A DNA stretch of 60,063 nt, counting the filler, from Hausera hauseri (lineage: Eukaryota): assembly GCA_046269625.1 (NCBI GenBank). It is 11 parts of 11 records of this genome, joined end to end, with 100 filler letters (N's around TTAATTAATTAA, not from the genome) between each part and the next. Parts side by side here need not be neighbours in the genome. Positions count along the whole stretch, not along the records: positions 1 to 7,951 come from JBJURY010854299.1; 10 more parts are not named here. One strand, given 5' to 3'. Under the pieces are notes generated by a model, which worked only from the letters and a program-made list of their open reading frames with translations, made no database searches and had not been told where the DNA came from. Positions 1-60,063 of the stretch are shown here, piece by piece (the first letter of the stretch is position 1; every line of letters starts with the position of its first letter). The position numbers and the translations under genes are program-made.

Positions 1-730
1 ACAAAGTGAAACACCTTGTTGAACTTGGGACAATGTGGATCTCTGATGGGAAATATTTTTGTCAGGACCAGCTACACAACGTACAGAACAATAGATTACT
101 TGCCTACAATCCAAATGACGTTCCTCATGTTATGACGACCAAGTTTCCCAAACTGTGATCGTTTCTGGATGTGTCTCCAGTAATGGTGATGTTATGTCAC
201 CTCACATCTTTGAACAGGCTCAATTCAAATGACTACGTGAAGTTGCTGAACGCCTAGGTAAAGCCTTAGTTGGCGAGGATGGCTTCTGGATGTCGATTTG
301 TGTGGCAGCAAGATTCAGCTCCTTGTTATNNNNNNNNNNAGAGTCAAACATTTTTTTCTGAGAATTTTTTACTATTTTACCAGTCCAGAAGTTTGACCCC
401 AAACTCCCTTTATTGCAATCCTGTTAATTATTATGTGTGGCGCGGTTGAGAAAGAAACAAATTGTACTGCCTGTAACTCCAAGACCCAGCTGATCCACAG
501 GAGTAAGGCGGCGTTTGAGACACTCCCTAAGAACACTGTGAAGGCCGTATGTGCCAGATTCCTGAGCTGGCTCGAAGTCGTCGTCGATGCTGAGGGTGGC
601 TTCTTTGAGTGAATTCTTTTGTGATTGTTTCAATCTTTATGTCACTTCTATTTTTCTAATAAATTTATTTTGGGCTAAGATTTTCACTTTTTTATTTTTA
701 AGAAACTGTCAAATTTATTCTGAACACCCT
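1..730 (+). mobile_element. Tc1/mariner superfamily DD37D (maT-like) transposon, decayed 3' half with right TIR
   Basis: Manual translation gives frameshifted motifs 'DVPHVMTTKFP', 'GCVSSNGDVM', 'WQQDSAP' (~303-323) and a degenerate WPPNSPDxNPLDYYVW-like stretch (~392-440). It ends in a CACCCT-TA-like terminus near 725-735, as for CAGGGTG-type TIRs. Confidence 0.75.
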
Positions 731-1021
731 TTATATATTCATCGAATATTAACTCGAGAAAACTAATGAAAATTTCAAAAAATAGTGGTTAAATTGAACA
801 AATGCTAAATACTGTCACATTTAGAATATTCAACTGCGCTATTTTAGCTTTGATGTTTTTTACAGTTCAAATCCATGATATTATGTCAAGGTTATGTATA
901 CTACTCATAAATTGTAAATAACTCATTTTTAACTAATAGACAAAACTCATCAGCCTTGTGAACATTGGAATTTGCTTTTTCTCTGAGACACTGGGTAAAT
1001 AACAGAATAGATCGAAAAACA

Positions 1022-2185
1022 ATCGAAACTAAAGCAATTATTTTTACTGCTTCATGTGTATTTTATTTAATATTGTGAGTTTTTATAATTCGAAATATTT
1101 CTAATATTCGTCAAATTAAAAGTTCAAAAAGTCATTTCATAAAATTTTGCTCAACACAATCAAAAACTTCATTTATATATACTTACAAAATGTTTTAAGT
1201 TAAATCTGTTGCTATACCTGAGAAGTTCTCATATTAAAAAGAATACTGGAGATGCATTTACTAGGTTATTCAATCTAACATAATAAAATTCTTTATGCTT
1301 GACTGATTCTCAAAATTCGAAAGTTCTACCTGTACTATATAGTAAATTTCAATTTGCACGCAATAATACATTTTCACAGACAAAAACGCATTTTTACTGG
1401 ATTAACCTGAAAATTACTCCGATTATTAATTCAAGACTAGTTTTCAGTAACATGTGCAGTTGAACACGTGGATTATTACGTCAAGTTCTTTTACGTAAAG
1501 GCCTACGTTCAGTCATTGTCTTAAGAACCACATCAAAATTATCAATTTCACTTTTATTTGTACTAAAACAGTACTCAAAGATCAATGCCGATTTAATTGT
1601 GGTTATTCATTGAGAAATAATGTCGGCCATCATCAACAATGAAGTAAATATAATTGTTATTGATTGGGACTGTTGGTCATCTACTAAATGACAGAGAAGT
1701 AATTGGCTCAATAGGATATATTACTAAATCTCTCGCTTTCAATTTCAATGCGACTCATATTATTCATCATCGCCATGGTTTCACTTTCATTGTCAGTTTA
1801 TAACCGTGAATAATAACCCATTTATCTTATGCATTTTCAGATGCTCCACAAACTTCTATTCCATAATTTGTTATACCTCAAAAGTGGGTACCATCGGTTA
1901 TATCAGCAGTGACTGCACCGCCTGTTTGATAAATAATCATTTCTCAAATATAACGTAGGTTTGGTTCAGAAATTAATTTACTTATCACAGTTTTCCAAAT
2001 CAATATACCAAAGTTGTATGCAATCCGATTGTTTACTTGATTCCGATATTTCTGGTAAATTTAACCAAGTTTCGATTAAGTCCGTTTGTTGTACCACTGA
2101 TTATTGTAATTCTGGAATTCAACTGAAAATGTTCATATCACCGTTAACTATGACATTGATGTATTTAATTTTACTGGAGATTTGA
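1022..2185 (+). pseudogene. Ly6/uPAR (three-finger, GPI-anchored) small protein gene, apparently disabled
   Basis: Predicted exons: 1022-1074 (signal-peptide-like ETKAIIFTASCVFYLIL), 1841-1954 (SIICY...C..C) and 1991-2185 (CCTTDYCN plus hydrophobic tail). Introns are GT-AG. The expected start reads ATC and exons 2 and 3 are out of phase by 1 nt. AATAAA at ~2249. Confidence 0.6.
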
Positions 2186-2434
2186 TGTTTTACTATTAAT
2201 TGATGTTTTCATTTCTTCTATTATTTTCCGATCAATGCACATTTCGTAAATAAATTCTTATAGTTTATCTTGTGGATGTTTATGATATCTCATAGATTCC
2301 CTTTTTTATAGACTAGTGAAATATTAGGCTGTGAAATAATACTACCTTGATATTGAGCTTGTTAAATGATGATTTGTCTGTTTCATGTCTTACAATGTAT
2401 AGTGATTTGAGGGTGAATCACTTATCAAAGCCTT

Positions 2435-3109
2435 TGTAAAATTTGATTATAATTCAAATTAGAAGTCCTTTAAGAACAACAAAATATATTGAAAATACAA
2501 ACAGAATAATAACAAGATTTGAAATAGGCTTTATGTAACACACAAGAAAATTCTCAACAACACAATCGTCTCAATAAGAAATTCAGTATTTTATAACTAT
2601 CTCAATCTATCTTATAACTTGCACTAGACAGTGTATAAGATCTAGATTCTCCGGATTACCGGGACTAATTGTTCCAATAATACTAGTTTGGGGTTTTGTA
2701 TTTATATTAGAATTTTCAATGACCTACCTCATTTTAGCCAATTAGAGTCAAGGCTAATCTATCTTTTAAATTTACCTAAATAAAACAACTACACTAAATT
2801 TTAATCTAATAGGTTGGGTGAATCTCTTCTTCTAGTACATTGTCCCTAAAATTTTATTTTAATTTACTAACCTTCTATAATCGAAATTAAACGGTAAGCC
2901 ATTAAGCTAGCATTAAGTAAACATGAATATTAAGATACTATCAATTGTTTGACATATGTAAATTTGATCTTACTAACATATGTGATCAATTTTCGCTCAT
3001 ATGTAGGTTAATTCTACTAACATTATTGGAAATTTTCATCTCTGGTAAGAATTTTTTATTTTATAAATATTTTTTCTATTTTATAAAGATATTTTACTCT
3101 TTTCTAACA
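2435..3109 (-). repeat. Putative 3' LTR of the cargo-bearing gypsy element
   Basis: On the minus strand it starts TGTTAG at 3109 directly after a polypurine tract and has TATAAAA near 2590. A candidate end ...TTTACA lies at 2435; this boundary is uncertain because no second LTR is available. Confidence 0.55.
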
Positions 3110-3122
3110 TTCCCCTACCCTT
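3110..3122 (-). other. Polypurine tract (plus-strand primer)
   Basis: Minus strand reads AAGGGTAGGGGAA immediately 5' of TGTTAG. Confidence 0.7.
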
Positions 3123-3284
3123 AAATTTTAGTTTATACATAATTTGAAAGACGATTGGGCATGAGTACAGGACAAAATGAACATAAAACTAGATATAATT
3201 ACAATGGTATACAAATAATTAAAATAAGGAATGGTACATAAATATAAGAGAAGACATAATGTAAAGTTTGTCAAAAATAAAATG

Positions 3285-5588
3285 TCAAATAAAGTCATAA
3301 TTATTGGAGTGTCCTTTTTCGGTTCTATCTTTCTCCTGGTTTGCATCCTCAGTCGAATTATTTCTTTCAATATCTTCTGAATATGGAGTGGATATATCCG
3401 AGGATTTCGTTCTCAGCTTGTTTTTTATTCGCACTAGAACTTCTTCGGTATGTGTTCCTTCTATTCTAGCTCTCTTCCGAGGTTGAAAAGTTTCTTTTGT
3501 ACTCCCAAAATGGAATTCATATTCAGCTTCTTTAAACCAAGTATATATAGTGTCATCATGAATCTCTGTATCTACATCTTTGATAGGAATCCACATAGTT
3601 TTATTTTATTGAACTGCTAATAGACCTGTTAACTTGTGAGCACTACTTCTAGCTACCAAATTGGTAACTATTTGTGCTGGGACTACCACCTGAGTTTTAA
3701 ATTCTGGAATATTTGATGCTCGCTCGGGATTCATCTCTATATGAAGCTGTATTATATCGGAGAACTTTCTGTAGGGGATAAGTAATTTCTTATCTCCTAC
3801 GATTTTGGTGTACTGGGCTGCTATTAGTTGATTTCCGATCGATTCCCAGTTTGTGATTTACTTATAACGAATACCTGTTTGAGATGAGACGTACTTGTCC
3901 ATAATGATCTCGTCTAATACTATCGGAATTAACAATCCATTACCCAATATAGCTAAAAGTAACCCATTCACTCTTGCTTTTTCAGAGATTTGGTCGGTTA
4001 AAGAATGCAATAAGGCCTTCATTAAGTCGTTGCTACTCATTTGTTTGGTCTGAGTTGATGTATTTTTTAATTCTTTCTTTCCTTCCTGCTTTAGTAAAAT
4101 TTCGTTTTCTTCATTAAACATTGGCTCGATGATCTCGCACTCCATTATTTCGAATTCCTCTTCCTCATTTGATGTTTGTTGTTGTACAGTCTCCACTTCA
4201 TGTCCCTTTTGTATGGTTGCTTGAACTTCATATTTCCATTGCAGCTCGCCCAGGTATCTAGCTTCTCTATTTAATATATCTCCAACGTCAATAACATTAT
4301 TGTGAAGGTCGGGAGGCATCCATTCATAAGTTTCTATGAGTTGTTTATGGGCCTCTATCGTGAGTTGTAATCTCCCAATAGTGGTACTAGGAAATCTACT
4401 CAGCTTGAGATGCAATATCATTTTGTTTATCGTGTTAATCCTTTTGTCCATGGTATTTTCCGCGCATTTGAGTGGGTCAAAGACGGCACAGGTCCAATTC
4501 ATAGGAATTTTCATTGCCTTAAATGTTTTATGGGCTTCCAAAGCAATTATCTTAAATCCGAGTATATATTTTTTATCTCACTTTGTACCTCATGTGAGTC
4601 TATACCCTATTCTATTTGTTCCCACGTTATCGAATGCCTGATTCTGTTCAGGTTATAAATATGTCTGCGTGGAGCGATGATTCTGTTTAGGATAATTTCT
4701 CCATTTTTTTTCAGCAATTGCTACTTCCACTGGTAGTGGGATTTGCTTTCCATCTGATTTCTTTCCATAGGCAAACGAAATGGCTAGGTATCTGATAATT
4801 ATTGATTTATTTGTGTATATAATATTTGGTTCTCCCATTAAGTCCTTATCCGATGGTTCAATCTTGTATCGTAGTGGTAACAAAATCGATGTTGGTTTTT
4901 CTTTTCTTATAATATCGATCATGCCAAAGTTCATTAGTTCCTTGGCAATGATCCTAGTATTCGTTGTATCCACTTGGAAGTTAATTTGGTAGGATTCCTG
5001 TCCATTAATCGTTTCTAAGCTGTTTCGGCGTCCCTTTAATCCTCTAAATATTAAGATAACTTTTCCGATCGCTAGGTGTATCGTGATTCCGTTATTCTCA
5101 CCTGTCCATGCTGGAAATCTGAATGTAGTCTCCGAGTTGAATATTTTGAAAGGGAGGATTTCCCGGTTTCTTTGTTCGCCATACTTCAAATTGTTAGGTA
5201 TTTTGGTAACTTCATTAATTCTGTCTATTGAATAATCTAAATATGCTAGAACTTTATCGTAAAAGGCGTAGGTCATAGTATTTTCTGCTGTACTGAGTTT
5301 AATTATGGCCTTCTTTTCGTCCAACTTTTGTATTGGGATTCTTTCAGGAACTTTGAAAATTTCTTTTCCTCCGATTTTCGGGTTTATATTTACTGTTTGA
5401 CTGCTTTCGGACTCCAAAATCTGATTGTTTAAGTTCTTTGACATGACTCTTTTTGTGGCTTTCTGTTGTTGCATCGATATTTTATAATTTTCTTGGCTGC
5501 GTCTGACTGGCCAACACATGAAATTTCTTAATGAGTTAAATGTCCCTTTCTGATTGGTTCTAGATTTAAAAATTGCATAACGCATCAT
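3285..5588 (-). pseudogene. Retroelement cargo ORF2 (~770 codons, interrupted): unknown N-domain, DEDD exonuclease-like domain, acidic linker, unknown C-domain
   Basis: ORFs 4653-5630, 3858-4541 and 3285-3596 join through frameshifts at ~4700-4570 and point stops. The reconstructed 'RYLAISFAYG...PVEVAIAEKNGEIILNRIIAPRR' aligns with 48781-49296 and 54885-55094. Confidence 0.7.
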
Positions 5589-7290
5589 GATTGGTCCTGT
5601 GAGAGAAAGGATTATTACTATTGAAGTCAAGTCTAAATGTATTGGGTGAATTGGGGCTGTTTTTAAAAATCAACAATGTTAGTATTGGCGTAAAGCAAAA
5701 TATACTGTGCGAATTTTCATTTGGGTCAGTTAATATAGGCTCGTTAACCACCGCATCTCTGATCTCATTTATCTCCATTCTATGGTTTAAAGCGAAGAGT
5801 GGCTCTTGAACGGTATATGTTTCATTATTATTTCGGATTACTGAATAGTGAGATCTGTATCGTTTCTTCTTTTTACATTTGACTTTATGCTCAAATGCGA
5901 CTAATAAACTAACTGTGATACCCAATAGTAACAAGATGAGAAATACCCACCAATACTGGGTAAAGTATTTTTCCGTGGTTATTGGCGCAGGTGTAGTTTT
6001 CTGCCAATTCTCGTCCTTTTCATTGTAACGTATATTTCTATATCTATCTGGTGCAGGTAGTGTCCTTATGGCCAGAAGTTTCGAATTGTCCTTAGTCCTT
6101 ATGTGTACTAAATAATTCGTGTCTGGAGTCAACTTTTCACAAAAGTTTCGTTTGTTCATATTGTAATTAAAACTAGTCTTCTCATGAGTACCTGTACATG
6201 ATATTAGGATACTCTGGTTATTCGAGTTTTGGGAAAGTAGAATTTCAATCCGATTTACATATGGTGTTAACCTAACCTTTATTGGAAACTCTCTTATGAG
6301 TTTTCCATAAAACGTGTTTGTTTATCTTCGACTCCTGTATTATTATTTTCTCTTTTTTTAAATTCAACATAAGTTCCCTTTTTGGCTTGCGTTGATCCTC
6401 TACTCTTGATTTTCGTGGACTCTTTGTTGTTGATTTGTTTGGAGTCTCTAATTTTCCCCTACCCTTAAAAGTAATGGTCTGAGTGGTTAATGAATGTGTA
6501 GCTGTCGTATTTTTAGTGGTAATAGTTGTTCTGATAGGTGGAGACGCGATCAGTCCCAATTGCGTCTGTGGGAGGGAAATAAAGAGTGGTAGTTGGAACG
6601 AATGTATACGATTAGAAGTATCACGTTTGAGATACATATCAAAACGAATAATATACCGAATATTGGTATGAAGAGTACAGCAAACATGTGGATGGGCTCC
6701 ATTCAAATGACATAGATGTAACTGAGGTATGCTGTGGGGGAAAGAGTCGAACCATATCTGAATTTCATACCCGAGGGGTAGAAGTTGTAAGGTTCGAAAA
6801 TTGATGCAGGGGCGAGTCCGATGCACATTGATCATTACAAGATTATTCTTCAAAAATTGAGCAGTAAACCCATCATGTAGTGGTGCTGGAGGATTACCGA
6901 GAAAGTCCATGATATAATGCAATGGGACCTGAATATTGAAATGAGGGTCCCATTTGGAGATGTATTCCTCATGTCTAGACTCTTTAAGCAATATGTGGTA
7001 AGTATAGGATGTACCATATTCGAGTTGACAGCATGTCTGATTATATTTCTCGAAGATTGAACACTTGGTTGTTTCCTTATCTGAAGATGTGAAGATAATT
7101 GTAATTTCATGTTGTGGGGGAACTGGTGAATGTGTTTGGAAGCAAATACTAGGTGTATCAACGTCAACGTGAGTAATGGTCGTGTGTTGAACCAAGTCGA
7201 CATAGTTGTTTGCAGCTATTACCATTCTCACCGAAAACATTATGAGGATAAGTAGGATCATTCCAACGTATTTACGTGGAGTGAGGTGAA
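5566..7290 (-). CDS. Type I membrane protein fused after integrase: signal peptide, two Cys-rich FN3-like repeats, Thr-rich stalk, FN3 domain, TM helix, tail (one frameshift near 6290)
   Basis: Signal 'YVGMILLILIMFSVRMVIAA'; repeats 'CCQLEYGTSYTY' and 'CCTLHTNIRYII'; stalk 'TTITTKNTTATHSLTT'; FN3 tyrosine corner 'LTPDTNYLVHIRT'; TM 'WWVFLILLLLGITVSLLVAF'. Confidence 0.7.
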
Positions 7291-7951
7291 TGCGATAAGT
7301 AGTAGAGTTATGTTTATCCCATTTTTGTTGCAGGAATAAGGCAGCGGCTTTGTTATCTACCATTGCTGGCGATTCTAGTTCTGCTTGTCTTAAGAATTCG
7401 GTATATGAAGAGGGTGCTCTCGTAACTCGTTGTACGGATACAGCCTCGTACTTGTCTGCAGCCTTACGAATGAAAAGGGTCTGGGGGCGAACATCAACCA
7501 CTTCATATGGTCCTTGACCAGTTCGTGTTAACTTCAATGATTTACCCTTTTTTGCAACGGGATAATGAATCATTACATAATCGCCAATTTTGTAGGCATG
7601 TGGGCGCGCTTTCTTGTTAAAGTGTTTCTTATATCCAGTTTTGTACTTCTCTTCAAATTCTTTAGCCTCATGTTGAAAATATTCTAGCCTTTTCAGTAGA
7701 TCTTGAAACTGATCGTCCATGTGATCACTAATTTTCAAAGATGACGGCAATAATTCAGTGTCTAGTGGTAACAGTGGCAAGCGTCCATACATCAGTTCAA
7801 AAGGTGAATGGTTAGTACCTTTCGTGGGTGTAGTGTTAACAGCAAAAGCGGTAGTCTTGAGATGAAGATGCCAGTCCTTTTGATCGTGTGCAACCTTTGT
7901 TGAAAGAATGCCCTGTATTGTTCTATTCATTCGCTCAACCATACCGTTACA
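7290..7951 (-). mobile_element. Ty3/gypsy integrase C-terminal half
   Basis: 'NGMVERMNRTI' (catalytic E), 'SPFELMYGR' and GPY/F motif 'GQGPYEVV'. Truncated by the contig edge. Confidence 0.92.
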
Positions 7952-8051
7952 NNNNNNNNNNNNNNNNNNNNNNNNNNNNNNNNNNNNNNNNNNNNTTAAT
8001 TAATTAANNNNNNNNNNNNNNNNNNNNNNNNNNNNNNNNNNNNNNNNNNNN
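7952..8051. other. Artificial contig spacer; identical spacers at 12075-12174, 21069-21168, 28054-28153, 32712-32811, 37025-37124, 42142-42241, 46688-46787, 51284-51383 and 55398-55497
   Basis: The same N-run/TTAATTAATTAA/N-run block (a six-frame stop linker) occurs ten times. Confidence 0.97.
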
Positions 8052-8433
8052 AAATCAACTTACCCCTAGAAAAAGTTGATGAAACCCCAACAAAATAACT
8101 AGACGGAACACTGGGGGATTTTACCGTAGTCATATACAAAATTCCACTGGTTGACATTGGATTTATTGGGAAACAATCAAATAAAGAACCATAATTCGAC
8201 TTTCTGTCATCATTACCCAATTTGATATGCACATCACCACCAAAATGAATCACGTCAATCTTGACTTTAAGAGGAATCCCACAAAAGATGAGGTCATCAG
8301 CCTTTCCTTCGTCTCCTTTAACATTAAACAATAGATCAAAAACTATTCGAGGCGACCTCATTGGAGCAGAGAAAAATGATGGTACATCAGACTCTTCAGA
8401 ATGATAATTCAAACATTTCCTCACTTGAGACAT
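8052..8433 (-). CDS. Hypothetical protein fragment, unassigned
   Basis: ORF of ~127 codons with protein-like composition running into the contig edge; no recognisable motif. Confidence 0.3.
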
Positions 8434-9339
8434 TTTAATGATTTGATCGTATCTTCGAAGGAATTCTGAAACAACAATCTTTTCCGTTATACTGTAGGTT
8501 GCTCAACTGCTTCAATGAATATATAATTCTGAAAATTCCTCTGGTATGAGAACAAGAAAATCTTTCAATAATTAATTAACAAAATGAAATAGGTTAAATT
8601 CCAAAAGAAAGAGTTACACAAAAAATTATTATTTATTTTCACTTTCACTTTCTATTGTTTATTCATTTTTTACTGTGATGTATTTAAACATTTACTCCTA
8701 TATAATTTTTTTAATCTTACAAAAATCGGGTAAATCGATTCCCGCCCCCGAGAAACCCGATGGCACTGTTCCAGAATACATTCAAAAACTTGACCGATTT
8801 GAAAGAGTTCTCCTAATTCTGCTACATCTTCACTATGGGCATTCAGTTCAACAATTGCTTGTAACAATTCATACGAATTCGATACATTTTATATCGGGCA
8901 AATGCCGATTTAATCGAGCGGCAACACAGCAGGAGGGGAGCACATAGGTGTTCCGCAGAAGGGGAAAAGTAGGGGGTAAAAGTGTGGGGCTACAAAATAT
9001 TTGGGTGCCAAATTTGTCTGAGGGGATCTTCTTTGTTCTAGAGGGTGGGAATAGTGAAACCCGTTCTGGGCCAGTTCTTTGTTTTAGCAGGGGTTACCAC
9101 AGAATACTGCATTCTGATTGACAACCTTTCGTACCCCTGATGACGTGGCGCTCTATGATTAGATGATTCCCGTACTCCCTCCGATGACCTTGCGCTCTGA
9201 TTGGCTGCTTTCTTTCCCCGGGGTGCTTGACCCACTGTCCTCACTTCCATCTACTTGTGGATATTACTGCTTATTTTGACTCACATTACAAACACTTATA
9301 TGAACAACAATGTTTCTTGTTTTGAACAACACTTTTCTA

Positions 9340-10045
9340 ACAAGGTCAGTTGAGTTGGTCAATGACTAAACAAGAGCAAGAAAGTTAATTGCAAAGCCGA
9401 ATTTTGTACACAGCACTATTTATTCGGAAAATTTTGCTAGTATCAAAATGCAAAAGACGATTCTCAATTTTAACAAGCCGATTTATGTTGGAATGTCGAT
9501 ACTCGATTTGTCAAAAACACTCATGTATGACTTCCACTATAATGTCATGAAGCCAAATTTTCCAGACATTCAACTAATGTATATGGATACGGATTCATTC
9601 ATATATCATATTAGATCTGATGATATATTCAATGATTTTTATAATTTGGCAAATTTCTTCAATACATCAGATTATCCGAGAGACCATAAGCACTTTTCCT
9701 TGTCAAATAAAAAAGTTTTAGGGCAAGTTAAGGACGAAGTAAATAGCAAAATTATTACTGCTTATGTTGGACTTCGTCCGAAAATGTACGCTCTTAATGC
9801 AGATAGACAAATTAAGAAAAGGGCCAAAGGTTCAGAGAGATACACTTGAGAAACATATCTCGTTTCAAGATTACATTTCAGTCCTTAATAATTTCTCAAC
9901 ACTATTATCAGACATGGGATGAATTGTGTCACATGACCATGTTGTGACGACAAATGTACTACGAAAGAAATGTCTGAGCTTCTTCGATGACGAAAGATTT
10001 ATTCAATCTGATGGGATATCAACTTTGCCTCATGGACACTTTTAT
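9340..10045 (+). pseudogene. Protein-primed DNA polymerase B (Polinton/adintovirus type), C-terminal fragment
   Basis: 'NKPIYVGMSILDLSKTLMYDFHY', motif C 'YMDTDS', 'GLRPKMYA', 'KKRAKG'. Frameshifted tail ends in a FDD...LPHGH-like segment; AATAAA at ~10058. Confidence 0.9.
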
Positions 10046-10400
10046 TTTATATAATTAAATAAAATTTTGCATGTGTTGTTTTTATCTTTTAAGTTTTCGA
10101 TTTTAAAAATTTCATAATGTTGTTATTTGTAAAGTGAAAGAAAAGACGAAATAGTATTTTATATATTTTTATTTTTTATTAAAAGAATACATAACACCAA
10201 ATTCAAGGAATGTATCGACTGAATGATTATCATCGGCTAAAGACAATAGTACCAATAAGCAATAAGTACCAATTTCGATTCACCCAATTGTCAAATTGAC
10301 TTTTAACGCATCAATTTAATTAAAGGGGTGGGATAGAGGTTTGTCCCAGAATTCCCATTTTCCCACTACTATCGATGCAATGTATCATTCCACTTTCCGA

Positions 10401-11183
10401 CTACAAAACAGTAACCATAACATTGTTTTGATGCAGCTTCGGTTTAGGGAAGTGTTTTGGCGCTTCATCTCTGTCTAGCCATTGCGCGGAACGCCGTCGG
10501 TTGTCATTTAGAATCCATTTTTTGTTGCATATCACAATGCGATCAAGAAATGGATCATTTTTGTTGCGAAGAAGAAGCGCAGAGAACACTTCGTATCATC
10601 GAACGTTTTGGTTTTCGTTCATCTTGTGAGGGACATTTGTCGAGCTTTTTGATTTTCCCATCTGGTACAAATGTCGAACGATTGTAGAATGGTGAACGTT
10701 TAGTTCTTTTGCAACTTCTTGAGTTGTTTCGCATGTGTCCGCTTTAATGATGACCCTCAATTGGTTGTCGTTAATCGTACAACGATGTCCGCGACTTTCC
10801 TCATCTTCAAGGTTCTATTCATCGCGGAAATTTTCGAATCAATGTTGAGCTGTATGTTTGCTGACGGTCTCCTGGCCAAATACTTGGTTGATATTGCTAG
10901 AAGTTTCTGCTGCTTTACGTCCCATTTGGAACTCATGTAATAATATCTCGAATATGCTTTCTTTCTTTCATTACTTTGACAGCCTGAAATACACTGATTT
11001 ATGCTGATGGTTTTGTTTTCAGTGTTTTTACACTGAAAATGAAACCACCAGCATAAATCAGTAGAGCAAAATTCGCTCTTCGAAATGGTATATTACATGA
11101 ACATAAATGAACAAAACTTTATTTCAAAATAAACATCAGAGTTTGAAATAAGAAAAATCGTAATAATTTTTGCAATTACCTTA
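10401..11183 (-). mobile_element. mariner (DD34D, cecropia/Hsmar1-like) transposon, 5' half with left TIR
   Basis: 'NDPFLDRIVICNKKWIL..NRRRSAQWLDRDEAPKHFPKPKLHQ'. The minus-strand terminus AAGGTAATTGCAAAAATTATTACGATTTTT resembles the Hsmar1-type TIR. Confidence 0.85.
10993..11062. repeat. 70-nt near-perfect inverted repeat (33-nt arms, 3 mismatches, TTTT loop)
   Basis: actgatttatgctgatggttttgttttcagtgt-tttt-acactgaaaatgaaaccaccagcataaatcagt. Confidence 0.9.
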
Positions 11184-12174
11184 TATATTGCATATATTAC
11201 CTTATATAGTGCATAGGTGAATAATCAGTTGTTATAGTAACTGAGTGCGAGTGATCACTGGTCATCAGAAACTGTCAAATGTCATATTTCTTTTAGGTCT
11301 AAGGTATGGTTCGCATAACCTTTCTTTGACAGTTTGAGTGATGCGGTTTCTCATTAGCCTTCTCGTAAATACCGCAAGCCATTAATTGAATGATTTTTAT
11401 CATTGTTGCATAACCACAACATTTTGATTCCATATTTTCAGGCTGACTTGGAAGTTACTGTTTGCATAACACTTCCTCACAGAGGGATAAGCAGTTAGTC
11501 GATACTATTTTGGACAGTATTTTTTCAGCAATTTACTATCGATTTAGTTGAATCTGTTTGAATCTATTTTTACTCTGAGTTGATCTAAATATTCAGTTTC
11601 TGAGAGGTAAATGCGTGTTTCGTTAAATTCATGGAAAGGAGGTCAAACGGTAATGGCTGTACATCGTTGTTTGTATTTCCTCTAGCATCGTCCAGAATCC
11701 CATTAAAATCGGATTCAAAGGCCTTAATAACAGCATCTCGAATAATCTCACAGGATACCGTATTCTGAAACCATCTGCAATTCGCGCCAAACATGCAACA
11801 TCTCATCTCCACTATTACAGACAAATCTTTCTTTTTGACCAGCATAGGTACAAAAGCAAAAAGTGGTTAGTAGTCTTAATTGCAGATTCAATTTGCTGTT
11901 CGAGTCTTTGAACCTCTTGTTCAAAGGTTTCGTACTTTCATTGATAATGAGCAATCGATTTGACATCACGCCCATCGTCTTCGTGTATAACTAATTTCCT
12001 CTCTTGTATGTGGTGTAACAAATCCTGACAATCGCTCAGGAAGTTATGTAAATCACACGCGGTTTTAAGTAACTNNNNNNNNNNNNNNNNNNNNNNNNNN
12101 NNNNNNNNNNNNNNNNNNTTAATTAATTAANNNNNNNNNNNNNNNNNNNNNNNNNNNNNNNNNNNNNNNNNNNN

Positions 12175-15100
12175 GGAGCTTGGAGTAGGTTCTGGTAAAG
12201 GAGTAGGAATAGGGGTCGGACTGTAAGGGGGTGCAGGGGGTGTAGGAACTGAAAAGGGAAAAGGCGAAGGAGTCAAAAAAGGGGTAGAAGAGTCCATTTG
12301 GAGGGAATTGTCTATAAAAAATGAATGCTTAACGTTGTTAATAAGCATCGCTAGTTCCTTACGACTTTAGAAAAAATAGCATTGTGAGAGTGCAGTTGGA
12401 CGAGTTTTGAACTTTGCAGAATATAAATCGTCGGGTAGGTACAATTTATTATTATGTATTATTCGGCAGAATGAATCTTTGCTGACTGAGACAAAATGAT
12501 TCTGTGCCGTTTGGATATATTCGTCTGTAGATGTATCTTCCAAGGCAGTAAGCTCGAATAATGAACGTACGGGTGCTTCAAATAGGGCTTCCGTAGGTGA
12601 AAAACCTGTAGAAGTGGAAGGAGTGTTTCGCCAATGTAGTAGAACTAACGGAAGGATGGTTGCCCAACTGCTATTGGATTCAGCGAGAATTCTCATTGAC
12701 GTTTTCAGTGTTCTGTGGTATCTCTCTAGAAGACAATTTGATTGGGGATGATACGGTGTTGTGTGTATATGGCTGATTCCTAATCAGTTAACGAGTGATT
12801 TAAACAAGTTAGACTCAAACTGAGTACCTTGGTCTGTAATAATGAACCTAGGGGATCCAAACCTGCTGATCCAAATGCGTATGAAAACGCTAACTATTTT
12901 GTCCGTGTTAGTACTTCGCAGAGAGCGGCTTCTGGCCATCATAAGGAACGATCCATCATGGTCAAAATGAACTGATGACTGTTGTCAGGAGGGAGAGGGC
13001 CAATAAGATCTATATGTGCGGACTCGAAACGCGATGTGCAAGGGAAATGATATAATGGTGGCTTCAAATGCTTGATAGTTTTAAATTTCTAGCAGGCCAC
13101 ACATTTCTTAACCCACGCTTGCACATCAGGAAGCATAGACGGCCTGTTTTTAAAAGGCAGGAGCTAAGATTACTTTGGACTGTCCTGGTTTAGACGTGTC
13201 GAAAGATACTCCATCGATGATATTGCTGGAATTAAAAGATTTAAGGATGTCTTTAGGTGGTTGGTTTTCCTGAAGCTGGCTGAGTAAAAATGGGCTTAAA
13301 GTTAATTGAGCTAACTGACCGAGATAAAAAGTAGGCGACTAAATTGCTAACGCCGTTGATATGTTTTATTTCAAAATTAAATGTCGACAAGTACGAAATC
13401 TGCCGTTCCTGTTGAGTAGAAGGATTTTTCATTCCCATGATGTCTATTAAGGGTTTGTGGTCAGTTTGCATGGTGAAACGCCGAGCAGTGAGCAAGTGTG
13501 AAAAATGTTTTAAGGCGAGAACTATCGCTAGTAGTTCTCGGTTGAACGTGGAGTATCTGGTTTCAGGTGGTGTTAGTTTGCGTGAAAAGAACTCCAGCGG
13601 CTGATTTTCTCCTCTATGAATCTTGTGTAGTACAGCGCCTATAGCGGTAGTAGAGGCGTCTGTAGTAAGGATAAGCTCATCGTCTGGTTTAGGGTATATT
13701 CTCTTGACTTATCGAACTTATCTAGCAGTTTCGGTGTTTACAGTATTGGATGGTGCTTTTCCCCGCTACTGAGGTAAGCAAAAGATGCGGTTAGGTCGGA
13801 GCAATATGGGACATATTTGTGGACGAAATGTACTGTACCCAGGAAGCTCCTCATTTCAGTGGTTGTACGCGACAATTGTACGTTTTTTAGGGCTTCGATA
13901 CGGTCAGGCTGAGGAGAATGTCCGTCGGGGGAGACAACGTGTCCGAGGAAATTTATGCGTCGTTTGAAGAAATGACATTTTCTAAAGTTTATCTGGAGGT
14001 TGTATTGGTGTAAACGGTGAAAAATCGATCGTAGATATTTCTCATGCTGATTGATGGATGAAGAAACAACTAGAATGTCATCAATGTAAGGATAAGCATA
14101 AGGAAGATCAGAAAGAATTGCACCTATGTGACGCTGGAAAGTTTTTACGGCATTTCATAGGCCAAAATGCATATATAAATTTTCATAAAGGCCGAAAGGT
14201 GTGGTAACGGCGGTTTTTTCGATATCTTCGGATGACACCGGGATTTGGTAATAAACCTTGGCCAAGTCAATAGTGGAATAGATTATGGTGGAATTGAGAC
14301 GACGTAATGTGTCTTTTATCAATGGTAAGGAGTACGCGTCTATTATAGTCAAAGAATTTAGCTTCCGATAATCACCACATGGTCGCCACGATCCGTCCTT
14401 TTTTGCACGACACGTAGAGAAGAAGGCCATGGCGACTTTGATCGGCGTACAATTCCGCAGCGTTCAAGGTCTGCGAATTCGGCTTTAACCGCATGTCTGC
14501 ATCTGGACGATAATGGTCGTACCTTTTGGCGGATAGGTCTTTGATGTTGTATTATAATATAGTAAAATGTGGTATTTGCTAGTGTAAAAGACCTGTCTTT
14601 TTGAATTATTCTAGAAGATACGTTGATAAGTTGCTGCAGACTTGCAGGTAATTGTGAAAAGTTTGGCGGAAGCGAGGTTGTTGTATCAGTAACTGTAGCA
14701 ATTTGTGAGTCCTTTGGTGATCGAAAATAAAGTTGTATTCAATGCAGGATGGTTGTATTAAAGATGGTGTTGCAGATGGTAGTTGTATCTACTGATTTGG
14801 CAGTGGTAACGGAATCACGTGCATCTCCGTGCAATCCCCAATTGTCAGTAATATTGTTCTTCAATAATTTATAAAACAAATGACCATGATTGTAAAAAAA
14901 GTGGTTTGTTCAACGGTTTTTTAATACCGGTTTTCGACTTACATTCACCTGCACGATAGAGGAAATGGTATCGACATGATCAAATCGCTCTTTATTGCAA
15001 CCACTTGCTAAGCAACGTTGTTTGTAATCGACAATGAGATTATAGTGCGAAAGAAAGTCGGATTCTAAAATGGTTGTCTGGACGTTTGCAACGGTAAACG

Positions 15101-16461
15101 GCCAGTGAAACATTGAAGTAGATGTCGGAAGGGTAAAAGAAAGCTTGCATGCACCGGAAACGTGTAATGGTTGTCTGGAAGCTGTAAATAGAGGTTTATA
15201 TTTGGATAAAGTGTATTGAGTTGGAAAGGTGAGCGGCAGTAAAGAAATCGCTGCACCTGAATCGATAATGATGTCTATGTGGCGAGTTGTTGGTAACTTA
15301 GTTACTGCTTTTACTGTAAATATAGAGAACGAAAGTTTTCGGCTGGTAGGAACTGGAGAATGGCTTTCGCCAGAACTCGCCGTAAGCTCTGGCGGATGTC
15401 AGAAAGTAAGAGAGAACGTCCGACGTTCGAATGTTGAGTTCTGCTTCTAAAGGTACAACCAGAGATACACTTATGTGCATCATGCTTAATCTTTTCGTGA
15501 TAAATGTAAATAGCGTTGTTAACGTGATACTTTTTGGTGTAAAATCGGCACTCGAGATGATATTTTTGTGCTTTATGAGGCAATCTATCATGGTAAAAAC
15601 AGATCAACGATCGCGTAGGAGAAGGTGATCGACATCTAGGTACAGAGCGTGTGCGATCGTAGACGGAACCCCTTTGTTGAGTCATTGAGATTTCATTTAA
15701 TCTATCGTTGATATTGTTTATTGTATTATGTAGGGCTGTGTTTTCGGCCCGCTGCTGTTATATTTGATATTCTAATGTGTTGTCGTTTGCTGTAAGCGCT
15801 GCAGAAATGATAGGCTGTGTGTTTAGGTTTAAGACCTCGTACGATTTGTATGCAAGTTCGACTAACGTATCTAGCGCCGTCGATTCCTCGACGACGGTAA
15901 GCAGGGCCCAGATCTGAATCTGTAATGCGTTTAAAAAGTAACGTCGTAAGAGATCAGAATTATTTTGTTTTGTAACGCCCAATGTTTACAGTTGAGCGAA
16001 AGAGGTTCTGAGAAAATCGGATGGCTTTGTGTACCCATAGCGTTATCATTGAAGAATCTATGGATTATGGAATCCATAGACGGTTCCATGAGTTTTAAAA
16101 CTGCGTTATAGAGATGGGTGTACGGGTCGGATTGTTGAAAGATGTCTAAAATATCGTGAAGAGAAGTCTTTACTGTGTTTGGTAAGAGGCAAAGTAAGAT
16201 ATAAGCTTTGGCTGAGGGATCAGTAATGTTGTTAGACTGCAGCCAAAGTTTATGAAAGTCAAGCCATGTTTTGCTGGACTTTTCATGGTCAATACAGTAT
16301 TCTGCGCACTGAGAAGAAGTGTGTTTGGCTGGCGGGATGGTAGATGTAAAAGTGGTAAAAGTTGATGGCGTGGTGACGGTCGTTGAATTTTGGCGAAAAG
16401 TGAAGGGTGTTGGTTTAGAGTTAGTTTTATCAGTAGTGTCAGTGGTGAGCGAAAAATTCAT
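12175..16461 (-). mobile_element. Decayed Ty3/gypsy LTR retrotransposon, CsRn1/Kabuki-like clade (gag-PR-RT-RH-IN)
   Basis: Gag 'SKTWLDFHKLWLQSNNIT...DPYTHLYNAVL' with degenerate CHCC knuckle 'CFYHDRLPHKAQKYHLEC'; protease 'IIIDSGAAISLLP' (~15260); RT 'KKDGSWRPCGDYRKLN' and 'YIDD'; RNase H 'TDAS' and 'TDHKPL'; integrase 'TTPYHPQSN'. Confidence 0.92.
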
Positions 16462-18630
16462 GCCACCACGGATACGAATGTGTACGTGAATAATGACATA
16501 TTGGATTTAAGGAACAGAAAGGTTGCAAAAATTGACATTAATTACAGGTAGATTGTTGTAAGTGAGGTAAAAGTCAGAGATATTAATGAAGTGTAGTACA
16601 TAATTGTGCAAGTAGGATGCGTCTGTAAGATACATTATTCTGTGTCCGGATAGCTGGTAATTATTTAGCAAAAAAAGAAAAGAGTGTTGGTGTAGGTCCT
16701 ATTAAGTGATATGGTGAAGGAACGAACCATTGAGTAACACCCACTGACATAGGAAAAACGGCCGGACAGTCGTTCACACTGTAATGTACCCGAACACCCG
16801 GGGTGACCGGGTACCCTCCGGTGGGTACAGTGACAGATATATTTTGTTTCAATTGTACAATCTTATTGCCCTCGGGAAAAGCAATTAACTGGATAGTATC
16901 AGTAGAAACTTTGTCAATCAGTGGCATTGTCGAAAGAATAAAAGTCTTGACGTACCCAGTAGATGTCGTTGACAAATGAGTGTCGAAAATTCCAAGATTG
17001 CACAAAAAATTGGTAATATTATGATCATACTTCCTGTAGTAAAATTCCAATATGAACCAGACTGCAGAACACATACAAAAGAAAACAAGGAATTTAAAAA
17101 TGATGTTGAATGCCAATCAAAATGAACGAGGGTGACCAGAAACTCAACAACACTGCTGCGCGTACTTCTGAACCATTCATATAGACTTATTCCATTACGA
17201 ACATATTGAACAAGAAACATCGATGATATCGATAAAACCATTTCCGCCAAATTACCACATGTATTGGGCAAAATCAAAAACAATATAACAAGGGAAGTAT
17301 CTCTTACTTTCTTTATCAGTTCCACGCGTATTTGGCCAGATAAGATGACTAAAATACTCTGAGTAATCGATGTTATCCGGTAATTTTATGTCAATAAAGG
17401 AAAGCAATTCCTTTCCGATGAATTGTGCACTGGTACAAATCAGTAGGAAAAAGTGAAACAACATCTGGATGGGACATATCGAAAGGTATTATAATTTCCC
17501 CGTCGTCAGAAAAATTGTCTATGGTAATAACTTTCCAACATCGTTGAATGTTAATAAGTATGAAACGGAATTTTTTAAACTTGGAGTATCTTTCAATATT
17601 GTCGAAAAAAACCAAATATTAGTTTCAACTTCACGTACGAAGTATGTTGGTAGAGAAGTAAAATCTGAGCCATAGTTTTAAAACATTTCTCGGAATTTGT
17701 ACAGTTGTAAAATAAGCCGAACAACGCAGCCCTCCATGCAGATAAATTGTAATACACCATGACAGCGATTGGAAATTTTTTTCCGGCGACAAAAAGCAAT
17801 AATTTAAGAACTTCAAGGGGGAAATTTCCTAATGTAAATTTCGAATCTAGATCGAAGTGTTGGTCGAAGATTGAATCAATACAGTTTACGCCAAACGATA
17901 GAGTTTGAAGGAATGTACGGAGTTGAGCAGTCAAAACAATACACCAGTTTTAATACGTTGAGAAATGTCGATAGAGTGGATGATGTGATAGTTAGCTTGT
18001 ATAATCTAACAATGGATATCAAACCACAAAAAATAATAGTATAGCGTGGTAGGATTTCGTTCTGAAGCTGTAAAAAGGAGCAAAACAGGTCATGATCGTA
18101 ATACTCAAACGTATCATGACGATAATACAAGTTAAGGACTGTCGATAACGATCGTAAGATATCGTTAGGCCGCAATATGGAAAAGGCGATATGCAAATAT
18201 GACAAGATATATTGTACTACCGGAGACTGAAAATCATATACAACAAATATGGCAACAGGCGGAAATAAAATTTATCTGTAAAAGATATGAAAAAAACAGC
18301 TGCCGACGAATTTGCAACCAATAATTAATCTTACCCTGTCGTACACTAGTTTCTCGAACGAGTACAGCGTAGAAGTGTCCATAAACACAGTATATGGCCT
18401 TGTAATTTCTGGTATGCAACATCGCCAAAACGGAACTGATAGGACCATTGACCGAATGCTTCAAGTTCCATTCGTATCTCGTATATTATCAACGACAACT
18501 CACCATGTGCCACAATGGTGTCATTGAGGCAAAGGGTTGCCATCGGCCAGAATCTGAGTTGCACAACAGATCTGGCACAATCTGCCCTAAATCGTGCTAA
18601 CGCAGTCGGTAAACACATATTGAGAATGAT

Positions 18631-21068
18631 TTAGACGATCGTGATCAAATTTTCCGTATGCATCTGTTCAATGCTGTCTTCCTCAAGTTCCATAAAGTCG
18701 AATACCCTTTTAACATTAGCATTTTCACATCTCTGCAAAATATCCTCGAAATGAGGAATCTGATGCAAAAGCGAATCACGATGCCACTGTGCCTGAGTTA
18801 TCATCTGTACTAATTCCCGCCGCCAGTTTCGGACATCAACACAGGCTTGAATGAATCTGATACGTTTCACTAATATTTGATTGAGACGTTCTCTAAGTTC
18901 AGCTGCTCTAATTGGAATACAAAGAAAAGGGGAGTGAAGTATTATACTGGCGTTGATCTTTGGATCTGCTAAACTTCTCTTGTCCAACGATGCCATTTGA
19001 AGAAACGGTCGAATTTTCGATAAGATAACATCTTCACTATGCCAAATTAGGAGATTTTCAAAGTCATCGGCACCGCAAAAAAATTCTAATAACCCTTTTA
19101 CTTTTGAATTGGCCCGCAGTGAATTGCTGAACATTTCGAATGTGGCATAATGAATGTAATAAAATACAGCGATCATTCCTAAATTGAATAGTGTTACATC
19201 AATATCATCTTTGACTGTTATGTATTGTGACTTTTCAAAATCGTTAAGTGTTCTCAACGAGTTCACTAAGATGATCACTTAAATGGTGATGACTGACACC
19301 GCCCAATTGATAATAATTCGGATTCTTTGTCATTCGGTAATAAATGAACGTCCATGTCAAATAATCTGCTGCATCTTGTTTGTTCTCAATCGTTTTTCTA
19401 AGGACCTCAGCATTAAAATGATCATGCAAATGATGACCTAAATGAGACTGAAGCGGTAGCGGTTCACAAAGGAATTTATCAGTAAAATCCTTCTTATTAA
19501 TCTGACGCATAATTATTGCCCTGGCATCGTCATATTGGACGCTATTTGTACTACCGATCATCTGGGTCAAATCAACAGCTGCATAATCATTGTACATATA
19601 ATCTTTGCCACTGTAAACTGGAGTATCCATGACAATAACCAAATGACCATTTGATGGAATTGACCAACACAAACTATAACTAACAACCAATATTTGAATA
19701 AAATGATTCGAAAACAGTTCCAGCATTTGATTGCGTTCATTATGAGACAGAGTTTGATGAATTAAAGCAATGCCGAATGTTAAAGTTTCAATTTGAATTT
19801 CATTGGTAATTTTGGCCATATATTCTTTCAATTGTGTTTCTGTTGCTCCAGTGAAATTCTGCTTATCGGACAATGCAAATCCCATCAGATTGAATTCTGT
19901 TATTTCTGTCTGCCTCATTGTTGGTGTAAAAATAATTATGGAACTATTCGTTGGAGTTCTAATTACAGATTGATAAATTGGTCCCGTCATAGCATTCAAC
20001 CGAGTAGCCGTAGGAGCAATGTTAAAATTCGTTAATTCAATATTAATTGGACAATGACGGACATTTGGATAGAAATTATACGTTGCCGCATTACTGCAAT
20101 CCAACCATTCACCAACATCTATGGCATTACTGATTGAATAAGACAAACCGATTAATCGTATTGGATTTTCAAGTTGTGAACTCATATATCTAGTTCTTGA
20201 ACACAAGTTCAAGTGTACTTCCATTGTGGTGACTATCGAGCAAGTGCAAATAATCTATGATAAACAAATTGATATTTTGAAGGCCTTTCTGTTCTTCCAA
20301 CGTCGAGACAACACATACCATTTTTCTGCCGGTGCTACAACAATATTTGCTTTGGCAATCATCCGTATATCGACATTCGTATTTCCTGTTAATTTAACAT
20401 TTTTTTTCAAACTACCGAATGTTTTCTTCCATTTACCATAGCCAATTTTAGCCGTTTCTTCAATTGCAGATATATAAACACAGTGACCTTCTGGTCCGTT
20501 AGAAAACAATCGCATAGTGGCAAATTCGGCACATTCCGTTTTCCAACTTCCCGTTGGTGCACCGAGAAAGACATTTTCATCGGAATTATACAATGATTCA
20601 AAACATTGCGTTTGAATTGCATTGATATTCTTCATTCGGTTGTTGTAAAATTGTTCGAATTCTTCATTTCTTAACACCTTAAATGGGAATTTATGCAAAT
20701 CAAGTAATTCCGTTGGCGGATGATTCTTCGACGGTAAAATTATTTTGAAAAACGTTAAAGGTATTTCCGTTTCAGATGCCAACCAGCGATCGGAGACAGC
20801 ACGAATAAAATAGAGCGGCGGTAATGGTTCAAACATTGGCACAAAGAATGTCAAAATACGGTCGTCATCTATAAATCGTTGTGTTAGTACAAAATATTCG
20901 TGATGTAAAATACTTTCACCCATAACATCCTCAACGAATATCCAAAATGCCTGCGAATTACCGTGATGTTTATCATTCTAACCAAAATCCGCGGTAATCG
21001 TCAATTCAACTTTCATCGTACTGCGTTGTATCGACTGTAAATGGCATTTCAATCTCAATATCGGTATA
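18631..21068 (-). pseudogene. SNRNP200: U5 snRNP 200-kDa helicase Brr2, C-terminal cassette fragment, intronless and frameshifted
   Basis: 'ILHHEYFVL', 'FEPLPPLYFIRAVSDRWL', 'PPTELLDL', Walker A degenerated to 'GAPTGSWKT', 'DAADYLTWTFIYYRMTKNPNYY', 'HLSDHLSELVENT', Sec63-like tail. Split over three ORFs with internal deletions. Confidence 0.9.
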
Positions 21069-21168
21069 NNNNNNNNNNNNNNNNNNNNNNNNNNNNNNNN
21101 NNNNNNNNNNNNTTAATTAATTAANNNNNNNNNNNNNNNNNNNNNNNNNNNNNNNNNNNNNNNNNNNN

Positions 21169-22030
21169 ATCCTCCATACTCTGTTTTCTGGGTAATAAGT
21201 CCGCAAATGTTTATTCGGTTTATTCTGTCGTACTTCATAGAGGTCAAATTTTATTTTGAATTCTTGGTTTACGGGTAGCTTACAACATTTGTGTCGCACA
21301 CCGGCATGAACAGAACAATATTGTATTTTTGGAATTTTTCCATTTACTGCTTCGAAAACAATACTAATCTCTTGACCCTGAGTCAATCCTCTTTGAACAT
21401 TTACCTGGATGCATTGTTTTTCCTTATCTACTGAAATCGTTTTGATATTTTCCTCTAATAGACTTATATTTGGGTCAGTAGATTTTAGCATTTCGCCGAG
21501 TTTCACTTCGAATCGTTTGATCAAAGTGGAAATAACTAACTGAAGTTGTGGGTTTATTTCGATATAGACTTCCGATGAGTCGGATAAGTATAGTTGGTAA
21601 GTAAGGGTATAGATGTGCCCGAAACCTACGTCGCAGCACTGCTTATAATATCCGGATTCAAAATCGCAGTTTATCGCCTATTTTGTTGTTACATCGTATA
21701 GTATCACTTGAAATCTTCCGAAATCGTGATGTGGTTTCCATGTTTTAAATCCAATGCACACAGAATCGCGCGAAAAGTACTGAGCCTTCATTGATTGTAA
21801 CAAAATAGTGTCTTCGCGTTTTTGGATCTCTTCAGCTGTTGGTTTCTTCTTCGCTATGGCATTTTTTGCCTTTAGTCCACTTTTCCGTATTCCGTATACG
21901 TCTCCTAGCGTAGATTCATCGTCCCACCATTGAGTTTGTGTTCTTGGAGTATACGAAGCAATTAACGATAGTGCTAAAGCTATCTGAACGTATGATATCG
22001 GTCTAGCAATTATTGAAAAGGTTTTTATCT
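21169..22030 (-). pseudogene. Post-integrase Cys-rich FN3-like membrane protein, N-terminal part (homologue of 5566-7290 and 46788-48094)
   Basis: 'HYNLR' integrase-end motif, then signal 'RPISYVQIALALSLIASY' and repeats 'CDFESGYYKQCCDVGFGHIY' and 'YCSVHAGVRHKCCKLPVNQEF'. Confidence 0.75.
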
Positions 22031-25000
22031 CGTGTTGGCGTAAATTGTAGTGTTTATTGAGCCGTATCTCCGTCTTAACAACTCTGTACAGACACGACTT
22101 CTTCCTTCCTGTTTTTGTTAATGTATATCGTGGTCGGCATAGTTCTGGTAATTTCGTATGCCCTCTATCTGTACGAGTCAATTTTAACGACGTACCCTCC
22201 TTGTTCTAAATTATGCAGTTTCGTTTTCTTATCATATTGTTTTTTTAATTGTTCTTGATATTCTTTGGATAACTCCTTGGCGATTTCCCAACATTTTTGT
22301 AGTCGCGTCTTTAATACTTTTGCAAAATGTTGTTTTAAATCTTCGGAATTGACCGTGTATGGTGTCATTCCTAAGTCTGTGGGTAACATAGTTTCTCGTC
22401 AATACATCATGAAAAATGGCGTAAATCCTGTTGCCGGATGTGGGGTGGTATTGATTGCAAATTGAATTCCTTCTAAGAATTCGTCCCAATCTTTTTGGTC
22501 CTTAGCTACTACTGTTGATAGTATGTGTATGACAGTTACATTTATTCGTTCAACCATTCCATTACACTAAGGATGATACGCAGTTGTGGTTAACCTTTCG
22601 ACTTCGAATATTTTGCTAATCTTCTCGAATAGTTCACTGGTAAAATTTCTCCCTCGATCTGTCAATATTTGGTCTGGCGGTCCATATCGGCAAATGATTC
22701 TTCTAACTACATCTTCAGCCAAGTTTTCCGCCTTTTGATCAATTAATACTATAAATTGTACAAAATGAGTTAGTCGATCAATACAGGTCAAAATATATTT
22801 ATTGTTTTTGTGGGTCGTAGGGAGCGGTCCTACAATATCCATCGGCATGGCTTGCATAGGTCTGTCTAGTACGAGAATTGGTTTTAGCTCTGCCATGTAG
22901 TTCTTTGTCCTTTTCTGTTTAGTTGCGCATGCTTCGCAAGCATTTACCCTATTCTTTACATCAATATAGATACTGGGCCAAAAATATTTGTTCAATATAC
23001 TTTCCAACGTTTTTTTCCATGACATATGTCCTGCTAAATATGAATCATGTTCTGCCATTAAAACTTCGGTTCGTAAAACTTTTGGAATAACTATCAGTTT
23101 CCTTCCTTTACGTTCATAATATAAAATATCTTCGCCTCTTTTGACAATCAAGATGCAGTATTTGTGTCCGTGACGGTGTAAATGTTTCTTTAATTGTCGT
23201 ACTTTCGGTTCGATGTCCCTTTTGGCAAATTCTATGATCTGCTGAATAATTTTATCTTTTTTTTGTTCAATTGAGATTTTGATTGCCTTTTCCAGTGTCA
23301 GATTGCGTTAGCGATCTATTATTTCCTCGAGTTGAGTTTTTTTCATAACAGTAATAGCACTCGTCTTAGTTTTTAATCTTGATAGTGCGTCGGCATCTAC
23401 ATGCTTATTTTCTGGCTTATACTGAAATTTGATATTGTACCTAGAGATTTCTTCGACCCATCTGTTAAGTCTGCATGTCGGGTTATTTGCTCACCCTTTT
23501 AAATTCGCAACGGCTTTGTGGTCAGTGACAATTATAATTTTCTGTTTGTACACATAAACGTTAAAATGTCGCAGCGCTTCTTTAACGGCCATGGTTTCCA
23601 ATTCAGTGACGGAATAATTCTTCTCGGCCTTTTTTAAGGAACGTCCTCCATAAGCGATTGGGTGTTCCAATTCTTCATCTTCTCTTTTCTGGGCTAATTC
23701 GTATCCAATACCTTCTTTACTTGCATCTGTCTTAATCATCAATGGCAAATTGAAGTCTGGATATAGTAGAACTGGTTCGCTTGTTGGAATTTTCTTCATT
23801 TCGTCGAAAGCCTTTTGTTCGACATCTGTCCATTTCCATTTAATTCCTTTTTAAGTAGACGATATAAGGGTGCATTTATTTTCCAGTTGTCCGGTACATA
23901 AGTGGCATAATACCCACAGAGACTTAACCAATGCCTTAACTCCTTCTGATTTTTTGGCTCTATGCATCTGATATTTTGTTTAATAATGATTTATCTGGTT
24001 TTGATCCTTCTTCTTCAAGTATATGGACAGGGTAGAATACTGGATTTTGAGTCCATTTACATTTCTTCGGATTTAATTTAATCCGGTCTGTTCTAGTCGC
24101 ATGAGCGTGTGTTCAATATCCTTCAAATGTTCCTCTTCTGTCTTTGACGCTATCATTACATTATCTAAATATGCAAAGGCACTGTTTTGTCCCATTAACA
24201 TTTTGTTCATCATTCTTGTAAAAATAGCTGGTCCGGTAGTAATACCGAACGTCATGATGTTGAATTCGTAGACGCCATCGTGTGGTTTAAATGCTGTTTT
24301 GTATCGATCCTCATCCTCAATTTCTACTTGCCAATATCCGTATTGTAAATCCAGAGTAGTGAACCATTTCGCTCCTGAGAGTCTATCTAGAGCCTCTTTT
24401 ACTGATGGCAATGGGATAGAATCTTTCACCATAAGATTATTTAATGCTCTGTAGTCAATAAAGAATCGATATTTTGTAGTACCTTTCTTTTTAACCATGA
24501 GGATTGATAAATACCAAGATCTATAGCTGGGCCTAATTATATCGGCCTTAAGCATCCGTTCGGCCTCTTTTGTTATCTTCGGTAGCAATGAATGAGGTGG
24601 AGGTTACTATTTCGGCATCTTCTGATCCTCAAGATCTATTTCTTCATTTGAACATTGCTTTTCTTAAGCGGAAGGGTCAATTTTAATGCTTTTGCCCTAC
24701 CTACATCCTCGTCGTCTTTGGCAATGATTGATATATAGCGACACAACAATTCATAAAATTGACAGTAAGATTCAAGTGAAAACTTAGTTTCAACATGAGG
24801 TGGGAATTCGGCATACTTGTAAGGCTTTTCTTCAATAGTTATAGACGACACTCTATACGTATCTCCTAAAGTAGTATAAGCATGAAGCTTAACGGGGGTC
24901 GGCGCATTATTTGCTATTCTGCTCGGTACGCGACCAGAGTGTACTCTTGTCAGTGTATTACTGAGTGTTATATTAGGGTTTAATGTCTCCTTAGGTTCGA

Positions 25001-25480
25001 AATATACTGGTTGATCGTCATCTTGTTGAACTTGCGCATAAATTATTATCTCTGTCCTCGGTGGAACATTTTCATCTACTGGTATCCACACTTCTCCAAG
25101 TTTCCTATCCTTAGCGTTTCTTTCGCTTTATTTGGTTTGATTTCTATTAATTTTCCTGCTTACAAATCAATTGCCATATTAGGTGATCTTTTCAGTAGAT
25201 CGCACCCTAGAACTACGTCTTCAGTTAATTGTTCATAATTGCAAATTCGTGACAGAAAAAGTGTCCAACTATTTGAACTTCTGGGTTCCATTTGAACATT
25301 GGTTTTGACATTTGGCCAAAAGCTCCTGTACTTCCTGGATCCTTTGTANNNNNNNNNNCTCTTAGCGTTTGGGGTATTGAACCATTCTTAATGTAAGACA
25401 TATCAGAACCATTATCGATTAATGCGTAAACTTCCCATTCTTCAATAATGATTTTGGCGAAGGTTCTTCCTTCTATTACT
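22030..25480 (-). mobile_element. Ty3/gypsy pol (PR-RT-RNase H-IN), decayed
   Basis: PR 'YALIDNGSDMSYI'; RT 'YRFFIDYRALN', 'LDLQYGYWQ', 'AYLDN'; RH 'KTDASKEGIG', 'TDHKA'; IN zinc finger 'HDSYLAGH...CEAC', 'MDIVGPLP', 'LTDRG', 'TTAYHP'. Confidence 0.95.
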
Positions 25481-26148
25481 GTTCCAAAATAATTTGATGC
25501 AGCTTTTGGGCGTTTAGTTGCCGATATTTTATGTCCTTTGATTCGGATTTCCGGGGAGGATAATATGTTTTTCGATAATTGTTTCAGTTCTCCGTTTGGA
25601 TATAACTCATTGTTTTCGATGTACAACTATTCCGTTTCGTGTGTACTAATTAACGATTCTCGATTGTTAGTGTGTGGTTCTATATTCCGGAAGGTTTGTA
25701 TTCTTTGATTTCCCCAGACAGGCGGTCTAGTCTTTATATTCCGCGGTTCTGTCAGCGAATACAATATTCTGGGGTCATCCACGGGCTGTCGATAACACAT
25801 TTTCTGTAGGACTCCATAACGTTTCGTTCCTTCGTAGAGGTCTTCTAAACTAATTGTCCTTTTATAGATTTCTGTCTGATACGAACTCACTGATCGTTTG
25901 TCACAGTCTTCATAGACTGGGGCAGTAGGGGGTAACATAGGCAATGGTCATTTAATGACGGGATACGTCTTGTCTCTAGTTGTTCTTGGAAGTACTTCTC
26001 CTCCCTTAGGCTCGTCATCATCTGAATTATTTCTCCGCTTATTGGTTCTTGTGAATTTCCACTTGTACAAAAACATAGGCCTTCCTTTTCGTTTACGATT
26101 ATGATAACCGACATGAAGTTCTACGTCCGATTTCCATCTATTCTCTTA

Positions 26149-28020
26149 GTTTGCTTTCAAGAACTTCCCAAAAGGCGTTATGATTGCCGTCAGTATTTTG
26201 CACGAAAATCCGGTTAATGTAAATATTTCATAGCCATTTATTACCACTTGGATTGCGGCTTTAATCATTTGTATTAGGAAATATATCACTAAGAATCCCG
26301 AAGCAGCTCGTCAAAAGATCAAGAATCTACCCCAAATTTTGTAGAGAATTTCTATGGTTACTCGTTGGTAATGATTTACACCAAGCAAGGTTTCCCATTT
26401 AGCTTGATGTCCAGTATCGTCTACTGCGGAGGCTATGGCTCGATTTAATTCATGTGTCCGCTGTCGCAGAAAAGCGAGAAATTGTCTGAGGGGTTCAATC
26501 TCCCTCGGCCTATATATGCCCTTTTACGAGATGTCTTGAAACTTATCGTCGGTAATCCCTTTTGCATGATTTGTTCCTGTTAATTTATTTGGAGTGGCAG
26601 TAATACCCCCATTTGGCAAACTACCCCAATCCGATTCACTACGCATAAACATGGGTTCTGCCAAACTTGCTTTACAATCTTTAAGGAATGTTGGTCTAGT
26701 TACATTGTCTGATAACACTCTAGTAAGCTGCGTGGCTAACCTTGGGTTATTCTGGTAGATAACGTGGAGTTCCTGTATACAATATTTTTCTTCAACGTTG
26801 ATAGGTACATCTCTTTTTTTACAAGTAATTGGACCGAAAATTCATTCTCTCATGGGAATTATTGGTGAGGCTAGTTCAGGGTTGGAATAGATAAGAGACA
26901 GTTTTGTCCTCATGATTTCCATATCAAATTTATAATCATTCGTTATCATTTTGTGATATAACTCGGTTATTCCGACTTGCCCTGTGTAATAAAAGTAATC
27001 GTCCCGGTTTTTCAGGTAATCCTAAATACGAATATCCTGCGTTTCTAGCTTGAGGGTTTTCGCATTTATTTCCGTTTCTGTGACGAAAAATGATTCATAA
27101 TTAGTGGCGAACATCACCACTTTGCAACGGGAGATCATTTCTTTCTTAATAAATTTTAATCCATGTTGGTCAATGATCATTATAGTAGACGTGGGGTGTT
27201 CTCATACGTCCTTGCATGTCCTGGAGTTGCTATCGGGTTTATCTACATACCGTTTTCCGGTGGTTGCGTTAAATTTCAATTCTTTGATTTTGACAAAATT
27301 ACAGCTTCTTTCAGAGGGAGGTTCCCATATTATAACGGAACTTCTAAAAGCACAAGTTCCGTCTTGTAAATGGCATTTTTGATTCTCGGTGTATAGTTTG
27401 GTGACGCTAAGGAACATTAGTTTCTGTACTCGTATCTTCGAGTCATAGAAATTTACGACCACTACTTTTGCTTCTAGTCCTTTTTCGGTGTCATACTCTG
27501 CTCAATTACAATATCCATTATGCATGTATAGCCTTCCAACCACTACGTTATATGCCCTAATTATCTTTCCTGGTTGCATTGCCAGTTCCATACTATCCCA
27601 TTTTAGTCTTCCGGTTCCCCTGGCCTGCTTACAATGCTGGCGTTTTAAATTAATTATGATTGGAGGAGTAGTTTGTATGATTATTGAAGAATGTCTATGC
27701 ATTAATCCACATTGAAAAATGCTACGAGATCGTCTCAGCATACATTCCATTCCATGTAACGATATCAATTCTTGTTGGTGGTACAGAAAATAACTTTTCT
27801 CTCTCATTTCTATCTTATGCGGTTTGGCATCTTCACATACATCTAAATCCATTAGAGAATATTTCCTTCCTAGTTTAAACTTATCGCAATCGCAGACAGT
27901 AACAGCACCTACATGCTTTATTAGCATCATCAAAGTGAGTAAGCTGATTAACCAATAGACTTGTGTTGTTTGTTCCATCAAATATATCATCTTTGAATTT
28001 GATATAGCTTGTAATTGCAA
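26149..28020 (-). pseudogene. Chuvirus-like (class III fusion, gB-related) envelope glycoprotein, ~620 codons, disabled by point stops only
   Basis: Signal 'VYWLISLLTLMMLIKHVGA', then 'VCDC..YSLMDLDVC', 'ECMLRRSRSIFQCGLMHRHS', 'CHLQDGTC..VIIWEPPSERSC', 'CIQELHVIYQN', 'GIYRPREIEPLR', and TM region 'KIWGRFLIF*RAASGFLVIYFLIQMIKAAIQVVINGY'. Motif order matches my recollection of chuvirus-type glycoproteins. Confidence 0.85.
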
Positions 28021-28153
28021 TGTCTGGTTCCGTCGTTACACAAGGTCCACTTTNNNNNNNNNNNNNNNNNNNNNNNNNNNNNNNNNNNNNNNNNNNNTTA
28101 ATTAATTAANNNNNNNNNNNNNNNNNNNNNNNNNNNNNNNNNNNNNNNNNNNN

Positions 28154-30841
28154 GGATCATATTGTATTCTTTCAAGATCCGGAATCGAACACCTGCATAT
28201 GGACTGGAGTGGCGAAGAAACGAACTGGATCCAACTTATGGGTCTGAAGTGTCACTTTCCTGAAGCTCTTGAGGACAAATGTTAACCCCAACACATCCAT
28301 TTTGAGATATATGTCACTGTATTCTATGATTGTTTTACACTGGAATGCATGCCAGACCTTTTGTGCATGCTTGTAATCAGCAACACTAATATCTGTGTCT
28401 GACAGCCGACTGTAAAAGTCCTTTTCGGGTGGTAATGATGTTTCATCTAGTGAACCCTATGATGTTATATAATCATATGGAAAAACTCCTTTCTTTTTGA
28501 CTAAGTAAAATGTAGCTGGAAAGAACTTTTTGTTTCCTTTAGTTTATCTGATGGAATATTCTTGACGAGGCTATTAAGTGATGAACTCAAGAAACGGAAA
28601 CTATCTATGAAGTGGAGTTTAATTTTTGCTACAAATTTGGTAATTATGACATATTTCTCTTCGCTATATGGAATCACATCAATATTCCCTTTGGTGCTTC
28701 CAAGTTCTCTGAATATTAAATAGGAATCACAGCCACTTAGATTGTGGAAAATCACAAGCAGAAATATTACAGTGCAGAAGCGTAAATTGCATGAATTTCA
28801 TGCTGCGTCTCTACACTTGCCTGTTACATGGGGATAATCACAGACCTTGTAGTTGTCTGCTGTGAATGGTTTGCAACACATGTAGCATGTTGTTGCACTT
28901 CTCCATTCGAATTGTTCTTTCGGTGATATCATCATACTTTTAGGCCTCACATTTTCAATCCTATGTGCCAAATCTTCCAGGCAATGTGCAAAATTATGTG
29001 TTGCATTTGGACCCCTGGATAAATATGGCTCCTTGTCCATTCCGTTTGAATACATGCAAAATGATGATAGTTCATGAAGTTGGTATGCAGTCGTATTACT
29101 TTGCTGTGTATTTGGGCTGCAACTCTGAACTCGACTAAGGGTAAATTCAAAGTCTCAGTATACGACAAATTTCACTTTATGTATTTTCTCACACTCTTTG
29201 AATTCAACATAATCTTATTTGGGAAATTCGGTTCTGATGCAATGATTGTTGTTGCAATACATCGTATGTTCTTCCAGCTTCTCCAGACATGAGTAACCAC
29301 TGAAATGGTGTAAGCATCGTTTGCAAATTTTAAATCCTTTCTTATGTTTTGAAATTTTACTAGACGTTTAAAATTTTTGATCCGAATGAAATGCCTCTTT
29401 TCACCATCTTCTAGCAGGAGCAGATCCATATGGTCCACTAATTCAGCTTTGCACACTTTTAAAGAACAGAATTTGTCCGTTTTATCCAATCCAAAGATAT
29501 TGATGGATATCTGGTTCACTTGCTCAAATCTTTCGATTTCATGTATTGTTGGTGGAAATGCAATACAATTGAAATCATAATTATACTGAATGTTTTGATA
29601 TATTGAAACACATGAAGCATGCTTTTGATCTTTTACGACTGTGAATTTTGAAAGAATGGAATATATGAAGCACATGTTATCGTCATTTTAAATACTGACG
29701 CATGCTTCTTTTCAGTTCAGTCCATTCTGGAAGTTTTATATAAGAGCTTCTTCGAATCGGGGAGTACTTGTGTACATGAATGATCAAACGTTTTATGGCT
29801 GCAAGAGTCAACAGGTTCATCTTACCCTGGTTCACCTCAGCTTCTTGTATGAGTTTTGCATGTTCCTCACAAAGAAATTCTGAAATATTGCTGGCTTCTA
29901 ATATTGGTTTGTTTTTCGATTTGAAAGCCCTATTTGATTCTTCGCCCTCAACATTGGTGAATATGGCCTCCACTATTAGATTAACTTTGATGGCCTTAAG
30001 CTCAATCAATTTGTCTTGTAGAATTCGGGCAGTTTCATTCTTTGAATAATCGGGGAAGTCATGCAGTGTAGTTTGCCCTGTGGCAACTATGACATATCGC
30101 CTTATTTTTGTTTTGAGTGCACGATTCTCCGGATTTCTTATTCTTCGACCTTTGGATGGGATACTGGGATTGTCTGCCATCCGTTTCAATCCTGTATGAA
30201 CAACTGGTTGTACTGATGTTATTACAGGATTGGATACATTTTGAGAAACTGGATTCTTATGTTCATTAAAAATCATCTTGTTCGATTCGGTTGTGAAACC
30301 GCACAAATGAGCTTTATGATAATCATAAAACTGTTGATAGTCTGATCTGCTCACAATTTCACATCTTGGACAGATGAAGAAGTCCAGTTTGTTGAATCTG
30401 TATGCATAATATCGTTGCACTGTACAGTGGCAGTTCTGAGAAATGTGTATACTGTATGTAAAATCACTGTACAAATTACATGAGAAATTCTAAAATAAAT
30501 GTAGTTAATTTTTCATGAGAGCTAAATTAAAAACTTGCCATTTGTGGAACATATGTCATGATGGGTTTAATCTTGTAGAAGATTTCTTTATTGGCTGTTT
30601 CATACGAAGATAGATGATGTTTATGTGCATCACACAAATCTTCATAGGTGCTTCTGCTAACTGCCTTACAAGTTGGAGATAGAAAATATTCACATCTGTT
30701 GGAACTGAAACTGAAATAAAGTTTCATCACCTTGTGACATTTGTGTTCATCATCATAAACATTTGCCAAGCAGTCTATATAGAATTTTCAATTCTAAATA
30801 AAAGGTTAATTTTCAGGACAGCAAAATTTAACACTTGCCAT
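28154..30841 (-). pseudogene. Protein-primed DNA polymerase B, N-terminal two-thirds, with two short introns and a duplicated Cys/His N-terminal domain
   Basis: 'RSSYIKLPEW', 'CFIYSIL', endonuclease VII-like 'CYMCCKPF..KVCDYPHVTGKCR', ExoII 'FHNLSGCDSY', 'FIDSFRFLSSSL', 'KGVFPYDY'. ATG|GCAAGT intron-like segments at 30838-30794 and 30538-30490. Confidence 0.88.
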
Positions 30842-32496
30842 TCGCTGAAATGATTTTTGAAATAATGAAAAATATAACCACGTCAACGCACACCGTCTCG
30901 TTTGAAGATTTATTTAAATTCCAATGTTCAATTTATTAATTTTGTAATTTCAATTTAAAATTTATTGATTTTGGAATATTCTAGAATAAAAATTGAAAAT
31001 TGTTTTAGTGCATAAACTGTATAAATTCCACAGCGCCAATTTTAACATTTCACTAAGGTTTTATTATATATAGGGAATCTAATGAATTGGTGAAATCATT
31101 CGAATAATTTGCAGTTGACTGATATTTCGAATTCGAATTGATAATTAGTAGGCAGAAAACTGGAAGTCTGCACCACCCCCATGAGGTGTACCAATCGATA
31201 AAATCAATGTGGCACATGTACCAATCGATAGTGCACATGGAGCATTATCGATCCGTAGTGTGCTAGCCGACGGTGCTGTTAGTTACCGTTGCTAGGCACA
31301 TTTTTGCACATTTCACAAATCGATAGCTGTATACTGCATAATTGATAGAATTGATCGGGACAAAGGGCTAATGGATAGTGCACATCAAGATTCATCTTGA
31401 CATGCACTGTGCAGGTGCGCAAATCAATATATCGCTTTGCAGATATTGCTAATATTGATGATTAGCACATGGAACCCGGTGCAATCGATTGAAAATACGA
31501 TGCACTATGTGAATGTAAAATTAGAATTTAAATGTATTGAGTCCATTTCGAATAATATCGATCCAAAGTGCAACTGGTGCAGACATCCCAAAGTTTTCTT
31601 AGGTCCCAAGGAGTCAAAATTCGACAAATATTTAATCGGGAACAGTTAGGAAGTGCCACATTGCAACCCGGGTCATCCATCTCAGATTTCTGAAATTCTG
31701 TGCACAACTCGAATAAATATCGATTTTTACCGATTAGTATCGATTATCTTGACATCCATAAATTTTTTGAGAAATCTGAGAGCTCGAGTCGATTCCACAT
31801 GTTTTAATGCATCTGTGGCACTTTACAGATGTGGCGCACATGTGCAAGTGTGCTTTAATGAATAATAACGGTTTTCCGATAAAACCTATAAAGTTGATTT
31901 TAGCACACAAGAAAGTGGAAATCCAAAAATGTAAAAGCGTACACACATAGAAACTAACAAGTGGTGTATCCGATTATGATATCAGATATTTGTAAAAGTC
32001 CAATACAAGTCAAACTTTTCGAATAATTGATTTTCTATTTGAATAGAAGCAAAAATCTAAAAATCTAAAAGCGTAGAGGGAGAGAAATCCATATATGGAG
32101 AATCCGAATATAACGTCAGATATTCGAATAGAGGCTTAAATAAAAAAGACGATTTTTCGATCGATTTCGAATATTCGAATAGTACCATCAGTTTCCCCAT
32201 GTCGAAAACCTGTGTAGACAAAAAATTGGGTGCGCAAAGTATTTACATGTGTCTCGAAATGAATAAAAAGTTGAAAAATTCTATAATATTCGGTCAAGCA
32301 TGCATTATTCGAAGAATCTGATGGCTTTAATCGATTCCCCATGTATGAAATCCTACTGGACGCCCAAGTGACTTTAATTTATTTGATGCATTAAAACAAA
32401 GTGTTCTAGAATGTTCGAAAATTTAAAAACCGATAAATGAGGCAGTGTGCGTTGATATGGCTGTATGTTTCATTATTCTTAAAATCGCTTCCACGA

Positions 32497-32711
32497 ATGG
32501 TGAGATTTTTATTTGTACTCCCCAAATAATTGGCTGATTTTTAGATGTACAATCTATACAAGCCGTGCTAGGCTCAAATCCACGAGCCTGGAAATTGCCA
32601 CAACGTTATGCAGAAATACTTCAGCCATCTGTACAACATGGCTGAGTATTATATATGCCCTCCCTGTGAGGCAGTGTGCTAGACCAAATATGAAGACTTT
32701 TACAATGCTCA
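32497..32711 (+). pseudogene. 5' end of a second pPolB-family gene, divergent from 28154-30841
   Basis: ATG|GTGAGA intron 32500-32544, then 'QIHEPGNCHNVMQKYF...YYICPPCEAVC*TKYEDFYNA'. Closely similar to the 5' end of the gene starting at 36901. Confidence 0.75.
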
Positions 32712-32899
32712 NNNNNNNNNNNNNNNNNNNNNNNNNNNNNNNNNNNNNNNNNNNNTTAATTAATTAANNNNNNNNNNNNNNNNNNNNNNNNNNNNNNNNN
32801 NNNNNNNNNNNAATTGATGTTGGATATTGATATGAAGTAAGTTTTTGTATACTTGTGTATATTTTATACATGTAGTACATTTCAGATTGAAAAGGCCTT

Positions 32900-35800
32900 G
32901 AGCAGACAGAATAACAAAGAATAACAATATGTACATAGTTACAATATTGCCACATGCCCGTGAGATAGTGTGTGTGGATTCCGTCTTCAAGAATGTGCCT
33001 CTTATCATCGAACCAATCGAGATTTTTCTTTTGCAACACAACTGTGGCAATCTTATGTTCCCGAGACCGGATCCTTTTCATCGCGCTGACTATGTGATTT
33101 TGCTCCCGCAACACTCTCTCAAAATCTCCAAAGCCAATGTCTTTAGCTAATGTGGCCCTTTGAACTCCTCGGCCCGCTTCTTTACCTGACCACTTACATC
33201 GATGGCGTACATTTTTGATCTCAACTCCACGAAACGGGTGATGATCTTCCAATTCGCCTTGTCTTTAAACTTCCCGAGGACCTTCTTGTTGGTAATTGAA
33301 TAATTTGGATGATCCTTCGAATAGTCTGAGGTATCCATATACTGCGGCAATTTTGCATGCTTTTCGAAGACACATCTGTGCGGATCTGGCATACGAAAAT
33401 GTCCGCGTCCATGTACATTAGCTGCAGCTCCTTGAATGTAGGGACCATGATGTTGTAATGAAAGTCATACATCAAGGTATTGGGTAGATCCAATATAGAT
33501 ATGCCCACATATATAAGCTTGTTGAACTCAAGTGATGTCTTGAGCATATGGATGTTTACCAGTTTCTCCGTGTAGACTGTGCTGCTGTGGAATTTGGGCT
33601 TAACGATGAGTTTCTTTTCCCTCTTCCAGTTACTTACCAGCTCAATGTTTATCCGGTTCCGGATGTTCTCCATAGTTTTGCCAAAGACCGAGTTGTTATA
33701 CAACTTGAATTGGTCCTTTTCAAACCCGTTCTTGGCATTGGCTGTCAACTGGGTAATAAGGTCTATGTATGGATTCAGCCATTTGGACTGGCTGAACTGC
33801 AGGGCCCCATGAATCCTGATGACTCGGAGTCCATTTTGGATGGCCTGTTGGAAATTTATGTAGTGGGCTACATACCTTTCCCTGTTTTCGAGGTGACAAA
33901 GCAGCTTCTTATGCTTACCATTTGGCGGCCTCTTGCTCTCCGGGAGAAAAGGCAGATGCTCATGCCTTGTGTGGATGCTATGTGGGTATTCCACGTCTAC
34001 CTTCAGTATGTAGCCCGTATCTCCATTGGCATCCATACCTTCAATATCCAGGAATTGCGACTGCTCCACTCACTAAAAATTATCATAGGGCAATGGGTTG
34101 CTCATTGTCCATCCATACAGATTGTTGGCATCCAGGTATGATATATATGAGGATTCCTCGGATGGATCATAATCTACCATGCATTTGTTATTGGCCTCAC
34201 TGTACCTGTGAATGGCTTGGCAGATTCCGCCCCTGATGCCTATCTCAATCATGAGGACCATATTGTAATCTTTCCAGATCTGGAGCCTTATGCTGGTATA
34301 GCGCAGCATAGCTGCCCAACTCATTCCTGGAGCTGTAAAGAAATGGGCTGAATCTAACTTGTGGCTCTTAAGGGTCACATCCCGGAAGCTTTCGAAGACA
34401 TCAGTAAGTAACAGCACATCTGTGAAGAGATAGATATCATTGTATTCCTCTATTGTCCTGCACTGGAAGATCTGCCATACTCTTTGGGCGTGCTCATAGT
34501 CAGCATCGCTAATATGACTGTATGACAACTGACTATAGACGTCCTCCTTGGCCAGTAATGAATCTTCATCCAGTGCTTTCCATGACGTTATATAGTCATA
34601 GGGGAACACTCCTTTCCGCTTCACCAAGTCAAATGTATCCGCAAAAAATCAATCCGTCTCCTTGAGCTCATCAACTAAAAGGTTCTTCACGAGGCTGTCC
34701 AGTAACGAGATCATGAAGCGGAAGCAGTCTATGAATCGAAGTCTAATGCGGCCCACATGCTTCGTGAAGGTGATGTACTTCACCTCACTATTTGGAATCA
34801 CATCAATGTTCCCCTCAAAATTACCCAATTCTCGAACAATGAAGTGGGAATCATATCCACTAAGATTGTGGAATACCACTGGAACATATGTACATGTCTT
34901 GCAGCGTAAGTTGCAATTGTTGCACACTGCGCCTCGGTACATGCCTGTAAAATGGCAGTGATCCCTGACTTTGTGATTGTCCCATGTGAATAGCTTTCTG
35001 CATAAGTAGCATGTTGATGCTTTGCGCCATTCACATTTTTCTTGCTGCGACATCACCATGTAGTCCTTATGTTGCTGCAACATGTCTTCAAGTTTGTGGG
35101 AATACTGTTCCAGACGCTGCATAAAATGTGCTGTTTCATTTACACCCTTGTATAGGTAGGGTTCTTTGTCCAGTCCTTTGGCATACATGCAATATGATGA
35201 TAACTCATGGTACTGGTATGTTGTAGTACTGCTTTGCTGTGGATTGGGGCTGCAACTGTGAACTGGACTGAGGATGGCCTCAAAATCACAATATATAACA
35301 GTCGGCACCTTCTGCATCTTCTCGAACTTTTTGAATTCCAGGTAATCCTCCTTGGGGAATTCTGCTCGGATGCAATAGTTTGTATTGCAGTAGGTTTTGT
35401 GCTCCACCAGCTTTTCTGCGGCTGTGTCTCCATTAAAATGGGTAAAACATCTTTTGCATATTTCCAGCCTTCATTTATGCTTGGATATTTGGGATCCTAC
35501 GAGGCGCTCAAAATTCTTGATCCAGATGAAATGCCTCGTTTTTCCATCATGTAGCAGGAGCAGATCCCTATGATCTTCCAATTCCTGCTTGCACACATGT
35601 AAGGGATAAAATTTGTCCTCCTCCAATCTGAAGATGTTGATGGAGATGTTGTTCACGCTTTTAAATTTCACGACTTCATCTAGACTTGGCGGGAATGAAA
35701 TACAGCTGAAGTCGTATGTGTGCTTCACTTTGTCATATATCCAAACTATGGAAGCATTATGTTGATCCTGGACTAGTTTTGACAAAACAGAATACATGAA

Positions 35801-36901
35801 GCACATGCTGTCCTCATTATGGACATTGATGCATGCCTTTTTCTTAACTATCCAATCAGGAAGCGGTATGTATGAGCTGCCTCTCATGGGAGAATACTTG
35901 TGCACATGCACAAGTAACCCCTTTATTGTTGCTAAAGTCCAACCGCTCTTCTTGTCCTGGCTTTCTTCGGCTTTACGGATAAGCCTTGCATAGTCATCTG
36001 TAATGAAATTCTTAATGTTAAAGGATTTCAATAGTGTCCTGTTCTTTGTTTTGAAGGCCCTATTAGACAGCTCCCCTTTGACATTGGTGAAGGTGGCTAC
36101 CAATTTGAAGCTCACCTTAAGGGCCTTCAGCTCCAACAAGTTGTCCTCGAGAATTCCTGCTACCTCCTCCCTTGAATATTCCAGGAAATTATGGAGCGAT
36201 GTCTACCTTACTGCTGCTATGAAGTATCGCCACACCGCTTTCTTTGGCTTTTTGATGGAGCATCTGCTACTACTTCTGATAGGCGTTTTGGTCCTGCATC
36301 AGGCCTTGCTCCCAAAGCAGGATATACAACTGGCTGTGCTGCTAAAGCAGGGTCTGCTGCCAAAGCTGGATGCTGGCCATTAAATATGACCCTTTTTGGC
36401 TTTGAATTGAAGTCTGTCAAATGAGCAATATAATCTTTGTAAAACTGCATGTATTCTCCATAGCATACAACCTCACATCCAGGGCAAATATAATAGAGGA
36501 GTCTACTGAATTTGTATTCATAATAGCTCCTCATGACATTGTGGAAATTCTGAGGGTTGTGTATTACACATGTGCAATAAACATATGAACTGCATCTTTG
36601 ATTTTTCTTTGGCACGAAAGTCTTTATTAGCATATTGGTACTGAATATTTATTTTTTCAACTTAGTGAAGGAAATCAAGTGCTGTTTATGGGCATTGTAA
36701 AAGTCTTCATAATTGGTTTGGCACATTACCTTACATGTAGGGCATATACAATACTAAACCCTGTTGTACATATGGCCAAAGTACTTCTTCATAACACTGT
36801 GGCAATTTTTCAGCTCGTGGATTTGAGCCAAAAATTCGCTGTAAAGTTAGCACATCTAAAATCAATCAATTATTTGAGGAGCACAATTAAAAACTCACCA
36901 T
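32900..36901 (-). pseudogene. Near-complete protein-primed DNA polymerase B (Polinton/adintovirus type) with few frameshifts
   Basis: ExoI 'VIYCDFE', endonuclease VII-like 'CYLC..VRDHCHFTGMYRGAVCNNCN', ExoII 'FHNLSGYDSHF', motif A 'YLDANNLYG', motif B 'KLYNNSVFGKT', motif C mutated to 'YMDAD', 'FDDKR'. ATG|GTGAGT intron 36898-36856. Confidence 0.93.
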
Positions 36902-37124
36902 TCGTTGAAGTGATTTTGGAAATAATTAAAAATATAGTCATACCACCATGTACTGCCAAGCTTACTGATTGGTTTTAATGTGCTTTTGATTTAATGCATC
37001 AGTTAAATTAAATAAAATTCGGCGNNNNNNNNNNNNNNNNNNNNNNNNNNNNNNNNNNNNNNNNNNNNTTAATTAATTAANNNNNNNNNNNNNNNNNNNN
37101 NNNNNNNNNNNNNNNNNNNNNNNN

Positions 37125-40100
37125 ATTTTTAATGAAAAAATTGTTAAATATTCAGAATGTAGAAGTGGTTGGAGATTATGTCGGATTATTGAACTTACAT
37201 TTACTGTAACCAAAACATATGAGATTATATACTTGACGGAAGATTATATATGCAAACACCCAGAGGCCTTCGTGAGTCAAAGTCTATTGTATATGTGCAA
37301 AATTCAGATAATAAATGTTTTTTGTACAGCATTCATGCATTACAAAGACATACGATATAATCGTCATCGACCAAATAGTTGCCACCAATTTATGCATGAA
37401 TTGAACTGTGAAGAAAGTGAAATACCAATGAAATTATCCGGTATTTTCCGTTTTGAGCAAATAAATCAACGCCTGGCAATAAATGTTTTCAAATACATTA
37501 GTGACACCAATGTTGTGATTGATCAGAATCAGGAAGTATTTGAAACCCAACATGTTGATGCTTTGTATCGTTCGAAAGATAATTTGTCAAGTATAATTGT
37601 TAACTTACTGGTACTTGAGGACTCAGATAGATTTCATTACGTTACTGATGTAAATTTAAATCGACTTTTGAACTTAACAGTGGGCTGATTCAAAAAAGTT
37701 GCAAATGGTGTCATATTTGTTTGATAGTTTCAGATATCAAAAAGCATAGGACAACCATGTTGAATTACGTGGTAGTCATAGTGAATATACAACATCGTAT
37801 GTCATGTCAACATCAAAAAGCTGGTAGTTTACTGACTAGTCTAAGCTTTTAGCTCCAGCTTTTGTAGTGTATTCAGATTTTGAATCTATCCCACCACCTT
37901 GTGATAGCCTTGACCAGAAACACATTCCTGCAGCTGCTGGCCTATTGTTGGTTCCATTAAAGGATATTAAACTACAACCACAATACTACTATTTCGTAGA
38001 GGATAACTGTATCCTTGATTATTTAACATGCTTGGACACCATAACTAAAACTGTTCTGATTCCATGTTATGATCGGAATGCCCATTGCCCTATGTTTTCA
38101 TTATCTGCTGAAGATGAAGATACCTTTCTTCAAATCAGACAGTGTTTCTTATGCAAAAATGAAATAAGAAATAAAGTTCGTTATCATGACCATTGTACAG
38201 TTGGAATATTGGTCCTGCATGTCAAACATGTAATGTTCAGAGGAAGGTTCGTATAATGCTTCCTGTTGTTTTTCACAATTTCAGAGGTTGCGATTTACGT
38301 AACATTATGAGATATGCTCTTAATCATTTTCCAAACAAAAAACCTACTACTTTCACATAAAGCAGAGAAATGTTTTTAGCTATGTTTGTTCATACTTGTA
38401 AAATGACAATTAAATTTATCGATTCCTATTAATTTATGCTTGAGTCATTGGACACTCTTTCTTCAAAGTTAGTGCACTGGCCTTTGGCATCTACTGTTTT
38501 TCCGGGGCAAACCGGTTATAGAAAGGGAATTTTTCCTTATAGTATTGTAACGTTATTGACTATCTTGGAAAGTACAATTGATTTACCACCAAATTTGGAA
38601 TGATGTTGATGATGATGAATATCGGTATGCTAGATATAATGGACTGAATTTAACTGTCGAAATTTACTTGATTACATGTTATATTATTTAAAACTTGATG
38701 TACATTTATTAGCAGACGTATTCAACAACTTTTTTCAAAGAGCTCTAAAATATAATGGTATAAATCCGCTTAATTTTATAACTCTTACTGGAATGTCATG
38801 GAGTAGTGCACTACGAACTTTAGAAGTAAATTTGGAATTGCTAAATTATCCGAAAATGTACATATTTTTTGTATATGGAATTAAAGGTGGAATAACTTTT
38901 GTCAACATGCATCATGTAGAGGCTACGAATGACTCCTTATTGTTGTATTAGAATGTGAATAACTTGTACGGATGGGCATTGTCTCAGCCGTTGCCACATG
39001 AGTGTTTTGTGTGGATATTTGATGAATACTGTTGACAAACGATTTTAAACAGGCTAATAGAAGCAGACACCGAAATGAGTCTTATTTGGTATGTGTTGAT
39101 ATCATAATACCATTGCATATTTATGATCTAAAGGATGATTTTCCTTTAACTTCTGAGAAGAAACGTCCACGGGGATCTAAAGATGAAAAACTATTGTTAA
39201 CATATGAAAATAAAATAAATTATATTATCCACTGGATACCTTTGCAATTTTATATAAAACTTGGAGCGGTGGTTACAAAGGTGCACATAGCAGTTTAGTT
39301 TTCTCAAACATGCTGTTTTTAACGTTACATTGATCAGAACTCTACAAAGAGTGCGACTGCATCAACCAAGTGTGATAAAGATTAATACAAATAGAAGAAT
39401 AATTCATTATATAAAAAAACAGTAGGAAACTTATTTAAATATTTAAATATACGAATATGTACCACGGAAAAATATTTGCTTACATACGCGAGCAAATTAC
39501 AGTTCATTAAGTCGTGTACAATCGACAACAATCTTGCCTTGGTGGTATGTCTTGATCGACCTATATATATCTAGAAGGTTGTATTAGATCTGAGTAAATT
39601 ACGCATGTACATCCGACAATATGTTGAGCTTCAAACTTACAAGCAATTGTTTTGATGTACACTATGCTTTTTGCAGGTGATACTGACAGCTTTTTTGTTA
39701 TGTAAAAATATAAACATAAATACATTATTGCAGAAGATGAAAGATGATTGTTTGTTAGATACATCAAATTACAGGCCGGGAAATCCACTTTATTCGACGG
39801 CAGTTGAAAATAAAATTTATTTAGTTAAAGGTAAAAGTTGTGGGGTTCTTCACTTTATTGAATGAATTTTTTTCCGCCATAAACGTTACAGCATGTTAAT
39901 TAGTGACAATTCCGCTAAAATGAGAGTTAAGGGAGTTTCATTAAAAAAAATAATATAAGTCATAGTGCATTTAAAAATACTTATATTCAGCAAAATGAGA
40001 TTCGAGTTGAACAGTGTCACATACAGTACATAAACCATCACTTATATACAGTTAAAAGAAAGAAAATTGCTTTATCATCAACAGACGATAAAAGACGTTG

Positions 40101-40145
40101 GATCAGCTGTAATGAAAGCCGCGCATATGGACATTATTCACTTTA
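37125..40145 (+). pseudogene. Heavily decayed pPolB of a different subfamily
   Basis: 'FEQINQRLAINVF', 'YSDFES', 'CFLCKNEIRNKVRYHDHCT', 'KGIFPY', 'YLKLDVHLLADVF', 'NNLYGWALS', 'DDKR', 'AYGHY', with many stops and frameshifts. Confidence 0.85.
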
Positions 40146-42241
40146 ATCTTGTGATTATATTGTAAATACTAATAAATTTTTAAATTATTACCTTTCTATT
40201 ATTATTACTTTTGCAAATATATATGTTAAATAAATGAAATTTATACAGTCTGGTTCAAGTGCAAATGGTTTATTTTGCGACGAAATAAAGATTTTTGGTT
40301 ACTTCATGCATAATTTACGAACACCTCTTATAATAAGACTGTTGGATCCGGTTAACATAAAGAAGGCGAAATTTGGATTTAGAGTATTGACTTATCGTCT
40401 ACAGACGTTGTCGGTATTAATGATGCTTTATCATCGTTGAGTGTAGATATTAAATTGGATGAATCATCGTTATTTGTTAAAAAATTCAACAAGTGGGGAA
40501 TACGTAATGTTGATAATAAACAACTAAAACAGATACCGAACATTCGATAACCAAGATAAAGACAGCTTCATGATGTTTACATGAAGTTCAATTACTTTTC
40601 GATATAGACTTTTGATATTCTTATTTGATTTGCAGTATCATATTTTTAACAATTATCTTTTCTTACATTAAATCATTTTGTTTTCCTTGTTTTGATACAG
40701 TGTCCACGGGTTATTTATTATGAACAATTGTGCAACAAGCAACAACAAAAAATAATGCAATTTGATAATTGTAATTTAATTAGCAAACAATGTTTTTGTA
40801 TAGATAATGTAATTTTAGGCTACCACATAATTTAAAGGTCCCAGAAACTGAGATTTGCGTACAGTGCTGTAGTATGGTAGTCCTTAGTGCCAAAACGTTC
40901 AAGCTGGTATCTTCCTACCGAGCCATTTTTTGGGAGTCCTTTCGTTTATTCACATTTGTTTGACAGTGTAACAAGAAAATGAAGACTGTTCTGTGTAGGA
41001 TAAAATCACTTAATATTGTTTATGGGAGTGCATGCTATTAGGTAGTTAGACTCAAATAGCAAATGATGGACCCTTTTTCTTTTAATGCTCACATTCTGTC
41101 TGTCACGCTGTAATCAGTAAGATAGATTCCAAATTCTCTTTCAGGAGCTACGTACAATTAAGTTTCATTGTAATAAATTTGAATGACATCGGGATTAATT
41201 TATGGCTAGGTAGGGAAGGAAATTGCAGTAAAACTGTATGATTTGATGTATGCGATTAAAATGATTAGGAAAGTCTTTCTAGGAAATGGAAAGTAGGCAG
41301 ATTATATTGCGACTTCAAGATCTTCTTCAGGCATGTAAGACAAAAATTCGGACCAATTAAGCTGCATTTGAGCATGATGTTTTACAAAGCACGCACACGT
41401 TGTAAAGTAGCAAGCACATTCATTCTGTGCTTATAGTTATTGTCTCTTTCTCTGTGTACCCTTAGTGACCATGACACATTGAGCTGCTACCGATAAGAGA
41501 CTTACACAACTGTCAGACCTCTAGCTGATGGCATTGTGGGTGTGGTGCTCCTCCTTGTCTCCTAAGTCGCCCTCGTCTTTGTCGGGTCTACTGTAGTACT
41601 CTCTGTGGTAATGTGTGCTTTGAGAGAATACATGCATTTTTCAAAATGTCCTGCCAGCACACAATCTGCTTGTGTTTGAACTTTGGCTAAGAGGATAAGA
41701 TAAGATAAGATCTTTATTTAACCAGGGTTGAGAAATAGGGAATACACAAGCTGGCTGATTCCACTGTAACTTGAAAATAACTTCGTGGTCCACCCAACCT
41801 AAAAATAGTGAGTACCAGAAAAATTCTGTGGGAAAGTGAAGATTGCTTGCCATTAAACTGACCGACCATATAATCTATTTATGTGTTGCTGGTCAAGGGA
41901 AATAGCTAGCTCAGCAGTCATCTTTGCACCTTTTGGCAAGAGTAGTAGGTGCTTTACAAACATTTCTTTGAGTTACAGGGTAAATATAAAATTGGTCATG
42001 TGGTTAGGCTTTCAGGCTTGGTTAGGCGTTTGGACTGTCAAAGTGAAGGTCTGGCATTCAAAAGAGAGATCTGTGCACCCTAGTTCGGCCAGCAGTGGAA
42101 ATTTTAATGTGTTGGTTTGGGGTGGAGCAGTAGGTGCCACANNNNNNNNNNNNNNNNNNNNNNNNNNNNNNNNNNNNNNNNNNNNTTAATTAATTAANNN
42201 NNNNNNNNNNNNNNNNNNNNNNNNNNNNNNNNNNNNNNNNN

Positions 42242-42420
42242 GGTACAACGCCCGCATCACTGCAGACGCAGCACCAATCCTCCTCTCGATCCCCCGCTCC
42301 ATTCTTCCCTCATTCGTGAACAAGACCCCGAGATACTTAAACTCCTCCACTTGTGGCCGGACCTCCTCCCCGACTCGGAGAAAGCAACCAACTATTTTTC
42401 GGCTCAAGACAATGGTCTCG
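42242..42420 (-). mobile_element. RTE-clade LINE (Rex3/Expander-like) RT C-terminal fragment, teleost type
   Basis: 'LRVGEEVRPQVEEFKYLGVLFTNEGRMERGIERRIGAASAVMRALY'. Confidence 0.85.
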
Positions 42421-43258
42421 GAGTACTAAAATATTACTACACAGTGTAACAAAATACTTCTTAAGAAGTACCGTTTAATGTCTGTTTGAAACCTCTTTAG
42501 CCTGAAACAATTGAAAAACTCAGTTTGGCTAGCACCCTAATAAACATAGTAAATGTATAATCCAGATGCACAACTTGAGAACTAATATTAACAAATATGA
42601 ATCCTCAAACCATGTGTAGTAATTTAGCTATGTAGGATAGGTGATAACACCAGCACTCGATAGCATTAATAATCAGTCACATGGTAAAACACTGCTAAGC
42701 TAGCTTAAATAAACTAGCTTAAATAGCAAATATAAACGGCCAATATCCAAATACAATAAACATGCCCCAGAGACATCAAACTTACTTAGTGTTCATAGAA
42801 CGCACACAAAATCCCAACAAGGGCGCTCAGTATCTGCTCTTGTCATGTCTGTCCTGCAGCAACTGTGCCGTCTACTACCACAACGATCCTAACGCAGCTT
42901 ACATAACGAGGCCTTCAAGTGCCTTATCGGAAATCCTAGCTTCCAACTAATAGGCTTTCAGACACAGACTAAGACTTGTGAAAGAAAATGTATGTTTGAA
43001 TATAATTTTGTCATTAAACACTATGAAGCGAGGCTGCATCGATCGAAGTTCATTTCTCCTGTTTATTCAGAATTCTTTTGCAGTGGGTCTGACCCTAGAC
43101 TGGACCCGTAACATAGTGATCAATAATTATAATAAAAAGAAAACTCTTGCAAAGGAACTTCATATTGTGGTTTTGCGTCATGAGGCTGCTTTACGTTATT
43201 TGACGGACACGCGGGTTTGCGACATGTTTTACGTTATTAAACTCATGAGAGGTGAACA

Positions 43259-43489
43259 ATGGTGACGCAGGAGCATGAAGGAGAAGAAACAGCTACACAG
43301 GCAGCACAAGAAGAAGGACTTTTACCAAAAAGAGGAGGAACGTCTGTTATTTGGTTACATTTTGGGTTCAAGAAGTCTGACACGGAGCAGAAAATTGTAA
43401 TCTGCAAACTTTGCCACAAAACCGTTCCCTCGCCCGACGCCAACACAACCAACCTCTTCTATCACCTAAAGAAGAATCACGAAAAATAA
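43259..43489 (+). mobile_element. hAT transposase N-terminal BED zinc-finger fragment (ZBED1-like)
   Basis: 'TSVIWLHFGF...VICKLCHKTV...NTTNLFYHLKKNH'. It is cut off by non-autonomous DNA-transposon-like ends (TAGTGCTG at ~43491, CAGGGTTCCCAC at ~43644). Confidence 0.85.
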
Positions 43490-44699
43490 TTAGTGCTGGG
43501 CATAGATTCAAATTTTTAATTGCAATTAATCTCAAGATATTTTTGGGATTAATCTCGATTAATCTCAATATATTTTTTTATAAACAATCACTCTACTACG
43601 GCTGAATGTGTATGTTTTTATGTTGCAATACATGTGTGACATCCAGGGTTCCCACACCTTGGTCAACATCAAATTCAAGGACCTTTCAAGGACTTTCCAG
43701 TACCAATTTCATCAAATTCAAGAACCACCCACGACGGCAATTACATACTGCTACAGCAGAATGTTACCAATAAACAATTTTAATATGTAAATTCAATGAA
43801 AACCTGAACAGTGTAGGAGTTTTTGAGAATCAATGAAATAAGTTGGATTAAATTTATACCCTACATTGGTATCCACAATACATCAAGATGTAATTATGCA
43901 GTTCACCAATTCACTTGTGAGAAGATGGTGCGCACATGATTCGTGTGCTGTTACACACACATTAACTACACACAGGAAACAACAATGCAGTAACAAACAA
44001 ACAACTAACCATTGACAGAAGTCATCGTACACATGAAGCCATCTGTTGTCTGATTTTTTATACACCTAATGATATTACAGATATATTTATTTTTATCTTT
44101 AGAAATCAGGTTGCCCAATTAAAATAGTTACAGAACCATCAAGTTAGTTTTTACTGCATCATTCATCTTTAATCACAACACTTCATCTGCACCACATAAC
44201 AGCTGAGAAACCCACAGAACGAGTTACCTTCATAAACCCGAGGAAACCACAGATTATTCTACAGCCTTATGGGCTCGACACACGGGGAGCGACAAACGAC
44301 AGTGATTACTGGCTGTCATCGCAGCCAGGGTGAAACCCGACACACGGAACGCGATAGCGACAGCAGCGTTGTGAATCGCACTCTGGAGTCGCTTGTCTCC
44401 AAGCAATCTGATAGGTTGTTTTTCTACCCGTCATTTATTTGCGGTTGGGAAAAAATCTTAACGGTGTCAAATTCACTCTGACACCAACTATTTCCCATAC
44501 GGCTGCATTTTTATATACATCCCTTAACATGCGTACTTTATACATGGGTAATGTGGGGGGGCTGGTTGACCTTTGATGACCTCTAGAAACTTTTATTAAT
44601 ATCTTAACAAAGATAGCGGCACAAAAAAATTTTTGCTGCACAAACGTAGCACAAACATTTGTCAACAATTTTGATAGATTTGAAGGTGGGGGGGCCAAC

Positions 44700-45335
44700 T
44701 TCACCCAGGTCAAAAACCAGCCACCTCAAAATTGCCATCAGTCCACCACAAAAGAAATTCCATCAAAACAAACCACCATTGGTCCTGAAATAATACCACA
44801 AAATTACTGTTTATTCCAACCCTACTGCTGGATTTGTAAATGTAAACACCCTCCTACATCTTATTTACACCACAGCCCGCCTGTCACCTGTGCTATGGTC
44901 ACATCTAAAAATCTACAACTAGCAGAAGAAAACATTCAAAAGGAACAAAACAGAGATAAATTTGCTAAAAACCTGTTCAAGAAAATAGAAAACCAAAACA
45001 TAGAGAATTAAATAATCTCATAAACAATATTAAATAACAAAATCTACAGTGTCATAAAACTTCCTCATAAAACCATGATCAACTTTACATCCCACCATGG
45101 TTACGTCAAACCCTTATTCATAATCAGCACCAACATCCAGTAACTGGTCACTTCGGTGGTCAGAAAACCTACAAAACACTACATGCATCAGTCTACTGGC
45201 TAAACATGAGCAAGGACGTTAAAAACCATATCCAAAACTGTCAAATCTGCCAGAATTTGAAGCACACAAACTAATATATTTTTGTAACTGGAAAGTTAAA
45301 CTTACCGGTTCCGGTCTTCACAGGGGGGGGGTGAG
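44700..45335 (+). mobile_element. Gypsy internal remnant (integrase HHCC zinc finger) and PPT
   Basis: 'HQHPVTGHFGGQKTY...YWLNMSKDVKNHIQNCQICQ'; poly-G tract at ~45322-45335. Confidence 0.75.
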
Positions 45336-46264
45336 TGTGACAACCTGGAGTTACACCTTCCATTTAGATTGTTTTCACCTGTTTCCACCATCACTGCTTG
45401 CAGTCACCTGAGTCAGCCTCAGTGGGTGACATTTAAAAACAGCCCACACACACACTCAGTGTTCGTTCCCTTGCTGGCAGGACCCAGGTGAGCAGCAGCT
45501 CTCAGCACCAGTGTTAAAAGGTCCAAACGAGCTGTTTAATCCCTATGTGGACAACTTTAACAATCCTGGAGTTTATAGGCTGCTCAAGCCCAACCAAAAA
45601 AGTAAGTCTCCCACCATTAAAACTAAAATGTAGGTCTTAAATAATGTCAAACTAAAATCAATTGTTTCCTTTTAGTAAACCAAAACACTTCAAACCCACC
45701 AGAGGGCCAAAAACACACCAAAAACCAAAAGTAAGTCAGTTTCTTGTTTTTTAATCCAATGAAATGACAAATTGTAAATGGTAATTGTGTATTTTTGTGT
45801 GTTTTTAGCTCCTGGACTGGAGTTTTTTGTATGGGTCTTTTGTTTTTTTGTTTTGTGCTTGTGAAGCCAAGCTATAACTTGTAGTGGTTTAATACCACAT
45901 ATGGACAATGAGGGAAGGATATCTTCTTGTTTTGTATATTTTGTATTGTAATTGTACTTTTGTTTTTGTAAATAATATATTTGAGAACTTTAATTCTGTC
46001 TTTGCTCACTTTCTTTGTTTAAAACATTTTGTCACTTATTATTTAGTTAGGGTTAAACAGGGTATATGTTTATTTTTTATATACTTCATATGTCCTGGTG
46101 TGGTTGGTAAACTTAAAACAACACAAAACCATTTTAAATAACAGGAAATCCCACAAACCGCTCTTAAAAATATCCTACATGTCAGGAGGGAGACCTGACT
46201 GGCACCCCTTAATAATTCAACAATAATAACAATAAAATCAGCATTTAACCCAGGAACCGTCACA
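45336..46264 (+). repeat. LTR (~930 nt) of that gypsy element
   Basis: TGTGAC... directly after the PPT and ...GTCACA at 46259-46264 (terminal inverted repeat); AATAAA near the 3' end. Confidence 0.75.
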
Positions 46265-46604
46265 AGGTTACAGGAGTTTTTTAAATTTATTTATATGATG
46301 CGTGGATGTTTGGAACTGATTAGAAAGCTAATGATGGATGGATTAAAAGGTTTATTTACCCAACTTTATTTAACCTGGAAAATACTAATTATTAAAACTA
46401 ATTTCTACCACTTTCTAGAAATAAAAGTTACATTTAAAGAAGCTTATCATTCATACTGGTCAAAATAAAATAAATAATAATAATTATGCTGTAGATTATA
46501 TATTTAAATCAGTAATGTATTTCATTAAGTTCACACAACTGACTAGAATGTCCTCAAAATAACATTTTATATTTCCTTCAATCATGCCATCATCTTCATC
46601 TCTT

Positions 46605-46676
46605 ACCTGAGACCCTCTGTCCCACCTGAGACCCTCTGTCCCACCTGAGACCCTCTGTCCCACCTGAGACCCTCTG
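46605..46676 (+). repeat. 19-bp minisatellite (acctgagaccctctgtccc) x ~3.8
   Basis: Direct reading. Confidence 0.95.
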
Positions 46677-46787
46677 ACTCTCTGTAANNNNNNNNNNNNN
46701 NNNNNNNNNNNNNNNNNNNNNNNNNNNNNNNTTAATTAATTAANNNNNNNNNNNNNNNNNNNNNNNNNNNNNNNNNNNNNNNNNNNN

Positions 46788-48094
46788 AGTGACCAGACCA
46801 ATATCGTATGTGCAAATAATCCTGGCCTTAACGTTAATCGCTTCATATATACCAACTGCGAAATTGATCGCTCGGAGCGAACGACGGAAGGATATCCAAA
46901 ACTTACAGTCATTTAGAGTACGCGATATGGATTGGAGCAAACCATGTGCATGGTTTGAAGCAAGTGAACCCATTTTTAATTATGCGAAATTTCAAATAAT
47001 ATTCGTAACCGGGAACATGATGAGAACGTGTGATTTTCCGTATGGACATCATAAAAGATGTTGTGATTTAGATTTTGGACAAGCCTACGCATACAGATTT
47101 CAAATGTTTTATTCTAATCAGTTTGGAGCTTAAGCTTATATACTTTCAGAACTCGTAATAAGAATGCCCCAACAAAAGGACGCAAACCAAGCCAATACGG
47201 ACGAAATAATCCGAAGCACTGACCCGTTTAAAAGACTCTTGGATCATAACATTATGGGGATTTACAAGGACTTAAAGAATCAATGTATACGAATTGAAAC
47301 CAAAAATATAGCTGCCTAGAGACAGACAAATTTCTGTCCGACTTATACCATTAAATGCTTCTATTCATAACCCGGAGTATTGCTATCTGGCCAGACGCCG
47401 ATCTATTACGTGCTGTGTAATACAATTAGGACAAAAGTATCAATTGCAACTAGACTTGTATAATACGCATCCCGGAGAACAAAGTACTTACCTACGGGGA
47501 TATTGTCCGAAAAACGGAATATGGGAACTTCCATTCCCGACCACTACGAAGAAACCGTCCACTGCTCCGCGTACAATTTACACTACTACAATCGTCACTT
47601 CGGACGAAATGCCAGGAAGTATATCGGTTAAGATTTTGGCCAAAAGCGATAAAATTTTATTTTTCGCCGAAAAGACATTAAATCAAGACGTCTAAATTGA
47701 ATGTCGCACCTTGCACACTAACCAAGTTGTGATCCTGCGAAAGAATAGTCAGGAAACTAAATGCAAGTCACTACGACCGCAATATGACTATATAGTCAGA
47801 ATCACCGCAAAGGGTAAGAACCCTAAAACTTATACAGTGCGGACTGTAGACAACAAGGTTGAAGTAATGCAGTATAGAGATCCGAGTAAGCAACGTGCGT
47901 TGACCACAAGGCGGTCCATTGAGCCAAGTAATTTACCAACGATAGCTATTATAAGTTTGTCCATTTTCGTTCTTGTCATATTAACTGCGATGATTTTTCT
48001 AGTTTCCAAAAATTGTAATAAGCGCTGTAAAACTCGGAAGGGAGATAAATGGGTAAAACGGCACCAAGACGGACTCTATGATAGCATAACCTGA
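46788..48094 (+). pseudogene. Post-integrase FN3-like type I membrane protein (third copy)
   Basis: Signal 'RPISYVQIILALTLIASY'; 'CDFPYGHHKRCCDLDFGQAY'; second CC repeat ~47400; Thr stalk 'PTTTKKPSTAPRTIYTTT'; FN3 'KSLRPQYDYIVRITA'; TM 'IAIISLSIFVLVILTAMIFLV'. Confidence 0.78.
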
Positions 48095-48199
48095 CAACTA
48101 CAGATCGGATTATCCTATCATCAGACAGAGAAAATGTTTTGTTTCAAAATGATGATCTGTCTTAGGATTAACCTTTATTTTTATTTCAGCAGTGTAAGT

Positions 48200-50165
48200 A
48201 TGGCCGTGAAGGCGAAGAATTCTGCGGCCAGTTCCAATTTCGATATCGATGACTTCTTGCAGCAGCACGTTACTGTTCTCAAACCGTTATCCAAAAGTCT
48301 ATACCGGCAAATTGGAGAAAACCTGAAAAGCCAGAACTATCTAGAGTTCGGCCAAGAGAGTAAAATACCAAACGGACTAAAATGGGGTTTAGAAGAAAAT
48401 CGACTGGTTCTATTATATGCCATGAGAAATTCTAAGGATGCACGGGCATACCTTTTAAGAGATCTAATCCTATACGAGCCGACACATCAGCAGTTGTACA
48501 TACATATTGCTAATGGAAAAATTCAATACAAAATCGTAGGACAATCCTGGAGTACTCAGAAGGGATAGCAATGGAAGTTTAGCACTTACGAACTATGCTG
48601 CTACATCCTCATAAATTACGCTCTAGAGTTCAGAATTGCAGAGCTTCCGACCAGAATCATGATCGAGATGACGTGGCGAACAGAAGTAATGAAGCCACAA
48701 TCACCGCTACTATATGTACAAAAACCATCGGAAGATGAGATAGAACAAAATGGAGAATTCTACAGATTAGTTCCAGAATATTGGCCGTGAACTATGGAGA
48801 AAAGGATGACGGATGGTATGTTCCGATTGAGGTCTCTATCAGAAATAATAATGGAGAAGAGATCATAAATAAGATAATCGCACATCGGGCTAGGATAAAG
48901 GACACTCTTCCCGACGTTACAGGAATTACGAAAGTACAGCTCAAAAAGGGAAAGGATTTCTTGGAGATCCAAGAAGATATAAGCCACTGCTTCTATGGAT
49001 ATATTGTAACCGGATTCCGAGTACACGAAGCGTTGGAGCGACTAGGAATTAGACAAGAATACATAGCTGGAATTCGAGAATTGAGCCGAAATCCAGCCGT
49101 TGTGAGCCAAGTAGAAAATACCTTAATGCGGAAAAAAGGTTGCCTGCTTCCGTCAGCATCGCGCAAATCGCAATTTAAGATGATGCTAGTGGCCACAAAT
49201 GGTGAACGATCCAAATTTCCTAAATTGATGACAGAAAGTCAACGGACCAAATTTATAAAATACATCTATGATTTATTACGATGGGACCACAAGTGAAAAC
49301 CCAGAAACCACATGCAGAATGCGATATCCGACAATAACCCCAAGACCCTAATACAAAAGTTCCGAAAAGGATTTAGTGAATAACCGAGTTATCGGAAAGT
49401 AGTACCCCAAGAACATAACCGATTTCGAGTAACAGTTCAAAATAATCCAGTAGAAGTCCCTAACAGCCAACAGAAACCAACGACTAGTCGAGCTCGAAAA
49501 GAAATAATAGTGAAATCAAATGACCCTGACAACTCAAGAGGGCAAAAGACAAAAACTTCCTTTCTGGAATATATCAGTAAGAAAGGAAGCAAACCCAGTA
49601 AAAATCAAACGGACGAAAATAAACCCGCAGCCGACAGCCCAATTCAAAATGAATCGATAAATAATCCAAAGGAAATACCAAACCAACGAAGAACAAAGGA
49701 GAACAACGAAAACCAGTTAAAAACTACCACCACCGGATAGTTTAAGACAGAGGTTAACGTTGTTCGGAAGAACTGGGAGGAAGATACCCCAATTATAGTT
49801 ACAGAATTTGGTCAAGTGAAAGAATATAAAAGAATCCTCGTCATGGCCGAGTATTATAGCAAGGGAAAAATCAAAGAGGCTATATTTTGTGTCCACCGTC
49901 CGAGAAGATTAGTAAATGGAAACGGATGCGCCAGAGAAGATACCGCCATTGGCAGATACCTAGCCTCAATATTTTAGTAGAAGAATGGCACAAACCGATT
50001 AACAATTCCCGTGGATACCCAAGTTAGAATTCAACTAAAAAGACAATACAAAAAGACTAGAGTACCCGATTTGGATAAACAAGAAATAGTCGAATGGACC
50101 CTGGTCACGGTTTCCGACGATCCGAAGAAAAGTTTAATCGACCCGAATCAAAAGAGATTATACGG
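48200..50165 (+). pseudogene. Retroelement cargo ORF2 with REX4/ISG20-like DEDD exonuclease-fold domain (catalytic residues absent)
   Basis: 'KIPNGLKWG' and 'IHIANGK' shared with 4653-5630; 'IEVSIRNNNGEEIINKII...VTGITKVQLKKGKDFLEIQEDI...IVTGFRVHEALERLGI...IRELS'; K/N/Q-rich linker; C-domain 'EVNVVRKNWEEDTPIIVTEFG'. Confidence 0.75.
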
Positions 50166-50538
50166 CAGTGCCTTCCAACCGAAACAAGGCTGTGGACCCC
50201 AAATGGAAGAATTTCCCCCATGGACCCCTGCAATATACAGCTCTCTGAAGGCTTTTAAATATGGTAAAAAAACTAAAAACAATTGTTTCCTAATAATGAT
50301 AATTTAAATATTAAAGTTTAATCATTTAATTATAATTAAAAAATTACATCAGTAAATTTTAATGGGTGGAAAAAACCAGAAAAAGTATGAAATGCTAGCT
50401 GCTTTATTGAGATGACAACTACGTATTCAATGCGAAACTTGAGCTTCCTTTTTTAAACATTTCAAAAATCTTTCGTGGACCCCCTGAGATTCTCTGTGGA
50501 CCCCTTGAGGTCCAGTGGACCACGGTTGGAAAGCACTG
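50166..50538. mobile_element. Non-autonomous hAT-like MITE (~373 nt)
   Basis: 16-nt TIRs CAGTGCCTTCCAACCG / CGGTTGGAAAGCACTG (1 mismatch) with repeated subterminal TGGACCCC. No 8-bp TSD is visible. Confidence 0.6.
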
Positions 50539-53500
50539 ATTTTGATATTGAAAATACAATATTTTACATAAAAGGTCAAATTGGCAGACAAAAGTTTACA
50601 CAATTCCATTCACACTTTCCCGAGTTGTGAATGACGACGTATTCAACAACATCGAGCAACTTGCTGGCGATGGTACCTGACAATATCCAATGTCCGTATC
50701 GTGATCATGGACAGCATTGGGCTTACAAAAAATGTCTACGGTTTTGCATTGACTATATTTCATGCAAATAAATAAATATATGTACGTATTTCCTTCTTTC
50801 TGTAAATGATGTTCATATTATATTTAATAGTATTGGTCAGTTGAATAATTCAAAAACCGTTAATACGGGAAGGTTTTAATAATAATAATCATGGACTATA
50901 ATGGAAATTGTACACATTACGAATGACTTCAGTAATGTGGAGGTAATTTGTATTATTGTGATGTGATACAATACTCACAAAGTAAATGTCTATTGTTTAC
51001 AATGAAGACAAACCTTCGATATAAATATGGATGCAATTTTATTTCACATTTTTCTTATTTAATAAATGTTTTTGGAAAACAATTCAGCAGGTGAGTCTCT
51101 CAAAAAAGCCACGATACAGCGAATATTCGCTTAGAAATTCCAGGTTGTATAATGGACACAACTTACATTATCTGCGCAACGCTATTGAATTGCGATTGAT
51201 GAAAGCGGTCAAAATCAAACCGGTGAATTATGGTCTATTTGTGAAAAAGATCAGCGGCGATGATATGGATACAATGGAAGACANNNNNNNNNNNNNNNNN
51301 NNNNNNNNNNNNNNNNNNNNNNNNNNNTTAATTAATTAANNNNNNNNNNNNNNNNNNNNNNNNNNNNNNNNNNNNNNNNNNNNGCAGCTTAATAAAGGGT
51401 AAACCTCAGAAATATCCAGACCTGAAAATACGTATCCAAAGAGAAGATGAATTACGAAACTGTTGATACAGGGGCCTTAAATATTTTAGCCTTTATCACG
51501 TATCAACATATAAAAGTCATTTCTTGTTTAAAGGGTATTTCTTATCAACGATCGTTCGTTACCCTGTCCTGTCCTCACTGGATCCATGTTAATTCCTAAA
51601 CCATTTATTTTATTATCTAGAGTATGCGTGAGTGTTATTGATTGCGTAAGTATTATTGATGTATTCTCATTATGATGTGTATCCAGTAAATAGAGTATAA
51701 TTATCCTATAAATGTAAATTTTGCTGAAGTGTTATTCCTGAATAAATTAAACTATTATATTCTGAACTATATTTATTAATTATTTACCGAGTTATATTGT
51801 ACTATATTTATGATTGATCATAAATTGTTCTATACCTTATATATTTCATTAGATGCACATTTTTAAATAAAATAAACACTTACTAAAACAATAACTCGAC
51901 GTTCCTTTACATACATGGTTGGTTTGAAACTAAATTGCAGATACAAAACGAAACCTATTCGACAATTTGCAGTCGGCCGTTAGGAATTAAACAAAAATGG
52001 AATCTTCACCCAATATGCAAATATGACGGGAGAATAAAATGAATAAAAACGAGCACGAAATTCATCATTGTCAATAAATATATTGAAATCGGTTTTTTAA
52101 AACTCATAAAAATTATATAACAAAACATTTTTATTTTCAATTTACAGTTCGATCAAATGTCACCATGATTATGTGTCTGAAAAGGTTTTTATTGAAAACT
52201 ACTTATTTTAGGTAGACGTACATATATTTTGAAATGCGCCAATTGAACGGTTTGAACATTTTTCCGTTTGACGTCCAAATTACATTTTTAAATTTTTTAC
52301 AACAAGTGATTCACATGAAAAATTTAAATGCAACTTTTGAATTTCATTCTTATAGTTTAGTCTTCAGTACAAAATATGATTTAATTTCGACAACATTTGA
52401 GAATTTCATACCGTTTAGCAAAACGAACAAGAGACTCATTATGTTCCCGTATATCAGTCTACAATCATAAACTCAGTGTTGAATACACGGGTTGTTTCCT
52501 TAAATCGAATCATAAAATCCCTGCAAGGGTTTCGGTCTGAACACATGAACACAAAGTCTATTATAAGACTAGCCATTCTACACTCAATGTTTATTAATTG
52601 ATCGCCGAATTACAACATCCGTCCAACTGTGTGCTTAGTTCGTCTCTAATAATAGCAAATCACCATTAACGGTAATCGTAACGTTCCTTACAGAATATCG
52701 ATCGAAATACGCCATGGTACATAAAGAGAACTCCTTTGGCAAGGCAAAACCTTTCACTTCTGGACCTTCTCTAATAAATGGACATCATCAACGGGAGATC
52801 GACCGTTATATCACAAAAGTTCTTTTCAATCGTCAATCGTTCCGTTCGGAGTAAATCCATTGCATACCTTAAATAGTTTGATGACGTTAGATTCGAGTCG
52901 TCCACTCCTTGGGTTGTGCAATCGCTTCACCATTTCATTCAAAAGGAATTTCTCACTCTCGGGACCAACTACACCTGCAGTACACAAGCTCGCTGAACAA
53001 GACAATCCAATCGTATTTAATATAGAGTAAGTTTTATTAAAATAACAAAAATTTTACATATAACGAACTACGTCAAGGCGGCATAGTTATATACAAAACA
53101 AAACTAGATCTTTCTCACCCAAATCATTACCCATATTATCATCATGTGCTTCGGCCATCGTATCAATGTGAATAATTTTCTTGTCTGATTAAAAGAATTT
53201 TGTTTGGTATCTTCAAAGATTTCTATTGATCGAAGTTTTCTGGATAAAGTGGTTGTCTATCTCTCTATTGAAAGGTAATCAACGAAATAGAAAACCCAAT
53301 TCGTTACTCAATGACTCACCTAAGTAAGTCTGATGATTTTGCACCAAGTATTGCAAGTATATGAGGCTAAGTATTTGTTGTTCTTTCTTGTCATTCATGT
53401 TGCTTATATACTCGCCATGTTCGTTTCCTAATTTAGAATATTATTTGGTTTTCGCAACCATATCGTATTACTCCATTTTTAGAAACACTGATTCAGTTTT

Positions 53501-54012
53501 TAATTTTAGCATTTCGCTACCATTTCGTCACTGATTCAATTTCAAATTTTAAATTTCATAATGGTCTTTTGGTTTTCAAATTAATTTTTTTGAATTATAA
53601 AGCCTTAGCATTTTACTACAATTCCGCTACTAATTAACCTTTAATTTCAAAATTAATACTGCAAATATTTCTTCCAGGTTTTCTATTTTCTATGAATTAA
53701 AGTTGGAATATTTGATTTCGCATAAAACATGATTTTATTGTCTCTCATTTAACTATTGCCGCAATTCAACTTGGTTAACAATATACACACACTAACCAGT
53801 TATAAAAAAAGATGACCATCAAGGGTCTCACAATTACCAAGACAACAAATAAGGTTTTTAATAAAAAAAATCGAATCAAAACATTTAATAAAATTCGAAT
53901 CAAAAGGTTCAAAAGGTTCGAAAAGGTTCATAAGTTCACAAGGTTCAGAATGTCAAAGTTGTTCAAAATGTTAAAGTTGCATCAAAGTTGCATTGGCCGA
54001 AATTAACGAATC

Positions 54013-55397
54013 CTAACAAGCCTCTTTGATTTTTCCTCTGCTGTAGTATTCGGCCATAACGAGGATTTTCTTGTACTCTTTCACTTCGCCGAATTCTGTA
54101 ACTATGATCGGTGTATCTTCCTCCCAGTTCTTCCTAAGAACGTTAACTTCTGACTTAAGGGATTTGGATTTCATAATTTCCAACGGTTTTTCACTGTCCT
54201 CTTTCTTTTTCTCTCGATTTGATATTCCTTTCTGATTGTTCATGGGTTCCTCCGGAATTGGGTTACCTATCGTGGATTTTTTTTGTTTATTTGACTTTTG
54301 CTGGTCTTACTTCTCTTTTTATGGATATAATCCAGGAAGGAGGTTTTCGTCTTTTGCCTTTTCGGTTTTTCTGAAGCATCGGATTTCGTCGATGGTTCTT
54401 CCTGAGCTTTACTAGTTGATAGCTTCTGTTGATTGTTGATGGTTATCCGAATTCGGTTCGGTTTTTGGGGCTCGATTTGTCGATAATCTGGGTATTCACT
54501 AAACTCTTTTCGGAATTTTTGCATCAGTGCCTTGGGGTTGTTGTCAGACATTGCATTTTGTACGGGGCTTCTGGGTTTCCATTCGTGATCCCATCGTAAT
54601 GAGTTATAGATATCCTTTATAAATTTGGTCCTTTGGCTTGCTGTCATTGGCTTAGGGAATTTGAATCGATCGCTATTCATGGCTTCTAACATCATCTTAA
54701 ATTGCGATTCTCGGGATGCCGACGGAAGTAGGCATCCTCTTTTCCGCATCAATGTACTTTCCACTTGGCTTACCACTGCTGGGTTCCGACTCAATTTTCG
54801 AATTCCGGCTATATATTTTTGTCTGATTCCTAGTCGCTCCAACGCTTCGTGCATTCGAAATCCGGTAACGACGTACCCATATAATCAATGGCTTATATCT
54901 TCTTGGATCTCCAAAAAATCTTTTCCCTTTTCGAGCTGCGGCTTCGTGATTCCCGTAACATCAGGAAAAGTATCCTTTATCCTAGCCCGAGGTGCGATTA
55001 TTTTGTTTATGATTTCCTCTCCATTAGTATTTCTGATGGCGACTTCGATTGGAAAGTACCATTCGTCATCCTTTTCTCCATAGTTTACGGCCAATATCCG
55101 AGTATTTCACCAATCTGGGACTAATCTGTAAGATTCCCCATTTTGCTCTATTTCATCTTCGGATGGTTTCTATACATATAATAATGGTGGTAGCAGCTTC
55201 ATTACCTCGGTTCGCCACGTCATCTCTATTATGATCTTGGTGGGAAGGTCCGCAATCCTAAACTCCAGGGCATAATTCATGAGGCTATAGCAACATAGCT
55301 CATAAGTACTAAACTTCCACTGCTGCCCTTTTTGCGTACTCCAGGATTGTCCTACGATCCTGTACTGAATTTCTCCATCAGCGACATGTATGTACAA
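54013..55397 (-). pseudogene. Further copy of cargo ORF2 (paralogue of ~48495-49880)
   Basis: Near-identical peptides to the copy at 48200-50165: 'AVNYGEKDD', 'HEALERLGIRQ', 'RKNWEEDTPIIVTEFG'. Confidence 0.85.
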
Positions 55398-56789
55398 NNN
55401 NNNNNNNNNNNNNNNNNNNNNNNNNNNNNNNNNNNNNNNNNTTAATTAATTAANNNNNNNNNNNNNNNNNNNNNNNNNNNNNNNNNNNNNNNNNNNNTAC
55501 ATGTACTGGGAGTAAATGAAAGGCTTTCTAGACAATTGCTGTTGTATCCCTTAACCCATGTAACTTGGAATATGTGCTGCTTTTTTATAAGCTTTATTTA
55601 AGAACGACCGGGTGTGTGTTACTATAGACCAAAATTAAAAAAAATTATTTCACCCATTTGCCGACGTCTTAGAGATTTGAAATTTTGCACAGAGATAAAG
55701 TTCGGATGACAATATCATATTCCGTCGTTAATTTTTTTTCTTTTTAAGTGTAAGTATTTTTAAAAAAATAAAATTTGTTTTTTAGAGAGTCGAATCTCAG
55801 CTAGCGGATCAAACGATCTGTTGTTTTGTTAACCACAACTGTTAACTGTTCAAACGGCGTCCATTTTTCTAAAATCTTGTGTGGTAGCGCAATCGAAAGG
55901 AAGAGGTAAGATTATAATTTTATTCCCATTTTAAAACGCACGCGTTGTTGTATTAATCTGTATTTGTTGAAGATTAATCTATTTTGTATGCATCCCATCT
56001 GATTTTATACTCGGAAACTCTTAAAAATATTTACATTCCCTACTCACTTTAAAACACTTGCATTAACCCTATTACGTAACGAGAAATGAAACAAATCAAA
56101 AGTTTCCGTTTGGTTGTGGAACTTTGGTGACTAACAGACGGTCAACAGAAAGAATTGTTCAAGGTCTCTGAACTGGCGGCTGGCTGTTCCTTGGAGCTAA
56201 TTCAAACGGTAAGCATTTTTTATAAGGTTTCTATGAAATCGATTTGTGATAGTCGAAAATTTGAAAAAAATTATTTATCCTGTACATTTGCAGATGAATG
56301 AAATGAAATGTAGATAGATATTTTACTACGCATTTGAGTATTACGTTACATGCTGTTTATATAAGCATGTAAATGATTTCAATAATTAAGTAAGACTACA
56401 CACGGGTAATTCAACGTATATCCTGTTGCACATTTTAGCATTAAAGGCTGGATGTGAGTTTTTGCATTGCCATGTTTTTTTTTTTTTCTGTACAGTAACT
56501 ACTGCATACATTGGATTTCCAGGTTGTTCTATTTGTGTTATGTATATAGTATGAGATACTTCCTAGAAGTTGTTTATATAGGCATTTCGGTTGTTACATG
56601 TTACTTTATGGTATAGAGTTCTGCCCCAAATGATTTAGTGTATTAATCTTAGTTTAGCATGTTAACGAAATAAAAGCTAGGGAGAAATTCAGAAAAAAAA
56701 AATGCTTTATAAATGCTAAGAACGCCAAATGTGGTTCGTTTATGATGTTGAATTAATGTGCACGTTTGTTGTAATAATATTCTAACTTT

Positions 56790-59275
56790 TTACACTGAAA
56801 GATTAACGTTCAGTCATAATTTTCTTACTTTATCTTCAGAATTTGCGATTAATTATGAATGTTAAATACACCAAACGTTATATAATAATTTGAATTTCTC
56901 AGAAGAAACTGTAAAATTTATGAAATATCTAAAGAAATATTGTAAACGAATAATGAAGCCATATTTATCATGCTAGAATTATTAACTGTAACTAAAAAAA
57001 CTAAAAAATTTTAGAATCTGAATGTAATGTAACATCCTATCCTCTCCCTCCCCCCTTTCTTGACTTCACTAAAGATGAAATGCCAAATTGCCGATAAACT
57101 GCCAGATGTGGCGAGTTTTGTGTATGTACTTGCGCTCACTCAAGCTAACATCAGCCTGGCGATTTTTTGGGAAATTCGCCAAATCGTTTCCAACTTTTAG
57201 ACTCCAATATGGACTTATGGCAAAATTTCAAAACACACATCTGTCCAGGCTTAATAAAAACTTTGATATAAGGGTAGGGGGAGATACAGAGTAAGACAAA
57301 TCTTGTTTTTTCTTATAATGTAATACTTTTGTAGCCGTTAAAGGTAAGTTTCATTTATTATTACAATTCTTTTTTTCTGCATAATATACTATATAGTATG
57401 CATTTAAAAAAATACGTTGCATAATAGTGGATAAATTTCTGTTTACGTTAAATTGCCATGTTGATGTTGGCTTTCTGTTTTCTGAATGCAAGAGTAAATT
57501 ATACATGAAGCAGCTTCTTAATATACTGCAATTTATGTGCATAATATAGTACATAGTATGCACAAATTATATGTATATAAGTCCATAAAATCCTGTCTAC
57601 AGGAAACTACGTCTTGACGTTGGCCAAGAAATAAGTTTCCAATCGGCGACAATGTGAAAACAAATCAATTACTTTTTAAAAATCAATGTTACGGTTGTTT
57701 TTGCGTATGTTTACAAATCAAATTCATGGAACTTTTTTCCGTGTGAAAGTATTTCAATATATTACTTTAAATGTAATGAATTAATTGTAATTAGTAAAAA
57801 TTTACACAATATTGCCATATTCGCCAACGAATAGTCGCCAAACGGCGGGCGATAATATTGAAGTTTGCCCGATCAGCTCTATAATTTACACATGTTGGGT
57901 ATTTTATTTCATATCAAAGCAATGTGTTTACTATTAAGCCTGATTTTTTTCATCCATTTCACTTTGTGTTAAAAACATACACATTCAAGCTTTTATATTT
58001 GTACTAGCTGAAATATCCCAGTGATAATATTTAAATCTTAATAGCGAAGTGCGATAATATTAAATTTAGCTTCATTGGTTCCTATTGCATCTTTCAGTTC
58101 AAGATAGTTGTAGTCAGATTTATGCCTCATCAAATATACATCAAAATTCATGTTCATAACTATTCTTTCTGCTCTGCTATTATTATAGAAATTGCAAAAA
58201 TTTTAATAGCAGAAAAGCTATACGTTCCTAATTTTTCAAATGTTTAGAAATATTTCAAGTGTTAGTAATTATATACTTCAAACTAAAATTTACATTTCAA
58301 ATTTTTAGTTTGAAGTTCCAATTTTTATTTATTAATGTTTCTAATAACACAAATTACATTTTTAAATTTATACATTCATTGAAACTGACTGTGTTTTGTA
58401 TAGGATAAGCATCAAAACAAATACAAAGTAGAAAATACTGATTTAAACTGTTGTAATATTACACTGTCGAGATTTAACACATGCAGGTGTTTTTTCGCTA
58501 TGCGGCGACCATAAAAGTGAGGTGAGAGGGGAGAGGTAAACAGCCAAATATAATTTTTCGTTGTTGTAAAATTAATTGATGAGAATTCAGAATGACCGAT
58601 CTTCATCGCATTTCGTTTACTTATTCCTTACATCATCAGAAGGGTAATATGGTTTTTCCTTTTTAAGAAAACCATCCTTTTTTTTATATTGATTTTCTGA
58701 GGATGCAAAATATTTTATAAATTATTTGCAAATGTACAAATACATACCTTTTAACAAATTCAACTTAACATTCGGGTTCTTCAAGTACAAATTTAAAGTT
58801 AATTGTTGTAATATTCATTCATTAGTGGTAACATATAATTTCTATGCAAAAAAAATCTTGACATATTACTAGAGTTGTCCCAGCAGCCCGAATTAAAAAC
58901 AAAATTGGAGAAAATTCGGGAGCTAGCACCAGGGTTTTTTCTTCCTTTGGCCGTTTAACGATGCCCACTTCTGCTTGTAATTATGTTTCTTTTTCTTGCA
59001 ATTCTTCTTCCTGTTAAATTGGATCTTCCCCCCTCCCCCTCCAATTATTACTCATATGTTTCATTTGTATTCTCCCCCTCCCTTAAGGTTGATTTTCTTC
59101 ATTTTCTGTTGTTTTTTTTTTTTGGTTCTATGATGACATTACACATGCATTACAACTTTTAAATTTTTATTTCTTATTACACTGGAAGATTAACGTTCAT
59201 TCATAATTTTTTTTTTCCTTCTTCAGAAATTCTAATTAATTATGAATGTAAAATAACATACGCCAAACGTTTATC
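56790..59275 (+). repeat. Dispersed direct repeat of ~90 nt (56790-56880 and 59178-59275)
   Basis: 'acactg.aagattaacgttca.tcataatttt...cttcagaa...attaattatgaatgt.aaata...ccaaacgtt' occurs twice. Confidence 0.7.
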
Positions 59276-60063
59276 ATATTTGTGGCTTTTATTGGAATGT
59301 TTTTATCCTTCGCCAACGTGGCGCTAAATCGTTTATCGTCCCATTGTTTAACTTCCTTCGCCCCTTCAGATGTCAGTGGATCTGTCCACATTTTCTTATT
59401 TCACAAAATATGGTGTGTTCATGTACGTATTACTTGGTGGTAGCGTGGTTAATTTTGCCGGCGTGGTATTGTAAATTTAAATGACATGACTTATATAATT
59501 CATGCCAGTCTATATAAAGGCTGTATTGCAACATGGTGTATCTTTGCTGATTCCAGTTATCAAACAAGATAAGCCTTGATGATTTCTTCAGCCCCCCGTT
59601 TGTTCTCAGGGTGACTGTTTGTTCCTACGGATGCTGAATGAGCAACAACAGGAGGAGAAAACAACATCAGCAGTTTGCCTGAACAGTAAAAGTGCAAACA
59701 GACAATGTAGACCACAAAGCTCCAGTTACACCCCAGCAGATCGGATCAAACCTTTGGAGATGCAATAAAAATAAACTCATGCTCCAACTGAGATATTCTG
59801 ATAGTGTTAAGATCTTGTAGCTGCTTCATGTTGGATTCAAAACAAACGTATATCCTGAACCACGCATGAATGGTGGTGGAGTCGGCGTCCGTGCAGCTGA
59901 TTTTGTCTTCCTTCTTGCATGAACCAACACGATGTCGCTACAAGATAAAGCCACAGACTGGAATCAAAACAAGAGTTGCTCTCACAGGCTGCTGTCCTGA
60001 CTGGAAGGCTCAGGCGCCAGTTTCCTGCTTCGTGGTGAGGTGGAGGCAGCCAGTTTGGTTGGG

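Follow-up and report, generated by a model that had tools for sequence, protein, structure and literature searches.

A decayed gene for a predicted FN3-type membrane protein behind the integrase of a Ty3/gypsy element from Hausera hauseri, a possible attachment partner of a gB-like fusogen

Introduction

What does a membrane protein with Cys-rich repeats do directly behind a Ty3/gypsy integrase? According to the account of Chary and Hayashi (PMC13524379), gB-type Envs are as common as F-type Envs among invertebrate errantiviruses, most gB-type errantiviruses are described with three ORFs only, and entry of these gB-carrying elements is unexplained because HSV gB needs gD, gH and gL. The locus studied here lies in a window of 60,063 nucleotides (the whole stretch of DNA that was analysed, filler included) from H. 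hauseri. This window consists of 11 unlinked contigs joined by linkers (N44-TTAATTAATTAA-N44 between parts) and the three copies of the gene are therefore not neighbours. The original prediction described a 556-aa ORF (6272-7942) running from the integrase into an FN3-repeat type I membrane protein. Based on the present analysis, the locus represents an additional Ty3/gypsy gene in decayed form; it encodes a predicted membrane protein of type I that has three FN3-like domains. That this protein serves as the attachment glycoprotein for a gB-like fusogen, likely cut from a polyprotein, is given a probability of roughly 45%.

Architecture of the locus

All three copies in the window are broken. 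One intact natural relative, P0001 (479 aa), was found among 1.84 billion proteins and carries the whole architecture in one frame. Its predicted topology is that of a type I membrane protein, in support of the original prediction. The features of the copy on contig 1 are:

7424..7951, minus: C-terminal half of a Ty3/gypsy integrase, its core followed by a GPY/F module (GPY at 7505-7513, aa 147); open at the contig edge
7268..7423, minus: stop-free linker from integrase to signal, ~52 codons; Met codons at 7363 and, inside the signal, 7261
7211..7267, minus: hydrophobic segment resembling a signal and predicted to be an internal signal or a signal peptide (aa 229-247, Kyte-Doolittle (KD) 2.55 over 19 aa)
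6917..7192, minus: FN3-like domain 1 with four invariant Cys (predicted model and repeat match)
6587..6856, minus: FN3-like domain 2, an internal repeat of domain 1, with four invariant Cys (predicted model and repeat match)
6410..6541, minus: Thr/Ser-rich stalk (40% T+S over 45 aa; 42-45% in two relatives)
6454..6469, minus: candidate internal polypurine tract (PPT) in the stalk, an exact 16-nt copy of the 3' polypurine tract
6275..6321, minus: overlap of two open frames, i.e. the frame break
6055..6294, minus: FN3-like domain 3 with two Cys and LTPDTNY (28.8 bits against a domain-3 profile)
5893..5952, minus: predicted transmembrane (TM) helix, then a basic stop-transfer run (KD 2.78; helix 429-465 in the P0001 model)
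5569..5892, minus: cytoplasmic tail of 108 aa with YSVI
3288..5669, minus: broken downstream accessory ORF, the same neighbour as in the 47-kb copy
3110..3125, minus: polypurine tract, then TG at 3109, the probable 3' LTR start

The minus-strand frame 7951->6275 is free of stops over 559 codons, up to a stop at 6272-6274, and contains the integrase tail, the hydrophobic segment, two Cys repeats and the stalk. The expected in-frame read-through from integrase into a membrane protein is thus borne out in this copy. The 556 aa are counted from the Met at 7942; however, at the contig edge (7951) the frame is still open, and this Met is therefore an internal integrase residue and not a start. The second part, proposed to follow a frameshift, is seen in the minus-strand frame 6321->5569, with LTPDTNY, a TM segment and the tail. 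As for the repeat signature, the proposed C-x(~8)-CC-x-L-x4-Y does not hold, as the x4 pattern matched nothing; the actual spacing is C-x9-CC-x-L-x5-Y. The hydrophobic segment aligns to the N-terminal hydrophobic segment of P0001. The tails of the relatives are 28-29 aa long and end in YDSIT or YDRIT; the tail is short, has no catalytic domain and conserves YDxI in two of the three whole copies.

The polypurine tract (3125-3110) followed by TG has the order typical of Ty3/gypsy elements, and since the FN3 gene lies upstream of it, the gene is inside the element. No end of this LTR was found; the 5' LTR, PBS, gag and target-site duplication are off the contig. Cover under the putative LTR was low in run X1, from which nothing follows. 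The internal copy of the tract is the sole repeated 16-mer of contig 1; any repeated 16-mer occurred in 8 of 300 Markov resamples.

By comparison with its relatives, the frame break is a lesion of the contig-1 copy, because both P0001 and the 47-kb copy read from domain 2 to the TM segment in one frame. Small indels surround this position in the other copies (among the differences listed, 40 of 544 rows). A programmed frameshift at the stalk was also considered and dropped: an A-run precedes the break, but the frame that it opens into stops after ~23 codons, and two relatives read through. Within the FN3 gene, 6 of the 13 codon-position differences among those listed fall in third positions, too few to use.

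The sister element and its Env

A second contig carries a related element, here called the sister element, with the following features:

25948..28053, minus: broken class III Env of the HSV-gB/Monjiviricetes type, ahead of pol and in the reading frame of the protease (PF24664, E 3.2e-42)
22084..25440, minus: broken PR-RT-RNase H-integrase (Pfam RVT_1, RT_RNaseH_2, Integrase_H2C2, rve)
21169..22010, minus: signal and domains 1 and 2 of the sister's FN3-like protein, which the contig end truncates (35% identical to P0001, E 4e-49)

The PF24664 match covers aa 36-634 and positions 6-601 of 653 of the profile, in a sister copy read with X at nine stops. A protease D-x-G motif is present at 25416, and from the Env TM segment to the protease there are 3 stops in 290 codons, vs 20 and 24 in the other frames. 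The gene order is Env(gB-like)-PR-RT-RH-IN, then the FN3 gene, so that the Ty3/gypsy order PR-RT-RNase H-IN is found on this contig; contig 1 holds the integrase tail only. The FN3 gene does occupy the usual env position, as had been proposed, but the Env of the sister element sits ahead of pol, and the FN3 gene is therefore an additional membrane protein. The class III fusogen that had been assumed as its partner is indeed present, as the gB-like Env lies in cis with the FN3 gene on the 21-28 kb contig. Env is in cis in only one of the three window copies; the 5' part of the contig-1 copy lies off the contig.

The third copy and its neighbour are:

46789..48094, plus: the FN3-like gene in its full extent from signal to tail, but broken (E 2e-71 to P0001); no integrase on the contig
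48095..49293, plus: downstream accessory ORF after this copy

Recurrence of the Cys pattern after an integrase had been claimed for 21169-22030 and 46788-48094. It holds for the former, but the contig of the latter starts at the signal. What links that copy to the family is the downstream ORF that it shares with contig 1 (pairwise E 9e-5, 6e-4 and 7e-6). An 83%-identical relative of the 48095..49293 ORF is found at 54582-55106 (minus), and in the 3288..5669 ORF, 14 of the 22 listed differences are at third codon positions. The downstream ORF is weakly DEDD-exonuclease-like by sequence, with E values of only 0.56 and 1.4; a search of it for a RING pattern found none.

Fusion to the integrase

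The FN3 gene is linked to a gypsy integrase in two of the three window copies. At local composition, a linker of 55 codons free of stops has a p of about 0.027, not counting the 1-in-3 chance of being in the right frame. Near the junction of the sister copy, the integrase homology shifts frame three times and one reading ends in a stop. The linkers differ in length (27 vs about 50 aa) and are unalignable between copies. In-frame fusion is clear in one copy and ambiguous in a second, and is a candidate trait of the family. A separate mRNA for the FN3 gene is possible, because gene calling for P0001 began at Met codons immediately ahead of its signal, and Met codons occur at 7363 and 7261 here. 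A word-indexed search of longer proteins with the integrase tail gave 0 of 621 matches at E<=1e-10. The search thus recovered no intact Pol-FN3 fusion, a result of little weight.

Conservation of the FN3 gene

Match scores between repeats 1 and 2 are 17-37 bits, and in each of the six cross tests 0 of 500 shuffles reach the score. For the second frame, the 28.8 bits were obtained against a profile built on domain 3 of P0001 and of the 47-kb copy; 0 of 1000 shuffles reached this score. Matches of domain 3 to the domain 1 and 2 profiles are mostly not significant, and so domain 3 is not established as a further copy of this repeat. The gene copies are 25-39% identical, with invariant Cys. Identity is 0.55-0.62 at second vs 0.30-0.41 at third codon positions, a difference inflated by the protein-guided alignment. 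Between contig 1 and the sister element, aa identity is 29% for the FN3 gene vs 58% for the integrase core (over 55 codons), the FN3 gene diverging faster than the core. Surface attachment proteins tend to do so, according to the passage on GN in PMC9094657.

In a word-indexed search of longer proteins, alignment A1 matched 0 of 3155 candidates; among proteins of near lengths, alignment A3 matched 1 of 4286, P0001 itself. A 32-residue match to P0002, a repetitive protein from Trebouxia, was discounted as an artefact of its repeats. Viral contigs and JGI metagenomes yielded no related loci. No host parent or sequence link to a host receptor was found among 1.84 billion representatives, and no relative of solved structure by sequence (best E 0.053, unrelated). 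Intron-containing host homologues away from an integrase did not turn up; the one true homologue that was found has its ORF uninterrupted.

Predicted fold of the ectodomain

As predicted originally, the models match FN3 sandwiches. The top Foldseek matches of the P0001 model are fibronectin FN3 fragments (E 6.8e-9), and the contig-1 copy's own domains give an FN3 match at E 2.3e-6. The domain 1 model of the contig-1 copy superposes on an FN3 monobody with Z 8.3 and an rmsd of 2.9 over 84 residues, and domain 3 of the P0001 model on FN3 with Z 8.0 and an rmsd of 2.4 over 75. These VIA values for single domains (Z 8.0-8.3, rmsd 2.4-2.9) should be read knowing that Z 7-8 is near the level that the tool calls common. 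Model confidence is moderate, with a mean pLDDT of 66-68 from alignments of 5-6 rows. The ectodomain is predicted to consist of seven-stranded FN3-type beta-sandwiches. Pfam fn3 (PF00041) matches 0 of the 6 rows of alignment A3 at E<=1, and the FN3 matches in the ESM Atlas are below 0.9 and serve as leads only.

The fold lists are full of adhesion-type tandem FN3 arrays (fibronectin, contactin, NCAM2, sDscam), and cytokine-receptor and receptor-kinase ectodomains rank equal with fibronectin. Class I cytokine receptors carry a WSXWS motif in the membrane-proximal one of their paired domains; this motif is absent from P0001 and the window copies. The models match FN3 chains, and no fusogen is among the matches listed from PDB and a viral library, a listing that excludes no family. 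A homodimer prediction for P0001 residues 68-292, in which the alignment was not used, gave no answer (score 0.00).

Possible function and alternatives

As an attachment glycoprotein, the FN3 protein would be made within an Env-Pol-FN3 polyprotein, with Gag presumably first. Internal signals would guide both Env and the FN3 protein into the ER, signal peptidase would free them, and the enzymes would stay cytosolic. Disulfides are predicted to hold the three beta-sandwiches, and the YxxI tail may sort the protein to budding sites. The two distal domains might then bind a host surface molecule, upon which the gB-like protein could fuse (compare GN/GC of Atlas and gD/gB of herpesviruses). The fuller scheme is tentative: a two-protein entry machine with herpesvirus logic, in which a class III fusogen of mononegavirus-like type, encoded ahead of pol, and an FN3 adhesion protein of host type, encoded behind the integrase, would both come from one Gag-Env-Pol-FN3 polyprotein and the FN3 protein would decide which cells become infected. 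Monjiviricetes-type G proteins are generally regarded as able to bind and fuse unaided, and an attachment partner may therefore be unneeded; the three-ORF descriptions of most gB-type errantiviruses also speak against such a partner.

Alternatively, the protein could act on the surface of the producer cell and not on the particle, mimicking or blocking a host FN3-type receptor as a ligand sink, or by receptor interference or superinfection exclusion. The equal rank of receptor ectodomains in the fold lists, the short tail with no catalytic domain and the further accessory ORF downstream are consistent with such host modulation. The missing WSXWS motif and the missing host-receptor link speak against it, as does the anchoring of the protein in the membrane on a stalk; many viral decoys are secreted. 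Burro elements bear many host-manipulating domains according to the description in PMC6431247, which again fits host modulation. This reading is rated as unlikely, yet as the strongest competitor. Holding producer and target cells together, so that particles cross the contact, is less probable still. It would serve a purpose like that of sORF2 of Drosophila MDG1-group elements, but would be adhesive and not fusogenic; a retrotransposon membrane protein is known for cell-to-cell transfer from the account in PMC11952523, and the adhesion-type arrays and YxxI tail fit. However, a shared fold is no proof of adhesion, and the sister element already has a full fusogen.

The in-frame position behind the integrase in the contig-1 copy, together with Env being in frame with the protease in the sister element, would also suit an assembly tether, in which the internal signal and TM segment anchor integrase/Pol to the budding membrane and the ectodomain is secondary. 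This is improbable, as the three disulfide-type domains are conserved and the linker is not. Least credible is a passenger, a piece of host mRNA captured via template switching and amplified without function. All window copies are broken and an intron-free Brr2-like helicase piece lies ahead of another gypsy element in the window, but the gene keeps its position and downstream neighbour in elements with 58%-identical integrase cores, its Cys are invariant, an intact 479-aa relative exists and no host parent was found.

A conserved second glycoprotein in cis is a concrete, testable candidate for the missing partner of the gB-type Env and, if the attachment reading is true, would explain how gB-type elements find target cells. 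As a search rule, it suggests looking behind the integrase in all GAG-ENV-POL elements. If the protein is a decoy instead, it would be a retrotransposon-borne receptor mimic. Whichever its function, the FN3 gene was missed by Pfam and env-centred annotation.

Comparison with known systems

No FN3 membrane-protein gene behind a gypsy integrase was found in the literature searched. The closest systems are the GAG-ENV-POL errantiviruses of flatworms, nematodes and bryozoans with HSV/gB-type Env. As described by Chary and Hayashi (PMC13524379), these have a gB/Monjiviricetes-type Env upstream of Ty3/gypsy PR-RT-RH-IN, as in the sister element. The main text of that paper mentions no FN3 or second membrane protein, and the words fibronectin, FN3, immunoglobulin and accessory are absent from it; Gag is off-contig here. 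In the planarian Burro/GYPSM1 elements, as presented in PMC6431247, Env is likewise in frame ahead of the protease in one polyprotein, the fusion protein is mononegavirus-like and accessory ORFs may be fused or separate, all as here. The domains which that description lists are MATH, BIR, BCL2, ankyrin, SUMO-like and dUTPase, with no FN3 protein. Burro elements have a dUTPase between PR and RT, with MATH, BIR and BCL2 preceding Env and an internal region of up to 25 kb. In the sister copy, which is decayed, the stretch from PR to RT gave neither a dUTPase nor any other Pfam match, and the region ahead of Env is off-contig.

According to their respective descriptions, bdelloid LTR ORF3 (PMC5408684) and MDG1-group sORF2 (PMC11952523) represent ORFs located downstream of pol that encode DEDD-type proteins or membrane proteins of a non-fusogen or non-canonical kind, a position also seen here. 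However, those are small TM, GDSL or DEDDy ORFs replacing Env, whereas here an FN3 array stands beside a full Env. Atlas virus (Belpaoviridae, Ancylostoma ceylanicum), as portrayed in PMC9094657, is organised as Gag-Pol-GN-GC, with its glycoproteins in frame behind the integrase like the FN3 gene and with separate attachment (GN-like) and fusion (GC) proteins, as proposed here. It differs in being a BEL/Pao element with a class II fusogen, both glycoproteins coming jointly from a phlebovirus-like virus. In the H. hauseri family, by contrast, Env and the FN3 protein flank pol, and the FN3 protein has a predicted host-type fold.

Architecture of the gene on contig 1

On the minus strand of contig 1, a single frame runs uninterrupted from the contig edge (7951) to a stop at 6272-6274. 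As listed below, the FN3-like gene occupies this frame and a second one.

Features of the FN3-like gene, its element and its relatives
Start of the 7951-6274 frame (-): integrase of gypsy type, C-terminal half, including GPY
~52 codons, same frame (-): linker from integrase to hydrophobic segment
7267-7211, same frame (-): hydrophobic segment
After the hydrophobic segment, same frame (-): two Cys repeats, C-x9-CC-x-L-x5-Y
After the two repeats, same frame (-): stalk, 40% Thr+Ser
6321-5569, second frame (-): third domain with LTPDTNY, TM segment, basic run, 108-aa tail
Downstream of the gene (-): broken accessory ORF, then polypurine tract (PPT), then TG at 3109
21169-28053 (-): sister contig, gene order Env - protease - RT - RNase H - integrase - FN3-like gene
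21169-22010 (-): broken relative on the sister contig
46789-48094 (+): broken relative, the 47-kb copy
48095-50300 (+), 54016-55397 (-), 3288-5669 (-): conserved accessory ORF behind the FN3-like gene

The original prediction of a stop-free run from the integrase GPY motif through a signal and two repeats into a Thr-rich stalk is borne out, as are the FN3 'LTPDTNY' domain, TM and tail after one frameshift. The CC-x-L core of the repeats was also recovered, with x5 rather than the proposed x4 before the Tyr. Profiles of repeats 1 and 2 match each other in all six cross tests (0/500 shuffles as high), and the third domain is matched by a profile built from two relatives with 28.8 bits (0/1000 shuffles). 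Of the window's 641 ORFs, this profile scores only the two pieces of the training copy higher. Since the broken accessory ORF, the PPT and the TG at 3109 come after it, the FN3-like gene lies inside the element.

An exact 16-nt copy of the 3' PPT (3110-3125, -) occurs within the stalk codons (6454-6469, -), and the bases after it also agree with those that open the LTR, apart from the terminal TG. This copy is a candidate second plus-strand priming site, resembling a central PPT.

Sister element and accessory ORF

The sister Env frame, with X at its nine stops, matches nearly the whole PF24664 profile (Monjiviricetes fusion, E 3.2e-42). In the 290 codons from the Env TM to the protease, the Env frame is interrupted by 3 stops and the other frames by 20 and 24, so Env and protease were formerly one ORF. 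The gene had been placed at the usual env position; it does lie behind the integrase, but the sister's gB-like Env already sits ahead of pol, so the FN3-like gene is a second membrane protein and not a replacement for Env. The integrase core of the two elements is 58% identical, versus 29% for domains 1-2.

The ORF after the 47-kb copy is homologous to that behind the contig 1 copy (three weak, collinear matches), so integrase, FN3 gene and accessory ORF keep this order across copies. The best matches of the accessory ORF, both weak, are two DEDD exonucleases (DnaQ, E 0.56; SDN1, E 1.4), whose acidic motifs are apparently degenerate in the accessory ORF.

Relatives and copy number

Recurrence of the cysteine pattern after the integrase had been claimed at 21169-22030 and 46788-48094; both relatives are real but broken, and the integrase was seen on the sister contig. 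A profile search of 1,835,955,588 protein representatives gave two matches at E<=0.001, one of which, a repetitive algal protein, was dropped. The other match, P0001 (E 1.4e-56), comes from a 4.9-kb ENA contig; it is 479 aa long, intact and 25-39% identical to the window pieces, and a single frame encodes its signal, three domains, stalk, TM and 28-aa tail, which ends YDRIT. The stretch from domain 2 through the TM reads in one frame in the 47-kb copy too, so the break at 6275-6321 is a lesion of the contig 1 copy; among the matches listed, other copies vary there by small indels.

Against 2600-7951, sequence run X1, possibly the source sample itself and not independent, gave 524 contigs (68 at 99+%, 98 at 95-99%, 141 at 90-95% and 217 below 90% likeness). 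Given these many likeness levels, the FN3-carrying family is multi-copy. Runs of two other organisms gave 69 and 15 contigs, with gap-free pieces over 6738-7096 and 5932-6292 among the matches listed.

Other elements in the window

The window consists of 11 unlinked contigs of 4-9 kb, is AT-rich (GC 0.28-0.45) and is rich in decayed mobile elements throughout. ORFs across the 100-nt linkers between contigs (N44-TTAATTAATTAA-N44) are artefacts. Decayed pieces of Polinton/Maverick-like, protein-primed DNA polymerase B occur at several places (28154-30800, 32812-36900, 38200-39650, 9350-10050), one with an Endonuclease VII domain, and a BED zinc finger shares a contig with a stray integrase zinc-finger piece (43256-43486, + and 45071-45271, +). 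A broken, intron-free Brr2/SNRNP200-like helicase piece (18237-21068, -; Sec63, DEAD and SNRNP200_wHTH domains) lies upstream of another gypsy element (12175-16700, -), which would fit capture of a host mRNA. Positions 1-660 (+) hold what we take, by eye from known motifs, to be a decayed Tc1/mariner-like transposase end; Pfam gave no match for this piece.

Predicted fold

In the AlphaFold2 model of P0001 (mean pLDDT 66, 6-row alignment), the three domains are beta-sandwiches, the stalk is disordered and the TM segment is helical. A Foldseek search of the PDB with this model returned 228 matches at E<=0.001, with fibronectin FN3 fragments at the top (E 6.8e-9); TM-scores are low (0.14-0.19), since the domains are packed differently. 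With VIA-align run on each domain separately, domains 1, 2 and 3 matched FN3-type chains with only moderate Z values of 8.1, 7.5 and 8.0 (rmsd 2.5 over 91, 4.3 over 99 and 2.4 over 75). The model of the contig 1 copy's own two repeats (pLDDT 68) matched fibronectin at E 2.3e-6 by Foldseek, and VIA-align gave Z 8.3 and rmsd 2.9 over 84; judging from titles, some 42 of the 50 VIA-align matches listed are presumably FN3-type chains. The FN3 sandwiches anticipated from such modelling are thus matched in the models. Since the Z values are moderate, Pfam fn3 has no sequence match to the protein and the ESM Atlas scores (0.85-0.88) are leads only, the FN3 fold of the three domains is a prediction, on which concordant but non-independent tools agree. 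No one host receptor is prominent among the fold matches.

Fusion to integrase and possible role

In the contig 1 copy, integrase and membrane protein are joined in frame in the sequence itself, a stop-free linker of that length having p ~0.027 by chance. In the sister, the integrase homology shifts frame three times between ~22200 and 22080. Its membrane-protein frame is open from 22205, with residues resembling those after VSVQ in the contig 1 copy, but the other frame stops two codons past VSVQ; the sister is therefore compatible with a fusion, not proof of one. The P0001 gene call begins at Met codons just before its signal, and protein sequence searches, themselves weak, returned no intact integrase-FN3 fusion. 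A family-wide polyprotein including both is slightly favoured. The order of a single chain would be signal, Env ectodomain, TM, cytosolic enzymes, second signal, FN3 ectodomain, TM and tail, a topology we infer to be workable.

A role in attachment (probability about 0.45) would suit the protein's pair of FN3 domains, which is stalked, stabilised by Cys and diverging fast, and its short YxxI tail; against this, Env is present in cis in only one of three window copies, and G proteins related to the gB-like Env may do without a partner. Two-protein entry, with a class III fusogen before pol and the FN3 protein behind integrase in one polyprotein, is a doubtful extension. A receptor mimic acting in the producer cell is less probable than attachment, a cell-cell adhesion protein is improbable, a Pol tether more so, and a mere passenger very improbable.

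Comparison with known systems

Atlas virus is a precedent for a retroelement whose glycoproteins for attachment and for fusion both follow the integrase in one frame (PMC9094657). The errantivirus survey PMC13524379 points out that HSV gB requires gD, gH and gL, and leaves entry of gB-carrying elements unexplained. Among the titles and abstract openings that the literature search covered, no LTR element was described with a gene for an FN3 membrane protein, and 'fibronectin' is absent from the main text of the two closest papers (PMC13524379, PMC6431247). The FN3-like gene is real and conserved, and new among GAG-ENV-POL errantiviruses, for which the literature search did not show an FN3 gene. 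The sister's Env-before-pol order agrees with that of gB-type GAG-ENV-POL errantiviruses, an Env-pol order known from flatworms, nematodes and bryozoans (PMC13524379), and its in-frame Env-protease layout is that of the planarian Burro elements (PMC6431247). Unlike the gB-type errantiviruses, whose main-text description has no fibronectin (PMC13524379), the sister carries the FN3-like gene as well.

Follow-up and report, generated by a model that had tools for sequence, protein, structure and literature searches.

The window, by which we mean the whole 60,063-nucleotide stretch of Hausera hauseri DNA that was analysed, contains a decayed, dead retroelement copy on the minus strand of a short contig (21169-28053) with assembly spacers on both sides. 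An envelope gene (env) precedes a pol region with the order protease (PR), reverse transcriptase (RT), RNase H (RH) and integrase (IN), and a further cassette lies behind the integrase. The contig stops inside the open reading frame (ORF) at both ends, and a 10-N gap (25349-25358) falls inside the protease region. The parts of the element are as follows.

27904-28053, minus strand: env residues 1-50, a leader with a signal-like hydrophobic stretch, at the contig end, with a stop at codon 6 and methionines at 22 and 26
26329-27903, minus strand: predicted class III fusogen ectodomain, residues 51-575, with five stops (PF24664, E 2e-42; cysteines; fold)
26149-26328, minus strand: membrane-proximal and transmembrane (TM) region, with one stop (hydropathy; a WG.F motif common to relatives)
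25462-26145, minus strand: cytoplasmic tail or linker of about 230 residues, polar, with two stops and no CCHC knuckle; PTAP at 25929-25918
25157-25461, minus strand: aspartic protease, degenerate, across the 10-N gap, its C-terminal part in another frame (profile from relatives)
24654-25100, minus strand: spacer domain in the protease-RT interval, homologous to the spacer of relatives (E 7e-12)
23851-24603, minus strand: reverse transcriptase, Ty3-like, frameshifted (RVT_1, E 6e-27)
23437-23832, minus strand: RNase H (Pfam, E 2e-31)
22075-23088, minus strand: integrase, with H2C2, core and C-terminal part (Pfam)
21171-22050, minus strand: post-integrase cassette, cut by the contig end, with a weak signal-like stretch and two FN3-like repeats
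21803-21540 and 21461-21171, minus strand: the Cys-containing beta-sandwich (FN3-like) repeats of the cassette

From 28053 to 25360 the minus strand reads as a single frame of 898 codons with 10 stops, and the remaining five frames of the same interval hold 36-76 stops each. Signal, class III glycoprotein, TM, the tail of about 230 residues and the protease all lie in this frame. The first-pass annotation had read env, tail and protease in one frame broken by about nine point stops, and nine stops do lie downstream of 28020. The linker between TM and protease contains three stops in 243 codons, compared with 16.1 +/- 3.8 in base shuffles, none of 5000 of which was as low, and its stop rate is indistinguishable from that of env and RNase H-integrase taken together (10 stops in 1146 codons; Fisher p=0.49). 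Because the linker is both depleted in stops and decaying at the rate of these regions, it was evidently coded in the env frame. One stop, at codon 636 (26148-26146), sits directly behind the TM region, a position that could also mark the natural end of env.

The protease of this copy has no Pfam match; a profile built from 24 protease motifs of relatives locates it in frame with env at 25461-25225 (E 1.7e-5), which upholds the earlier claim that env is in frame with a gypsy protease. Past the gap, pol is broken by frameshifts near 25230, 25120 and 24650, by a pair near 24080/23960 and by another near 22080, and the catalytic motifs of both protease and RT are degenerate. Among solved structures, Ty3 is closest to the RT and the RNase H-integrase (E 5e-31 and 3e-46, respectively), followed by foamy virus (E 2e-9 and 8e-22); HIV RT matches the RT at E 2e-7. 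The PTAP in the env tail resembles a late domain; P[TS]AP occurs in the env-protease linker of one of the 11 env-protease relatives scanned.

Several comparisons assign the glycoprotein to a family. The Pfam model Monjiviricetes_fusion (PF24664) spans residues 36-634 (E 2e-42), 13 cysteines are kept in at least 90% of 104 aligned rows, and hydropathy places a signal-like stretch at the start of env and a TM at its C-terminal end. An AlphaFold monomer of the ectodomain, modelled with stops replaced by X, has a pLDDT of 84.8 and a 45-residue central helix. All 38 PDB fold matches listed for this model are herpesvirus gB (best E 4.7e-11), with low TM-scores (0.19-0.42) and large rmsd; among viral models the best match is a chuvirus-like G (E 2.4e-26), with TM-scores of up to 0.64 and related G proteins also present. 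Sequence-profile searches of the PDB gave gB in 33 of 37 matches. Env is thus a predicted class III fusogen with a chuvirus-G/herpes-gB fold; the first-pass annotation had called a chuvirus-like class III fusogen and proposed a fold search on the stop-corrected protein, and Pfam, AlphaFold and the fold searches on the stop-masked ectodomain agree with it.

Relatives of the element were sought through env. Among 1.84 billion representatives searched, 263 matched, and we scanned 14 of the best 16 (two fragments were left out) together with four weaker long matches. A protease follows env in the same ORF in 11 of the 14 top relatives, five also having RT and RNase H, and the remaining three end in env or just past it. 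Every relative with an env start (14/14) has at least 148 in-frame residues (148-1364) upstream of env and a hydrophobic stretch ahead of it. Gag signs, meaning a CCHC knuckle or a gag domain, lie upstream of env in six of the 14 scanned relatives and in three loci found at the DNA level (L002, L003 and L006). Where CCHC knuckles are present, they are all upstream of env and never in the env-protease interval, the place where a gag would, according to the first-pass annotation, have counted against a fusion. Bcl-2-like, ankyrin and ubiquitin-like matches occur in P0005, P0152 and L002, those to Bcl-2 and ubiquitin being below the Pfam cut-off.

The DNA-level scan identified three relatives among 214 candidate stretches. 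L003 has a whole Gag-Env-PR-RT-RH-IN ORF of 2693 codons, L001 has an ORF of 3426 codons that is open at its start, and L002 carries a Gag region and env in the same frame with a single stop separating them. L006, the best match of an RT-based scan of genome contigs, has a Gag-Env-Pol ORF of 2300 codons whose env is more distant. Intact relatives with the one-ORF layout exist, L003 and L006 being whole. Among 59 loci recruited by RT, many of them short, two (L006 and L056) have env upstream. Env scans found none in 100 stretches of viral contigs or in 75 of genome contigs, and an initial, weak search for long env homologues found none among 1839 candidates, a result overturned by the 263-match search. 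No LTR-like repeat was found on the element contig or in L001 and L003. One gypsy protein, P0135, has the reverse order: its integrase continues in frame into an env of this family that lies downstream.

Phylogenetic placement is firmer for env than for pol. In env trees the H. hauseri sequence falls, on a long branch, inside a 17-row clade of env-pol polyproteins and fragments (support 99 with 105 rows, 98 with 34 rows); the 34-row tree, which includes no named Burro sequence, nests it with polyproteins bearing Bcl-2-like matches at support 97. Pol trees, in which its branches are long, do not put it within the env-pol clade: it belongs to a loose group at support 87 (60 rows) and has no resolved placement with 25 rows, though by RNase H-integrase score five of the six best among 24 are env-pol elements. 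Contigs of a public run, possibly from the sample of origin, cover all 30 bins of the element (22,764 placed), mostly below 95% identity, which indicates an old family of many copies; none of those listed spans env and protease, the longest listed being about 460 bases.

Judged by sequence, the env-before-protease layout is inherited and not a product of chance, as the first-pass annotation had held in proposing an ancestral fusion: 11 of 14 top relatives run from env to protease in one ORF, and the H. hauseri env groups with them. Two stops speak against a single Gag-Env-Pol ORF, the one directly behind the TM and the one between the Gag region and env in L002. The fragmented assembly of a high-copy repeat, with an N gap inside the protease, might also point to misassembly, or to a chuvirus-derived insert nested by chance beside a gypsy pol. 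That explanation is largely refuted and we give it almost no credence: the gap does not separate env from the N-terminal half of the protease, the linker is depleted in stops, and the nearest envs belong to env-protease polyproteins, not to stand-alone viral G proteins.

The position of gag bears on what the element encoded. The contig ends 34 codons ahead of the hydrophobic core of the signal, so gag is out of view rather than absent. Since all 14 relatives have a long in-frame part upstream and none has knuckles between env and protease, Gag likely lies just beyond the contig end, upstream in the same ORF. A Gag hidden in the linker was considered, the order ENV-GAG-POL being found in two mites (PMC13524379), and was rejected: the linker has no CCHC, no Pfam match and no match at E <0.08 among the proteins compared. 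The first-pass proposal of an Env-Pol product therefore holds in part. Env and pol do share a frame; because the ORF of relatives also includes Gag or other domains upstream of env, the product would be Gag-Env-Pol, not Env-Pol.

An element that began with env, starting at Met 22 or Met 26 without an upstream gag, or one whose env ended at the post-TM stop so that env and pol were separate genes, would fit the codon-6 stop, the two methionines right before the signal, the stop at codon 636 and the long branch. The codon-6 stop and the methionines are compatible with an env-first start and unremarkable at the decay rate of this copy, at which, by a hand estimate, a stop in about 33 codons is expected about one time in four. 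The long in-frame upstream sequence of the relatives and a linker without signs of Gag also stand against these arrangements, which we regard as very improbable. That the element is a decayed member of the Gag-Env-Pol kind is the part of our reading in which we have high confidence.

Two Cys-containing repeats are encoded by a reading frame behind the integrase. The window also holds the 3' half of a sister element (3858-7948, minus strand), in which the same repeats (E 2e-14) share an open frame with the integrase and have a clear signal ahead of them. The sister sequence runs from the integrase end through signal and repeats to a further domain bearing an FN3-like motif and then a TM, after which come two uncharacterised ORFs. 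In the H. hauseri copy the post-integrase hydrophobic stretch is under the hydropathy threshold, a frameshift separates the cassette from the integrase, and the cassette TM would lie beyond the contig end. Of the seven relatives that extend past the integrase, six have a signal-like stretch there and, further on, a TM. The exception is L006 (401-7303), which is without a post-integrase cassette; it is binned with a bacterial genome, likely because of contaminating host DNA. The FN3-like motif pattern is present in P0002, P0004, P0152 and L001 and absent in P0013 and L003.

One repeat, modelled from eight rows, folds into a seven-stranded sandwich (pLDDT 87.3), and FN3 domains match it best in structure (Z 8.8, rmsd 2.7 over 87 residues); as this Z is only middling, "FN3-like" describes a fold and is not evidence of function. 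Foldseek with the same model gave no match at E<=0.001 (best E 0.015), and sequence searches with the post-integrase domain gave no significant Pfam match, the only leads being contactin-1 at E 0.4 and Atlas scores <0.9. A second membrane protein with FN3-like domains is therefore predicted to follow the integrase, where it likely serves as an attachment or host-modulating partner. No report of a fibronectin-type cassette in gypsy elements was found in the literature searched, although RepBase, figures or supplements may describe one.

The window holds other elements as well. An ordinary decayed gypsy element of a different lineage, with the order gag-PR-RT-RH-IN, lies at 12367-16506 (minus strand), and intron-free, broken pieces of an SNRNP200/Brr2 helicase, likely a retrocopy, lie at 18631-20977 (minus strand). 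Broken genes for a protein-primed-type DNA polymerase B and endonuclease VII occur at 28154-30489, 32764-36648, 9370-9849 and 37077-37688, and we take these pieces to be Polinton/adintovirus-like. An ORF similar to an RNase T-family exonuclease ORF (E 1.6e-6) is present twice, at 48095-49296 (plus strand) and 54267-54884 (minus strand), the copies being 77% alike; such an exonuclease ORF follows the polyprotein in L001, and DEDDy exonuclease ORFs occur in rotifer LTR elements (PMC5408684).

We propose, as the probable overall explanation, that the H. hauseri element is a decayed Ty3/gypsy copy with a class III env ahead of the protease, likely from a Burro-type Gag-Env-Pol ORF, whose Pol was likely left on the tail of Env. 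In this model a single polyprotein would weave through the ER membrane. Ahead of env, the hydrophobic stretch would act as an internal signal at which signal peptidase severs Gag from Env, a cleavage comparable to that between core and E1 in hepatitis C virus (PMC5402940); no relevant literature was found on signal-peptidase processing of a Gag-Env-Pol retrotransposon. The Env ectodomain would then fold in the ER lumen and, past the TM, the tail, PR, RT, RH and IN would be cytosolic, until a second signal behind the integrase sent the FN3-like domains to the lumen, anchored by their own TM. If the internal signal is cut, this TM topology would leave Pol joined to Env rather than to Gag, and, with the env TM on one side and the second membrane protein on the other, the enzymes would likely be tethered at both ends as they are made. 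Pol would reach the budding membrane on the Env tail, which keeps, in modified form, the first-pass idea that Pol travels through Env; clustering of Env would then let the protease release RT and IN. We place this Env-tethered packaging of Pol only a little above an even chance.

Two other topologies or routes deserve weighing. The hydrophobic stretch before env might be an uncut anchor, so that Gag, Env and Pol form one chain that crosses the membrane twice, and some gB-type envs are indeed flanked by two TM domains instead of a signal and a TM (PMC13524379). In both this copy and its relatives, however, small residues end the stretch a few positions ahead of a conserved DC motif, as in cut signals (judged by eye), and we think an uncut anchor quite improbable. 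The second route keeps the same Gag-Env-Pol ORF and has Pol freed early by the protease, or made from a spliced RNA that skips env, and taken into cytosolic particles by way of Gag or RNA, with Env as an accessory. Foamy viruses package Pol independently of Env, which is a precedent for a Pol that does not travel on Env, and the presence of two to five protease motifs behind env in many relatives could allow such early release. The ORF is nevertheless continuous in each whole relative found, and we consider this route unlikely, though the least so of the alternatives. Polyproteins with two to five protease motifs are seen in L001 (2-10282), P0152, P0004 and P0007. In L001 and P0152 further membrane segments lie between these motifs, among them an additional signal and TM cassette in L001, so that these chains would cross the membrane several times.

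Extending Env-tethered packaging by analogy, Burro-type elements may be flavivirus-like enveloped retroelements, with a polyprotein that crosses the ER membrane repeatedly, Pol packaged by Env and a second, FN3-like glycoprotein. Packaging by Env would then bring in Pol one-to-one with Env and with Gag, no Gag-Pol product being formed, and the FN3-like glycoprotein would partner the fusogen as an attachment protein or a mimic of a host receptor. We offer this as a tentative reading that we judge somewhat less probable than its converse.

The gene order itself is already known. In Burro, a giant gypsy element of planarians described in 2019, gag and pol flank a mononegavirus-like env that is in frame with them (PMC6431247). 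Nematodes, bryozoans and flatworms have GAG-ENV-POL gypsy elements with gB-type env, and 114 gypsy elements with a chuvirus-like glycoprotein are reported from arthropods (PMC13524379). These reports contradict the first-pass premise that env-bearing gypsy elements are ordered gag-pol-env and that chuvirus-like glycoproteins belong mainly to BEL/Pao; that premise is out of date, and the layout alone is no longer surprising. The element differs from canonical errantiviruses, in which env is an ORF of its own at the end of a gag-pol-env order, by an env that is upstream and in frame. It shares the glycoprotein family PF24664 with BEL/Pao elements that carry a chuvirus-like G (PMC13524379) and differs from them in its Ty3-like pol, its upstream env and its matches to gypsy-type Pfam families only, and the env tree sets it apart from the DUF5641-env protein P0031.

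With the HSV/gB-type errantiviruses of Nematoda, Bryozoa and Platyhelminthes it has in common a Ty3/gypsy pol and a gB-type env placed before pol, and the env segments of Schmidtea resemble its env clade, by eye, in motifs and cysteine spacing (PMC13524379). The main text of that account does not use the terms "single ORF", "polyprotein", "fused", "fibronectin" or "FN3". The published descriptions of env between gag and pol, in the portions available to us, give the order and no mechanism for packaging the enzymes. If the topology proposed here holds, Pol would be packaged while tethered to Env, by a route that differs from the Gag-Pol of retroviruses. Conservation of the FN3-like membrane cassette suggests a surface with two glycoproteins, which would bear on passage from cell to cell. 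The predicted cassette and the proposal of Env-tethered Pol are what is new here relative to the literature searched. Sacco et al. 2022 reportedly describe nematode NERVs with a continuous gag-env-pro-pol ORF; like the element, NERVs place an RNA-virus-type glycoprotein before pol (via PMC13524379).

Burro is the closest comparison. Its env matches mononegavirus glycoproteins of arthropods and fish and lies in frame between gag and protease (Burro/GYPSM1), and it too has a spacer domain between PR and RT (PMC6431247); the spacer of the H. hauseri element, which has no Pfam match, sits where Burro has a dUTPase-like domain. The Bcl-2-like, ubiquitin-like and ankyrin matches of the close relatives are a further likeness (PMC6431247). 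Burro proper is distinguished by giant size, by BCL2, MATH, BIR and ankyrin domains and by its planarian host (PMC6431247). The H. hauseri copy, whose upstream part lies beyond the contig, is compact from env to integrase, with one protease and no extra domain detected. The available parts of the Burro account mention no post-integrase FN3-like membrane protein and propose no topology (PMC6431247). With its env in frame with the downstream protease, apart from point stops, as in Burro-type single ORFs, the H. hauseri copy is likely a decayed example of the Burro-type, GAG-ENV-POL layout.
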